Assembly (NCBI GenBank): GCA_973895155.1 | Contig: OZ316894.1 | Span: 10,633,874 to 10,697,873, forward strand | Length of the DNA stretch: 64,000 nucleotides | From: Marsupella aquatica | Taxonomy: Eukaryota; Plantae; Marchantiophyta | Reading direction: 5' to 3' | Part shown: positions 1 to 64,000 of the stretch, in pieces | Layout of the letters: each line of letters begins with the position of its first letter | Position numbering within the stretch: the stretch's first letter is position 1 | Made by a program: the position numbers and the translations under genes | The notes under the pieces: generated by a model | What the model was told of the DNA's origin: nothing | Seen by the model: the letters and a program-made list of their open reading frames with translations, nothing else | Databases searched by the model: none

Positions 1-769
1 AAATGCCTGCTGTCCCTGCCGAAGTGCTCGCGACCAAGTCGAACGGATTGTATTCGCTCTCACAAATGCTCGTCGCTCGGAGCCACTGTTCTTTATCAAT
101 CAGTACATCCTTCCTCCTTCTGCCATGCTCTGCCTGCTCTGCTCGCCCGCCAGCTTCCAGAGTCCTGTCGATCAATCAATCAATCAATCCATTGTTGCCG
201 TAGCCACTATATCATTCTGCACACGATGAATGCACGCTGTGAAGCAGTGAGGCTGCTCCAACTCGACTCACCCGAGCTCCCAATCAGTGAGTCACGCATG
301 TGTTCGACAAGCACGCGTGCGGCAGAGAATTCTCACTCATCACTCAGACACTCATCTTCTTTTCTCCTTCCTTTCCTTGCCTTTCCTCTCCACCGAGCTA
401 CAGTAAGTTGTCGTCGTCGTCTTCGTCGTAGGATTAGCTTCCGGATTCGTCGTCGTTCCCTCGCAATAGCTCCGCATGCGAAGTGCTCTGAAATCGCAAC
501 TTGGACATCAGCGCGCAGTGTTTCTCGACGACATCGTCGGCAGTGTCCACGCTTCCCTGTCTCTCCGCCCCCCCGTCCATGGGACCGGCATTTATTTTCT
601 CGTCCTCCCTTCCCTTCGCGTCGCGTCCATGCCCCCCACCGTCCCTCTCCCCCCCCCCCCCCCGCCCTCGTTTCACTCCTCGTTCCACGCACCGATTTCA
701 CTCACACCCAGTGTGTGGATTCCATTCCATTTTAGGTACTGTACCTTATTACTTCGGTACAAACAGTTA

Positions 770-1740
770 AAAGGGTATCAAATTGGCCTTTGCTGGGTAA
801 CGGTTTCAATCCGGTGAAAGGTAACCAAAACGCTAGGGGTGTATAAGGAATTGGGTGAAAGGTAACCAAAACGCTACGGGTATATGTTAAAGAATGGGGC
901 TGAAAGGTAACCAAAACGCTACGGGTATATGTTAAAGAATGGGGTAAAGGTAACCAAAACGCTAGGGGCACATGTAAAAGAATGGGGTGAAATGAAAGGT
1001 GATACATGTTGTTAAGCGAAAACAATGAGTGACTCTAAATTCTCACATCGACACAAATTTACTTTGCACTCTAGGTAACACATTACTTTGGTTCAGTGGG
1101 GGTATCGAAATTGGCTTCTGCTGGGGAATGGTTTGGTAACCAAAACGTTAATGGTTTATATAAAAGACTGGGCTGAAAGGTAACCAAAACGTTAGGGGGC
1201 ATGTGTTAGAGAATGGGGTGAAATGAAAGGCGATACATGTTGTTGAGCTCAAAAAATGAGTGACTGTGAATTCTCACATGAACAAACTTTGACTTTCCAC
1301 TTTGGGTACTTTATTATTCTTTTAGTTCCGTTGCGGGTATCAAAATTGGCTTTTGCTGGGTAACGGTTTGGTAACCAAAACGTTTTGGGTATATATTAAA
1401 GCGTCGGGTGAAATGAAAAGTGATCCATATTGTTAAGCTAAAAAAATGACTTACTATGAACTCTCACTTGTACACTTATTGACTTTCCACTTTAGGTATT
1501 TTCTTACTTTGGTTCGGTTGTGGGAATAATAATTGGCTATTTATGGGTAACGGTTTGGTGACCAAAACATTAATGGTATATGCTAAAGAATGGGGTGAAA
1601 AATACTCAAACTGCGTTATGTTAAAGACTTAAAGGTGACTAGGGGTGTATGCTACACAATGGGGTGAAATGAAAGGTGGTCCACTTTGTTAAGCTCAAAA
1701 TGAGTGACTGCAAATTCTCACATGACACAAATTGACTTGT
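770..1740. repeat. Hierarchical tandem repeat: ~44-bp subunits inside ~190-330-bp higher-order units
   Basis: GGTAACCAAAACG(C/T)TA...GAATGGGGTGAAA recurs many times. The higher-order marker AATTGGC..TTGCTGGGTAACGGTTT occurs at ~781, 1109, 1344 and 1531, with a decayed copy near 2035. Confidence 0.85.
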
Positions 1741-3459
1741 GAAACGCTGCATGGGGTAGTGTTGTGAACCCAAAGTGGTCTCATTCTTGAACTCGTCTCG
1801 TTCTCCTCCAGCAGAACGGCTGGTGACTTAGAAGGAGCATCCTGGAGCACATCTTGAAGCCTTTCTGGCAGTTTCAGCCCATACTTAAATCCTGAGTAAT
1901 TCAACTGAGAGACATCAACTCACCTTAGATCAGTGTGACAACCCACTCACCCCAATTTGGCTACATTACACACTAATCTATTGTCAAAATTGTTTCTGTG
2001 ATGCAATTTACTCATTAGTAAGTGGAGGTCTCAAAATTGGTTTTTGCTGGGCAAAGGTTTGGTAACCAACAAATTGTCAGAAGGTTTTCTGTCATGCCAC
2101 TAGTTAGTAAATGGGGGTATCAAGTTGGCTTTTGCATGGAAACTGTTGGGGACCAATTTATTGCCAAAAAGTTTTGTAATGCAGTCTAGTAGCCAGTAAA
2201 GGATGCTCTCAAGCCCAAAAACACCAAGCAAAGACTTTATGGGGCTCCCAAGAGGGAGCGTCATCCCATGTGGCCCCTTCTTTTGAAAGGGACTTCCTGG
2301 GGGCCCCTGTCCTGCCACCCTTGGACATCACCTGCCTAGACCCCATTCCCTATCCTAGATGGAGTTGTCGCTGGATGTCCCTGACTCCAGCATAGTCATT
2401 GTGCTCCACAGTTGCTCCCATATGCCCTCTCTCACTTTGCATTGGAGCCCTGAGTAGTCTGAAGGGTACCCATTCCGGAGTGTCACTTTTACTCCTCCCA
2501 TCGCTTATGATGTGTTTGGGAGTCCTCTTCCAAATGAATATTTTACGGAAAATCAACAAGAAATTCCACTAATTACTGATAATTCGGGAAAAGTATTAAT
2601 TAGAAAATTTAATAGAAAATTAGTGTGGGTTGAAGCAACATTGAATGATTTATATATATATGGAAACGTCACTATCTAGTGACTTCTCCAATATCTATTG
2701 ATTCGGAAGAAGAGGATGAATAGTTCCGAATCTGTCACTATGCCTTATAAAAACAAGTTTTTGCAAAGCCTCCATAAATCAGAACCGCAACATGGAGGTG
2801 TCGGAGTGGCCCTCCGCAGGCGCCCTTCATAATACTTGAGAGCACCCTTCATATTACTGGGGCTACCAAGCAATGTGAGGGAGGCCTTCATGTTGTGGGT
2901 TTGTTTTAAATAGGGTAGAGCAACTAATTATGATGGGAAGAGTAACACTGACCTTCTGCAACAAACACCTTTTAGAACACTTGGGCCACCCTTCATACCA
3001 CTTGGGCTTGCAGCATGACATGAGGGAGGGCACTTGGGGCCAAACCAGTAGCAGCCTGGTTGTTTGTGGAGCACCATGACCATTGAGGAGTCAGGAACAT
3101 ATAGTGACAATGTCTGGGAGAGAATGAAGGCTCTGGCAAGTGACATACAAGGATGACAGGGACAAGGGGCCCAAGGAAATCACTTTCAAAATAGGGGCCA
3201 TGTGAGGGGTTTGTATCCCTCTCGGGGTCCGTCATGTCTTTTGTTGCAAAAAACACAGGATAGTAGGTTTGGAAAAATTGCAAGCCTCGTAGTGATTCAT
3301 TCTAAGGGCCTGGTTGCCATGGTCTGTTGGCTGAAAAATCTTTTGCAGCCATGCATCCCTACCATGTAGGTTAAGAGCATTTTGTCTCTCCTACTGTAGT
3401 TACCACACTGACCCGGCCTTGTGATAGTTCTCCTTCTACTAACTTGACATGCCATAACT

Positions 3460-4445
3460 TATTTCAGATTGTGTCTCCCTTTGTGGGATGTCCCAAAAGT
3501 TCACCGCGAAAAGACCAACAAAGAAAAGTAAAAAAGATCACAGACTTGGGTTGCGTGTTGTGACTACAATCTTTTGTTCTGCGCTTCTTGCACTTGACCT
3601 CTAGCTTCGCTAGGCTTTGAGTTGTTGTGCTAATTAAGCCGTTTCCATCATTCTCTGCTGTCAACCTGCTTGCTTAGGTATGTTCCTATTTCTTGAAGGT
3701 TTGTTTTTATTAATACAAACACAGTAGAGTAGTTCTTGGTATTGGGTTGTCACACTTAGGTAAAGTGAACATAGACTTGAATAAAGGTCCCTTTCATTTA
3801 CTCTCTTCTGTGCCCGTGAGTCTTGTTGATTGGGGCCTCCATTTTGTGGTGTAGTATTTGGTGCCTCTGCCTGATCCGCAAGAGGTTGAGTGACTGATTC
3901 ATTCACATTCCATGTATATGTGGATTCCCCAATATTTTCCATTGGTTCATTGTCATTGAAATCTAGTACTATTCATAATCCTATCCAATATCCACTGTTG
4001 GCAGCTCAATGTGAATTCAAAATTCAGTCTCACTGTCATGCTCATCCTAGTAGGGTCTTCAACCTGGTTTGGGTCTTCATCACTATCTGCATTGTATCAG
4101 TTTGGAACCCCAATCCAACCCTGCAAAGGGTATCCATATTGGATCTTCTCCAAAGTAGAGCATCCACTCATCCTCTGAAAAATTTGGGCACATGTTTTCT
4201 AAATTCTCTACATCATGCCTGGCTGAGTTCAAGTTTGGACAATCCTCCCCCTGATTAACCAAGCTCAAGCTTGGCTTTGTTGTAACGGTCATGGTAATGT
4301 TCCATTTTTTTCATGGCATCTCCATTCAGTTCCATATAGGGCGTGTCAGAACACGACTGTAAGCCTTGTCTTGTGTCCATCATTAAAATAGCCGTAAAAT
4401 AAGTTATGAGAATTTTACATCTAGGGGACAGATATTTTGACACAT
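3460..4445 (-). pseudogene. Degenerate Myb/SANT-like ORF resembling a PIF/Harbinger accessory protein
   Basis: Frameshifted pieces read LNGDAMKKMEHYHDRYNKAKLELG*SGGGL...NLENMCPNF...LYFG. This resembles the YxKAK..(S/T)GxGL...MCPxF..MD.LFG pattern recalled for Harbinger ORF1 proteins. No TIRs or transposase were found. Confidence 0.35.
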
Positions 4446-4629
4446 CCTGTAAAAACTAGTTACGGGGTATATAGAATCAATTTTATGGATGGTGACAAAG
4501 CCAGACCGTGCTTGCAGGTGTCATCACCATTACAGGCATTGTGGTCACCAATAGTTCAGTATTCAAGCAGCATATGTACTCATGCTATCACTTGCAAGTG
4601 TCGTGATCATCGATAGTTCAAATCCCCGC

Positions 4630-5190
4630 CACTCTTGCAAATTGCAGTTTGGGTTTCTTGTAGGATAGAATCCAAATAATGTATACAAATTCCATTCTGC
4701 AGATAGAGAGTCTGATTGATGTTGAGCTTGATGGGATCATTGTTTGTGAGAAGACTGCTCCACCAGAAGTCACGAGTTCAGGGTACCCAAAAAAGGCAAA
4801 ACGATGTAGAATCTTGTCTGATGGATACCAACAAATGCTTGATTACATGGAAAACAAATAGAACTTTGTTGGCCACGGAAAAGGTGATATGGAAATGAAC
4901 TTGCCACTGATGCATGTCTTCTGTCCAGTCCAGTAAAGAACTTGCCAGTTCTCTCTATGTTTTCCACATAGTCAAGCATTTGCTCGTATTGCTTTTTTTG
5001 GTTGCCCTGAATTGGTGAAATCTGGCACAGCATTTTCCCACAAACCATGATCCCATCAAGCTTGTCATAAATTGAGTCATCAATCTGATTCTATTTGGGA
5101 ATTCATATACAATGGATTCAAAGCCGCAAGAAGAAACCGAAAGATTTTTGTCTACTCTGCCGGGGAACTGACTTGCAATATGCAAGAGTG
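4630..5190. repeat. Long degenerate inverted repeat (foldback), arms ~4630-4870 and ~4940-5190
   Basis: AGCTTGATGGGATCATTGTTTGTG (~4725) pairs with CACAAACCATGATCCCATCAAGCT (~5039). CAAATGCTTGATTACATGGAAAACA (~4832) pairs with TGTTTTCCACATAGTCAAGCATTTG (~4958). Confidence 0.85.
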
Positions 5191-8100
5191 ACAGGGGACT
5201 CTCGATGCATGCAAGAGTCAAGCAGTCACACTACTTTGACTACTTGATTACTCCTACTGAACTATTGTGACAAAAATGCAAGCGACAACGACACCTACAA
5301 GTGGTGTCTTGGTTAGTCACCTTCTGTAATCCTGGACATTACTCCGTAACTAATATTTATGGGAGGTGTCGAAACTTCTCCCTCCTGCTCATAAAAGTTC
5401 CCATAACTAATTTTATGACTAATATAAAGAAAGACATAAGACAGGGGTTATGGCCGTGCTTTGACATGCCCTATTTGACCACAATTATGACAACCATAGC
5501 AAACAAGATAATGTTAAACCCTAGAGTGGGCGCGGTTGGGAAGGGGGGGAGGGCTGCCATTTTGTCATCAAGTTGTCATCCCCTACCTATCTAGACTGCC
5601 CCACAGATATATATAGAAAATAGGCATTGCACCACTGTTGTTGCTACAAGATTTTGGATGTGCCCATCCCACATTCTTGTGATGAATTCCATCCAAATTG
5701 GTGCATAGCGAACATTGCCACCTACTTCTTGTACTCAAAAGGATTTGGCTACATTTAAGTATGCCCTTTGCACCTTTTCCCTTTCTTTACCTTGACCTTC
5801 AGGTATTTTTCTGTTCAGTTTTGCTCATAGTTATCTGCCATCACCTCCTGAATAGCCTGCCTTCAGCAATACAAGATTGGGATGAAAGTTTCATGGAAAA
5901 ATTAAGCTACTAAGCGCCATAGATAGCCTAAAGTGAAGCTTCTAGACCTTGACTCTCTGGGGGCACAGCTAGTTAGGGAGTGTAATACAAAAAGAGACAA
6001 AGTAGGGGGTCTCAAGCCTCAAAATTTGATGTACCTTAAATTAACTAATAAGGCTATTGACAAAATTTTATATAGACTACCAAATTCATCATCCATAAAT
6101 TTTGGTCATAAAAATTAATCATGCCATACCATAAGTCATAGTAGAGACTAGTGAAAAATAAATAAATAAAACTTCTACATGACATTGTGAAAAAGCTTTG
6201 GCCAATATTAGTCATCTATTCAGAAGCAAAACTCAAGCACGCAGGAGAGTTATATTCGAGATCGATGCCCGATAATTAATGACAATCATATGCAGTCATG
6301 GGCTAGAATCGTAACGGGGGCAAGGGCTCTGGCTCGCAAAAGTTGGGAGGGGGATTATTAATTGGAACGGGACTCCAAGGTGTGTCCCGTTCATCATCTC
6401 CCCGTCCGGGCCAAACTCCCATTCCATGATTTTCCTAGTTGTTCGGAGCTACTCCCGGCCCTCGAATTACAGGCGAAACCGGATAACTGCCATCGCCAAC
6501 ATTCTGTGGGTCAACCTGCCGCTTTACTGTGGTTAGTAGACCGGACTGCCAAGCGTCGTTCGTCGTGCGCCACCAGAAAACATCGACTCATCAGAGTCCG
6601 GCTCCCTCTGCGCTCAGTTCCCTGATACGGTACCGTATACTGGTTGCATTTGTCTGGTTACTGTACGACTACTTTCCTGGGTTGTAGAATGAGTGCAGTT
6701 GTCGGATCCACTTCTTAGCTTACGTGGCCCCAAACAGATCGAAATGGCCCTGGAGTGTCCCTAAGTATTTTAATTGTCACCTTCATTGCCATCCATTTTT
6801 ATATGTATTCACTACTAAACAGCTAGCTTGAGGTCGCTCACAATATTGAGATATAAAACAAAAGAACTATAATTTACACAAAAAGAAATGACCGCAACTA
6901 AAATATTTGAGGGAACAGGTTACAATTCCAATGAGTTTGGGCACAGTTTACATGAAAAGATTGCCAAAATGCCAAATTGATATTGTCTGGTGCGGAATGA
7001 ACAATGACAGAAAGGTATACGGACCCGAACCTTGACGTCCAGTTTTACTTAAGTTCACCAAATCCCAAAGTCTCTCCTAATCTTGCCAAATTCTACTTCT
7101 CCAATAGTTTTTGCTATTTCTGCAAAAATTGGTGAATGTTTCCCATATGCCAGTTTTTCCCCTAGCCACAAACCCATTAGCCAGGATCTAAAGGACATCG
7201 TTTAATCTACGGAGATCTCATAGTCAGAAACAACGTAAGGAAACCAGATAAACAATATCCCTAGCGTCGTTGGATTTGGATCCCAAAACTGACGGAAAAG
7301 AAGAAACCACAGCAATTAAAATAATTGGGGGAAAAGGCTACAAATTCCGATGGGTTTGGGGACAGGTTAGTTAAATTTAGATCGTCAGAATGATACCGTC
7401 AGGTGCGGAATGAACAAGGACAAAAGGGAATACGGAGCAGAGCGTACGTTACGGCGAAAGAACCTGGAGTACGTATACGTGTTCTACGGTGTACAACAGC
7501 GTACTGCAGACGGTCCCGGTCGCATCCCTCGCTCGCTCATAATGGGGGGCCAGGCATCCCGGGCAGCCGCAACGATTTTCCCGACAGGTTGCCCGTTCCC
7601 TCACGCACAACGATGTGGCCATGATCATACCATGACGAGAGTAGTGAAGCGTACATCATACCCCCCTTGAATTGACTCCATACCATGCAGTCATGCACGA
7701 CGCACCCATCCATGCCCGCTGCCAACAACAGTGCAACAGCTCCGTCCGTTACCGTTACCGTTACCGCAAGCGCTCCCACTACTAACGGTGAGCTTATATT
7801 ATTATTGCCCCAGGCAATTACCCTTTCCGCCCCGTGTCAGCGTTTCGTTACCCAGTATTTTCATTGCAAGTTGTGGGCGATCGTTCTCAATGTTCATCAA
7901 AGAGAGGGCCGGGAGCCCGGGAGTGCCTCTAGCAAGCTTAGCTTGCCACACCCAAAAAATGGCCTTATAACCATTTCCCTCTGCTATTACACTCAAAGCT
8001 TCAAATTTGATGACCAATTTCTTGAATTTGGCCACCAATCACTTTGGCCAAATGCATGATCCATAACACTTTTGCCCGAATGATTGGTTATAAGCCATGA

Positions 8101-9299
8101 CCATAAGGCAATCTAGAGGCTAGTTAAACAAAAAATATATCATATAAATGTAAATGTAAGCAAATCTATGACAATTGGTATGTGGCAAAAGCCATCAGCC
8201 GCAACTTTCAAGCTTTGACACACTCTATTGGAAACATGGAGGCCTTGCCCCGAGTTTCCCAGACTGCCCTGGGCTTAATAAGTGGGCCTGACGAGGCCCT
8301 TAACTGACCACCAAGGCATTCTGCCTTCAAAATGACTGGGAGTGGTGGGTTTGGCTTGGCTTAGCCAAAATTGGTTCCACTGTGTCGCAAACATGGTAGC
8401 CCGCACGTGGCCGTTCTCCCACTCTGACCTGGTACCTGTCTTCAGCACCCTAAACCTGTCATCCAACCTTGGCGTCCAAGATTGTTGCTGTCACTTGCTC
8501 TTGAGGCCATACTCCAACAAGCGCTCACATCCCTTTTCTCTTGGTTACATCTTCAAATGTTGGGGTGGTTTGTCATGCACTGCTAGGAATGCTCTCATAC
8601 TGAATATAATAGTAATGCCCTGATAATAGGGCATTATACACTTGAAGGCCTAAGAGGATTTTTGTTTTACTATTTGCAGTGAAAGTAGAGCATAAGTTTC
8701 AGAATGCCCCCATCCAAATCTGGACTCAGGCCTTAGGTCTCTATGAAAAGAGAAAATAGGAAAAGTAGCAAATTTACTGAAAAGGGTCAAACCAATTACA
8801 TTGGAGTAAAGCAAAAAGAGTTTCACAGGTACAAACACCAAACTCAAAAGAAGAGGGCAAAAGCAAACCCCTAAACCCTGAAAGAGGAAAATGCAATATA
8901 TATATTTTTCTAACTATATGATCAGTATCAAAAGCTACCTAATCCTTAGGGCCTACACTCTAGAGTGAAACCTCCACAACTTTTAATTCTAGAGACATAA
9001 CTGAAATTTGGGGTGTGAGTGGAAAACGGGGATTAAAGACACGGCGAGCCTCTGAAATGATGCAAATAGGTTGAATGTACTCACTTCCAGAGAACTGACA
9101 CTCTAGTCCCTATAATAGTGTGATAAGATGATGGCACACATCTAGTGCAATAGTAGAGTAAAAGAACCTAAAATTGCAAGAAGGAAAACACCAGAGAGCA
9201 TTAAGTTCTGATTTGAGTTATATATCATCCTATCCAGTGTACTTTTAGGTTTCCTTCCCTGGCAAATGTCACCTTGTGTGAAAAGAGCAGATGCTATGA

Positions 9300-9545
9300 A
9301 TCTTCTTTATCTGATTTTCTTACATTATTTTCTGACAGTTAGATCTCCCTAGATTTAAAGATGACCCTTAGGTTCTAGGTAATGAGATCTATGGCTAGGT
9401 GGGAAATTGGCTACTGGGAGAGCAAAACCTAGCCAGTTTTTGCCACATATTGCAAAAACTTTTGGAGAGTTGGAATCTAGCCAATTTTTGCCACATATTG
9501 CAAAAACTTTTGGAGAGTTGGAAGCTAGCCAATTTTTGCCACCAC
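9300..9545 (+). repeat. Copy of a ~200-250-bp dispersed repeat (MITE/SINE-like) with an internal 47-bp tandem duplication
   Basis: Shares TTTATCT...CCCTAGATTT...GAAATTGG...TTTTGC...TTTTGG.GAG.TGGAA with 14745-14945 (+), 7080-7260 (-) and 62030-62200 (-). TAGCCA.TTTTTGCCAC occurs three times in this copy. Confidence 0.6.
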
Positions 9546-10629
9546 AACAACGCTGGTCCCATCCCATCATTATATCACAATCTTGAAGAACAAACGATCC
9601 AAACTAGGAGTTAGGGTCCTTTTATATATATATAATTGCAACGAAATGCTACTCCTAGATTGGAACCTCAAGACTGTGACTCTAATGACATACCTAGAAA
9701 TGGTGCAGAAAGAAAACAGGGGTGATGGCAAAGAGTGTGAGAAAGTGATGGCGCGGACAGAATAAAGGGACGGGAACAAAAATGAAAGGTAAGCAGTAAG
9801 GAAATTTCTTTTGCACGGTTTTTTTTTCGTCACATCTATTTTATTTGCAGGAGAGGGTAATGAGGCTATATATATCACACCATTAAAAAAAAGACGCCGG
9901 GAGACACGATCTCTAGACTTGACATGAGACCAAGTCAAAGGAGGAAACAACGGAAATTCCCTTGTGAAAGCCCCGTGCCAACGACAACCTAAACTTAATT
10001 AAAACCCTGGCTATAAACATTCTATAAACGAGAAAAAAGGGAAAACATCTCATCTCACATCGTCCGATCCCAACCCATCTCAGCTTCCAATTGTCCTGTC
10101 CCATCCTATCAGGCCCCCTTTATGTGGGCCCTTTTGAATCTCACATCACACCGCCAATAAATGAGCCCATTCTGGCATTCTTCCTCGTCCTCAATTGATT
10201 AATCATATCATAGTCACCTCGAGAGGGAGTTTATTCCGGGTCATTAGTTCTCATGACTGCCCACGGTACCGGGACGTCGTGCAACTCTCCCTTCAGCGGG
10301 AGTAATTGGGCCCATTGATTGACGGTGAATATTCCTCCAGCACCGCGCGATCTGCCACAGGGGCCGTCGATCTTCTGGACCCCGTCCCTCAGTTAATTAC
10401 TAAGCTGCAGAAGCCTTCGCTCCGATTCTCCTAAAGTCCGAACAGTTTCGTCGAGGGGCTTTTAAAATGAAGACGAGTCTTGTCATCGGTGACAAATCCA
10501 GAAATTGGTACGACAACGCGTCCTTCCGCGATTCGCTGCCTTTCCCTACGCTTGCCTCACCACTACTCCGTATTTACTGTAATAAGGGGATTCAAAGCAG
10601 CGTATTTTTTTAACGTTTTGGCTCATAAG

Positions 10630-13600
10630 TAATATATATACACTTTTTATAGAAAGGGACCAAACAGAGTACAAAAGAACAAACAAAAGAGAGTCCAAGT
10701 GGACAAAACCAAACGTAAAAGAAGTGAATAAAAGGGAACCTCTAAACACCAATAAAGAGGAACTAAAAGTAAGAAATGAGCAATAGAGAACCCCTAAAAA
10801 CCAAGAAAGAGGGACTAAAACTAACCCAAACGAACCGAGGTCCTCATCATTCCTAGTAAATGTGACAAACAGCTAATGGTCCACATCAAGGATCAAAACT
10901 AGATCGGCAAGTGGGATTGGAACATCCTCTAGGGGAGCTAGCCGTTGCGGAGGCACACTAGCACCCACTGTAAGAGATCGACGATAGATGGCCCGAGCTT
11001 GAGCACGCTGTAAGATGACTGAAATGCATTGGCGAAAGTGCGTGGTCAAAACAGATAGCGGGGGTCCGGTGGGACCCATTCGGCCATGAACATCCCGGGC
11101 AGCTTGCCGAAGAAGCCCATCAAACTGAGGATGAAGACGCCCGAATAGCTCCAGAGCAAGGGGGAGGAAGTTGTCGGATGAAGCTCGTGCAGCATATTTG
11201 GCCTCCTTCGTTGTTGCCGCACGTGACGCTGCTGCCCCTGCCGTTGTTGCCGCTGTCCCAAGGATGTCTTGGCGCAATGGGTTTGCCACCACTACATCTG
11301 CCAAAGTACGTTGACCCTCCCGGACCATGGTAAGATCCACCCGTAACCGCTATGATGGAGGACCAGGTAACTCGAGTACCACCTCCCGCCGCACGCATAC
11401 CAAAGAGCCAGAGAGAACCTGAGCAGTCGCATCTCGCACAACGTCGTGAACAATAATGGTTTCACCTCCCAAACTGCACCGAAGAAGATGGACACCTGTG
11501 GCATCACAAGGCTTTCCACAAGTGCAAGAAGGAGGTAAACCTGCAAGAAGTGGATGGGGCAGCCCCATACGAAGACGCATGGCTATGGAGAACTCCGCTG
11601 AAGACAGCCGCAAATGAGGAATGACTGGATTGGCCTGTAGCCATCCTCCTGCGCCCTTCCCTCCAGAAGAAAGAATCCAAGCTCGGTCCGTGTCAGGTGC
11701 CTCGGAGAGGATGCTGGAAAGGGTGAAAGCGTGCATACGCCCAACGAGGTTTGCCTGAAGACGAACGGGGTCCAAGGATAAAAACTCCTGAAAAGAAGAT
11801 AACGCAGCACGAACGGGATCTGGTAATGATGACCGCGCCGCGCGCAAATGAACCTGAAACGGGAGGGAACCCTCCTCGACCTCCATGAGAGATGAAAGTA
11901 AAAAAGGGCGATCCTCAGTAAGGAAACGATCGGCCAGCAATGAGAAGGCGACCGCCCATGCACCCAAAAAGGCCAAAGGTGCAAGGCTCTCAATGGAAGT
12001 AAGACCAAAACCACCCTGCGAAATAGGAAGACCGAGTTGTCGATGAAGCCACGGAGATGAGAGCAACGTACCCGGCCCTAAAAGAGAGGCCAGAGTCTCA
12101 CAAATGGAGACATCAAATGCTCGAAGGTGGAGACAAAGATCCTCGATAGGTGGATGCATCCTAGCCAGATAAGACGCACGAGGGTGGATGCACCTCAACA
12201 ACATCCCAAATGCTGCCTGAGAATCTGCTAACTTAGGGAGCATAGGAGTAGGGGCTAAGGTAGTCTGTAGAGCGTCAGCGATGAAAGATGAGCAAAAGGA
12301 GGCGGTACCGACTGGAGAGCCAAGGACCCAAAGACCATCGGCTGGACGTAAGAACCCTGGGGGAAGCGCAAGATCAGAGGGTAACCTAGCTGGACTCCAT
12401 GCACGACTCTTCACTTGCTGAACCCGTAAACTGAGGCCCATCAAATGGGTGGAAAGAGTGGCGAGGGCAGAAGTAACCGCGGCAGGAGGACCAATGATGT
12501 GGGTGTCATCTGAAAGGGAGGGGAAGATACACTGGGGGTGGGCCATGGCGGCTTCCCGTAAAGCTGTAAAATGGGCAATGGCAAAAAGAGGCCCACCCAA
12601 AGGGTCACCCTGATGTGTACCTTCTACAGAAGAAAGAGTGGTATACACTCCTGTAGAGGAGTGATGACTATAGAAGAGTGGGGCCTCGAGTCCATAAAAA
12701 CAACAGACAAAGGGGATCAGAGACTGGATGTTTGGATCTGCCGCCCTCAAAGCACGAAAAATGGCTGCCCGAGAAACCGTATTAAAAGCGTTAGAGACAT
12801 CAACCTGGAGAACAACCCAATCAGGGTGGAGGTCCAAGGTAGCTCGAATACCCGCAATAACTGTCTCACAACCGCCAGAAACACCCACTGCAAACTGATG
12901 TGGAGAGAGATGATCCGATAGTGCAGAGCGAAACTGCGAGGAAAGTGTGCGAGACACCAGACAAAGAAAAACCTCCCCAATAGCAATTGGCCGAACACCC
13001 GGTGAAGACTTAGCCATGGCCAATAAACGAGAAGCACTCAAGAGCCAAGAGACGGGAGGAGGCAAACGACCGGCTGCAATACACTAGCAAAAGGAGAAGA
13101 AAACTGGAAAACCAGACTGAGGATCCTCAGGGGGGAATAAATCACAAAAATTCTCAAAGACATAGCCGGAGGGGCCACCAGCAGCGCAACGCGGGGCATG
13201 GAGGAAGGCATAGGTGAAGTGGTCCCTACTAAACTGAAGATCCTCCTCAGGCTCAAAATCCTCTACGAACAAAGGGAGCTGATCATGGGGCTGCGGATGG
13301 AGATCCTGAAGGGCCGTGAGGTGACCTCGCCAGGGGGGGCTGGTGTGGTGGGAGAAAGGGCCTGGACAGCCCGACGATATTCACCAGCCTGGGCTAAACG
13401 ACAAGAGTGACAAAGACGTCTATGCTCAGGAGGATGAGAGTGGCGAGCTGGGTTAGACAAAGCACGGGCGGTAAAAGACCGGGCACAAAGAAAGTACTCT
13501 TCCTGAAGCTGTTCCCAATCTCCCCGCAAAAAATGATGGATACGAGAGGCAGTCTCACGGTGACCCACACGACCACCATGACTAGGGAGGGTAAGAGTCC

Positions 13601-14715
13601 ACTGTGGAAAAAGCATCAATAAAGACCAGTAGGAGATCTCCATAGGATGCGCCAAGATAAGCTGCATGAGTTGCAACAAGGAGGACCGAACTAAAGGGCA
13701 CAGCGCCAGAGGAATGTGGTTATAAAGGCGAGGTCTAATGTACCCTGGATGGTGGGCTGGAAGGGGGTCTAGAGTGCGAATCCAACTCCATGCCTGCTCG
13801 GGAGCCTCCAAGGAGGGAGGGGCAGAGCTAACAGGGTCAATAGGGGGCTGAGGCTGGGATTGTGCTTGCTGGCAACGATGGCACCACCCCCGCCCGCGAT
13901 GATGAGGGAGGGAGATGCCCACCCATCCACAGTCAGGACAAGTATGCAGGGGACGCTCGTCCGGGGAGGGAGAAGGGAAAGACTGGACAGGAGGTGGGGG
14001 TGGAACAGATGTGGACGAGGAGGCCGGAGGAGGATGGTAAATGGGTGGAGGGGGAATGGGGTGGGGAGAGGAGCCTGGGCGACGACGGGGTGGGCAGTAG
14101 ACTGGGGGGACTGGCAGAGCATCGGGCATGGGGTCATCACGAAGATGAGAGAGATCCAATGAAGAAGAGCAAACACGAAGACGACCACGAGGGGGGGGGA
14201 GGATGGGGGAGAAGTGTGTGGTGAGGCTGGGCGCTTGCCCCGCGCCAACACCCTCAACGCAGACATGACGGGCCACAACCCGGTAAAAGCAAAAACACAT
14301 CAAGAAGCGACAAAAGGCCCAACCAAGGCATGTGAAAAGAAAGGGGAGGCGATGGAGAGAGCCCACTGCATCAGGTCGAGAAACGGCACCAACTGCCAGC
14401 CTAGGAAACCATTGAGCAGGTGCAGGCACAGTAGGGAGCAAAGCTGAAGCACTCATCGATGTGTCCATTGGGGAGTCGACGCGAGTGGAGATCCATCGTT
14501 GGGGCTGATCTTGGGGTCGGTTTGAAGCGCCTCGAGAAGAGCTTTCCGAATCAGTTGACAGATCCAGATTCCAAGTAAAATTGAGGGAGATATGGTCCCG
14601 AAATTGTCACGAAAAATCACCCTGCCGAAACCCAAGAAGAAAGTCGAAATCAAAACCGAAGAGAACTGTGGCGAAACTCGACCGTTTGGGCTGATCTTGG
14701 GGTCGATTCGTCACA
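10630..14715 (-). mobile_element. CRE-clade-like non-LTR retrotransposon (zinc finger + RT + CCHC + restriction-like endonuclease), frameshifted
   Basis: N-terminal CPDCGWVGISLPHHRGRGWC finger. RT motifs GVRPIAIGE, QVDVSNAFN, GTHQGDPLG and SLSDD. C-terminal CTCG..D..GVHLLRC, HDVVRD, DL...ADVVV, KEAKY and FLPLALELFG. T-rich 3' UTR ending in (TA)n. Candidate 8-bp TSD CTCATAAG at 10622-10629 and 14716-14723. Confidence 0.9.
10873..14468 (-). pseudogene. Single RT-RLE polyprotein ORF of the CRE-like element, broken by about 3 frameshifts
   Basis: ORFs 13263-14468, 13084-13272, 11350-13065 and 10873-11340 give consecutive domains in different frames. Confidence 0.88.
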
Positions 14716-15859
14716 CTCATAAGGAGTGTGACGAATGTCTAGAGATATTCTTTATCTATTTCTCCTGAACTGTTTTATGGCCGTTAGATATCCCTAGATT
14801 TATGGAATACCATTAGATTCTGGTGAAGGGGGTCCATGGTTTGGTGTGAAATTGGTCAATGCAATAAAACGAATCTACTATAGTGATGTTTTGCTAAAAG
14901 TGGCCTACCCTTTTGGGGGAGATGGAATTTGGAAAAAATTGGCACCTTAGAACACGCTGATTCAGAGTTTCCAGTCACTCTACACTGTCCCCACAAGTAC
15001 TATAATAGTAGCCTGAATGATCGCCAAAAGTTAATTAAATTTGCTTTCTAGAGATGCCGCCTCCATGTTGAAGAAGGATGTTGCACTTTTTCTAATATTG
15101 TCAAAAGATGTGTTTGCGACATATTGGATCGCATAAGACTCCCAAACACCTAGCCACAAGATGTGTTCACCACATATTTGAGGACATAACAAGTTTTCAA
15201 AGCATTTGGCTTGGTCTACTACAATATCTTGAATTGAATTCTTCCCAATTTCTTTTTCCACTACTGATGGATTTGAAAGTTCAATTTGCTGCACTGGGCT
15301 CTAGAATGTTTGAAATTATTTATCATTTGTGCAAATCTAGTTTCTACTAGGGTAGGGTTACTCCCAGTAAAACACTGGTGAAGACACGTTTGGGCTCTTG
15401 TCATGAATTAGTGCTAAGGGGGCTTTACAAGAACTCAGAGGCTTGCCTGTTTTTTTTTGTCAAAGATGCAATCCTAACCATTCAAATCTGGGAACAGGTC
15501 AGGCTTGACTTAACTTAAACTTGGAGGCACAATTTGGCCGAACCACTGCTAATCCTAGTTCCTTATATTGATATGGTCTATTCAGGATAATTAACACTAT
15601 ACAATTGATTGCTAGAATTCACATCTCTAAGTGAGTTGCTGCAGGACACCGTGAGGCTAGTTCCCGGAGGAGTGTCTTTCCATGAGGATAGACCTAAACC
15701 CAAGGCCAGTTTTTTCCACATCTAACCCAACTCCATCCAATAACAAACCAGAAGTTAACGTAGTAATGATCTCAAATGGATCACAATTCAAAGTGGGGCC
15801 CAAGAATTAATGAAAAGAAATGATGGTAAAAAGAAACAACCAAACAAGGTAGTTTACAC

Positions 15860-17952
15860 GTTACTGGATCCCATAACCTATAACCCTTTAGACCTTTCTG
15901 ATAGCCAAGGAAAATGCACTTCTTCGACTTGGTGTAAGTACATAAGCATCATATTCAAAAATCCTCAGATGTGAGTAATCTGTTGGACGCCCGTATCTCA
16001 TTTCAAATGGCGTCTTGAATCCAATAGAACTTGATGGAGAAAAAATTACCAAATAAGTTGCAGTGTTGACAACTTCAGCCCAAAAACTCATGTGGTAAGC
16101 ATGATTGACTCAACATACTCCTCGAGAGTTCCAATAATGTTCGGTTGAGTCTCTCAGAAATACTATTCTGCTGAGGAGTATAACTTGTTGTGAGATGGCG
16201 GGTAATCCCCTGCTCCTTACAATACGTTCCAAATTCCCTGGAACTGTATTCACCGCCGTTATCCGATCAAGATATCTCACCTTATTACCATTCTGATTCT
16301 CTACTTGGGTTTCCATTCCTTTAAAGTGGCAAAAACATCAGACTTACTGTGTAGAAAGTATATCCATACATACCTTGAGTAATCGTCTATGAACGTGACA
16401 TAGTATAACCGTCCAGAATATGAGGGAGTAGGGGCTGGACTCCACACATCACTATGTACATACTCAAGCACCTCCTTGATGGTGTGAGTTCCAACTCCGA
16501 AGGGTTTCCTATGCTACTTCCAACTCCGAAGGGTTCCCAAGCACACAATGCTCACAGAATTCCAACTTACAAGATTGCAAATTAGAAAGTAATCCTTTCT
16601 TCTGAAGAATAACCAAACCTTTTTCACTCATGTGACCCAAACGGAAGTGCCATAGCTGGGTCGTCTCCTCATGAGATAAGGTTACATTGGCTTCATCACA
16701 GACTACACTGCCCTCCAAAACATATAGATTGCTATGTCTCTTTCCCTTCAATACAACTTTAGTACCAGTTGAAACTTGAAGGACACCATTAGCAGAACTC
16801 CACTGATGGCCATTTGCTTCTAAAACTCCAAGTGAAATGAGATTTTTCATCATGCTGGGAATATGTCTCACATTCCTCAACGTTCTCACAGCATCATCAA
16901 ACATCTGAAATCTTACAGATCCAAGTCTAACAACTTGACATGGGATTCCATTTCCCATCAACACTGACGCGTTGGAAACCATGTAAGAACTGAAAAATCT
17001 CTCCTCGAGCAAATGTGAAAAGTACATACACTATCTAGAATCCAGTCATCACTACCTGGATTTGACATTACGTTGTGAGCATAACCTTAGCATCACAATA
17101 TGTCATCATCATCGAGTAAATCTACCTCATGCGAGCTTGATGCCGCGTTTGCTGATGCAGTAGGGTCCTTTACTCGACAATCCCTTTTCATGTGGTCAGG
17201 CTTGCCACATTTCCAACATGCAAGAGGCTGCCTCTCTTGCGATTTCCTTCTAGATTTAGATCTTCCCCGTGATGTAGATCTAAACCTGTTCTGCCCATTT
17301 GAGTGCTGCGCTGCTCTCCCACGGTTCATGTTCAGCGCAGTGCTAGAAGAAGATGCTATGTGTGATTGACCCAGCTTCTTTTGAGCATCATCAGATAGTA
17401 AAGAACTCACCACCTCATTATACAAAATTGACTTCAGATCTCTATACAAGAGCACCTGTTTCAAGCCCTAATATGACGGCGGCAAGGACCTTAGTAGAAG
17501 CAAGGCCTTATCCTCATCTTCAACTCCTTTTCCCACGTTTGACAAGTCCACCGCTAGACTGTCAAACTCATCCAGGTGATCCTGCAGCTTGCTCCCTTCC
17601 TTGAGCCTAAGGCTCATCAAGAGAGACTTATTGTACAGCCGGTTTGGCGTATCTTCCCGGTAGTACTTCTCCCTTAGGGCCTTGAATAGTGATGCGCAAT
17701 CCGCATAATCATCCAACTTCTTGATGATGTGCGGCTTGAGATATAGCATCACTGCATTGACAACAATCACCTGCTCTTGTTTCCATTGCTTCTCTGAGAT
17801 CTCTTCCTCTCCATCATACTGCTCTCGCGAAGAGAGCAGATGAGCTAAGCCCATGGCCCGTAGAACACCCTTCACTTGCTTCTCTCACAGCAAGTAATCA
17901 GTACGACCATCGTACTTCTCCACCTCAAACTTCACTCCTCCGAATCTTGCCA
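15860..17952 (-). pseudogene. Degenerate gag-protease-integrase of the Tork-like Copia
   Basis: ORFs 17468-17875, 17093-17464, 16509-17027, 16110-16316 and 15888-16091 are separated by stops and frameshifts. Confidence 0.88.
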
Positions 17953-20068
17953 TCTCTTTCTTCTTCCCAACTACCAACAGCTCTAGTAGTAGTACAACCT
18001 CCTCCACTGCACGCCGCACCGGTGATCCTACCGGTGACACTGTCTAGTTCTTCCTCAAACGGTAGAAGCTCCTCCTCAGACTCTCTGTTTAACCGTCGCG
18101 ATCCTGAAGCTCCACCGACGCCAATTCTTCCAGTATCCTCCAAGTCACTCATATGAAATAATCATGAAAAAATGTCATTTTTTGAAACTTCTCATAAAAC
18201 TCAAAACTCAACACCACCGCGTAGCCCACGAAGCTAGGAGTCCAATACTGAAAGCCGAAATCAAAATCAAAATTCGACGGAAAAGTTATTCAAATTTTGG
18301 TCGGGGTGGGTAAAACCTTGGGAAACTCCCCCGTTTTGACCACCTCAGGGAATAACCAAAATACCCAGTACAACCCGTTGTTGGAATCGCGATGTGATCG
18401 GTGCGCCGCGTTGCTAACTCCAATGGCAACGTCCTCACCAAAAAAAACCAAAAAGTTACCGTTCGGCAGACGAAATCTTCGTCGAACGACCAAAAACAAC
18501 TCTATGTTTTTTTGGGAATATTCCCGCACAGTCCGATAGGTCTCATAGGGGGCCGTTTCCTCTGTCGGAGCGGTTAAAATGGAGGGTCACAGGGCCCGGG
18601 ATAGCCAATAGACGAGCTGGCAAAAAAAAGGCCCTTAAAAGGGGGTGTAAAGGCCTTTAAAGAAAAATACGCCCAAAACGCGCATCCACAAGGCGGGCCA
18701 GGCAGGGTATAGGGAGGGCTTATGGTCGGGGCGAGTATTGTTGGGGACTAGAGGGAGAGGCGACCGGCTGCCTTTGGCAGCGCACAACCGCGAATGTAGG
18801 TAGTAAGACGGCGGGGGCTCGTTGTAGGGGTCCCAGGCGGGGTCGGGGTCCAAAGAGGAGCGATCGGCGGCTGCTGCCTACCGTTGCGCAAAGCAGGAGC
18901 AGGGTCGTGGGGGCTATCTTAAGGCCGGCGTGAATGAGGGCACGGCCGGGGGTAGGCAGTCGGTCGGGGGGAGGGTCCGGTAGCACTTATAGCGCCGGCC
19001 GGTGTTGCGTGATGCGCCGTTGCGCCTGAATAAACGGGAGTGCGGGGGGTAAAAGAGGTGTATACGGGGCCGGGACGGGGTATGAGGTGTGTATACACAC
19101 CTCGTGTGTGTATTACACACACCAAGTGACCCCCTTAAAGCCAAAATTTTTACTTAATTTTTTTTTTCCGATTTACTCACCTTGCCGTCGCCGTTTTCAA
19201 TGAGTAAAGTGAACGCCGCCGACGGGAAATGTTGCCGAATTTCACCGGTGCAATCTGCAACTCAAGCACTGCAAAAGCTTCCGCCGCGTCGCCTTCACAC
19301 CGCGTCAAGTGCCAATCTCGGGCTCAAAACGACTGCCTCGCTGTGATCAACCCGTTGAGCCGTAGCACTACGCGTTTCTTCCACTGAGTTGGACATTACG
19401 AAGAGAAACCCGGTTCAGATGAGAACAAGCTCCATAGCTTGTAAAAAAAACCTGAACACCTCCGTCACTCATCACGTCGCACTCGGTAACAAGTCGGTAG
19501 CAATCAAGCTACCGAAACGACCAACTTGCTTCAACCTTCAACTTGAGCTATAATGTGTGATCCCTCCCGCACCGCACAGCTCACACCGTTGAAAAACGCA
19601 AACTTTGGTCTCTCCCTGGTCTCTCCCCCGAAAAGCTGTCAAACACGAATAAAACCTGAACGACACAAATTTCAATTCCTCCGCACCACGGATAACGATC
19701 AGCGAGTTCTAACCACCGTTACAAAGCCCTCTCACTAACCTATCCGCTCAGCCACACACATTCAAGTTTCATGTGATGAAACTCCGAATGTACCATCGAC
19801 AATGAATGCTGGAAAAACCCATCACGAAAAAACCTCGTCACCTCCCAGACATGCTCTGATACCACTTGTTGAGCATAGACGACATTCGTAACGGCAAGCC
19901 CATGAACTATCCAACGCACAATAGTCGACACAGAGAGATACGTGGTCCACCTCCACATGAGGTCATGTCCACGGGAACACACAAGAGCTTTACTGCACTC
20001 TAGGCCGATCGGCCATACCAAGTATTTACAACACAAGCTCTCCCTATCTCTCAACTAGCTCCGTAACA
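15860..20068 (-). mobile_element. Ty1/Copia LTR retrotransposon (Tork/Tnt1-like), 3'-truncated: 5' LTR, long leader, gag-PR-IN only
   Basis: PBS TGGTATCAGAGC (tRNA-iMet) at 19864-19853 lies next to a TGTT...AACA LTR candidate at 19867-20068 (distal end tentative). Gag has VKFEVEKYDG, LLLLRSLPPSY and the CWKCGKPDHMKRDC knuckle. GAG-pre-integrase LWHFRLGHMSEKG...CEHC. Integrase end FWAEVVNTATYL. No RT, RNase H or 3' LTR was seen. Confidence 0.9.
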
Positions 20069-22999
20069 ATGAGCCTATTGTAAGTTCCACCCAAGGTCTG
20101 GCATTAGCCTTGACTATATGCACAACAGCACTACCGCTAACATTAGCTAAGTCCTAACCCGAGTTAGACTAATTGTGGTTAGCTCATGAGTCACAAGACT
20201 AGAGCAATATCTAACAAGTACCGTCATCTTATTCTCATGTATGTCAGCCAATCCACTTGGGTATGACAATGCATCACTTGGGAGAGGATAGAGATCAAAG
20301 AAGAGGAAAGGCTCTACTGAATCCAGTATTGGAGGCTTTTCTAATTGTTGGGCCTCCAATTGATGAGCCAGGTTTTGGGTTTGGCATCCATTCACCTCTA
20401 TTATCCTACTAGCCAATGGATCATCATGCCCACTTCCAGTTCCATCCCCAATGTCAGAGTGGTCCAGAATCTAGACCCTAGACCCTTATTGCTTTCGATG
20501 CCTTATTGGATACATTTGAAACCCCATACTCAATGTTTAGTTTGGTTCGCAAATTGACTGTTTCTGTGATGTGAGCTGATGAAAAAGTTATCGAAAAACA
20601 TGATTTCACTACAGGAACAGGGCAACCTTTCGGAATGAAGTGAGTCAGAAAGTCGCTTTTGCCATTGATGAAGTGACTTTGTTGCACCAGGAGCTTTTCT
20701 TGGGCAGGGATCCTTTTCTGCAGCTCTCTACGAACATTTACACCAGGTCCGTCTATCTGTCTCTCTAGCATTCCCTAGAATCTGACCGTGGTCTCTAAGT
20801 AATTAGAACTTTGGGCGTTCTGTTCGGTAGGGAGCTTGCTGCTGGCTTTTTACGACGTCAGAAGATCTGGAGCTTCAGCTAAAAGGCATTAGACCATTGT
20901 TGCTGCCAACGAGATCTAATGAAATCCTGCTGTTATGTATTCTCTCTGGCCGAATTTTGCTTTTGAGGTGGACTGTTCTGAGGACAACAGCAGCTCTGTG
21001 ATGGAGGGAGGCAAAGTCAGGTCTCTTGAACGTCCTTGAGGCAACCGTTGATTATGAACACTTTTGAGAGAATTCTGACAGTAGAGGGCTGTCAGTCGAA
21101 ATTGATAACATACTCACTTTAGTATAGGTTCAAGGGATTTTATTAGCAGGTTGATTTGTCTGCTAAAACTCAAGCCAGATCTCGTTGAAACATGCATATG
21201 TAAAGAGTTTTTGTGCCGTCAGGTAGATCCATGTTATCAGATACTTTGCGTCGCTGAGCATCTGGTTTCAATTTCTGTTGCGCTGGTCAACTTTTTCTGA
21301 TGTCTCAAGGGCCGGCCCTGCCAGGCCCAGCGTATGTATCTGGTAATTACGCCCTTGAACGCGTAATCATCCAAAATGAATTTGGTGGTTTCTGCTTGCA
21401 TTTTAATACCGAGTGGTTATCCTTCACTTGAACAGAGTATAGGATAACGAGAATGACTCGTTCAAATCCATTTTTGCAAACTCCTAAGCCATCCGAGTTT
21501 TTCATTCAACGGATGGGAGGGCCCCCACTCTATTATCGGAGAAGTCAGAATATGGTTTTCTCGTATCAAGATTGGTATTCCCAGTTTATAATTAATTGGA
21601 AGCTCAAGAGGGTCCAAACCCTTTTCCATATTGTTGATTGTAATCAGTATTTGATATGCGAACTATGTCGATGTATACAAATAAGTGGTGGAAAACGTAA
21701 ATTACTCTACCCACTTAGTGATGAGTGCGCAGGACATCCGGCTTTGATAGGTCGCCAGGCAGTAACTGAGCAAGCAGCTCAGCATTGGTTACAGCACAGG
21801 AGGGCTACTGTGGACACTGTCGAAGCCATTGACTCTGACTCAAAAAGTAGGATGTGGAGCTCCTCCAGGTGCATTGCTGCCCAGATGCACCTACTTTGAC
21901 ATTTGTTACTCTAGTATGCTCACAGCCTTATCACTAAAGTTCCATTCTGCCATGTGATGTCAGCTTTTTCTATATTTTTCTGGTTGACATTGAAGATTCT
22001 GAGAAACTCAAGAAGATGTGGTGATTGATCTGGTCAGGGTGAGTGAGTACCTCTCTGGAGTCCATGCTGATGAAACAAGTCGACTGTCTGTTGCTCATGC
22101 AGGCACACTGCCTTTTCCTGTTGGCCGGTAAAGAGAAGATGAGCGGTCAAACCAGGCGTGCAAGTGGTCGGCCGATAACCTTATCTTTGAGATTTGCATC
22201 CTCATGTAAACTGCAGGGATGGTGGTTGCAATTTGGAGTATCCGGATATTGCGAAAACAAATCCAGTTTTCCATTCTGGAAGCTTCAAGTAAACCTACAC
22301 TGTCGAAGATTTACCAATCTCTACGAGTATCTGCCGCCAGCCTGTGGTGGTAGGGGATGTGGCTGATGTCGTACGAGCAATTAATCTCGTAGAACAACGT
22401 GACACTGTCTACACTATTGAAAACTTCTCTACTCTGAGGACCTTGACGAAGAGAGGATGTTTTTCGTCCAGCTACGGGACCGTCAATTTGATGATTGCAT
22501 TTGCATCAGGGTTCAACCTAAAGCAATCTGGATCGATGTCATCTCGCATGGTCCCGTATCTACGGATGCATCTATTTTGCGTAATTTGAAATCCAAGATC
22601 TTAAACCCCAAAAACTTCCTTTACCTGATGACTTCGACTGCTTCAATCCGAGTCCCGTCTACTGCTCAGCCTTTCTGTCTCACGCGTCCCTTTATTTGTA
22701 GGTCTTCTCCATGCGGTACAGTGTATGCCGGTGAACTTTCAGTGGACTTTGACTATTCTATCGTCGAATATTTCAAAGTAGCAAAGAAACACTTTCGTGA
22801 CCGGACATTGCCAGCAACTTTGCGAAAGAGTGTCGTCCACTGCTGTGCATCCGTGTCTGTACCAAGTTGTGCAAAGTTTTAGCCGTTCCTCAGCAGAACG
22901 TCGTTCCTCAGTAATTCTCTCGCTCTCCATTGTTTGGACTTGACTGAGTGTCTAGAATGATTGTTCAGCGAGGTACTTACTGACTGCGTGATTGTCAGC

Positions 23000-24440
23000 C
23001 ATCTTGTAAATTGAAGGGTTCTGAATTCACGAACCGAAAAGATACTGATGCTCTCAGCCAAATCCGCAAAGCCACCCCAGACCAGATACAGGATTCATTT
23101 CCGAGGGACAGGGCGTCACCAATTTCATCCGGCCTAGTCGAAGTCCATGTTTGCAAAATGGAATGAATTGAAGAGTTCTGAATTTGAACACAATGCGTCA
23201 CCGATTTCATCCGGCCTAATCGAAGTCCATGTTTGCAAAATGGAATAAACTGAAGGGTTCTGAATTTGAACGTCTCTGAATTTACAAACCAAAAAGACAC
23301 TAAGGGTATCAGCCAAAACCCACGAACCCACCACAGACACAGGATTCTCTTTGGAGGGGAAAATCCGCCACCATTTTCATCCGGCCTCGTCGAAAGTCTA
23401 TGGTTGCTCGTCGAAAGTCTATGGTTGCAAAACGGAATTGCGTTCTCACAATCGAGAGTCTTTTTCAACGGGAGCAAAAGAAGTCCATGTTTGCAAAATG
23501 GAACAAATTGAAGGGTTTCTGAAATTGAAGGTCTCTTCTGAATTAACAAACCAAAAAGACACTCAGGCTATCTATCAGCCAACAACGCCCACGAATCCAC
23601 GACAGCAGACACAGGATTCTCTTTGAAGGGGAAAATCCGCCACCATTTTCATCCGGCCTCGTCCAAGTCTATGTTTGCAAAATGGAATTGCGTTCTCACA
23701 ATCGAGAGTTTTTTTCAACGGGAGCAAAAGAAGTCCATGTTTGCAAAATGGAACAAATTGAAGGGTTTCTGAAATTGAAGGTCTCTTCTGAATTAACAAT
23801 CCAAAAAGACACTCAGGCTATCTATCAGCCAACAACGCCCACGAATCCACGACAGCAGACACAGGATTCTCTTTGAAGGGGAAAATCCGCCACCATTTTC
23901 ATCCGGCCTCGTCCAAGTCTATGTTTGCAAAATGGAATTGCGTTCTCACAATCGAGAGTCTTTTTCAACGGGAGCAAAAGAAGTCCATGTTTGCAAAATG
24001 GAACAAATTGAAGGGTTTCTGAAATTGAAGGTCTCTTCTGAATTTACAAACCAAAAAGACACTCAGGCTATCTATCAGCCAACAACAACCACGAATCCAC
24101 GACAGCAGACACAGGATTCTCTTTGGAGGGGAAAATCCGCCACCATTTTCATCCGGCCTCGTCCAAGTCTATGTTTGCAAAATGGAATTGCGTTCTCACA
24201 ATCGAGAGTCTTTTTCAACGTGAGCAAAAGAAGTCCATGTTTGCAAATTGGAATAAAGAAGGGTTTCTGAAATTGAAGGTCTCTTCTGAATTTACAAACC
24301 AAAAAGACACTCAGTATCAGCCAACAACACCCACGAACCCACCACAGCAGACACAGGATTCTCTTTGGAAGGTACAATCCGCCACCATTTTCATCCCGGT
24401 CTATGTTGGCAAAATGCAGCTGCGTTCTCGAGGACTCCAA
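23000..24440. repeat. Tandem satellite with a 250-bp unit (~5.5 copies, central copies nearly identical)
   Basis: AGGATTCTCTTTG(G/A)AGG at ~23341, 23613, 23863, 24113 and 24355. Each unit contains GTC(C/T)ATGTTTGCAAAATGGAA twice. Confidence 0.92.
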
Positions 24441-24474
24441 TATACATTACAGAAGTTTCAAGGAGACCAAAACC

Positions 24475-24546
24475 TGCCTCCACAGAGGATCGAACTCTGG
24501 ACCTTCAGTTTACAAGACTGACGCTCTACCACTGAGCTATAAAGGC
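24475..24546 (-). tRNA. trnT-UGU: tRNA-Thr (anticodon UGU)
   Basis: The reverse complement GCCTTTATAGCTCAGTGGTAGAGCGTCAGTCTTGTAAACTGAAGGTCCAGAGTTCGATCCTCTGTGGAGGCA folds to a 72-nt cloverleaf with A and B boxes. A TTTT Pol III terminator follows 3 nt downstream. Confidence 0.95.
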
Positions 24547-25125
24547 CAGCTGCATTACCGGTGAAGCAATAATATATTGAGCTTTTTACAAAGGGCGAGC
24601 TAAGTCTGACTTTGGACGAAAATTTTTAGTCTGTACCATCAGATCTGACTAGAGTTTATAATAATCGTCGGAACTCTCTGAGCATTTGTTGCACCATCTA
24701 CTTCACTTCAAAATAGGTGTAAATAACAATAAGTATTTGGAGATATACAATTCAAATGAGAACTTTGGGTGGTGAAATGTCGATGCAAGTAGGCGACAAT
24801 GAGCAAGCTAGACGTGGAATGAGTCCCCTTTGATAAGCAATTGAAGGACAAATTGACATTGCAAATGGCCAGCACAAAGTACAATATGGTAGATACTCTA
24901 GATTTTCCAGGTCAATCTGGATTGAAAATGAGTTGGCAAAAGAGATAATGCCAAGAAAGGCAATATAACCTTTTGATAAGGACACAAAAAAGTAGCCCTG
25001 CAAACTGGAGAGGTTTGTGGCTCATCACTTAGCTAATATCAAACAGAGATCAATCAGATACAATCAATCCTGCCAAAGATGGGGAATTGAACATGCTTGC
25101 AAAAGATGGATTATGAACATGGAAC

Positions 25126-25433
25126 TGTGGATTCTTTCTAATGATTGTAGAATTAAACCAGATTAACATTGGGCACATGCGTGCATAAATACATATTGGG
25201 TAGGACCCGGATAAGCGCCAACGACAAAAGACGACAAGCATGAGACTTTTATCATCCAAAATAATTGTGGTTAGGACAGACTAAGGGGCGTAGCCAGATT
25301 GATCCAAACGGATCTTGATCAGACGACCTACCCACTAAAAATGAGTGTGAGGCAATGAGAAGCACAACCACTTCTGACATCAAGACAAACGGGTGCCAGG
25401 AAGAGACAAATACTAAGTAGCATGATTCCAACA
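25126..25433 (-). repeat. 3' LTR of the host Copia
   Basis: Aligns with 44637-44940 (e.g. ATACATATTGGGTAGGACC, GGGTGCCAGGAAGAGA, GATTCCAACA). Adjacent to the PPT. Confidence 0.9.
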
Positions 25434-27049
25434 CCCCCTCTCAACCATGGCTTGTAGTGAGTGACTGTTCAGATCAAGCAATATTAATCTACCTATGGGG
25501 AGGAGCAAAGTAAGGCTTCTGAGTGTATCCTATTCAAAGTATACACATAACACCAGTGCACATAGAGTAAATGGGGTCTATCATGCCAGAGGAGGAGGTA
25601 GTGTTGAGAGAGTCTGCAATGCTTCTCATTCTGTCCATGTTGGGGTTTATATCGACAAACTCCCAAAGCATGTGTGATTACTTGGTGTGTAATCATGGCG
25701 GCCAGCCCAAAGAGGAGGACTCTCCCCCTAGTGAAGAACGGGCACTAGAAGAAAACGTCCCCTTTTGAGACCCTATGCTTTGTGACTTTAGGGAGACTTT
25801 CAAAAATACATGACTCCAAGTTTAGGGGAGTCATTGTTGTTACATTTTATCAACTGATTTTTGGGGGATATTTGTGAAAGTCATTCCTACAACTTCTGAT
25901 AAAGTAGCAATTGTAACACTAGTAGGGCAGTCATATGTAAGTTGAATAAGCTACTCTCCATTACGGCATTCTGAAATAGAGTGCAAGAAGGATTACATGC
26001 ACTCTAGACATCACGGAATGTTCCATTTACAACCCTTGACTTGCAACTTGCGGAGTCGGGAGCACTAGGTGCACATAGAAGGAATGGGGGTTTAGGGTTG
26101 CAGAACTAGTTAAATGTCTTCATTTCAAGAGCATTGTAGCTAGTTATCCTAGCTAGCCTAATTAAACGTGCATGGGAGTACTTGCCTCTATAATAGTAAG
26201 TCTTATGCTGCTCAATGGATTCCTTAGAGTTCATGGGCAACTTTGACAAGAATATTGGGGTGATATCATTTTCAATTCAGGGCTAAAGTAGTGTCTGGCC
26301 CCCATTCTTTGTCCACCCTCCCTAAGTGGCATGTGTAAGGGTTAATTTACAGTTGCGTTCTAAGAGGTTACAGTTGCGTTCATTTAATCTTTGCTCACAA
26401 AGTGTCGTGTCCAATTTGCTTTAGGGTACTAACATGTGTATCAACGGCTCATGTCAACGCAAAGTGGTCGAGGCTCATTGGGTTTGGTTCACTAAGTGTC
26501 ACTAAGTGTTAAGGTATGCTTTGTGCGTGAGTGTGCCTTTGGACACGAGTTTAGGGTGCGCGGGTTTTGTTTAGGGTTTAAACACGCCAGCAGAGTGCAA
26601 AGTTCAGTTCAATGTGCGTGGGAACTCGGAGGTTTTTGTTTCAGAAAAACTCACTTGTCCATTTCGGGGACATTCGTCGTGCCTGAAGGTCGTCACATTG
26701 TGCGCGGTCTCACAAAGTGGGGAGTGTGCTTCGCGATCGGGGCAGTTCCTTCGCGTAGGGGAGTTTTGCGCTTGGAGCTTGAAGGTTTACCTTCAAAGCT
26801 CTAGAGCATTCAAGCTGAGAGGGCGACCGGCTTGCGGAGTGGAGAGGTGAGCTGCAGTGGACGACGAGCTCTAGGACTGGGAGGAGCTGTGGGCGGGCAG
26901 GAGCTGCAATTTGGGAGCTGCTCTGGCCGCCGGTCTGGCCGAGGAGCTACGAGCGGAGAGCAGCTGGAGTGGAGCTCGAGCGGAGTGGAGCTGGAGTGGA
27001 GTGCTTCTGTCACACACTGCTGAGGATTGCTACGTAGCTTCAGTTTGGG

Positions 27050-27425
27050 CGGCGGTGCGAGCAGAGGTGCTGAGAGCGGCTCAGGTGCCAAAGGAGGTGG
27101 TGCGAGCGGAGGTGCGAGCGGAGGTGCTGAGAGCGGCTCAGGTGCCAAAGGAGGTGGTGCGAGCGGAGGTGCGAGCGGAGGTGCTGAGAGCGGCTCAGGT
27201 GCCAAAGGAGGTGCTGAGAACGGAGGTGCGAGCAGAGGTGCTGAGAGCGGCTCAGGTGCCAAAGGAGGTGGTGCGAGCGGAGGTGCGAGCGGAGGTGCTG
27301 AGAGCGGCTCAGGTGCCAAAGGAGGTGCTGAGAGCGGCTCAGGTGCCAAAGGAGGTGCTGAGAGCGGAGGTGCGAGCGGATGTGCGAGCGGATGTGCTAA
27401 GAGCGGAGGTGGTAAAAGAGGTGCT
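27050..27425 (+). repeat. G-rich minisatellite of 12/15/30-bp modules inside the CACTA
   Basis: GGAGGTGCTGAGAGCGGCTCAGGTGCCAAA, GGAGGTGGTGCGAGC and GGAGGTGCGAGC are repeated. All modules are multiples of 3, so two + frames and one - frame stay open. Confidence 0.9.
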
Positions 27426-29074
27426 ATTGGATCACTGAGAAGGCTGCAACCTCTCTATCTTATTCCTACTATCTGGCGGTTGCAGTTGGAAGGAGGGTCG
27501 AGTGGCGAACATTTTGTCAGTTGAGGACTTAGCTGCGGGTTTGTCATTTCCTGGAGCTCAATCGCTTGCTACTAAGACTACTGTTGCTGCAATTGCAAGT
27601 TGCTTGATCATGAGCTCCCTAGCTCCATTGTGAGTTGCCTCCCTATTCTCCTTGTTCTCCCTGTCTCCCCCTTGCTTGCAGTTACTATCGCCAGGAAGAA
27701 TGTGTTTGGCCAAGATGCTAGATTGCGACTTGTCTTCTTGCTTCTAGCTCGTGTATATGCTGGCATCCGTGGGGGTTCCTCGAGTTTGAGTCTGCAGAGG
27801 AAGAGTCTATCATAGTCTAATTAAATGTGGGCCATATTACTCTAGTCAATGAATGAGTTCCCTGGAAATAGAACCTCTCTGATTATAGAGGTGCGATTCG
27901 GTCAGAATTTTTTCCCCTCTCATTGTATCCACTGATGCCAACTCACTTTCATCACCTCAATTCTGAACAATGAGCGTAGTCTCAGGCTCCATACTGCCTA
28001 TACTGAATGGTCTAGCTGCGATGTCCACCTCGGCTGAAGTGAGCTCTGACTTGGAGCCTTAACATTTGTGTTCTGTGGGGCTGATTAGAGTTGGTTCCGT
28101 CCAGAAGCTGCTCTACTAAAGTGATAGAGCTCCGGCTTGGAGGTGGATCTTCACTTTTTTGTGGGTCTGAGTGACTTCTGTCTAGCTGGGCTTAGCTGAG
28201 TCAATAATACATTCAAAAGAGGTGAGTATCCCTGACCAACATTTATTTACTCTTGACCACGCCAAACTAATGGCGCTTCAATTTGAACTTTCTAAGTCTG
28301 ACTGCTGACTCCACTCCTTAAAACCTACCTTAATTATATTCATGTCTTTCTTTTGTGCATGCGCATAATGTCTTTCATTCAGTTTAACATAAAATGTGAG
28401 ACAGGGCTGCATCCAGCTCTTCTAGATGACAAGAAGGCATTGATCAGTTGCTTTTTGATCTTTCCTCACCAAACAAGAAATCTTTCTTACAAGAAACCTG
28501 TCTTACAAGAAATCCGGCCAGTCTCACAATGCCATTGTTGATGAAACCTTGCTTCTGCTGATGAAACCTTGCTTCTTCTTAATCCAATGCTTGCTGCCTT
28601 GTTACAACGTTTGTCTAGTTGACCGCTTCAGTGCCTATTCTTCATTTCCTGTTGTTCCATTTTTGGAAATTTATGCTTAAGGAACCTGCATTTCCTTCCC
28701 TGTCCCCATGCTATCTCCACTGCACCTTCCACTGCTAGCTATGTTGATTCCTTCCACTGCTAGCTCTAGACAATGATGCAGTCCAAATGCTGATCAGTCT
28801 CACTGGGGGTGCCGGTGCAGACACAACTCGCACTGTGTGATTGTAGTTTTGCTTTGTCGGGACGAATGTGTTTGGCTAAGATGCTAGATTGTGGCTTATC
28901 TTCTTGCTTCCATCTCGTGTATATTCAATTAGTAGAAGCTGGGAACGAAGTGAAAATTGAATTTCCTTATATTAAGCATCCTGACCTAGAAACTCAATAC
29001 ATAAACTCCTGGAGTCCCTCGGGACATAAAATGAGCCAAATTGTTTCAAAATTGGGAACCTGCACCCGCACTAC

Positions 29075-29416
29075 TCAAACAAATGTGTTGGGCTTGGTGG
29101 CCTTGTAAGTCGTCTTTAGCTTTCACGATGGAGGTTGAATCTTGCGGTACGTCAAGGGGAACTTGATCTTTGAATCATGGAACTGCTTGGTACTTTCTCG
29201 CTTGCACAGAGAGACAGGGACTGTCGTAGTCTTGATGATCTGGATGCAAGGGAACCGAACTCTATGACAAGAAGCCATCTCATCATACATCTGCTCTACA
29301 GCGATGTTCAATGTGGTATCACGATATTTCTTGTACATGTTGGGATAACCTGTACGACTCTGATACCTCACCCAGATACCGAAGTTCTTAATTGTGGTGG
29401 GCTTCTTTTCGAAGAT
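29075..29416 (-). pseudogene. RPL18a: Captured last exon of 60S ribosomal protein L18a (eL20)
   Basis: Reads [63 protein letters not shown]...[10 protein letters not shown]...PS*KLKTTYKATKPNTFV*. Preceded by a CAG acceptor. Premature TGA at 29123-29125. No upstream exons are present. Confidence 0.93.
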
Positions 29417-30424
29417 CTGGTAGACACATTATTCAGCATTTGCTAACTTCGAAACTAGAAGGGTAACACATTAAACAACAGATAAACTCACAACATCCTC
29501 CTTTGGTCCTTCAGAGTCTGTACTTTGATTATGAAGTTTGACTGAGTTTCTGTTTACTGAAAGAATATGACTGTGTAAGAGTTCCGTTTGGCAGTGGATT
29601 GGTTGAAGCACTTCATGCTAGTGTGTTGTCTACAGCTCTTCAACCAGCTTTCGTCTTCCTTGTCTTTCACCACTTACGATGACATCAATTCAGCTAAGAC
29701 CATAGAAGGTTCCAAAGCATCTAACTTGTAAAATCGCATTCTGTTACATCAAGGACTAAGGTGTTGGGTGCCAAAGGAGACAGCACAACAAACACGCTGA
29801 AAAGACTTCAGGACTGGGTTCAACAAGGCAGTGAAGGTGCTTAGAGCCTAGTAAGTATGCATTCTGTATCTTTCTCTGTTGATGTGAGCTTGTGCATAAT
29901 GGGAGTTGTAGTTGGCAAGAGTTCCAAATAAAAATAGATCCAGAAGTATGTGATCATCTACTTGCTCTATAAAGTTCTGAAGATATAAGCATTTTCTGTT
30001 AGACCAGGCAACTTGGGAGTTGGTAAGTGTCACCTGCATCTGAGGGGCTACACCGGGGGCATCAGTGGAGGTTCACTTGCACAACACGACAACCAATGAA
30101 TTTTCTCTCTGCTACAACCTGCAAGGTGAGACTTTCGGTCTTTCTGGATAAAAAAACAGGATTTTAATACGATTGATATACATGTCCGTCGAGAATATGG
30201 GTTTATCACCAAGCTCTTTGTCTTAGGAAACTCATAAACTCAGAATCAAATATGTACTATGTACGTTTCATGCTATGTGTATACTATGACCTGTAGTTGG
30301 AACCAAGACAATGAGTGGGAACTGATTAGTTTAGGTGGTTGCTGTTGGTGAGGCAAGTCGACCTCCTGCTCACCTTGCTCATCAAAGGACGTGAACAGAG
30401 GACATCACAACGAAAGCAACACTT

Positions 30425-30873
30425 ATGGTGAGGACCCGCAACGCTGAACATGTGCGACTTGCACGCAAGGCAGAGATGTTGCGCCTTGAGTATGTCAGAC
30501 TTGGGATCCTTCCAGCCCAGTCTACATGGTACTTTGAGTACCCTGTTGTTTCCAGGAACAACTACAGCGGCCTCTACCTGCTTCAGTACCCTTCCCGACA
30601 TCCTTGGTATTTGTGTCTCTTGTACATGACCCGCCACAAATTAGGTGCCAAGGGTGTGTACACAGTTGCCAATATGACTGTCCTGCCTGTAGGGCTTCTG
30701 GCCCAGAATTGGATGATCGTTCTCTTGGATGCCAATTTTTGCACAGAGCACAATGTATCATCTGGAACCACTCGCCATCCTGCAGTGTGCCTGGTGATGT
30801 CACTTGTCCTGCCCTCCCAGACCCCACCACCGGTGACTTTGGTGTCTACACATGTTTGGATCACATGCTCTAG
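30425..30873 (+). pseudogene. Small Cys/His-rich zinc-finger (PHD/RING-variant-like) ORF, probably frameshifted; CACTA accessory gene A
   Basis: ATG at 30425 (MVRTRNAEHVRLARKAE...). From ~30570 another frame gives CQGCVHSCQYDCPAC...CQFLHRAQC...YTCLDH, with a stop at 30873. Confidence 0.5.
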
Positions 30874-31490
30874 AGGACCACTTGTCACACCGCATGCACA
30901 GACCAGATACCATTGACCTATAGCTTAACACTCTGACTTCAACACAGAGGATATTTACTTAAAATTTTGATGTATGAGCAATTTTGGGTCCAGGGTTTAG
31001 GGTCAACAGTACATAACTTATATCCTATTATGCCTGCACTAAGCAAAATATCCTAATTTAAGAGGCTAGCAAACTCGCATAAAAGTCTCTATTGAAAGAC
31101 TGCTTTCATGACTGCTTTAACCTGGTGAACATTGCAACGTTCAATGAATTAATGGGCCATGTGATAACCTGTAAAATGTGATTTATGCATCACTTATTTG
31201 TCTCAGCCACTATCATAGCCTATTTAGGATGTATAAATTTCAACCCTTATGACACTGTTTCATACCAATCCTCTTCGAAGAATGCGCGTTTTACATGTCA
31301 CGACTATTGTATGTGATTCAAATGCATGAAATGTTGTTGCAAATCTCCTTTGGTGAATCATAGCCACAATTAAAATTGAGGTGTTGGTGGAGCAATTGTA
31401 TTAGGGGATCAGGTTTGTGTGTGGGCTCAACATACCAAAAGTATGTATGCTCTGCATCCTTGTGTGGCCATTCCAATTCATTGCAGTAGC

Positions 31491-31634
31491 AAATGCCTTT
31501 GTACCTTAAATGCTAAATATATTTTACTTTCTGTGCAGTCTGCTAAATTGTAGAGTCTATCTAAATGCCTTTGTACCTTAAATGCTAAATATATATTACT
31601 TTCTGTGCAGTCTGCTAAACTGTAGAGTCTATCT
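31491..31634. repeat. 72-bp direct tandem duplication just upstream of the PHD gene
   Basis: AAATGCCTTTGTACCTTAAATGCTAAATAT...GTAGAGTCTATCT occurs twice, nearly identical. Confidence 0.9.
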
Positions 31635-31645
31635 CATGCGCAGGC

Positions 31646-32330
31646 ATGGCATGACCTAAAATTCAAGCCAAAAAGCGTGTGACAGAGGTGAGAAACACAG
31701 GTGTACTTGGGGCAGATGCTACTAACTTCTCTGCAAGTCAGATTTTCCAGAAGGCAGCTCATTGTTGTGCCATTTGTGACGATGGTGGGGGCCTGGTCAT
31801 TTGTGAGGGCCCTTGCATGAGGCATTTCCACCTCAACCCGGAGTCTGACCTTGCTGCAGAAAACAATTGTCCAGGGGTGGGCCTCCCGTCAACACACCAG
31901 GGAGACTGGATGTGCACTGATTGTTTGGAGAAGCAGGCTAACTAAGTGTGCACAGTGTGGGAAGTTGGGGTCCTATGAGGGCTCTATTGATGCTGCAGCA
32001 AATGTTAGGAAATGTCCAGACCATTTTTGTGTGAGATTTTTCTGTTTTGAGTGTTTGCCTGCTCATGCCACAGCTTGCCCACTTCATAGGTGCAAGGCAT
32101 GTGGTGAGCATGATCATGAGTACTGGACTGACATAGTCCACTGTGCTAGGTGTCCCACCATGTGGCACTATCATTGCCTGAAAGATCGTCAAGCAGAGGG
32201 TTATGCTTGTGATAGAGAAATCTCTGATCACTCTGCACATGGTGTTGATCGATGGATATTTTATTGTCATCGCCATGCCATTGATCCTACCTCGCGCACT
32301 CCTGTGAGAGATCACATATCTTGGCTGTGA
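31646..32330 (+). pseudogene. Stand-alone EDM2/NSD-type triple PHD-finger protein; CACTA accessory gene B (two lesions in this copy)
   Basis: ATG GCA TGA CCT AAA (MA*PKIQAKKR, probably CGA>TGA). Then CAICDDGGGLVICEGPCMRHFH...C..C, a 4-bp CTAA duplication at ~31938-31945 that shifts the frame, and KCAQCGKLGS...CPLHRCKAC...CARCPTMWHYHCL...YCHRHAIDPTSRTPVRDHI. This matches the recalled EDM2 pattern CAICDNGG..CCEG.C.RSFH / CPLHKC..C / CRRCPKSYHRKCL / YC..HEID....TPVRDH. Confidence 0.85.
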
Positions 32331-32922
32331 AGCTGAACATTGTACATGCACAGTGCACCTGATGTGGATGTACTATTTTTTGAGATTGCAGAGATTCCAA
32401 TTTTGAAAAGGAGTTGGGTAGACGAGTTTATATAGGCAGCACTTATCTTGTGCTCTGGCGTCAGTGGCTGGGTACATGCCTATAAAAACTTATCCTTACA
32501 AGCCTTCTTGGAAGTATTTAGGCTGAGTGGTCATTTTCATAAACACTTTCATCAGATTGCTAAATTAAAACAGGACTTCTAAGTTGTAAGCGTATAAATT
32601 ATCAGGCATGCGATTAATGAAATTGCCCTATAAGTTTGTCATTGAACGTATCCTCCTTTACAACAAAATATGTATGTGCCATGACAAGTTGGTTGCACTT
32701 CATTTCACCTTCGATATGGATTTTGTAGTATATATTCAAACAATGTCCTACATCCGTGCAGGTGCCTAGTACGTATTGTTCACATATCCCTTGTACCTAT
32801 CAAAATCGGACCTGAGCACCAGTGGGCCAGATCAACTCAAGAAGCAGGAATTTTGTTGTCCTTGTATTGTCAGGTGAACCCATTCTTCCAAAATTCACTG
32901 TCATCACGTAGGGTGTGTGTAC

Positions 32923-33795
32923 ATGGAGCCTGGGAAATGTAGAAAGTGTGACCACCCAACAGTGTTTACAGGGGTCAGAGCCATTTTGGTCCATGGCCAG
33001 CATGGGTTGACCAAAGTGCATTGGCCAATTGTACAGAAACAATTCTCTGAGCTCCATGGCACTGTAGTTCAGGACATCACTCCAGAGACTACACATGTTG
33101 TTGCAGGGACATGGCTATCAGTGATAAAGAAGTGGTCATGGTCCTACATGAATTCTGCAATTACTAAGCAAGGCCTAAAAGTAGTTGAGGCCTCTTGGAT
33201 CACAGATTCCATAGCACATCAGATTGTACAGGATACTGAGCAATATGAGCTGTGGGAGGATGAAGAAGCTACTGCATCAGCTTGGGCTGAACAAGAAGTC
33301 TGGGAAGCAAAGGCACGGCTTGCTGATGTCCAATATGGACCTGTACTCAACAAAGGACAGAGCTCTAGAAGGCTGAAGAGTATGTTGGCTGAGGAGACGA
33401 AGCAACCAACCCCCATTCTGAAAGGGCTGAGCATGGTATTTGTGGAGGCGGGAATTGGAGAGGTTAAGTGCAAAGTGTACAAGTCCACGGTGCTTGATCT
33501 AGGTGGGACAGTGGAGGAGAATATAACAGAGGACACCACTCATGTCATTACTAAGTCATATCCCAAAGCCTGCCGCAAGTTTGGGAAGGGAGACATTCGC
33601 TTTTATGTCATGTCCCATAATGTGTTTGTGGTTTCATATGCTTGGCTTGTGGAATCAGTAGCAGCTGGGAAGTGTCAAAACCCAATGGACTATGATCTTT
33701 TTGAGGCCTGGCCACGGAAGGGTCAGGATCCTTACAGAGAGGACTATGAGACAACAAGTGAGGAATGGGTCATTAGCGATTCTGAATCAGAGTGA
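32923..33795 (+). CDS. Tandem two-BRCT-domain protein (DNA polymerase lambda-like BRCTs); CACTA accessory gene C, intact 290 aa
   Basis: Two homologous repeats: VFTGVRAILV...LHGTVVQDITPETTHVV...VVEASWITDSI...YEL and ILKGLSMVFVEAG...LGGTVEENITEDTTHVI...KFGK...VSYAWLVESVAAG...YDL. Both have the BRCT GG, THV and WxxxS hallmarks. Acidic tail EEWVISDSESE. Confidence 0.85.
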   Translation: MEPGKCRKCDHPTVFTGVRAILVHGQHGLTKVHWPIVQKQFSELHGTVVQDITPETTHVVAGTWLSVIKKWSWSYMNSAITKQGLKVVEASWITDSIAHQIVQDTEQYELWEDEEATASAWAEQEVWEAKARLADVQYGPVLNKGQSSRRLKSMLAEETKQPTPILKGLSMVFVEAGIGEVKCKVYKSTVLDLGGTVEENITEDTTHVITKSYPKACRKFGKGDIRFYVMSHNVFVVSYAWLVESVAAGKCQNPMDYDLFEAWPRKGQDPYREDYETTSEEWVISDSESE

Positions 33796-34467
33796 GGAGT
33801 AGTAGCATCAGTTTGGACACAAGTTTTTTGTATAAATCAGATCATTGAAATAAATGTGATCTTTGAACTAATGTACCTTGTTATGGTTGGTGGCAGTTGG
33901 GCTTATTTTACTGTTGGCAGATTGTTGTTTCTTGCTGCCTGGGGGTGTCACTGTAAACGTACTGGGTGGGCTCAAATCTCGGCGGTGAGATATCTGATAC
34001 CGCTCTCACACCTATGCCTATGACTATACATGATTGGACTCTGATATGGTCATGGGTGTACATGTAGAGGCGGTACATTTGAGGACAGCTGTGGAGGTGG
34101 TGACACCCTCAAACATTGAGGAATTTTGTGTCATTCACTTGACAATAGGTACACTACTCGCAAACCTGTTTTTTTCTTTTGGGGTGGTTTAGGGTTTGTG
34201 AGAATTTATTACACGTTATGTTAACTCTTTTGGCACATACAGTCAGGGATATATGGAACACAAATACCACCATTAGGCATCCCTGTTCACTGCTGTCCAT
34301 GACTACAGAGCTTCCAGCCTGTTGCAATGCACCCTGGTCACCACCCTCCCCAAACCCAGCCCAGGGCACAGGCACTGCCTTTGCATCATCCCACAAGGAT
34401 ATCACGCCATGATAATAAGCTTTGGCAGCGTGAAAGGTTATGAACCAGACTTTCAGGAGCCAGTAGG

Positions 34468-37400
34468 ATGAGATGTCCTTGTGCAATCTGCCAAGGATCC
34501 CGTACCAGGGGTCTGAATGAGGTTTGGCGGCATATCGCGGTTCATGGAAGAGATCCACGACATCGAGTTTGGAATGATCCTGTAGAGGAAGATTCTTCCG
34601 ACGAGGAGTGGAGGTTAGAATTTGATGCTGCCAATGCTGCAAGACGGGCAAGTGAGGTTCTGCCTGGTGCATTTGAAAATGTTGTAGCTGGTCTTTGTGG
34701 ATTGTCAGCTCTCCAACGGGATGGTGCTCAGGCAGCACCACGTGACGAAGGAATTCATGTGGAAGAGATGGTGAGAGACATCTTCCAAGACTTGGATGCA
34801 TTTCATGATGGGCTGGACAACGAAGAGGATACGGCTGCAGATGCAAGTGTGCCCCCTGTCAAAGAGCCTCTTGATGAGTTTGAGATAGGGCAGGAAACCC
34901 CTGGGCATGATGGGATGTTTGGCTCTCCCCTGCAAATACAAGAAGGCAGGAAGTCTTTGTACCCCAGTAGCAAATGTTCTAAACTGGGATTTGTCATCAT
35001 GTTCCTGAACATTTGCGACAACCACAATGTCCCCAACGTTTTGGTTTCTGAGTTGTTGGCATTCTTGCGAACAACTGTGCTACCAGATGGTAATATTTTG
35101 CCCAAGAACATGTACGAGGCAAAAAGATGCATATCTAATCTTGGATTGAACTATGATTCGATCCATGCCTGTCCTGATGGGCATGTTCTTTTCAGAAAGG
35201 AGTATAAAGAATCGTTGACATGCCCTAAGTGTGGGAAGCACAAGTATCGGAACTCAGGAAAGTCTATGGTTCCCACCAAGGTACTTCATCATTTTCCACT
35301 CATTCCCAGACTTCAGCGGATGTTCAGAAGCCGTGCCATCTCGGAGATGATGACTTGGGCAACTGACAAGAAAAGTGATGATGGGCTACAACGACATGCT
35401 GCAGATTCAAGGCAATGGAAACTCATAGATGAGATGTATCCCGAATTTGCTGTTGAGCCGAGGAATGTCAGACTTGGGCTGTCATTGGATGGGGTAAACC
35501 CATTTGGAGACAAGAACAATAAATTTTTGTGCTGGCCTGTAACTATTTTGAATTATAACCTTCCTCCTTGGATGACTACAAAGCGATTTTTTGTTCTGAT
35601 GGTCCTACTGATACCAGGGCCAGACAATGCTGTATCTGCCAACATAGATGTGTTTCTGGCTCCCCTAGTGGAGGAATTGAGAAAGCTTTGGGAGGAAGGA
35701 GTTCTCACATATAATGTCCTACAGAGGCTTGGGAGGTTAAACCCATTCATCCTTAGAGCCATTGTCATTCTGACTATAGCTGACTACCCAGCCCATGGGA
35801 TGATATCAGGCCAAACAACAAAAGGATATTGTGCTTGTACTATCTGTGGGCGCAATGTCACGAGTGAGTACTCCAGAGCCCTGCCGAAAGTGATATACTT
35901 GGGCCATTGTCGTTTTCTGAAGGCAGATCACCCTTACAGAGAAAGATAGGCACTAATTGCACACTTTGGCAATGAGATTGAGCAACGTGGACCCCCGGCA
36001 CGAGTGACCAAAGAGGAGATCAGGCAGTGGGGAGCACTGAGGGATGACTATATCAAACGAGGGGGCAGGGAAGATGGAGTGAGTGATCCAATAAAGCGAT
36101 ATGGTGTAAAAAGACTGAGCATATTGGACTTGGAGCTCAAGTACTGGAGGGTAAGCCTCTTGGAGTTGATGCTAATTGGGATACATGTTTTGGTTCAGAG
36201 CATGTGCATTCATTTCGAAGAGAGAGACTAAACTTGAGGCATTTCCTGACGCTTTTGCATTGCAACAATGCAGGAGTTTGAGCCAAGCAAACATAACATT
36301 GATGTTATGCATATTGAAAAGAATATTTGTGAGAGTCTACTCAGATTCTTGTGTGGAGAGAAAGACACTGGTTCAGTGAGATTGGATCTTGAACAGAGGG
36401 GAATGAAACCCCATCTTTGGTTGAGGCCACATGCCCACAGAGCTGATGTGCTCTTGAAGTACCAAGCGCCCTATGTTCTGACAGACACAGAGTGGGAACT
36501 ATTTGTGCAGAGGTTGAGTTCTTTGAAGGTTCCTTCAAACTATGGTAGTGCTTTCAAGAAACATATCATGACTAGAAAGCTTGGTAGTATGAAAAGCCAT
36601 GACTACCATATGTTGATGCAACAGGTGTTGCCTTTATGCCTGAGGGGCCTGTTGCAGAAGCCTGTTCGTACTGTGATCATGCGACTCAGTGATGTGTTTC
36701 GTCGTATTTGTGTGAAGGTTTGGGATGAAACACACTTCCCACAACTGACAGAAGATGTCGCTCAGGTGCTGTGTGACCTGGAGATTTATTTTCCTCCCGC
36801 ATTTTTTGATGTCATGACCCACCTACTTGTCCATGTTGTGGAAGAGCTACACCAATTTGGGCCTGTGAGTGCTCGTTGGTTGTACCCTTTGGAACGGTAC
36901 ATGAAGCTACTCAAAGGTCACGTGCGAACATATTACAAACCTGAAGCAAGCATGGCTAAAGGTTACATCAAGGATGAGACTCTGGGATTTCTGACCGAAT
37001 ACATAGCACAATATGAGCATGTGAAGACCAGGGTGTGGAATTATGATGAGGAGGAAGGGGTGATAGGTGAAGTACTGGAAGGGGCTGCAACCACAAAGAA
37101 CCTGACCATATCTATGAGAGACTTGGCACATGACTTTGTATTGCACAACACTGTGGTGATGGAACCCTGGATACAGTGAGTGCATACATGTGCTATAATC
37201 CAGTTCATGAGCTTAAATGTTGTGTTCGTGTGGTTTTCTCCTTCAGCCTGTTCATGTTTACCCAAGCTAATGCTATGTGGTTGTTCGTTCAGGGAGTATG
37301 AGTCATTGAAGGCGGCCCATCCCACTGCAGGAACAACTTTTCCAGGTTTCATGGAGTGGATCAGAGTGGCAATTAGAGAGCATCACGAGACCCACCCAGA

Positions 37401-38058
37401 CATGGATGCAGATGTTTACCTACTGTCTAATGCCCCTAGCCTGAAAGTGAAGACTTACAAACGGATGAGAGCATATGGGAATCACTTTCGAGTGAAGGAT
37501 GGTGACAGTGCCTATAGGGTGACGAATGACTGCGGGCTCATCACTGTATTTGAGCAACAGAGCCACAATCACGACAGGGCCTGGATGGAGATGGGATATG
37601 TGGGAGAATTAGTTGACATATGGGCTCTGGACTATGGGGCGGTGTCCAGTCCTGTGATTCTTATGAAAGGTTCATGGGTGCGGCAGGATTGGCTTGGTAA
37701 CAGGGCTACCATGAAGAGAGACAACGACGGTTTCTTGCTGGCCAATTTCAGAGGGAAATTGCCCGAATGGTCTGAGCCATTTGTGTTTCCTAGTCAGGTG
37801 GAGCAAGCTTTCTTCCTGGATGTGGAAGACTCCCCAGGTTGGCGTGTAGTGTGTCATAAACAGGCCAGGCAACGTCGGATGGAAGGATCAAACCTTGAGT
37901 TTCATTTACACTCTCATAGTGCCTTTGATCGTCGACATTCAGACCAAGTGCCTGTAGTTCATGATAGCGGGGACTTCATTCCTGTGACAAGGGTAGATGC
38001 ATTTGCTGAAGGAGGCGAATTCAGAGATGCAGATGCCAACAGTGTGCCTGTGCCATGA
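34468..38058 (+). pseudogene. tnpD: CACTA TnpD/Tnp2 DDE transposase (Transposase_21 + DUF4218 + DUF4216 type), 3 exons, one in-frame stop
   Basis: Motifs CPCAIC, IHACPDG, HFPLIPRLQRMF, RNVRLGLSLDGVNPF, YNLPPW, IADYPA, HNIDVMHIEKN, MKSHDYH, FPPAFFDVMTHL, WLYPLERYM and EPFVFPSQVEQAFF. GT-AG introns at 36151-36273 and 37176-37292 keep the frame. TAG at 35947-35949 interrupts exon 1. Confidence 0.95.
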
Positions 38059-38214
38059 GTAATGTGAATTGTTTGCATGGACATTAGTGAGGGGAAGGAT
38101 GTGTAATAAAGTAATTCTGAAGCAACACAGATGTATGGATGGATGCCTGGTGATTGTGGTTGCATTGTGTTATACGGGGTGATCATAGATGACATGTTTT
38201 TGTGGTCCAGTAGG

Positions 38215-41200
38215 ATGGAACAGAGTGACACAGAGATGTGTGAGTATGAAAGGAAAGCTATGGAACAACGAGCATACGTGAAAGCCAAAATCGCAGAACT
38301 GGATCTGGAAAAGGATGTGGCTGAATTGTAAGGGAACGATTCTCAACTACACCCCTCCGCTGAGTTTGTGTGACATGAATAGTTCAATGTGGCACTGAAA
38401 TTGTGACTGTATTCTCATATTGGAATGTTGCAGAGCCACAGCATTTTCAAAGAAACAAAAGGAGTACGCAAGAAGGGTGACCAGCACTATCTCTGGGCCT
38501 GTGCGTCGGAGTGATAGGTTGAGCAAGAAGGTCGTACCTACAATGGCAGAATGTGGAGATGACATTGATGCTGCACAGGTGGGTGCAAACACTAGACAAG
38601 AAGATGCAGATGATGAGTATTTTCCAGAGGAAATGGATGAGGATGGGGGTTATGAAGATGAATACATTGCAGAGCAGCCCCAAAAGAAACAGGTAAGTAG
38701 TTTTCCCAACAAGGTTTTGAGTTAAAAACTCTTGTTTAGAGGTTTCATATGTTCAGTACTACACATATGTACCTTGCTTAGTTCCTGACATTGTAGTTGG
38801 TGATGTGATGCAGCGTCCTGCCAGTTCTGTTTTGCCTTCGAAGCCTGTGCATGTACCATACCAGCAGGGGGGGCTGACCTCTGATCAAGGTTGGCAAGGT
38901 GGTAGTAGTGGTAGATCCCAGGCTGGTGCCCAATACTATGGCAGGGGGCAAGCTCTAGGTTATGCCCGTGGTAGAGGCAGAGCAGGTCCAAACCCACAAT
39001 CTCGTGGGTATGGACGTCCACCTCAACCATGGGGATGTGATATATCTATATGCCAATTCTTTGTGAAGGCATGGCACTCCTGAATTTCAGACTGCATATC
39101 AATTTTTGACATTGTTTGGTATGTATTGGATTCAGACAACATGAAATTCTGTCCACCTGCCATTGCATGCAGATTCTGCCCAACCTGATTGGGCAAATGC
39201 TAGTAATGATCAGTTCCAATGTCCACAAGGACAGACATGGGTTGAACCAGGTTGGGAGGATGGTGGTGGGTCGTGGAATGAACAAGGTTGGGAAGGTGGT
39301 GAAGGTAATTGGCAGGGATATCAAAATACAATACCTACAAACGCTGGAAGAGGGGCAGGTAATGTCTGATCTTGTCAGCAATGGAAGAACTCATTATATC
39401 TGGAGTCCATTCACGTGGGGGGACTCTGCACATGTATAATGATAGAAAATGTATGTGTGCAGGTTGGACAGTCGAACCATCGACTCAAGTATTCACTAAT
39501 GCCCCTATGCAGATGCAGCACGGAAGGGGGACAGGTATGTTGGTGAATGTTCAGTTGTTTTCCTACAGTTTGTACTTAGTTTTCAGTACATATGTTTGCA
39601 CACACATACCTAGAAAGTGACATCATCCGGCCCCTGTACTAGGCTGGACAGGTGGTCCAGGGTCGCAACAATTTCAGAGTGCAGTCCCTGCACAGGCATC
39701 TACAGGCAGAGCTACAGGTATGTATGTTTGAAGAATTTTTCTTGAAGTGAAGCATTGAATGTTGCCGTCATCCATTCTGCTATATGTAGTTCTCAAGCAT
39801 GAATGGCATTGTATTTTCCCAGGTGGCTTCAGAACCCCAGGTAGGGTGAATGAAGGGGTGGCCAATACAACGCCCAGTACTACCGAGAGCAGTGCACGAG
39901 GGGAGGTGACAAAGAAAGGGAACGTAAAGTTGAATGAGAGACAATGGGTGGATGCTGAGTGTCCTCGCAAGAACCAATGGCATGCTGATTTGAAAGCTGA
40001 AGTATTGCGTTGGTTAGATGTGAGTGTTATTAATTTTAAAAAACAGCATCCAAAAGATTGGAAGACTGTATGTGAAAATGTTGCTGCCAAATGGAATTAT
40101 GTGGGCAATGATGATGGCGTGGACATAGGTTGCCTAGAGAGTACAGCAGGTAAAATCATCAAGCAAGAGAGGTGGAGAATGCATAAGGCTTGGAAGGAAG
40201 GTGGGGAGAAGCCAGATATGCCTCCACCAGCCAGTTGTGATGATAAAGTGTGGGCAAAGTTAGTAGCTTATTTTGTAATAGATGCTTCAAAAAAGAAGAG
40301 TTCACAGATGACCGAGGCCAGGTTGAGTGTTCAGAACCCTAATCTGACAGGAAGGACCGGCACTGCACCGACAGCTAAACGTTTGGTAAGAATGAATGGC
40401 CTAGCTATGTAATTTATGCTACACTATGTACTGTTTTTTAGTGTAAACCCATACATGTAAACTTTGTTTTTTAGTGTACGTTCCCTGAATATTGATCGAT
40501 AACTTGTGTTTGCCATGCATGTGCAGAAAGCCCAATTGGGGCAAAGCCCTTCAAAAGAAGAGTTGAGGGCTGAAATTGTGAACACCCGGGCTCAAGAGGG
40601 TGCATCTGAATCCTCCAAGCATGTAAGTTATATGAGTTCTGATTGGTAATTGAATGACCTGCGTTGAATTTCAGGTGTACACTGTATATAACATTGATTG
40701 TGCATATATTGCCCAACATTTCATATGGAGTGATTGAACCTATACCCCTGTGTCATGTAGGGAGGTGGATCTTCACTTACAGAGATAAGTGGTCGTTTGA
40801 AGGCTGTCGAAACATGTCTTCCAGAGATCAATGAACGTTTGAATTCATTGACTGACTTGTTCCATGTGAACTTCAAGACATTAATGGAAGCTGTTGTGTC
40901 GGTGAGAGATAAAATTGATTCCAATTCTGCAGGAGTTCCACCATCACCACTTGAGGTGGCAAAGTCGATGCACTCTTCTGGCATGCCAACGACATGTAGG
41001 CTTGAAGGTAAGGCCTTTACAATTGTGTGGGATATGATTATTAAATGTATAGTTTGAATTGACATTGTTTGTTGAATGTGTTATTTTCAGTAACATATAT
41101 TGTGGTTGTTGTGTCCATAGAGAATAAGACAGGTGCTACAGAGAAGAAGTATGAGAACCTAGCAAATACTCGCTGTAATTTAGAGGCAACAAAGTTGCAG

Positions 41201-41917
41201 TCTGTACAAGCAACTTGTTTGACAGAGGGCAGTCAACCATGTTTGGATGAGGATGACATTGGCAAGGGAGTGGATGATATCAATGTTGGGGCAAATGAGG
41301 ATATCAACAAGCATGACAATGATACCATTGAGCCAGATTCATGCTATGTAGATCTTGACTCCATTGCAGAGATAAATGATTTGCAGAATGTATCATTCTC
41401 AATGACAGGTGTGTCTCTTGTTGAGATAAATCCAACCAAAGAGTTAGTTGGTATGACACTCCCAGGTGATGAACCTGCTACTGTGACAGTCCTAACAGAG
41501 GAACCTACTGAGCCTAGCTTCACTACTGTGAAGAGAGGAAGCATGCGCACACGAAGCAAGTCTGCTGGTGGGAGCAGAGCCACGTCAAAGGTTTCATACA
41601 AACCTCCAAGAACGGTGCTGGCAGAAAGATCTAAAGTGGAAGTGGGTAAAGCACCTAATGCTGAGGGACAAAGTGGCTTGTTAGCTCTTGATGAGAGTGG
41701 AACACGAGTAGGATTTGGCAGAGTGCAGGTTGGTTCCACAACGTTCCATGGCAAGAGGATTCCCCCAGGTTATTCAGTAGTGTTAGTCACATTACTAGTG
41801 AAACCTAAAGCTGTCCTTCCCATTCCAAACACAAATGATGATCCTCCTCAAAAGACACTTGGAGATGCTGCAGGTTCTTTGGTATTATGGCCAAGCAAGT
41901 TCATAGAGGATCCATAA
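38215..41917 (+). CDS. Multi-exon CACTA TnpA-like protein (Ptta/Transposase_24-like core and C-terminal Tnp1/DUF8039-like domain)
   Basis: In-frame GT-AG introns at 38328-38433 and 38693-38813, with more short introns downstream. Core KIIKQERWRMHKAW...PP...WAKLVAYF...KKSSQMTEAR...TGRTG. C-terminal VGFGRV...FHGKRIPPGYSVVLV...LPIP...TLGDAAGSLVLWP. The exon structure and integrity are only partly resolved. Confidence 0.75.
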
Positions 41918-43387
41918 CAATGTCATGCCATTATTTGTTTGTAGTGTGAGTCATGTTATGTAGATTTTAGATGTCAAGAAGCAGTACAAGAATCATGTCC
42001 TCTTGGAGATTCATAGTATCATGCATGTGCTTTCAGTTATCTCATCCTGCAGTCATCAATTATGAGTTCCTGTTTTGTCTGAATTACATTGATCACATTG
42101 TAAACTATTCCATTGGAATTCAAATGATCTTCATTTTTTAGCAAGATTGTGATTGTGTTTAATTCTTATGAATGTTTTATGTAGGATCTGCTTATATGAT
42201 GCTTTGTTTCATGTGGATGTCATTCATGCTATGTTCATTTCTTGTATTCAATGTGTTATATTTCTAAAGTTAGAACATCAGGTTTCTATGTATTGTAATG
42301 TCGAGTGCTCTCTCTCCTTATGAACTGTCCCTCTGTGTTCATTAGTCATGGTTATAACTTGCATGTGAACCTTATTAGTTATAAACATGAGTATATAGAG
42401 TTCCAAATGGTTCTGTTGTGTGACGCGGGCCAGGGTCTCCATTGGTCTCTCCTGTGACACTAAATGGTCACACGCTAGTCGTTGTTGAATGCGGGTAAGT
42501 CATGTATGTGACTTACGATGTGACTCGCTGAAGTCATATTGCAGTCACGTCGAAACAAGGCTAGACTCCACAATAAAGTCACAGATCAGTCACAAATGGG
42601 TATCAAGCAAGTTGCAAAGCCCAGTATCAATAGTGACTACCATTTTTTGGTCTCAACTTTTGCAACTCCAAGGGTCACAGCGTGGGTCAAGTCACGTTGA
42701 GTCACAATGAAGTCACATGAGCCAAAATGAGTCACATATTGCGGTCTCAGTTCACCTCGGATTCTTCTAGTGGGGGAGAATCATTGAAACCACTAGCTGG
42801 TGCCGCAATAAGAGTTGAGAGAGCCAAGGAAGAGCACTTTCAAATAATGGGGCCAAGTATTCCAATATACAAAGAAGAGACTCGGTGCCTCTCGCCAAAC
42901 GGATAAGCTGGAGCTTTTTTAGAGGATCAGGCAGCCCAAACAATATTGTTCAGTGGCTTGAGGTTATTAGGAGGTTGCCAACAAATAGCAATATAATTAT
43001 GATCATTTTTCCTCCTTAGTGTAAGATGTACAAATTTGGATCTAGAGAGCTACGTATGCACCTATTGACCTTAGGAACGAGTCTACCTTTCTTTACCAAG
43101 CCCTGGGACTTTGGTTAAGGCCATAGATTGACTTTCCAAGTATGCAAACAAGTTTTTCTTTATCAAGAGTAAGGAATCCTGGTGGGTGCCTAAGAGTCCT
43201 GTTGAGTTGACAGTAACCACATCCATATGTGACAAGGACCACCCTAGTGCAGCTGCAAGCACCACTCTTAGTGTGAATGTTGACCACTTGACTACCAGAG
43301 CAAATGTTTCTTCATAATCTGATCCTTCCAACTGTTCATTTCCCCTTGCGACTATTTGTGCATTGAATTTGATGTTGCTTGCATGGT

Positions 43388-43762
43388 CATGATTGAGGGA
43401 GACAACAGAGAGGCTATGACGGTGGAGCAGACAGACGCAATTGCAACTTTTGTGGCAAGCAAGGCCATTGGGAAGTAACCTGCTTCATCAAATCAACCAA
43501 CATTGAGATCAAACCAATGTATGTGTCTTAGCTGAAAGATTTGCAAACCATGATGCCTTGGACCCAAGAGTAGCTTTGATGTCTTTGATCCTGGAATGCA
43601 GATCTTTCAGCTGCGACACAAACATTGTTTTAATCTCAATGTCAGCTGATTTGATGAAGCAGTCACTCTGCTTCCCAGTGGCCTTGCTTGCCACAAAAGT
43701 TGGAGTAAGTCATGCCTGTCTACTCCACCATCATAGCCTCTCTGCTATCTCCCTTAATTATG
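43388..43762. repeat. Inverted duplication (~160-bp arms, ~50-bp spacer) of the Copia gag zinc-knuckle region
   Basis: CAACTTTTGTGGCAAGCAAGGCCATTGGGAAG (~43444) pairs with CTTCCCAGTGGCCTTGCTTGCCACAAAAGTTG (~43671). Arms are 43388-43545 and 43597-43762. Confidence 0.9.
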
Positions 43763-44636
43763 GCACCCTTTGCCTCATCCACGATGTCCTTAATTTGCCT
43801 CCCTCTTCACATTTCTGGTGAGTAAAGGCAAGCAAAGATTATTTGCCACCTTCAAAACATGGCTTGCAACAAAACTCTTCAACTTGGAAGTATTCCTCCG
43901 AATCTGCAAAAGTGGCTAGTGGTCGATCCTTGGCATACATTACACCATTGACTTGATCGTTGACTAGCTTTCAGGCAAATTTCTTAGCGTAATGTGAATC
44001 CGTTCCTTATCATCGACTTGTTCTCATACATTGCCTAGTTCCATCATGTGGTGCTCAATCTTGTTGAGACAGTCCTCTAGTGACGTTCCTTCACTCAAAC
44101 GAGCTTCAACTAATGAGGCATTGAGTAGCAACTTGTGTTGGATTACTCAAGACACCATTTTGTTTGAGAGTCGTCCATAGCTTGGCAAGATTGTTGCAGA
44201 GCCTTCTAACATTAGGAATAACGGAATAATCCAAAGTCTTGGTGGAAATGATATTTACCCTCCCTTATGTTTTGGATATTGGCTAGACTTTCCGGTGAAG
44301 CTGTACTTGAGCTGCTGAGCTGCAATTCCTCAAGACAGCCTGAAGAAGTTGATGCTGCACTGTCGGCTGCACTTTGTGCCAGTGAGGGAGCATGCTAGTG
44401 TGCAGTGTTGCATCCTTCAGCTAATTGCACAGGTGTGTTGACGGTGGGGACAATTTTCCACTAATCTTTCTTTCTCAGAATCTGCTCAACATAGAAGGAC
44501 CACATTGTGTAGTTTTGTGCTCCTACTAATTTATTGCTATGTGAGAAGGAGATCTTGGTTGTGTTGCCCATGGCCACGGTGGATAGTAACACCCAAATCT
44601 GACAAAGGTGCTACAAACTATTTAGCTCTCATACCA

Positions 44637-44940
44637 TGTGGGAGTTTTCTAATGATTATAGAAACTTGATTAACATTGAAGACAATGCAAACATGCGTAA
44701 ATACATATTGGGTAGGACCTAGATAAGCGCAAACAGCAGAAGACAACAAGGATGAGACTATGATCATCTGGAATAATAGTGGTTAGGACAAATTAAGTGG
44801 TGCACAGCTAGACTGATCCAAATGAATCTTGGTCTGACAAACCCAGTAACAACAAGTCTCAGGCAGTCAAAAGCATAACCACTTCTTACAGCGAGACAAA
44901 TGGGTGCCAGGAAGAGAAAAATACCAACTTGATTCCAACA
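44637..44940 (-). repeat. 5' LTR of the host Copia
   Basis: TG..CA ends, adjacent to the PBS, followed by TSD GGAAC. Confidence 0.9.
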
Positions 44941-45564
44941 GGAACTGCCACAATATCAAATTACACCAAATAATCTTGCAAATAGTAGTTTAATGGAACA
45001 ACTCTAGATTGTTTTGCAGTGGCCACAAATTGAGGAAAAACGAGGCAGGGACTCTACAGTTGAGCCAAGTGACACCTAGGAGCAGTAAATTAGGGATAAC
45101 TGAAGGCCTAAAACAAAAAGGTGACTTACAAATAACCCTTAGGGCCATCTTGCATGTGTAGAGTCCTTAGCATTCGGCCGTCATCTGAATGGGTGGCATT
45201 CCAACATTGACCAAGATTTTTATGCCTCAACTTTCTCCTAAGGATAACCAAGGGCAAGGCTGACAACTTTCCGGCTCTTTGGGTCATCTTGAAAATTGAA
45301 CAAAACAGGAGAAGGGTCACACTTAACAAAGTTCACACTTCTTAGCTACGTGTCAGATTCTGTTTAGAATCAAAAGACACTTTTCCTGACTATCTTACTA
45401 ATAAATAGCAAGGAGAAGCTAGAGCTGGGGTCTAGACTTCTATAATAAAGCCTCTACAATGTGACTCTAGGGTCCCACCCCAATTTACGTGGATGGAAAG
45501 AATTATGGGATGCTATGTATGACCAAAAAAATGATGATATGCATGATTTGTTATAATCTCTATT

Positions 45565-46094
45565 AACATTCAAAGAATGAGCATTAAGGGTAGTCCTATC
45601 TATTGACATTCAAAGAATGAACATTAAGGCTCATTGAAGATTATTAAGGGCAGTAGAAGAATTCAAAGAATGGGCTGCTCGATGAGTAATTATTGAGGGC
45701 AGTAAACAAGTTCAAAGAATGGGCATTAAGGCTTGTTGAGTATTACTAAGGGTTGTAAAAGAATTCAAAGAATGGGCACTAATGCTCGTTGAGTATTATT
45801 AAGGGCAGTAAAAGAAAGGGCTCTTCGTGCAAGACAGCCCTTAAAGTGCCCCTACTTCTTGTAAAGCCACCAGAAGATCCTAAGAATTATTAAGGCAGTC
45901 AAAGAATTCAAAGAATGGGCATTAAGGCTAGTTGAGTATTATTAAGGGTAGGAAAAGAATTCAAAGAACGGGCATTAAGGCTCGTTGAGTATTATTAAGG
46001 TAGGAAAAGAATTCAAAGAACGGGCAAGAATTCAAAGAATGGGCATTAAGGCTCGTTGAGTATTATTAAGGGTAGGAAAAGAATTCAAAGAACG
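45565..46094. repeat. 53-bp minisatellite array (continues at 52923-53020 beyond the Bianca insertion)
   Basis: GAATTCAAAGAA(C/T)GGGCATTAAGGCTCGTTGAGTATTATTAAGGGTAGGAAAA is repeated, e.g. at 45904 and 45957. Confidence 0.9.
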
Positions 46095-49000
46095 CGTTAG
46101 ACTCTACCTCTGACCGGACGACCGGACCAGCCGGTCATCCGACTACCCTATATGTACTCTCATTCATGACTATACACTGACTCATCCTCATTCATACCTT
46201 GACACGTTATCAGCACGAGGTCTCAGCCAGCGGAGCGAAGAAGAAAAGAGAGAACAGACCATGGAAGATTTGAGAATTTTTTTTTATGCTGAATGGACAA
46301 TGAGTGATTGGAGATTGAGAACGTGAGTCTGGTTATTACTGGAGCAAAACGAACGAAAGATAACAAAAGACTTGCGAGCGAATCGATGGATAGCGTAGAG
46401 CCGATGATGGATCAGAGTTTCGTCAATTGATAAGCACAGAAGGAGAATCCATGAAGAACGGGAGAGAACATAAATGAAAACTGTCCGCTCACGATTTCAC
46501 CCTAAATGACTAATGCAAGAAAGTAGTTGGCATAAGGGCAGCATTGAAAGGAGAAACATCGATCGAAATCAAGAAGGGGCAGCATCAAAAATACTCCATA
46601 AGGACAAACGCGACCAAGAAAGACGAAGGCTTAATTTCGAGAGGAAGCACAGCCTGAGAAAAGTGAGAGAAAAAGATCGCACGCGGATTAGCCTGGACAA
46701 AGAAGGACTCCCGTAATGACAAGCTTCGTCGATTGAGAGGGATAAAAGGAAACAAAAATTAAAAGAGAAGGCCCGATAGTAGCGTGACAACGAAAGCAGC
46801 GAGAGGGCGAAATGAGAAATCGAGTGAAGAGCCGCTAGCAGGCAGAATCAAAGAGGCGCAAACTGATTGAACGAGAGAGAAAATCAGAAGAAGTTCGAAG
46901 AATGATAAGGATCGCGTAAGAAAGAGAGCTCCAAAAACCAATCGCAAATTGAGGAATTCTGATAAGGACACTGAGAGACAAGTTGCGAGAATCCCAAGTA
47001 GTGAAAGGCAAAAGAAACAAAATTGAACATTCACCAAGCGCGGAGGTCTCCGGATGGTTCCACTATAGATCACCTCTAAAGATTCAAGGCCCGGCCCGGA
47101 AGGAGACGGCGAAGGCAACAAGCTCGAGAAGCAAAAGGAAGAAATTGAGATGACACTATGATGACGGAGAGATTCGCGAGGAGGTGCAACAGCGAAGCAG
47201 AAATCTGAAAGAGAAAAGCAGCGAAGCAGCAGAAATTTGCGAAGGGCTATGAAGAATAGACGGACAACAGGCTGAAAATGACTTGGACCAAAGAAGGAAG
47301 AAAGAAGTGCCCAAGAATGCAATCGAAGGAGGACGAGAGGGAAAAGCGAGGAAAGGCGAGAAGAACCAAGCAATCGGCCATAGCCAAGACATTGAGGAAA
47401 ACGTGAAGGCAAACCAGATCGAGAGGGGCACCATAGCCTCACGAGATAAATTACCTAACCGCCAATCCATCCCTAAGCGCAACCCATTTTCAATGGAACT
47501 TGAAATAACAAAGGAAGAAGAGCACTCAAACACATAACTGCAACCCTAAGTGCACAACTGGATAACTGCACCAAAATACAAAGGAATCCTAAAATACAAA
47601 GAAGAGAATGTAGTTATACATTTACAAAGAAAACCAACTTTCTAAGTGCAAACCCTAAATTCTGCAAAAAACCCAATCATTCTTGCTTTACTCGCCAATG
47701 ACTTAGATTGCTTTCCTCAACCCTTTTTCCACCATTGCATGCGGAAAATGTGCATTGTCTTTTGACTATACATATATTATATAAACACGCACACCACCGC
47801 TGCACGCTAGGACCCTTAGAGATGACCAACCTTGAGAAACTAACCTTTCCAGCCCTAGAAATCGATGGTAGCAACTATCTGGAATGGTCCATGAACCTCA
47901 AAGAGAACCTAACCGCGCTAACCCTACTCCCAGCTATAGGGATAGCTCAACCCATACTAGCTGGCGAACCCCAACCAGACCCGTTAACTAAAACCAACGA
48001 ATCTAAGGCTCTCATATTCCTTAGACGCCATATCCATAGATTCCTACAAAGATAATACATGCACCTCTCAACCCCTCGTGAACTATGGACAGCGCTCCAA
48101 ACCCGATTCGACCACCAAAAACTGGTTGAACTACCTAAAGCCAGGCAAGACTGGCTAAACCTGTGGGTCCAGGACTTTACCTCTATTTCAGCCTACAATA
48201 GCGAACTCTTTAGAATAACTTCAACTCTCGCACTCTGTGGCGAGCCAGTTACTGACAAGGATCTGCTAGAAAAGACCTTATCCACGTTTCACTCATTGAA
48301 CGTGTTACTATCAACACAGTACCGGAACATGAAGTTCAGACAATACTCCGAGCTCATCGCCCACCTCCTAGTCACAGAAAAAAACCAAGAGCTTCTTTTA
48401 GTTAACTCTAGAAAACGCCCTGCGGGCACAATGCCCTCAGGATCATAGAGTGAAACCCATAATATCGAAAACGCTAAACCCTCCACATCCAGGTAGGGCA
48501 TTAAGCGTACTAGGAATGACAACCAAAGAAACACCCACAACAGGGGGAGTTTCTATAACCAACGTCCACAATATAACTCCCAACGGACCTTTAGAGGACG
48601 TGGAGGACGTGATGGACGAGAAGGACGTGGAGGATGCGGAGGACAAGGAGGATGTGGCGGACGTGGTGGACGTGGAGGACGCAGCGGTGGAAGAACATAT
48701 AACAACAACCGTAGAAACGATTGGTCACAATCCCGACAACAAAGGGAACGACCGAAATGCCATGAATATGGCATGACAAACCACCTAGCGAGAAATTGTA
48801 GAATCCCGCAACACCTTAGAGAACTATATCAACGGTCCCTCAAGGATGGACAAACCTCTAGGGCACCACCCCGTGAAACTCACGGGGCGTTTATGGAGTC
48901 GAGTGACCAATTCCAAGACTTTTCAGACCTACCCACCCAACCCGAGGCACACTTAGTGGCAAGTAGCCCCACTACACCAGATTTAAATAGTCCAAGCACA

Positions 49001-52000
49001 TGTATTATCGACAGTGCGACCACGCATACTATCCTCAGGGATAGACACCTTTTCCAAGATTACACCCTCACGTAGGTCTCTCACCACTATCAATGGTCCT
49101 AGCGAAATAGAAGAGGGCTTCGGCCCAACTTCTATTAGACTCCCGTAGGGGACCAAAATACACATAGAATCTGCTATTTTCGCCCCGAATGCAACTCGTA
49201 ATCTCCTCAATTTTAGAGATATACAAGCAAATGGACTACACGTCCAAACAGGCGATACAAGAGACCAAGAAGTCATCCACCTGGTTGAAAATACCCCTAC
49301 GGGAAAAATCATTAAAGAAACATTTTTCTCGTATCCTTGCGGGTTTTATGTAACTCATATTGAATGCCTGCATAACAATGCCAACACAAGCGAATTGCAT
49401 GCGCTTTGGCATGCACGCCTCGGCCACCCCGGCCAATCAATGCTAACCAAAATCATTAAGAATTCAAGAGGCATTCCAATCAATACACGCCATATTCCAG
49501 CGAGCACCCCATGCACCGCATGCTCACGCGGCAAATTAATAACAAGGCCCACGACATCAAAATTGCCAACTAAAATACCCCAATTCTTGGAAATCATCCA
49601 TGCAAATGTTTGCGGGCCAATTAACCCTCCAAGCGGACCTTTCTGCTACTTTATGGTATTAATCGACGCATCCACTAAATGGTCAAATGTGACCCTGCTT
49701 TCAACGAGGAACATGGTGATGCCTCGCATCTTGGCGCAAATCCTGCGCGTGAAGGCACAATTCCCAGATCACCCCCATTAAGACACTAAGGGTGGACAAC
49801 GTAGGGGAATTCACATCTGAAACATTTGACGACTTTTGTACATCACTTGGCATCGACGTACAATATCCTGTACCCCACGTGCATTTCCAAAATGGATTAG
49901 TTAAAGCTGTCATTAAACGCCTTCAACTCATTGCACGCCCACTACTAATGCAGTCGAAACTCCCCGTCTCAGCATGGGGACATGCCATATTACAGGCTAA
50001 TGCATTAATTCAATACCGCCCATCGGCTTTTAATACCTATAGCCCATACCAAATAGCTAATGGTATCAAACCAGACCTATCACATCTTCGTTCATTTGGA
50101 TGTCAAGTAATGGTCCCCATTACTCCACCCAAACGAACCAAGATGCGACCCCAAAGACAGTTAGGAATATACATCGGATTCGACTCACCATCCATAATCC
50201 GATATATGGAGCCTACAACTAGCGACGTTTTTAAAGCCAGATTTCTAGATTGCCATTTTGATGAACACATTTACCCACCATTAATAACCCCTGAACACCC
50301 ATAACCACCTTTGGAGTGGGAAAGACACTCACCATTTTGGCAAGACCTTAGAACCAATCAAGGGGAGAAAGAAGTTCAACAAATTTTGCAACTCCACAAG
50401 ATTGTGGAAGAACTTCCTGACGCTTTCGTCGATACATCACAAGTTACCCGCTCACATATTCCAGTTGCGAGAGCATCCGCTCTCATCGAATTATCAAGTG
50501 AGCCAGCAAGTACATCCCAACCTTGTGCCAAACGTGGCAGACCGTTGGGATCAAAGGATAAACAACCAAGAAGACGTAGTTCATCTATACCACCTTCACC
50601 TAATGTCGATCATACCGAATCCACAACTCATGAAGAGATTTCTATCCACTACGCACACACCGGTACGATGTGGGATAGAAATACTACTTCAATAGATGAT
50701 GCTTTTGCATTAATGGTGGCAACACATATCACAGACGAAACACCTGAACCAATATCTATCTTAGAATGCCAAAACAGACCAGATTGGCCTGAATGGCAAA
50801 AAGCTATAAATGGAGAATTAGATTCCCTACTAAGCAGATACACTTTTGGTCCAGTTGAACCAACACCGCAAGACGTACACCTCATTGGCTACAAGTGGAC
50901 ATTCGTCCGCAAAAGAAATGATAAAGGCCAAGTTGTACGCTACAAAGCACGTCTGGTAGGGAAAGGATTTACCCAACAACCGGGAATTCATTACGATGAA
51001 ACTTACTCACCGGTTATGGATAGCACAACATTCCGATACCTTATCGGATTTGCCATTTTCCATAAACTACAGATGCGATAATTGGATGTTGCGATCGCAT
51101 ATCTATATGGAACTTTAGACACTTGTCTATACATGCGATCACCTCCCGAGTTGGAGCAACGTCGCCAAGCTTTAGCTCAAGGCGCTAAATCACATATCCC
51201 ATATTTACATAAGATTATAAAACAATTATCTCAAGTTACACCTCATGTGTCATCTACACATATAACTCATAATAACGACATCACTGTGTCAACCGTACAG
51301 AATACTCGCCGCGGACTAGCTATCCGCGTGTTTAAGACATTATATGGCCTGAAACAAAGTGGCAGAGTATGGTATCAAAGATTTACTGATGAAATGATTG
51401 CCATGGGTTTTTCCCATGATGCCATTACACCATGTTTATTTATTAAACATGTGGATGACGAATATGTCATCGTTTCTATTTATGTTGACGACTTAAATAT
51501 ATTTGGGACACCCCAAATTACAGAAGATACTATTACTAGTCTTAAATCAACATTTGAGATGAAAGACCTTGGACATACAAACTTTTGCCTAGGCTTACAA
51601 CTGGAGATCTTACCCACTGGCATGATGCTCCATCAGACAACACAAACTGAAAAGATCCTAAAATAGTTCAATATGAACCTAGCACACCCATTGACATCAC
51701 CAATGGTTGTACGTTCATTAGAAAACAATACCGATGTTTTTCGCAAGCGCGAAGAACATGAACCAATATTAGGACCAGAAACTCCGTATCTTTCTGCGAT
51801 AGGAGCATTAATGTATCTAGCAAATCAGACACGACCAGACATTGCATTTGCAGTTAACTTACTAGCTAGACATAGTGCAATTCCCACAGCCAGACACTGG
51901 AATGGAGTTAAACACGTATTTAGATACCTACGTGGAACCACCGATACCGGGTTATTTTACCCATTAGGTGCAAACCACGAACTCATAGGATATGCGGATG

Positions 52001-52922
52001 CCGGATATCTTTCCGACACTGACACCGCAAAATCCCAAACCGGATATGTTTTTACTATAGGGGGTACCGCCTTTTCTTGGAAAAGCGTGAAACAGACCCT
52101 AACAGCAACCTCATCGAATCACTCAGAAATCTTAGCTCTACATGAGGCTAGTCGTGAAGCCATTTGGTTACGATCCTTTATAAACCACATCAACACCAAA
52201 TGTGGCCTACCACCACTAACGAAGTCTACTAACATTTTTTAGGATAATGCAGCATGTATACAACAGATCACGAAATGATTCATCAAAGGCGATCGCGTGA
52301 AGCATATAGCTCTGAAGTTTTTCTACACCCACGAATTACATGGAAAAGAGATCAACATTTTGCGGATTTCAAGTGCAGACAACTGCGCGGATCTCTTCAC
52401 CAAATCACTACCACCATCAGTTCATCACCGACATTGCCAGGCGATTGAACTGCGGAGCGTGCGACGCATGATGACCGTGGAGGCTACTACTCCACATGAC
52501 GATTGATGCTGCTGATGATATGATGCTGACAACCTACTGTTGAGACAAATATTAAAGCTAGATTTGCTATAGCATCTAACTTTATTTAATATTGACATTT
52601 ATTGCGACGAGGACTGTTAAGCTGCACTCTTTTTCCTTTAGCACTCATATTTTTTTTCTCTGCTACATTGGTATAGTTTTTACTAAGCTAGAGTTGATAA
52701 AGGTTTTTTAACGAGGCAGTCTACTTCGCTTGTACTTATATCATGTATTTCATATGAATATGATATAATAGGTATAGTCTATGTTGTCTATATAGTTGTC
52801 ACTATATATTCAAAGGGGGGTGTTAGACTCTACCTCTCACCACCGGACTAGCCGGTCATCTGACTACCCTATATGTACTCTCATTCATGACTATACACTC
52901 ACTCATCCTCATTCATACCACA
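46095..52922 (+). mobile_element. Full-length Ty1/Copia LTR retrotransposon, Bianca lineage, with very short LTRs
   Basis: LTRs at 46095-46204 and 52821-52922 (GTTAGACTCTACCTCT...CATTCATACC). Bianca-type PBS CGTTATCAGCACG and PPT AAAGGGGGG. TSD GAACG/TAACG with 1 mismatch. Bianca-type gag LEKLTFPALEIDGSNYLEW and integrase GIDVQYPVPHVHFQNG. Confidence 0.92.
47822..52506 (+). pseudogene. Degenerate gag-pol (gag, PR, IN, RT, RNase H) of the Bianca element
   Basis: Motifs CIIDSATTHTIL, LWHARLGHPG, YKARLVGKGFTQ, LYGLKQSGR, IYVDDL, GYADAGY and ADLFTKSL, with numerous stops and frameshifts. Confidence 0.92.
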
Positions 52923-53089
52923 TAACGGGCATTAAGGCTCGTTGAGTATTATTAAGGGTAGGAAAAGAATTCAAAAAACGGGCATTAAGGCTCGTTGAGT
53001 ATTATTAAGGGACGTAAAAGAAAGGGCTCTTCGTGCAAGAGGGCCCTTCAAGTGCCGCTACTTCGTTTAAAGCCACCAGAAGTCCGGCA

Positions 53090-55146
53090 CAAGTTTTTCT
53101 ACAAGTGACGATCGATCGGAGTGAGTCGCGGACGCCAGGGAGGAGCAGGCGGAAGGAGACTTCCTCCCTTCCTTTCCTTTCCTTCCCTTTCCCTTTGCCT
53201 CTTCTCGCCTTTCCTCGACAAAGCAAAACAAAGCATTGAACTGAACTTGTCCGTCAAGAATCGGAACGGCGGTAGCAGATACGATGAGAAGACGTGGTGG
53301 GTCCTTCAGCTGCTCGGATCCAGAAATCTTCTGCGATTGATCTCCAGGCAATTCTTCGTCCCGTGAGTAACCTATCCAGGTACATCAAAGAGGCTCGGGA
53401 ATTCGTGATACTGTTTTTGAGTGTCTTACGAACTTCAATTATCGAGAGTTCAGCTCAGGAGATGTTGTTCATTTGTCTGTATCAGCCAGTGCTAGGGTAC
53501 TGTGTGAGTTTTTTTTTTTGCCTTGAAAACCGAAAGCAGGCCCATCCAACAGAGGATAGATGTCCTGCTCTGGAGCATGCATTTCTGTGTGACTTTTAAG
53601 TGATTCTGAAGGTTTTGCGTGCTTGTCTAGGTTTGTGTACTATCGTTTAAGTTGGCAAGGACTGCAACCATCATAATTCTCTGCAGGAATGCGGCATCAA
53701 CCCAGCTGGTTTATGGATGCTTGGATTCATTCAGTCCCTAATCACATAATGACATGAACAGAAATTGGGGAAAGACAAGCATCAGTCTAAAGTCAGGACT
53801 CTCTCTTGTTGACTCTCCTTCAGGAGGGATTTTACCCCATTTTCATCCATTTTGTCGGCAGACTCATCTCAACCTAGCCTCAAGATGCTGCAAGGAGGCA
53901 ATTAGGCATATCTGTCAACCAGACTTTCTTTAATAGGGTTAGGTTTCAAACTGCTACTCTTTCACATTGAACCCTTGCTTCAGTCGTCTTGAAATCTCGC
54001 AGATCGACACTTCTCTGTCCCAGCCTGTGAAACGAATCCTGCATTTACGTGCTTTCCCGTCCATTTTTTTTGGCATATAGTCTTTTGGATGCTATTTTCT
54101 TCAGAGCCGTACAATGACTCAACTGTGTGAATGTTGCGTATGACAAGTCTAGTATTGCGGATGAACTTTATCGTCAAGTCAATAACTTTCAACATTATTA
54201 GGCATGTTGATCTTACGTTGTTGAAGGAATGAGCTCTGTATGGGGATTCTCATTGCATTTTCTTATTGTGCCCTGATTTTCACTTGCAGGTACTTGAAAG
54301 CAAGATCTGAACTAGCGACAAGTGAGGGGGAGTTGTTGTTAAGTACCATTCTGCATGCATTCTTATGACCACCCGACAACTTTGTTATTCAGGTTTGATA
54401 ATACGGCTCAACAGACTGTCTGGGGATTGTCTACTTTCGGTGTTTTGTTGGGCAATGCTGGTAGCGTACTAGGGATTTCTTCGGATGCATTGACCTCGTC
54501 GCTAGTGATCTGCTCAGTGTCGTCTGTTGTGTTCGTCTTTGGAGAAAGCATTTTGTACATGGCCCTGATTGTGTTTACAGTCCCAGTAATACAAAATGGT
54601 TGGTATCGAATCGATATTCTACCACTTCTTGTATCCCTGCAGACGAAATAGATGAAGGTCTAGGTCTGAACTTTCTGGCAGTATCACCTTGACACTGTCA
54701 GCACCCTCATTCGATGTGCTCGACGGTTTTTCCCGACGGTTCTGTAGCTGAAATTTGGAATGGATTTGGGCTAGTCACTGCATGACTTTAGAACATTAAA
54801 ATCATCATTTGCTTGGGCTAAGAAGGATGTGAAAAGATGGTTGCTTTCATGTCTCTCGATGTAATAGACCAGTGTGGAGAGCAGTGTTGTGCTTTTAAAC
54901 TGTTGAAGTTATTCATCTATCAGTGGGGTCAAGGTTTTTGGATGTTGCTTGTATAACTTATTAGAGTGGCAATTTTAGCGTAGCCTTTTAAATGATTGTA
55001 TTGGCTTTGGTGTTTTAAGTTGAATCTGGCTATCTGCCCGACGAAAGGATACGAGGTTGCTGCCGGCATCATCTCAATTGAGCTTTCATGGGCTGCACTT
55101 CTTTCGTGGAATCTTCGAGTACAGTCGAGTTGAGCAACTAGCAAGG
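53090..55146 (+). promoter_or_regulatory. Probable COG5 TSS region and intron-containing 5' UTR
   Basis: GC-rich and pyrimidine-rich leader at 53100-53360, donor-like GTGAGT at 53363, acceptor-like TTTTCACTTGCAG at ~54289, all upstream of the COG5 ATG. Exact exons are unresolved. Confidence 0.45.
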
Positions 55147-57720
55147 ATGGCTACTTCGGTTCTGCAGAGACCTCAGGGAAACACTTTCCATCAGCAGAAG
55201 GTCATGCACAGGTTGGGAAGTCAGAGATCGAGCGCCTCCCCGCGCTACGAGAGGGATGGTGGGTCGGGGGCTGCCTCCTTCCTTGCCAACGGAGGAGGAC
55301 TGGATGACAATGGTGAAGAAGCGGCCGAGGTAGAAGCGCGGCAGCCGGCTGCGTTGGAGGTCTTCGAGAAGGACAATGTCTTCTCCAAGTTCCTCGGCCA
55401 AGACTTCAATGCGGCACAGTTCGCCAGTGAAGCTCTCGGGAGCGAGTCGGCGTCAGCGGCGTCTGAGAAATTGGAAGAGGGGATCCGCCTATTGGAGAAA
55501 CAGCTCCGGAACGAAGTCTTCCTCCGGCATGATCAGCTCTTGCAGCAGCTGACCACTCTCAAGGAGACGGAGGGCGTGCTGGCGGTGGTGAGGGGAGGGG
55601 TCGATAGTCTCCAGGGGTCTGTCCAGAGAGTCAGATCTGAGATCGCAGAGCCTTATAAGCAAATTAAGTTGAAGTCCAGGCAACTGAACTCTCTTCATGA
55701 CTCCATAGAGCTCCTGAGATCCGTCATCAAGGCCCTAAAGAACCTGAAAAAACTGAGAGAACTCATGGAATCTGGAGGAGGGAATGCTAAACCGGATCTC
55801 ACCAAGGCTGCGCAGCTGTATAGTGAGATAGAGACTTTGCGAAAGGAAGCGGACCTTACCGGGGTGGAGATTGTGGACGAAGCGGTTCCGTGGCTGACTG
55901 AGATTGCCAACAGAATCAGGACGGAAGCAATGCAGAGTCTGGAGAATGGCATGGACTCCCTCAGTCAGGCTGAAGTGGGTAGTGTCCTACAAGTGTATTA
56001 CAACATGGGAGAGCTAAAATCCATGGTGGAAATATTGATTAACAAGTATAAATCCCAGGCCATTAAAAGTGTTAGCTCTGCTCTGGACATGAAGGCGATA
56101 TCGGCTAGCGTAGGGGCTGGAGGAGGAGGACCCGGGGGCATACAGAGGAGTGGAACACCACAGCTGGGCGGCAGTTCTCGGGCTAGAGAAGGCCTTTGGC
56201 AAAGGTTAGGATTGTGTATTGACCAGTTGAGGACCATCATGCTCGCAGTCTGGCATTTGCAACGGGTTTTGGCTAAGATGAGGGATCCAGTAACTCATGC
56301 AGTGTTTCTCGACGAGACTATGCAGGCAGGAGATCCAATGCTGACTGAGAGAGTCTGGGAAGCACTGGTGAAATCCTTTGCAAACCAGATGAAGAGTGCC
56401 TTTACTGCTTCCAGCTTTGTGAAGGAGACTTTTGTCATGGGATACCCCAAGCTTTTAAGATTAATTGACGGCCTGCTGGAAAGACTTGTTGATGAAACGG
56501 AGGTGAAGGGTGTGCCACCAGCAATCAAGACAGAAGATAGAAACCAGCTAATTGCAGCGTTGGAGCCTTTTCAGACTGCATATTTGGCCAAGGTCTTAAG
56601 CCGGCTGTCGGATCTCGTGAATGCCATGTTTCCTGCTGCAGTGCGAGGAAGTGTCCCATCCCAAGATCAGATAGTAAGGCTCCTGTCCCGCATCCAGGAA
56701 GAAGTAGAAACCGCCAGAACGGATGGCAGACTCACTCATCTAGTGTTGCGAGAAGTGAGTAAAATTCTTCAGCTGCTTGCTGAGAAATCTGAGTACCAAA
56801 TCTCAACTGGACCGGATTCCCGCCAAGTATCTCAGTCTGCGACACCATTACAGCTGAAGAACTTCACCCTGTGCCTACATTTGCAGGAGGTTCACGGGAG
56901 GATCAATTCCATGCTCGCTAGCCTACCACCTTCAGCAGCAGATATTTTGTCCGCTGCCCTCGGTTCAATTTATGGAGTGGCATTTGATTCTATTACCCCC
57001 CTTTTCAAGGCCATGGTGGAAAAGCTGGAAGGGTGCATTTTGCAGATGCACGATCAGAACTTCAGCTTAGATATTATGGATCCCACGGTTGGAGATGGGG
57101 CTTCAAACTATATGGACGATCTGCAACAATATATTAATCACTTCCGACTTGAGTTTTTATCAAAATTGATGGTTGGTTCGTCCTCCGCTGGTGCTGGTGG
57201 AGAGTCCATTTCGTCTAGTCTTTCAAGGAAGATGGCATCTCGAGTGCTGTTGTTCTTTGTCCGCCACGCGGCCCTTGTCCGTCCACTTTCAGAAATCGGC
57301 AAGCTGCGAATGGCCCGAGACATGGCGGAACTCGAGCTGGTCGTAGGACAAAGTCTGTACCCTGTAGAACAGCTAGGTGCACCATATCATGCCCTGAGAG
57401 CATTCCGTCCATTGATTTTCTTAGAGACTTCTCAGCTCGCTGGAAGTCCACTTCTGAAGGAGCTTCCTCTTAGTGTGGTTCTGCACCACTTGTACTCTCG
57501 TGCCCCAGAAGAATTAGAGTCTCCCATGAAGAAGTTGAGACTAACATATCAACAGTATTCGCTCTGGCTGGACAATCAAGGAGAAGAGCAGGTGTGGAAG
57601 GGGATAAAAGGGACGCTTGAGGATTACGCTGCCAGGGTAAAGGCAAGGGGAGATAAAGAGTTTACTGTTGTCTACCCCTTAATGCTGCAACTCGGGTCAT
57701 CGTTACACGACCAGAATTGA
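55147..57720 (+). CDS. COG5: Conserved oligomeric Golgi complex subunit 5, single coding exon (~857 aa)
   Basis: Long intact ORF with plant COG5 motifs: FNAAQFAS.AL, LEEGIRLLEKQLRNEV, QAEVGSVLQVYYN, VWHLQRVLAKMRDPVTH, GYPKLL, FFVRHAALVRPLSEIGKLRMARDMAELE and LRAFRPLIFLE. Confidence 0.93.
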   Translation: MATSVLQRPQGNTFHQQKVMHRLGSQRSSASPRYERDGGSGAASFLANGGGLDDNGEEAAEVEARQPAALEVFEKDNVFSKFLGQDFNAAQFASEALGSESASAASEKLEEGIRLLEKQLRNEVFLRHDQLLQQLTTLKETEGVLAVVRGGVDSLQGSVQRVRSEIAEPYKQIKLKSRQLNSLHDSIELLRSVIKALKNLKKLRELMESGGGNAKPDLTKAAQLYSEIETLRKEADLTGVEIVDEAVPWLTEIANRIRTEAMQSLENGMDSLSQAEVGSVLQVYYNMGELKSMVEILINKYKSQAIKSVSSALDMKAISASVGAGGGGPGGIQRSGTPQLGGSSRAREGLWQRLGLCIDQLRTIMLAVWHLQRVLAKMRDPVTHAVFLDETMQAGDPMLTERVWEALVKSFANQMKSAFTASSFVKETFVMGYPKLLRLIDGLLERLVDETEVKGVPPAIKTEDRNQLIAALEPFQTAYLAKVLSRLSDLVNAMFPAAVRGSVPSQDQIVRLLSRIQEEVETARTDGRLTHLVLREVSKILQLLAEKSEYQISTGPDSRQVSQSATPLQLKNFTLCLHLQEVHGRINSMLASLPPSAADILSAALGSIYGVAFDSITPLFKAMVEKLEGCILQMHDQNFSLDIMDPTVGDGASNYMDDLQQYINHFRLEFLSKLMVGSSSAGAGGESISSSLSRKMASRVLLFFVRHAALVRPLSEIGKLRMARDMAELELVVGQSLYPVEQLGAPYHALRAFRPLIFLETSQLAGSPLLKELPLSVVLHHLYSRAPEELESPMKKLRLTYQQYSLWLDNQGEEQVWKGIKGTLEDYAARVKARGDKEFTVVYPLMLQLGSSLHDQN

Positions 57721-59249
57721 TTATCTTGAAGGTACAGATTAAGCAAGCTAAGCAGCCTGGTTTTCATCACTGCCTCTTGAGGTTTACTAGGGTAAAAATG
57801 TGGTCCTAGGAGGGGCCACATTGGTCCTGTACTTCCCTCCAACGATGAGAGAAACTTTTACTGTTTGGGCATCATCGTAACGTGGAGCTGCCCACAACGG
57901 GAATCGTCCCAATCCCCCCCAAAATTGATAATGAAAGCGTAATGATCGTTTTGAGCCACAAGCTGAAGCGATTCTCTCGATACTTTGACAAATTAATTTC
58001 CTTTAAGGAATCTGTGGATCACTGAGGAATGTTGTTACTGTCAAAGTTACGATGAGGTTTACTCATTCTCCTCGAGTCACCTCATGTCTCATCATTTTGC
58101 TTGAACCACAACGGTGGGCAGCAAATTGAAGACAGCGCGTTCGTATGAATAGAGGAATGTGCTAGTTTATGTCTTTCATCGATGCCACTGATCATGGGTG
58201 ATTGCTTCTCTGCGTTTTAACTAACAACCTTCAAATTCTGAGCAGGGTAAACGCAGAAGTGGAAGGTGTAGAGAAGGCATGGATTAGTACAAAGCTCTCG
58301 CCCCATGATGGCGATTCTCCAAAGTAGGCACATCCTCAATGCTAAAGCGATGGTTTATGTCAATGAGTTACTAGATGAATACGTTCGAGGTCCTCTTGCT
58401 AGTCTGGAGCATCCATCAAGATGATATTCAAGCAGAAGCTTTAGGTAGTGCAGCTTCTGCCTTTGTATCTTGGCTCGGTGTTCAACGGTATTTCAGCAGT
58501 GAGGGCGATCAATTGTTAAGTGGATCTTTTTGGTGTCACGCAATTGTTTGAATAAGATTAGGGGGAATGCTACCATGTCCAGAGGATACCTTCGAATTCG
58601 TGCCATGGATATCAAGGGAGCAGGAAACCTTGCAACTCTACTGAGTTTGCCATTGTTGTTTGTTCGAATAACCGGCTTTGGTCAGCCAGGACGGCACCAA
58701 GGGAAATTCTCAGTGGGCCTCGTGCTGCAGAAAAGAAAAAAAGGATAGAGTTTGTACCATTGATGACAAATGCGGAAATTGGGGCTTTGTATGTTGGATT
58801 AACGTGCTTTACTGCAGATGTGCTTCCCACGAGGGGTGATGTCGTTTCTACCTGTGAATGATGTTCTTGTTGTAGAAAGATTTCCGAATTCATAGTTGCT
58901 ACTTTGCCATTATGTGGGTTTGCTAACCCTCGAATGGGCTTCAATCGGATGGAAGCCTGGCGTTATTGAGGATAGTGATGGTTAGAAACAGCACATTGCA
59001 GACACAAGCCAATGAACTGTATTAGAAACAGCGACTGGAATCTGAGTAGGGTTGGACAGTTATCGTTACTTAGAGCAGCTTTCCATTTGCCCCCTTTGCC
59101 AGTCCCTACTCTGGGCTGGCGAAGGGGGGTGCCACACAAGAAGTGTACCGCTCCCTGTCTGTCATCCCCGGTTGCCAGAACCAGGGTAGGGGGTGAATGG
59201 AAATAGGACCTTTTTGAGAGCAACTCCTACACTCATGGATTTGGTCATT

Positions 59250-59550
59250 TTCTGGGTTCTCGTCAATCAGCAGGAATTTTTTTTGGAAAGAAACCCGACT
59301 GAAATTTTCTGTAATCTTGGTGTGGGGGGCTGGTCTTCAGTTCTGCCTAGAAGCGAGGGTGAAACCCATAAATCTCATACACAGGGTGAGACTGGAGGTG
59401 GGTTTGGTGGCACTTTCTGGGTTCTGGTCAATAGGTTGGGAAAAACTGGAAAAAAGTGACCCCACCAACTCTTTCTGTAATTTTTGGTGTGGAGGGCTGG
59501 TCTGCCGTTCTGCTTAAAAGTGAAGGTAAAACTCATAATTCTAATACACT
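59250..59550. repeat. Two diverged direct repeats with a period of ~165 bp
   Basis: TTCTGGGTTCT.GTCAAT...TTTCTGTAAT.TT.GGTGTGG.GGGCTGGTCT...GTTCTGC at ~59250 and ~59415. Confidence 0.75.
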
Positions 59551-62500
59551 TGAGCTGATACTTGTTTTTGCTTTGGGAGCTCGATGAAGGGCCGTAGGGT
59601 TCAAGGGGTGTGGATCTCGCGGTCAGTGTCTGGGCATTTTTATTCTTTGGGGAGACTTTATGGTAACTTACCAATGGGGCTGAAATGGGACTCTGTGGGT
59701 ACTATTTGCCCCTAGAGATTAGAGAAAACTCTAATAGCACTTGGGAAACTGGATCACTATTTTAGAAACTGGGTATTTGAACAGATTCAACTGGGTCCAC
59801 TTGCACATCCCATGTTGGGTGCTTGACTGGGTAATTAATAATGGTTTGAAATGCGTTTGGCAACTGGTCAGCTCAGATAGAATATAGTGTTTACTTTTGT
59901 CCTCACTCCTCCCATGTGCATGGGGTGGGGGTGGTGGCTTTCCTGAAGCATTTCCCAGTTCTCCCTATGAGGAGAAATTCCCTGTGAGGGCCCTCTCGAT
60001 TCCCAGATTTGATTCCAATGCAACTAAATATAGGCAATACAATTCTGGATAATATGACAAATTTCCCAAGAACCAAGTCACAGCTGGAGATGCTCTTGGA
60101 AGCTTCCTCAAAAGATCCATGTGATTTGGTATCCTCCTGTCATTCTCTAAACTTAAAACAAGTTTATAGAATACCACCCCCTTTAGCTATGAGTTGCTCC
60201 TCAGGTAACTTAAACAACTTTCTCGACTACCAACTCCTAAACCGTGAGTACCTTCTTAAATTAATTAGGCTAATGCGGGCATCATGCAAAACTGATGAAT
60301 TCCTCACTTGAGTGTGTCCTTTCACTTCTTAAGGAGCCTATGGTTACACAAAACTACCATTTCTCTACCAAGAGTTGTAGCACCTGCATTTCTGGTCACT
60401 CTCTTGGCCATTCTAACTGAGGTTCTTGTCAGGACTTTTGCCATCAAACTTGACGGTCAGACTACTAAACTTCATTCAGAGAACTAATTTTCAAAGAGGC
60501 AGAGAAATAAATTGACAACTTTTGGAGCAAATAATTCCATTTAGCCTTACACAATGTCTTTCAAAGGTAATACACTGATTGCATTTATTATATGCAGGGA
60601 AAACTATTCAGTGGTGAATGGAACCTCTCCCTTTATGGCAGGGTGTATGCAGTTGCTCAAGCTTAAAAATGCATAGTGGGGCCCTCACTCTGGTGGTGGG
60701 GCAAATCAGGTTGGTCAGGCCTACTAACGACTGAAAAGTTGCAGAAATGCTGTCACCATGGAAAGTGTTCTTGTTGTTGTTATCAATAGGGCTACTTGGA
60801 GGCAGTCAAGTGTTAGCACCTTTGAAAACAACACAGTCAGTGATGAGGCTGGCCACCTGGCCTGGGAGTCCAGGCTTGATGTGGTGGTGGGTGGGGGGGG
60901 GGGGGGGTAGCAGGTCAAGGCACGGACCATCCTGCACATTGGTGGACAATGTGGCTGGAAACCTGGAGGGAGAGTCCAGGCTTGGAGTGAGGGGACAATT
61001 AGCCTTATACAAAATTGGTGGTTAATTGATAAATAAGTTTAAAGTGACAGAATTGTAATTATGTTCATCCTTAGTGCAATTCTGATGAAACTTTGGCAAT
61101 ATATCACCCTAACTTGTGTTTTTGAAGAAAACAGTGCTGTGAAAGATCCCCTTGCACAATTTGGCCTCAGTTGATACAAGCCCCTGCTTATTCTGGTAGC
61201 CTTGATTTGGAATGTCAATTATGAAACACTTCTTTTTTTGGTCTTGAACGGAAATGAGGAAGAACACTTAGTAGTCTCTCTCCACCTCAATATTGACATG
61301 CATGCATTGTAGGGAACCCATTTCAGGGTGAGCCCCCACTGATCAGACAGGGACCCACATCAGGAGGGAGAGAGGATTAATTCAGGACCCCAAAGTGAAC
61401 AACCAGTGGCCGAGTAGATAATCAGAACCCCATCCACTACCCACAAAAACCCACCTCCCCCTCACACATAAACCTGAGGCCTTTCAGTTCCAAGCTAATC
61501 CCCTAGCCAACTGGCCAGTTGGTTGTTATGCAACGCTTTTTACAATGAAAGCATGCACAACAAAAACAATTTTGCAACCATGACACTTTCCACCATGACA
61601 ACATTTTGTACCCACAACCCTTTGTGCAAGGCATTGGGTATTGAGCTACACTAGTGTAAAGTGGCTTTCCAAGACATTGTCGCCCACATCTTCTGACTAC
61701 TCTCTCTGAGGTTGATTCTAGACTATTTATATAAATGGAAATGGCTGCAGTTGACTTTACAACAAGTAGGGGTATTCAGGTAAGGTGTCTACGAAATCCT
61801 ACATGGCAAGCAGTGGGCCCAAGAAAATGCTGATGTGGGGTGCACTTATTGTTTAGGCAACCTCATTCCAAACTTTAGCTCCTTCATGAAAGGAATTTGC
61901 ATTTATTGAACTTCATTTCAATTTTTTATTTATTTCTCTATCTTTAGAACACAAAGTGATTCTCCCATTTTCTTTGGTGAAAATAGTTGCACCTACACAG
62001 GAAGCCTTGCAAACATGAATATTTCTGGTCGCAAAGAATTTGCCAAATTCTACCTATCTGAAAAGTTTTTGCCAAAGTTGTTAGGCTTTTAGTCTGCCAT
62101 TAGCCAGTTTCACACTTAGCAACAGACTCAATTAGCCAAAAATCTGTTGGCTATCCTCAAATCTAGGGGGTTCTGACAATCAGAAATTTATCCAATAAAT
62201 TTTGGTAACAAGTGTTCATAGCGTCTTCTCCTTCACTCAATGTGACCAGCTCCATTCCAAACTGTGCTCTATTGCTGAAAGGGATTTGCATTTACTGACT
62301 TTGGTTTCAAACAAATTTGGTCTCTAGTTTATCTTGAGAATAAGAAGTGGTCGCCCTGTTTGCGTTGGAGAAAAAAAAGTCATAAGTGCCCACAAAGTCT
62401 TCTTTAAAAAAAGTCATAATGGCACCCAAAGTCTGTCACGTGCCACGAAGTCTTGTAAAGCACCCCTATATAGCGGGCTCATCCTGGAACTCGTTTGTGT

Positions 62501-62984
62501 TTTGTCTTGTAGCGGAAACATTGTATACGAGTGTACACGTTTAGGGCGTATACGAGTTTAAAGGAAATATAAAAGATTAGGGCTGTGAGATGAATGCAGA
62601 GAGTTTAGGGCGGCAAGTGCTGAAACGACGACGACTAATCAGGCTGTGGAGTCGGGTGTGGAGTTTAGGGCTAAAGAGTCCTGGCCAAAATGCTGATCAG
62701 GCTCGTTCCTGGCCGAAGTGCTAATCTCAGGCTCATACTCTCCTTTTGTCGGAGCTCTCTCTCGTGGCGCATCTGTGTTTTGTGTGGTCTCCTCGTGGCT
62801 CTCTGCTCGTGCTTGGGGTGCTGCTCTCGATGTCACTGCTGCCGTCGCTGCTGTATCGTGGTTGCTGTATCGTGAGTTGGGCTTGGGATTGAGCTGCCGT
62901 CTCCGCTGTATCGTTGATGCTGTATTGCGAGCTGGGTTTGGGATGCTTGAGTTGCTGCTATCGTTGGTCGTTGCTGGGTCCAGG

Positions 62985-63275
62985 CCCGATGCTCAATGTT
63001 GGTTGCTGCTGCGCCTCACTGCTGCGGACTCAATCTCGATGTCTCCCTGGCTAATTGATGCTCTCCCTCTCGATTCTCTTGATGCTGCAGCTCGATGTCG
63101 GTTGCTGCTGCGCCTCACTGTTGCGGACTCGATCTCAATACATGTCTCCTTGGCTGATCGATGCTCTCTCCCTGGCTGATCGATGCTCTCTCCCTCTCGA
63201 TGCTGCACTTCTGAGAATGGAGCGATGGTGATGTCCAGAATGCTGCCTGTCTTGATGCTGCAGCTCGATGTCCAG
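62985..63275. repeat. Short tandem duplications (~100-bp unit plus GATGCTCTCTCCCT subrepeats), possibly the start of another TE
   Basis: GGTTGCTGCTGCGCCTCACTG at ~63001 and ~63100. GATGCTGCAGCTCGATGTC at ~63081 and ~63254. Confidence 0.7.
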
Positions 63276-64000
63276 AAGAAGGAAACTTTTTATGTTCCAG
63301 GATGATCAGATCAATGAGAGTGCGGCTCATCGTTGCAGCCGAGTCCGGATGCTTTAGTGGTCTGCATCGAGACTACACTTTGAAGAAATTGAACTTGTTC
63401 GATCTTCTCAGGGACAACTATCGTGCTCTCAGTCTCAGTGTATTGTGCTTATTTTTAAACTCTTAGCTCTACACATGGACCTCAGTGTGTTGTGCTAGTT
63501 TTTTACTCCTGGATGTGTATTGTCCTTGTCTTCAAGAGGGTGCATAGAGCTCAGCCTCCGTAAGTGTTGTGGCCAATGATTTATAAATTTGTAGAGAGAG
63601 ACTGGTGGGTTTAGATGGGTTACTCTGCTTGGAAGGCTGTCCAGTGTTCACTGGACAATTCAGGGTTCAATTCCCTGGCAGAGTGTTAAGTGCTTGGGCG
63701 TCTTAAAGACTGAAAACAAACTTAAGAAAAGAGCCAACTGCAGCTGGAAGGCTTTGCGGAAAAAGCAATTGCAATACTTATGTCTCAGAAAAATTTCCCA
63801 CCATTTCACTGATCTGGTCTATGTGAAATTGTCTCAGAAAAATTCCACGACATTGTTGGGGATTGGGGTTATATCTAACCTTACATTTTCCTAAAAGGGG
63901 TAAAAAAATTAAATCAAAAGCAAGGATTATTGTTTTGGCAAAAGGGGTTTGAAAATCATCCATAGGGTAACTATTCTGATAAGTGTCTTATTGTAAGAGT

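Follow-up and report, generated by a model that had tools for sequence, protein, structure and literature searches.

The locus examined here raises the question of whether three small reading frames lying just upstream of the transposase gene of a CACTA transposon are genes of the transposon itself or host sequence that it happened to capture. The window analysed, a stretch of 64,000 nucleotides of DNA from Marsupella aquatica, had previously been annotated from its letters alone. This first-pass annotation described a CACTA element bounded by terminal inverted repeats (TIRs) and a target-site duplication, in which a zinc finger protein, an EDM2-like PHD reader and a tandem Pol-lambda-like BRCT protein, strongly diverged from host genes and trimmed to their domains, would have been kept by long-term selection as transposon genes.

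The proposed boundaries were confirmed. The element comprises 17,030 bp (25743-42772), with 11-bp perfect TIRs and a GGG duplication: CACTAGAAGAA is found on the + strand at 25743..25753 and in the opposite orientation, on the − strand, at 42762..42772, and GGG is present on both flanks, at 25740..25742 and 42773..42775. By itself, the 11-mer is weak, with 1.7 occurrences expected at one mismatch, and the GGG duplication, being a homopolymer, is also weak when taken alone. The ends of the element are nevertheless supported by the clustering of AGTCAC and by a contig of the X2 run, in which the match breaks off exactly at 25743 and is followed by 35 further letters. There are 10 copies of AGTCAC in the right 500 bp, compared with 4 across the 16-kb interior, and AGTCA is found 13 times in the right 500 bp and 6 times in the left 500 bp, compared with 2.2 per kb inside the element; motif counts place the right subterminal cluster of AGTCAC-type repeats at 42273..42761.

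Within these limits, the multi-exon transposase gene tnpD (34468..38058, + strand) has Transpos_assoc, Transposase_21, DUF4218 and DUF4216 matches in the correct order, those to Transposase_21 (E 6e-63) and DUF4218 (E 5e-28) being above the Pfam cut-off and the other two below it. It is followed by a tnpA-like region (39759..41917, + strand) with a match to Transposase_24 (E 0.0024, 18.5 bits) below the cut-off of 28.7. With its 5′-CACTA...TAGTG-3′ termini, short TIR, 3-bp duplication, subterminal repeats and TnpD domain series, the element is a member of CACTA/EnSpm.

The three frames, designated A, B and C, do lie in series upstream of tnpD and on the same strand. Their description as separate open reading frames, each with its own start and stop, holds for C, which is open, but not for A, which is frameshifted, or for B, which is interrupted by a stop at codon 3 and carries a 4-bp duplication near 31938. 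A premature stop is also present in tnpD (35947-35949), and the present copy is a defective CACTA transposon. Additionally, an AG resembling a splice acceptor is located 2 nt 5′ of the B ATG, and another about 50 nt 5′ of the C ATG, so B and C may be exons joined to an upstream leader rather than independent genes. Bounding repeats were also looked for around the cassette; neither a TIR or LTR nor another subterminal cluster was found and, consequently, a separate nested element, which the annotation had listed as a possible objection, was rejected.

An RPL18a fragment had also been reported inside the element, and it was indeed found on the − strand (29075..29416), where Pfam (Ribosomal_L18A, E 1.7e-15) identifies the captured last exon of this gene, together with its acceptor. 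This exon, which has an in-frame stop at 29123-29125, fits a neutral Pack-CACTA capture, as neither B nor C does, and is likely a recent Pack-type capture, apart from the cassette. For B, C and the 3′ piece of A, the observed/expected CpG ratio amounts to 0.17-0.30, and tnpD has values of 0.27-0.41, whereas the RPL18a exon reaches 0.64 and COG5 0.59; the 5′ piece of A is less depleted (0.53). Thus, CpG depletion in A, B and C is on par with that of tnpD, unlike that of the RPL18a exon.

ORF B (31646..32330, + strand; 226 aa in intact relatives) is a stand-alone PHD1-PHD-C5HCH module of the EDM2/NSD type, with Pfam matches to three NSD-type PHD families, one of them above cut-off. Its intact homologs are 220-226 aa long, terminate at a common motif and include P0008 (82%) and P0009 (75%), with Cys columns conserved in 22/23 cases. 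Among the 150 matches listed for B, 17, including the top 7, are nearer to this short family than to host proteins, and among those that come after the short family are EDM2 and PHD proteins from liverworts and ferns, with identities of 30-35%. The kinship with EDM2 suggested in the annotation is borne out by an alignment with Arabidopsis EDM2 (P0164) that covers the entire 2.5-PHD module (30% over 211 residues, E 6e-26). Although B has the 2.5 atypical PHD fingers that are a trait of EDM2, it has neither the RFD-like N-terminal domain nor the C-terminal methyltransferase-like (ELP) domain of this protein; a DNMT1-RFD match was sought in intact B (220-245 aa) and none was found, whereas angiosperm and fern EDM2-like matches have one. 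To judge from its sequence, B is therefore an EDM2-type module, not EDM2. Structure prediction, which had been proposed as a check, yielded a confidently folded model (pLDDT 87.4), whose top VIA match is the PHDv-C5HCH of NSD2 (Z 5.4, rmsd 2.6, 75 aligned), and the PDB sequence search with B returned no close solved structure.

In the tree of B, which is effectively unrooted, as two NSD-like rows have long branches and do not group, the short family lies on one side of a 100/100 branch with a length of about 2 changes per column. A His two residues ahead of the first PHD1 Cys is present in 15 of 16 short-family members, compared with 4 of 93 other matches, and AIRE PHD1 has an Asp at this position. 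Given this clade-specific residue and the lack of the other EDM2 domains, the specificity of B need not equal that of EDM2, and its recognition of H3 may be different or lost. Both ends are kept in only 2 of the 17 short matches, which fits many decayed copies, although contig ends could mimic this pattern, and none of the 8 short-family clusters checked has an NCBI or UniRef gene record. A scan with the B motif matched a single stretch in metagenome contigs and none in viral contigs.

Regarding selection, the comparison of B with its homolog at locus L001 over 188 codons gave a pS of 0.754 and a pN of 0.41, for a pair formed by two decayed copies and with saturated dS. The excess of pS over pN indicates that the B clade is under purifying selection. 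The view of B as strongly diverged and domain-trimmed, in a long-branched clade of its own, rather than a near-identical host fragment, also stands, and its identification as a stand-alone triple-PHD module of the EDM2 type appears well supported.

ORF C (32923..33795, + strand) is intact and codes for 290 aa, with two colinear BRCT domains, a linker of about 50 aa and an acidic tail. Pfam matches BRCT twice, with BRCT_2 at 46 bits. Intact homologs were found at 60% and 55% identity, in 2 clusters only, and the BRCT cores are better conserved than the linker. Neutral decay would rarely leave such frames open: in a simulation of neutral substitution, both lineages were still open at these identities in 0 of 3000 runs, a test biased by a homolog search that recovers only open frames. 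C thus seems to be, as had been claimed, old, selected and trimmed to its domains, and not a near-identical fragment of a host gene. Its second repeat may resemble the BRCT of plant Pol lambda; in the comparison with PDB chains, no PolX chain was present among the 34, 28 and 24 matches of C. C also lacks the BRCA1-type phospho-pocket, formed by a Ser and a Lys of repeat 1, and the short linker that goes with it; the alignment with BRCA1 puts His (Phe/Tyr in homologs) opposite the first of these residues and Ser/Thr opposite the second. The ESM Atlas returned only BRCT clusters, with scores under 0.9, for a C homolog, and in a metagenome scan with the C alignment none of the 168 pattern matches proved to be a relative. 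An AlphaFold model, obtained for C with 6 sequences, had low confidence (pLDDT 33.6) and was left unused.

ORF A (30425..30873, + strand) would have 149 codons if read through a frameshift near 30567, and relative to it 11 contigs from 3 runs have one extra base at 30567. Its 3′ piece is Cys/His-rich (10 Cys and 5 His), but this pattern is all that remains of the proposed zinc finger, as searches with the A pieces against Pfam, PDB sequences, the ESM Atlas and the protein collection gave no family, structure or homolog. The possibility that A is a paralog of B was ruled out (BLASTP E 1.0, profile E 0.23 against B). A is likely to be a third gene of the transposon family.

The cassette is covered in several organisms. 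In sequencing runs from four organisms, 28-30 of 30 bins of the element were covered in every case (4/4), and the frameshifts of A and B are both absent from contigs of 3 runs. Three deletion joints connect A-side with B-side sequence, and one X6 contig extends from the 3′ end of C into the spacer ahead of tnpD; no contig from the four organisms spans the full A-B-C-tnpD-tnpA order. Among the records examined, no B or C homolog was seen adjoining a transposase. At L001 (1867 bp), the flanks, of about 520 bp on the upstream side and 670 bp on the downstream side and thus roughly equal in size to the spacers of the window, contain neither A, C nor tnpD.

Sequencing depth was also recorded, as a hint only, because contig depth cannot rank the parts of the element and the runs were found via the cassette. 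In X6, B and tnpD have high depth and the non-coding bins low depth, and in X1 and X2 the 5′ arm is below the cassette. Of 40 variant rows listed, 3 are inside B and C, too few for a selection test.

Our preferred explanation, which we hold with about as much doubt as confidence, is that B and C are anciently acquired accessory genes of CACTA elements, with B acting as a chromatin reader and C in repair. The element would thus likely carry its own tools for reading chromatin and steering DNA repair, and we infer that selection on B and C acted while they were inside CACTA elements. EDM2 is reported to bind chromatin marked by H3K9me2 and to suppress proximal polyadenylation (PMC7529245), and activated Spm elements to retain H3K9me (bioRxiv 10.64898/2026.08.24.746577). 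On this view, the predicted targets of B are the histone H3 tails in the silenced chromatin of the element itself, and its binding there would aid transcription. By analogy with EDM2, and without the other domains of this protein, B could serve as an adaptor with whose help a 17-kb multi-gene unit is transcribed across H3K9-methylated chromatin or, alternatively, as a competitor occupying the H3K9 methylation mark. As TnpA alone is reported to suffice for anti-silencing in Arabidopsis (bioRxiv 10.64898/2026.08.24.746577), B need not serve that role. In the case of C, analogy with BRCT proteins predicts an effect on end-joining repair at transposase-made breaks, where contacts with repair proteins would be established by a protein surface, not by a phospho-pocket; the BRCT of Arabidopsis Pol lambda is described as binding Lig4 and XRCC4 (PMC4444747). 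A broader and more tentative scenario, which we consider less probable, is that an old plant CACTA lineage turned a stolen EDM2 PHD module into a stand-alone heterochromatin reader and combined it with a new Cys-rich protein and a duplicated repair-type BRCT into a three-part kit that would counter H3K9me silencing and steer break repair, with a short-PHD clade as deep as the host EDM2 family.

The evolutionary evidence for B and C fits equally well a role in integration. B could be a targeting factor that reads a mark on the target and tethers TnpD/TnpA, as the PHD of RAG2 does for RAG1, and C could pass the ends to repair. Apart from the reader, B retains only a basic N-terminal tail, and its PHD1 has clade-specific residues. 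The RAG2 PHD is reported to bind H3K4me3 (PMC5175335), and RAG1/Transib and EnSpm to share catalytic motifs (PMC12730594). However, the nearest characterised relative of B, EDM2, acts in RNA processing in heterochromatin (PMC7529245), and we regard targeting as rather unlikely. It is also conceivable, but improbable, that the divergence and selection of B and C took place elsewhere, in lineage-specific host genes or another group of transposons, and that the CACTA family picked them up later as cargo. Although their distant homologs have no CACTA context at the loci and contigs examined, and the very same element captured the RPL18a exon, the CpG depletion of the cassette equals that of tnpD and no repeats bound it. 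Additionally, the lack of gene records for the short-family clusters (0/8) argues against cargo, as does the scarcity of short matches with both ends, which many decayed copies would produce (contig ends being another possible cause).

Much less credible still is the neutral capture of exons from ordinary host EDM2 and BRCT genes, which would now be decaying. Pack-CACTA capture is a documented process (PMC13317346), and A, B and tnpD are all broken in the present copy. By contrast, B shares only 30-35% identity with the host EDM2-like proteins tested, from which a long branch separates it; its pS is far above its pN, and its relatives are intact, share the end motif and lack the breaks of the present copy. 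The C simulation, together with the branch and the pS/pN of B, largely refutes this reading.

Among known systems, close ones are the CACTA/EnSpm elements that encode TnpD and TnpA and, in some cases, also a Peptidase_C48 (ULP1-like) domain, as described in two reports (PMC8978399; PMC13547354). The present element resembles them in its CACTA termini, 3-bp duplication, subterminal repeats and captured fragments in the 5′ arm, as well as in its domain order (TAD-Transposase_21-DUF4218-DUF4216, then a putative Transposase_24), but has two or three additional frames, trimmed to their domains, ahead of tnpD. Neither PHD nor BRCT occurs as a word in the main text of the two reports, and no description of such accessory genes was found in the papers searched.

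C shares with the BRCTs of BRCA1, Lig4, Rad4/TopBP1, Rtt107 and plant Pol lambda (PMC4444747) a family match common to both of its repeats, but it is a stand-alone duplicated repeat with a long linker, without polymerase or ligase and without a BRCA1-type phospho-pocket. B shares the whole 2.5-PHD module with EDM2 and its land-plant relatives (P0164; PMC7529245) and differs in its 226 aa, its lack of RFD, acidic, PGR and methyltransferase-like domains, its location inside a transposon, and its separate clade with a PHD1 His of its own. As a natural 226-residue version of the EDM2 PHD module, predicted to fold well, B makes testable both how CACTAs remain transcribed although they retain H3K9me and how their targets are chosen.

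The PHD of RAG2 sits behind a kelch propeller. RAG1-RAG2 and RAG-like transposons are similar to the present element in that a transposase of the wider CMC/Transib group goes together with a PHD protein, but the RAG2 PHD reads H3K4me3, whereas B is a triple module of the EDM2/NSD type and only a putative partner of TnpD. VANDAL Mutator elements with VANC (PMC10398659) are also multi-gene DNA transposons with accessory genes beside the transposase; they belong to another superfamily, and the anti-silencing action of VANC is sequence-specific. TET/JBP dioxygenases are encoded by fungal EnSpm elements, among other DNA transposons (PMC12730594). The fungal elements thus provide another case of an EnSpm-superfamily element with a separate gene thought to counter silencing, although there it codes for a DNA-methylation enzyme, in contrast with the putative histone reader and repair adaptor of the plant element. 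In the literature examined, the factors with which DNA transposons counter silencing either bind DNA (VANC, TnpA) or demethylate it (TET/JBP). A histone reader that a transposon had derived from a host silencing regulator would, if true, add a third route to these two. Likewise, a BRCT carried by a transposon would open a way to study how cut-and-paste elements deal with the repair of the breaks they make.

Within the cassette of three frames that precedes tnpD in the plant CACTA element at 25743-42772, ORF B, a triple-PHD module of the EDM2/NSD type, is the solid and surprising part, and ORF C, a double BRCT, is good but unplaced; we consider it quite probable that both are selected transposon genes. 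The first-pass annotation had described an element bounded by TIRs and a TSD, and this holds, as a motif search of the window places the 11-mer TIR CACTAGAAGAA at 25743 (+) and at 42762-42772 (-), with GGG flanking both, which gives a length of 17,030 bp. The motif AGTCAC has 10 copies in the right 500 bp of the element versus 4 in its interior, where no second cluster was found. In Pfam, Transpos_assoc, Transposase_21, DUF4218 and DUF4216 are matched in this order from 34468, followed, after these tnpD domains, by a weak Transposase_24 match. Since tnpD contains a premature stop at 35947, the window's copy is defective. The 5′ arm also holds a 57-bp tandem array (26993-27424), where several frames are open, and, upstream of the RPL18a exon, a 65-bp direct repeat (89%; 27694-27758 and 28860-28924).

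The three cassette frames, all on the + strand, had each been described with an ATG and a stop, but in the window copy only ORF C (32923-33795, 290 aa) is open, while the Cys/His-rich ORF A (30425-30873) is broken by a frameshift near 30567 and ORF B (31646-32330) by a stop at codon 3 and a frameshift near 31938. At least part of 30300-34000 is present in nine of 11 listed sequencing runs (seven studies), one of which may be the window's own source. Four of the 11, from coded organisms A-D (X1, X2, X5 and X6), were compared with the whole element, covering 30, 30, 30 and 28 of its 30 bins. Neither frameshift is family-wide, because contigs of three runs lack them: among the best rows for X1, X2 and X5, the extra base at 30567 is found in at least one, nine and one contigs, and four bases are absent at 31938 in at least seven, six and one, respectively.

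The cassette order, whose conservation across copies the first-pass annotation had suggested checking, is seen in parts. Among the matches listed, joints 30567-31390, 30862-31407 and 30977-31705 connect A-side with B-side sequence in other copies, and on the 3′ side of C an X6 contig spans 33626-33958, with a joint in X1, X5 and X6 that resumes at 34058 in the direction of tnpD; however, the B-C link is one contig that reaches only 10 bases into C, and no single piece among the matches listed for the four runs carries the full order from cassette to tnpD. The 99 bp skipped by the X1, X5 and X6 contigs (33959-34057) are likely an insertion in the window copy. Matching begins at 30265, after unmatched sequence, in two contigs of different organisms, and one contig's match ends at 30905, just beyond the stop of ORF A; these boundaries suggest a shared core that would begin 160 bp upstream of A and leave the RPL18a arm outside. 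An acceptor-like AG lies 2 nt upstream of the ORF B ATG and another about 50 nt upstream of that of ORF C. The frames may be separate genes or exons spliced onto a common leader, as PMC13547354 describes for maize En/Spm. Directly before ORF B, a 72-bp tandem duplication (97%, 31491-31634) includes an acceptor-like site.

A near-length protein search with B returned two of three candidates. These, P0008 with 226 aa and P0009 with 220 aa, are intact proteins that are identical to the window B pieces at 182/223 and 165/220 positions and keep 22 of the 23 Cys columns. The kinship with EDM2 previously claimed for B is confirmed by a profile search across 1.84 billion representative sequences (269 matches, E <= 0.001), in which the named long matches, 30-35% identical to P0008, include EDM2 from Arabidopsis and Neltuma as well as PHD proteins from Riccia, Calypogeia, Marchantia and Ceratopteris. 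Seventeen of the 150 listed matches, including the top seven, are nearer to the short family of stand-alone B-like proteins than to host references. A 51-row tree was built from 10 short-family proteins, EDM2 and, out of 123 rows passing a coverage filter, the 40 other hits with the best rank; in it, a branch with 100/100 support and a length of about two changes per column separates the short family from the rest. A 26-row tree gives the same split (99/97) and recovers no root and no donor. Of the 17 short-family matches among those listed, only two are complete at both ends, and no NCBI or UniRef record was found for any of the eight short-family clusters checked, which would fit, although it does not prove, many decayed repeat copies. 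The proteins of a liverwort clade (P0018, P0020, P0028, P0050 and P0064; 620-770 aa) have the EDM2-type PHD module close to their C-terminal end and no RFD hit.

The B family motif has one match in the window and one in a metagenome locus, L001, too short to display neighbours, whose B relative is a single frame of about 40% identity with the same terminal motif. Over 188 codons, these two copies, both decayed, give a saturated pS of 0.754, a pN of 0.41 and 76/74/124 differences by codon position. The predicted fold of P0008 (pLDDT 87.4, pTM 0.81, 50-row alignment) resembles PHD, PZP and NSD PHD-C5HCH domains in Foldseek and VIA, with a top VIA Z of only 5.4. A His two residues ahead of the first Cys is found in 15 of 16 family members versus 4 of 93 other hits; AIRE PHD1 has an Asp at the corresponding position.

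ORF C has two BRCT matches in Pfam, which align to each other nearly without gaps (23%, E 2e-12), so that an internal duplication is the likely origin of C. Two clusters among 1326 candidates are full-length, intact homologs (60% and 55% identity), with 52-65 of 98-99 residues identical in the BRCT cores and 20-27 of 52-55 in the linker. In simulations of neutral substitution that excluded indels, the frame survived in both lineages in 0/3000 runs at these identities and in 1/3000 at 65%, a result weakened by the fact that the homolog search finds only open frames. Sequence matches to C in the PDB are BRCA1, Rad4, Lig4, Rtt107 and microcephalin and include no PolX chain, and the residues aligned with the BRCA1 phospho-pocket are not conserved. 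The suggested Pol lambda origin would be plausible.

ORF A, read through, has 149 codons; its N-terminus is basic and its 3′ part encodes 10 Cys. Its pieces had no match in Pfam, PDB, Atlas or the protein collection. The idea that A is a paralog of B was rejected by sequence and profile comparison. ORF A itself is supported by the base that restores its frame in related contigs and by where contig matches begin and end beside it, and as a selected family gene it is unproven. The cassette of zinc finger, PHD reader and BRCT protein proposed as a selected module stands in part, both as observation and as interpretation, through B and C.

An old cassette and a recent RPL18a capture, also proposed earlier, agree with CpG observed/expected ratios from small samples: 0.30 in the 3′ piece of A (0.53 in its short 5′ piece), 0.21-0.24 in B, 0.17 in C and 0.27-0.41 in tnpD, versus 0.64 in the RPL18a exon region and 0.59 in the neighbouring COG5 host gene, a single frame at 55024-57720 (+; COG5_N, COG5_C). 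The window also contains a decayed non-LTR retrotransposon (10873-14606, -; RVT_1 reverse transcriptase match, E 1e-6), a short bacterial-like globin match (21432-21899, +; E 2e-5), a weak match to the dCTP deaminase C-terminus (22421-22882, +; E 0.017), an array of ~250-bp repeats with repeated translations (22995-24520) and, by eye, decayed copia-type LTR retrotransposon frames (47700-52250, +).

According to three reports, EDM2 binds chromatin that carries H3K9me2 and keeps proximal polyadenylation in check, leading to full-length transcripts (PMC7529245, PMC9910501, PMC6208443). As H3K9me is retained on TnpA-activated Spm elements (bioRxiv 10.64898/2026.08.24.746577), transcription of a long CACTA likely has to pass through marked chromatin, a setting in which an EDM2-type reader of its own, such as B, might help, either by acting as an adaptor or by competing with host readers. 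The main rival, in which B would serve target-site selection, seems to us rather unlikely. For C, the simplest guess would be an end-joining adaptor or decoy, given that Lig4 and XRCC4 are partners of the Arabidopsis Pol lambda BRCT (PMC4444747). To the whole mechanism, with B as a chromatin reader that would aid transcription and C acting in end joining, we give an even chance.

No CACTA with PHD or BRCT accessory genes was found in the full-text literature covered, outside of which lie most subscription papers, Repbase and supplements. Among other DNA transposons, VANDAL elements have VANC as an accessory gene. Published work additionally lists Peptidase_C48 as a known accessory gene of CACTA elements (PMC8978399) and TET/JBP as known accessory genes of fungal EnSpm (PMC12730594). 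Since accessory genes are already known in DNA transposons, the PHD and BRCT cassette is a variation on a known theme.

Follow-up and report, generated by a model that had tools for sequence, protein, structure and literature searches.

The window analysed here is a 64,000-nucleotide stretch of a Marsupella aquatica contig. At 31646–32330 (+) it holds a broken stand-alone gene for a protein with a histone H3-tail-like N-terminus and an EDM2-type PHD module, delimited by its reading frame, its relatives and their alignment. The gene lies within a 17-kb CACTA (En/Spm) element (25743–42772, +), a copy bounded by inverted ends that match at 11/11 positions (CACTAGAAGAA; left terminal repeat 25743–25753, +; right terminal repeat 42762–42772, −) and by a GGG target duplication. 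We screened 137 x 114 CACT[AG] end pairs for these limits. Forty-four passed a loose filter, and 25743/42772 is the only pair in the screen that combines an 11-bp perfect inverted match with a 3-bp target duplication. In sequencing run X2, the match of a related contig to the window begins exactly at 25743. The right subterminal region (42419–42736) carries 11 copies of GTCACA, counted on either strand, against one at the left end. The first-pass annotation had placed the PHD gene inside a transposon, and the ends at 25743/42772, with tnpD on the same strand, bear this out.

The genes of the element follow one another on the + strand as a Cys-rich ORF, the PHD gene, a tandem-BRCT ORF, tnpD and tnpA-like exons. 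The tnpD transposase exons (34444–38058, +) match PF02992 (6e-63), DUF4218 (5e-28) and DUF4216 (1e-4) and contain a premature stop at 35947–35949, which makes the copy in the window defective. The tnpA-like exons (38400–41917, +, limits approximate) match PF03004 at E 0.0024, under its cut-off. The tandem-BRCT ORF (32923–33795, +) is open and contains two stretches matching PF00533 (E 8e-14); its only PDB matches are weak ones to BRCA1 BRCT, and its second repeat may resemble the BRCT domain that DNA polymerase lambda has in plants. The Cys-rich ORF (30425–30873, +) starts M-V-R-T-R, is a candidate upstream accessory gene and matches no convincing Pfam family. It is frameshifted in the window, and related contigs have 1 nt inserted behind 30567; their high depth suggests that it is a regular gene of the element. 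The left arm (25800–29400) includes a GC-rich 57-bp tandem array (27049–27411) and, nearby, an intronless captured fragment of ribosomal protein L18a (29126–29428, −).

Direct repeats at 25135–25433 and 44646–44940, 77% identical, flank the element, and a reverse transcriptase lies to its right (43086–43481). The element was likely inserted into a decayed old Copia element, of which the direct repeats would be the LTRs. An imperfect inverted repeat of 375 bp (43388–43762, 76%), MITE-like or hairpin, is found in the same flank.

This arrangement could be read in terms of targeting, with the PHD reader and the tandem-BRCT protein holding TnpA/TnpD at chromatin that is marked or damaged, and so steering integration or repair; the basic N-terminal tail would then be a docking site or an import signal. 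Two predicted types of chromatin-mark reader do adjoin upstream of tnpD, the copy in the window sits inside a decayed Copia element, and contacts between accessory proteins and transposases are reported for CACTA, Harbinger and MULE elements (PMC12973397). We nevertheless consider targeting unlikely: one insertion site is uninformative on preference, and the conservation of H3-register residues in the tail, described below, is left unexplained.

The PHD gene begins with an ATG at 31646 and ends with a stop codon at 32328–32330. Its first lesion is a TGA at codon 3 (31652–31654, +), where related sequence has CGA, and its second a duplicated CTAA (31938–31945, +), whose 4 extra nt shift the frame. 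Read through with X at both breaks, the gene runs for 227 steps with no further stop. The first-pass annotation had supposed that two lesions hide a protein of about 226 residues, a view confirmed by an intact relative, P0002, which has 226 residues and aligns at 81% identity over 100% of the length. It had also ended the frame exactly at the EDM2-like TPVRDH motif; the actual end is four residues (ISWL) further on.

The predicted product comprises an N-terminus resembling H3 residues 1–9 (31649–31675, +), recognised from register counts in the family and from shuffles and broken here by the codon-3 stop; a first PHD finger (31766–31924, +), placed by Pfam and by PDB matches of the family profile; and a shortened second finger, a third finger and an EDM2-like C-terminal motif (31947–32327, +). 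Three NSD-type PHD models of Pfam match in order along it, in keeping with the PHD array that had been seen to follow the start. The first model exceeds its curated cut-off solely with the N-terminal piece (30.5 bits versus 27), and with the full read-through all three models stay under theirs. The description of the module as a triple-PHD array of EDM2 type holds as regards the three models, but EDM2 itself is described with two and a half atypical repeats (PMC7529245). Immediately 5' of the start lies a 72-bp tandem duplication (31491–31634), which covers an apparent intron 3' end. A splice donor at 31689 was considered and dropped because P0002 aligns gap-free there; its +5 position is variable in related contigs.

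Eleven sequencing runs were considered for related copies, 9 of them covering at least part of the region, from 7 studies; 5 runs were compared. None of the 11 was an RNA run, which is uninformative on expression. At position 31652, C rather than T makes up 96–100% of the summed contig depth in 4/4 runs, and the extra CTAA is missing in 96% (X1), 38% (X2), 100% (X3) and 87% (X5) of the depth. Between about 29.5 kb and the right end of the element the summed contig depth is 30,000–300,000 (X1, X2), while the single X1 contig that extends into the right flank has a depth of 118. Over the left 3.5 kb the depth is lower than in the rest of the element by a factor of roughly ten to forty, and the left arm (25800–29400) is probably a subfamily-specific or nested segment. 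Bins over the PHD gene and over tnpD have depths of the same order in X1 and X2. This pattern, taken as a pattern and not as a copy number, points to a multi-copy CACTA family of which the PHD gene is a regular part; depth is unsuited to ranking the genes. In run X6 the bins over the PHD gene and over tnpD are both deep, a hint that a diverged element may carry the two genes; no contig links them, and the run was left out of the evidence. A search for intact sister copies had been proposed: most related sequence is free of the lesions, but none of the contig pieces listed spans the whole PHD gene, so that no intact in-element copy was seen in one piece. Among differences between related contigs, synonymous changes make up 13 of the 33 coding changes in the 40 listed of 149 rows (expected fraction 0.21–0.28), a weak skew.

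Beyond the element's own copies, a search with one sequence picked out 4 relatives from 88 candidates, P0002 being the best, and a profile search picked out 13 from 896, almost all of them unnamed assembly proteins. Eleven of the 13 are 213–245 residues long and end at or shortly past H-I-S-W; of the other two, the first is truncated, and in the second the similarity breaks off halfway. Pairwise identity within the family is 35–79%, two near-duplicate pairs aside. Twenty-seven Cys/His columns are conserved in at least 12 of the 14 rows of the family alignment, the C-D-G of the first finger is invariant in the 14 rows, with Glu in the window copy, and the genes have no introns. In 400 metagenome stretches we found one relative (L001:754–1429), a frameshifted member with the start motif A-R-P-K on a 1.5-kb contig in which no transposon context was found. 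Pattern matches in viral contigs (27) and prokaryote genomes (16) yielded no confirmed relative. The family is an old one of stand-alone proteins, whose linkage to a transposon is established for the window's own family only.

The common start and stop, the kept zinc ligands and the shared non-EDM2 N-terminus, all at 35–50% identity, exclude neutral decay. The gene product is very probably a selected protein that acts on chromatin in some way. The conservation that excludes neutral decay is also compatible with a host function for distant members. The same features count against the gene being passive cargo, whether an EDM2 fragment captured in Pack-CACTA fashion or a small host gene family acquired once. 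For cargo one can cite the ribosomal protein L18a fragment in the same element, the dead copy in the window and distant relatives known without established transposon linkage; but the shared start, stop, ligands and N-terminus have persisted, introns are absent, and lesions occur in only part of the copies, and we regard cargo as very improbable.

Searches with the family placed its fingers closest to EDM2. Among 23 matches to long proteins, 3 are EDM2-type (103–110 bits, 82–85% coverage) and 20 are NSD2 (37–56 bits), which upholds the proposal that a profile would favour EDM2/NSD PHD kinship; none of the sequence-level outcomes named as contradicting the first-pass reading was obtained. Trimmed segments score 67–84 bits against EDM2 (3 rows) and 2–6 bits against NSD2 (8 rows). 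The composite PHD module is common to the family and EDM2, with about 30% identity over 82–85% of the length, and a C-terminal motif, Y-C-x2-H-x-I-D...T-P-x2-(D/N/Y)-H-I, is shared by the family and EDM2 and absent from NSD2. In unrooted trees with three angiosperm EDM2 rows, which omit P0014–P0016, L001 and 12 NSD2 rows, the family falls on one side at 83/85, and at 61/79 without three long rows. The first three fingers of NSD2/NSD3 belong to the same Pfam finger series and give the best solved-structure match (E 3e-14), yet their scores lie far under those of EDM2, and their SET and PWWP domains are absent from the family. The best solved matches of the family profile to the first finger are NSD2/3, followed by AIRE, PHF12, CHD4, PHF21A and TRIM33; the PDB matches include no solved EDM2 finger module. 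The fingers of AIRE, PHF12, CHD4, PHF21A and TRIM33 recognise the free end of H3 with K4 unmethylated.

The family differs from EDM2 in many respects. The RFD, PGR, methyltransferase-like and Pro-rich parts of EDM2 are all absent: Pfam searches of 14 members gave convincing matches to PHD models only, the product has 226 residues and the stop is conserved, as expected from the first-pass statement that no other EDM2 domain is present. Further differences are the H3-like N-terminus, the intronless gene and, for the window's family, residence in a transposon. The second finger of the family has a His-to-Cys swap and a deletion of roughly 20 residues. Ahead of the first Cys, EDM2 has acidic residues where the family has P/A-H, and this replacement of the acidic stretch means that H3 specificity may have changed. 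The age of the family, the swap, the deletion and the missing acidic stretch rule out a recent EDM2 fragment. By full architecture the product lies outside the EDM2 family, and it probably works like the reader part of EDM2; EDM2 binds H3K9me2 (PMC9910501, PMC7529245).

In the first-pass model, the module would either recruit the ASI1-AIPP1-EDM2 complex or displace it, and thereby allow transcripts to read through to tnpD/tnpA. EDM2 is the closest named relative, several ORFs of the same orientation precede tnpD, and in heterochromatic transposons the complex suppresses polyadenylation at cryptic sites (PMC10241880); EDM2 raises COPIA4 transcripts and lowers Mu1 transcripts (PMC3632883). We judge this model the less likely one, and rather improbable: every other domain of EDM2 is missing, identity in the finger module has dropped to about 30%, and competition with EDM2 would be expected to decrease read-through, not to increase it.

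Features of the N-terminus point elsewhere. The sequence MARPKIQAKKR had been described as a basic, NLS-like start; it is basic, but its likeness to H3 residues 1–9 had been overlooked. The H3 N-terminus reads ARTKQTARKS (PMC8166343). We compared 15 N-termini (the window, read as A-X, the 13 relatives and L001), dropping two near-duplicates. A-R stands near the start in 13/15, right behind Met in 10 and behind M-P-H/S in 3, in which Ala1 would be buried; two lack it. Anchored at A-R, so that positions 1–2 served as the anchor of the counts, K4 is found in 11/13 (two lack it), A/S7 in 11/13, against a shuffled mean of about 2, and K9 in 8/13. K4, A/S7 and K9 occur jointly in 8/13, against a shuffled mean of 0.11–0.27 and in 0 of 20000 shuffles for three window sizes. 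K9 by itself is modestly over the shuffles (p 0.005–0.036). Family members share descent, and the shuffle values are therefore not independent probabilities. The full motif occurs in 4/4 lineages that retain A-R. Between lineages, identity reaches 0.72 at position 4 and 0.42 at both position 7 and position 9; it is 0.32 at position 3, 0.30 at position 6 and 0.02–0.16 at positions 10–22, an unconserved linker; the distance from Ala1 to the first Cys is 33–42 residues.

The tail departs from H3 at positions 3, 6, 8 and 10: P3 is found in 7/13, K6 in 8/13, R8 in 0/13 and S10 in 0/13. In H3, T3, T6, R8 and S10 serve as sites for kinases or as determinants for methyltransferases. The residues read by PHD pockets are A1, R2 and K4. 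Retention of A1/R2/K4 with loss of T3/T6/R8/S10 favours a reader ligand over a writer substrate. Of about 21,000 human proteins, 48 satisfy a published rule for H3 mimics, M-small-R-x-K. In the family the rule is satisfied by 8/15 N-termini (the window, whose own copy has a stop there, counted with the Arg codon found in related contigs, and P0014 counted from its second Met), and by 0/23 of the full-length EDM2/NSD2 matches. Searched against the PDB with phmmer, the window's tail matched no histone (0 hits at E 10).

The tail could also be an ordinary appendage of a true reader, an NLS or a motif for an RBBP4/MSI1-type WD40 chaperone, with an incidental likeness to H3. Lys makes up 25% of tail residues 3–15, K6 is as common as K9, the upstream Cys-rich ORF likewise starts M-V-R-T-R, and SALL1, FOG1 and BCL11 contact NuRD through such N-termini (PMC8166343). 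An import signal has no need of a terminal Ala-Arg, a small residue at position 7 or a fixed spacing of 33–42 residues, and we think this explanation quite unlikely.

Our preferred reading, held tentatively and with somewhat less than even confidence, is that the PHD gene is a conserved CACTA accessory gene whose product would be a small H3 reader that bears a mimic of the H3 tail, the mimic gating the reader and capturing others. Removal of the first Met would expose a free A-R-x-K end suited to an H3-binding PHD pocket, and the tail could plug the protein's own pocket by way of the 33–42-residue tether. A nucleosomal H3 tail, probably K9-methylated as for EDM2, would displace it, and the released tail might in turn capture other readers, be they additional molecules of the protein or host EDM2-type proteins. 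Silenced CACTA copies would thereby be coated or shielded in a way that still permits transposase transcripts; in Arabidopsis Spm, H3K9 methylation is retained during activation by TnpA (bioRxiv 10.64898/2026.08.24.746577). A more elaborate version, which we consider possible but doubtful, would make the protein a histone counterfeit encoded by an ancient plant CACTA lineage: an EDM2-derived H3K9me2 reader with a phosphorylation-proof fake tail that chains readers head to tail or traps host EDM2, forming with the BRCT protein a histone-level anti-silencing and targeting kit unlike VANC and TnpA.

Two single-chain AlphaFold2 models (13–14 rows; mean pLDDT 70.5 and 67.3) have residues 1–26/27 below 50. 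The tail is undocked in them, which is neither support for nor evidence against folding back. Foldseek with a model returned multi-PHD proteins at low TM-scores, and VIA-align gave no match with a Z of 5 or more; both are uninformative.

The proposed tail has counterparts in known proteins. H3 mimics such as VRK1, BCL11B, influenza NS1 and G9a share an M-small-R-x-K start that can engage PHD fingers (PMC8166343), and in BAZ2B intramolecular histone mimicry by a linker gates the PHD finger (PMC5663869). Unlike the known H3 mimics, the family tail extends the likeness to A7 and K9, has a candidate reader in cis and is encoded by a transposon. Like the PHD gene, VANC of VANDAL elements and TnpA of Spm are accessory genes of DNA transposons thought to oppose silencing. 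VANC and TnpA are described as sequence-specific and directed at DNA methylation, whereas no DNA-binding domain is recognised in the PHD protein, whose predicted targets are histone tails.

PHD domains are also carried by MULE and RAG2-like elements. In PMC12973397 Table S6, which covers the active TIR elements found across 1007 plant genomes, there are five PHD rows, all MULE, with generic PHD models and not the EDM2/NSD-type series; about 775 active CACTA clusters have no PHD row there, and the one BRCT row is in CACTA. We found no report of an EDM2-type PHD or an H3 mimic in CACTA in a literature search that had most subscription papers and Repbase outside its scope. A conserved transposon-encoded chromatin factor with an H3-like tail and an EDM2-type reader is thus apparently undescribed. 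If the proposal is true, it would amount to an anti-silencing strategy at the level of histones, akin to viral histone mimicry and beyond the DNA-methylation route of VANC and TnpA. The family also offers a natural minimal EDM2 finger module of 226 residues with a built-in candidate ligand, which makes EDM2-type reading of H3K9me2 directly testable.

Elsewhere in the window, the putative remains of a non-LTR retroelement (10876–14606, −) comprise a reverse transcriptase and, beyond it, a Cys/His motif and a stretch that resembles an endonuclease. A 250-bp tandem satellite (23008–24429) has about four near-identical copies flanked by diverged units. A host COG5 gene (55147–57720, +) has its coding sequence, about 857 codons long, in a single open frame and is apparently intronless.
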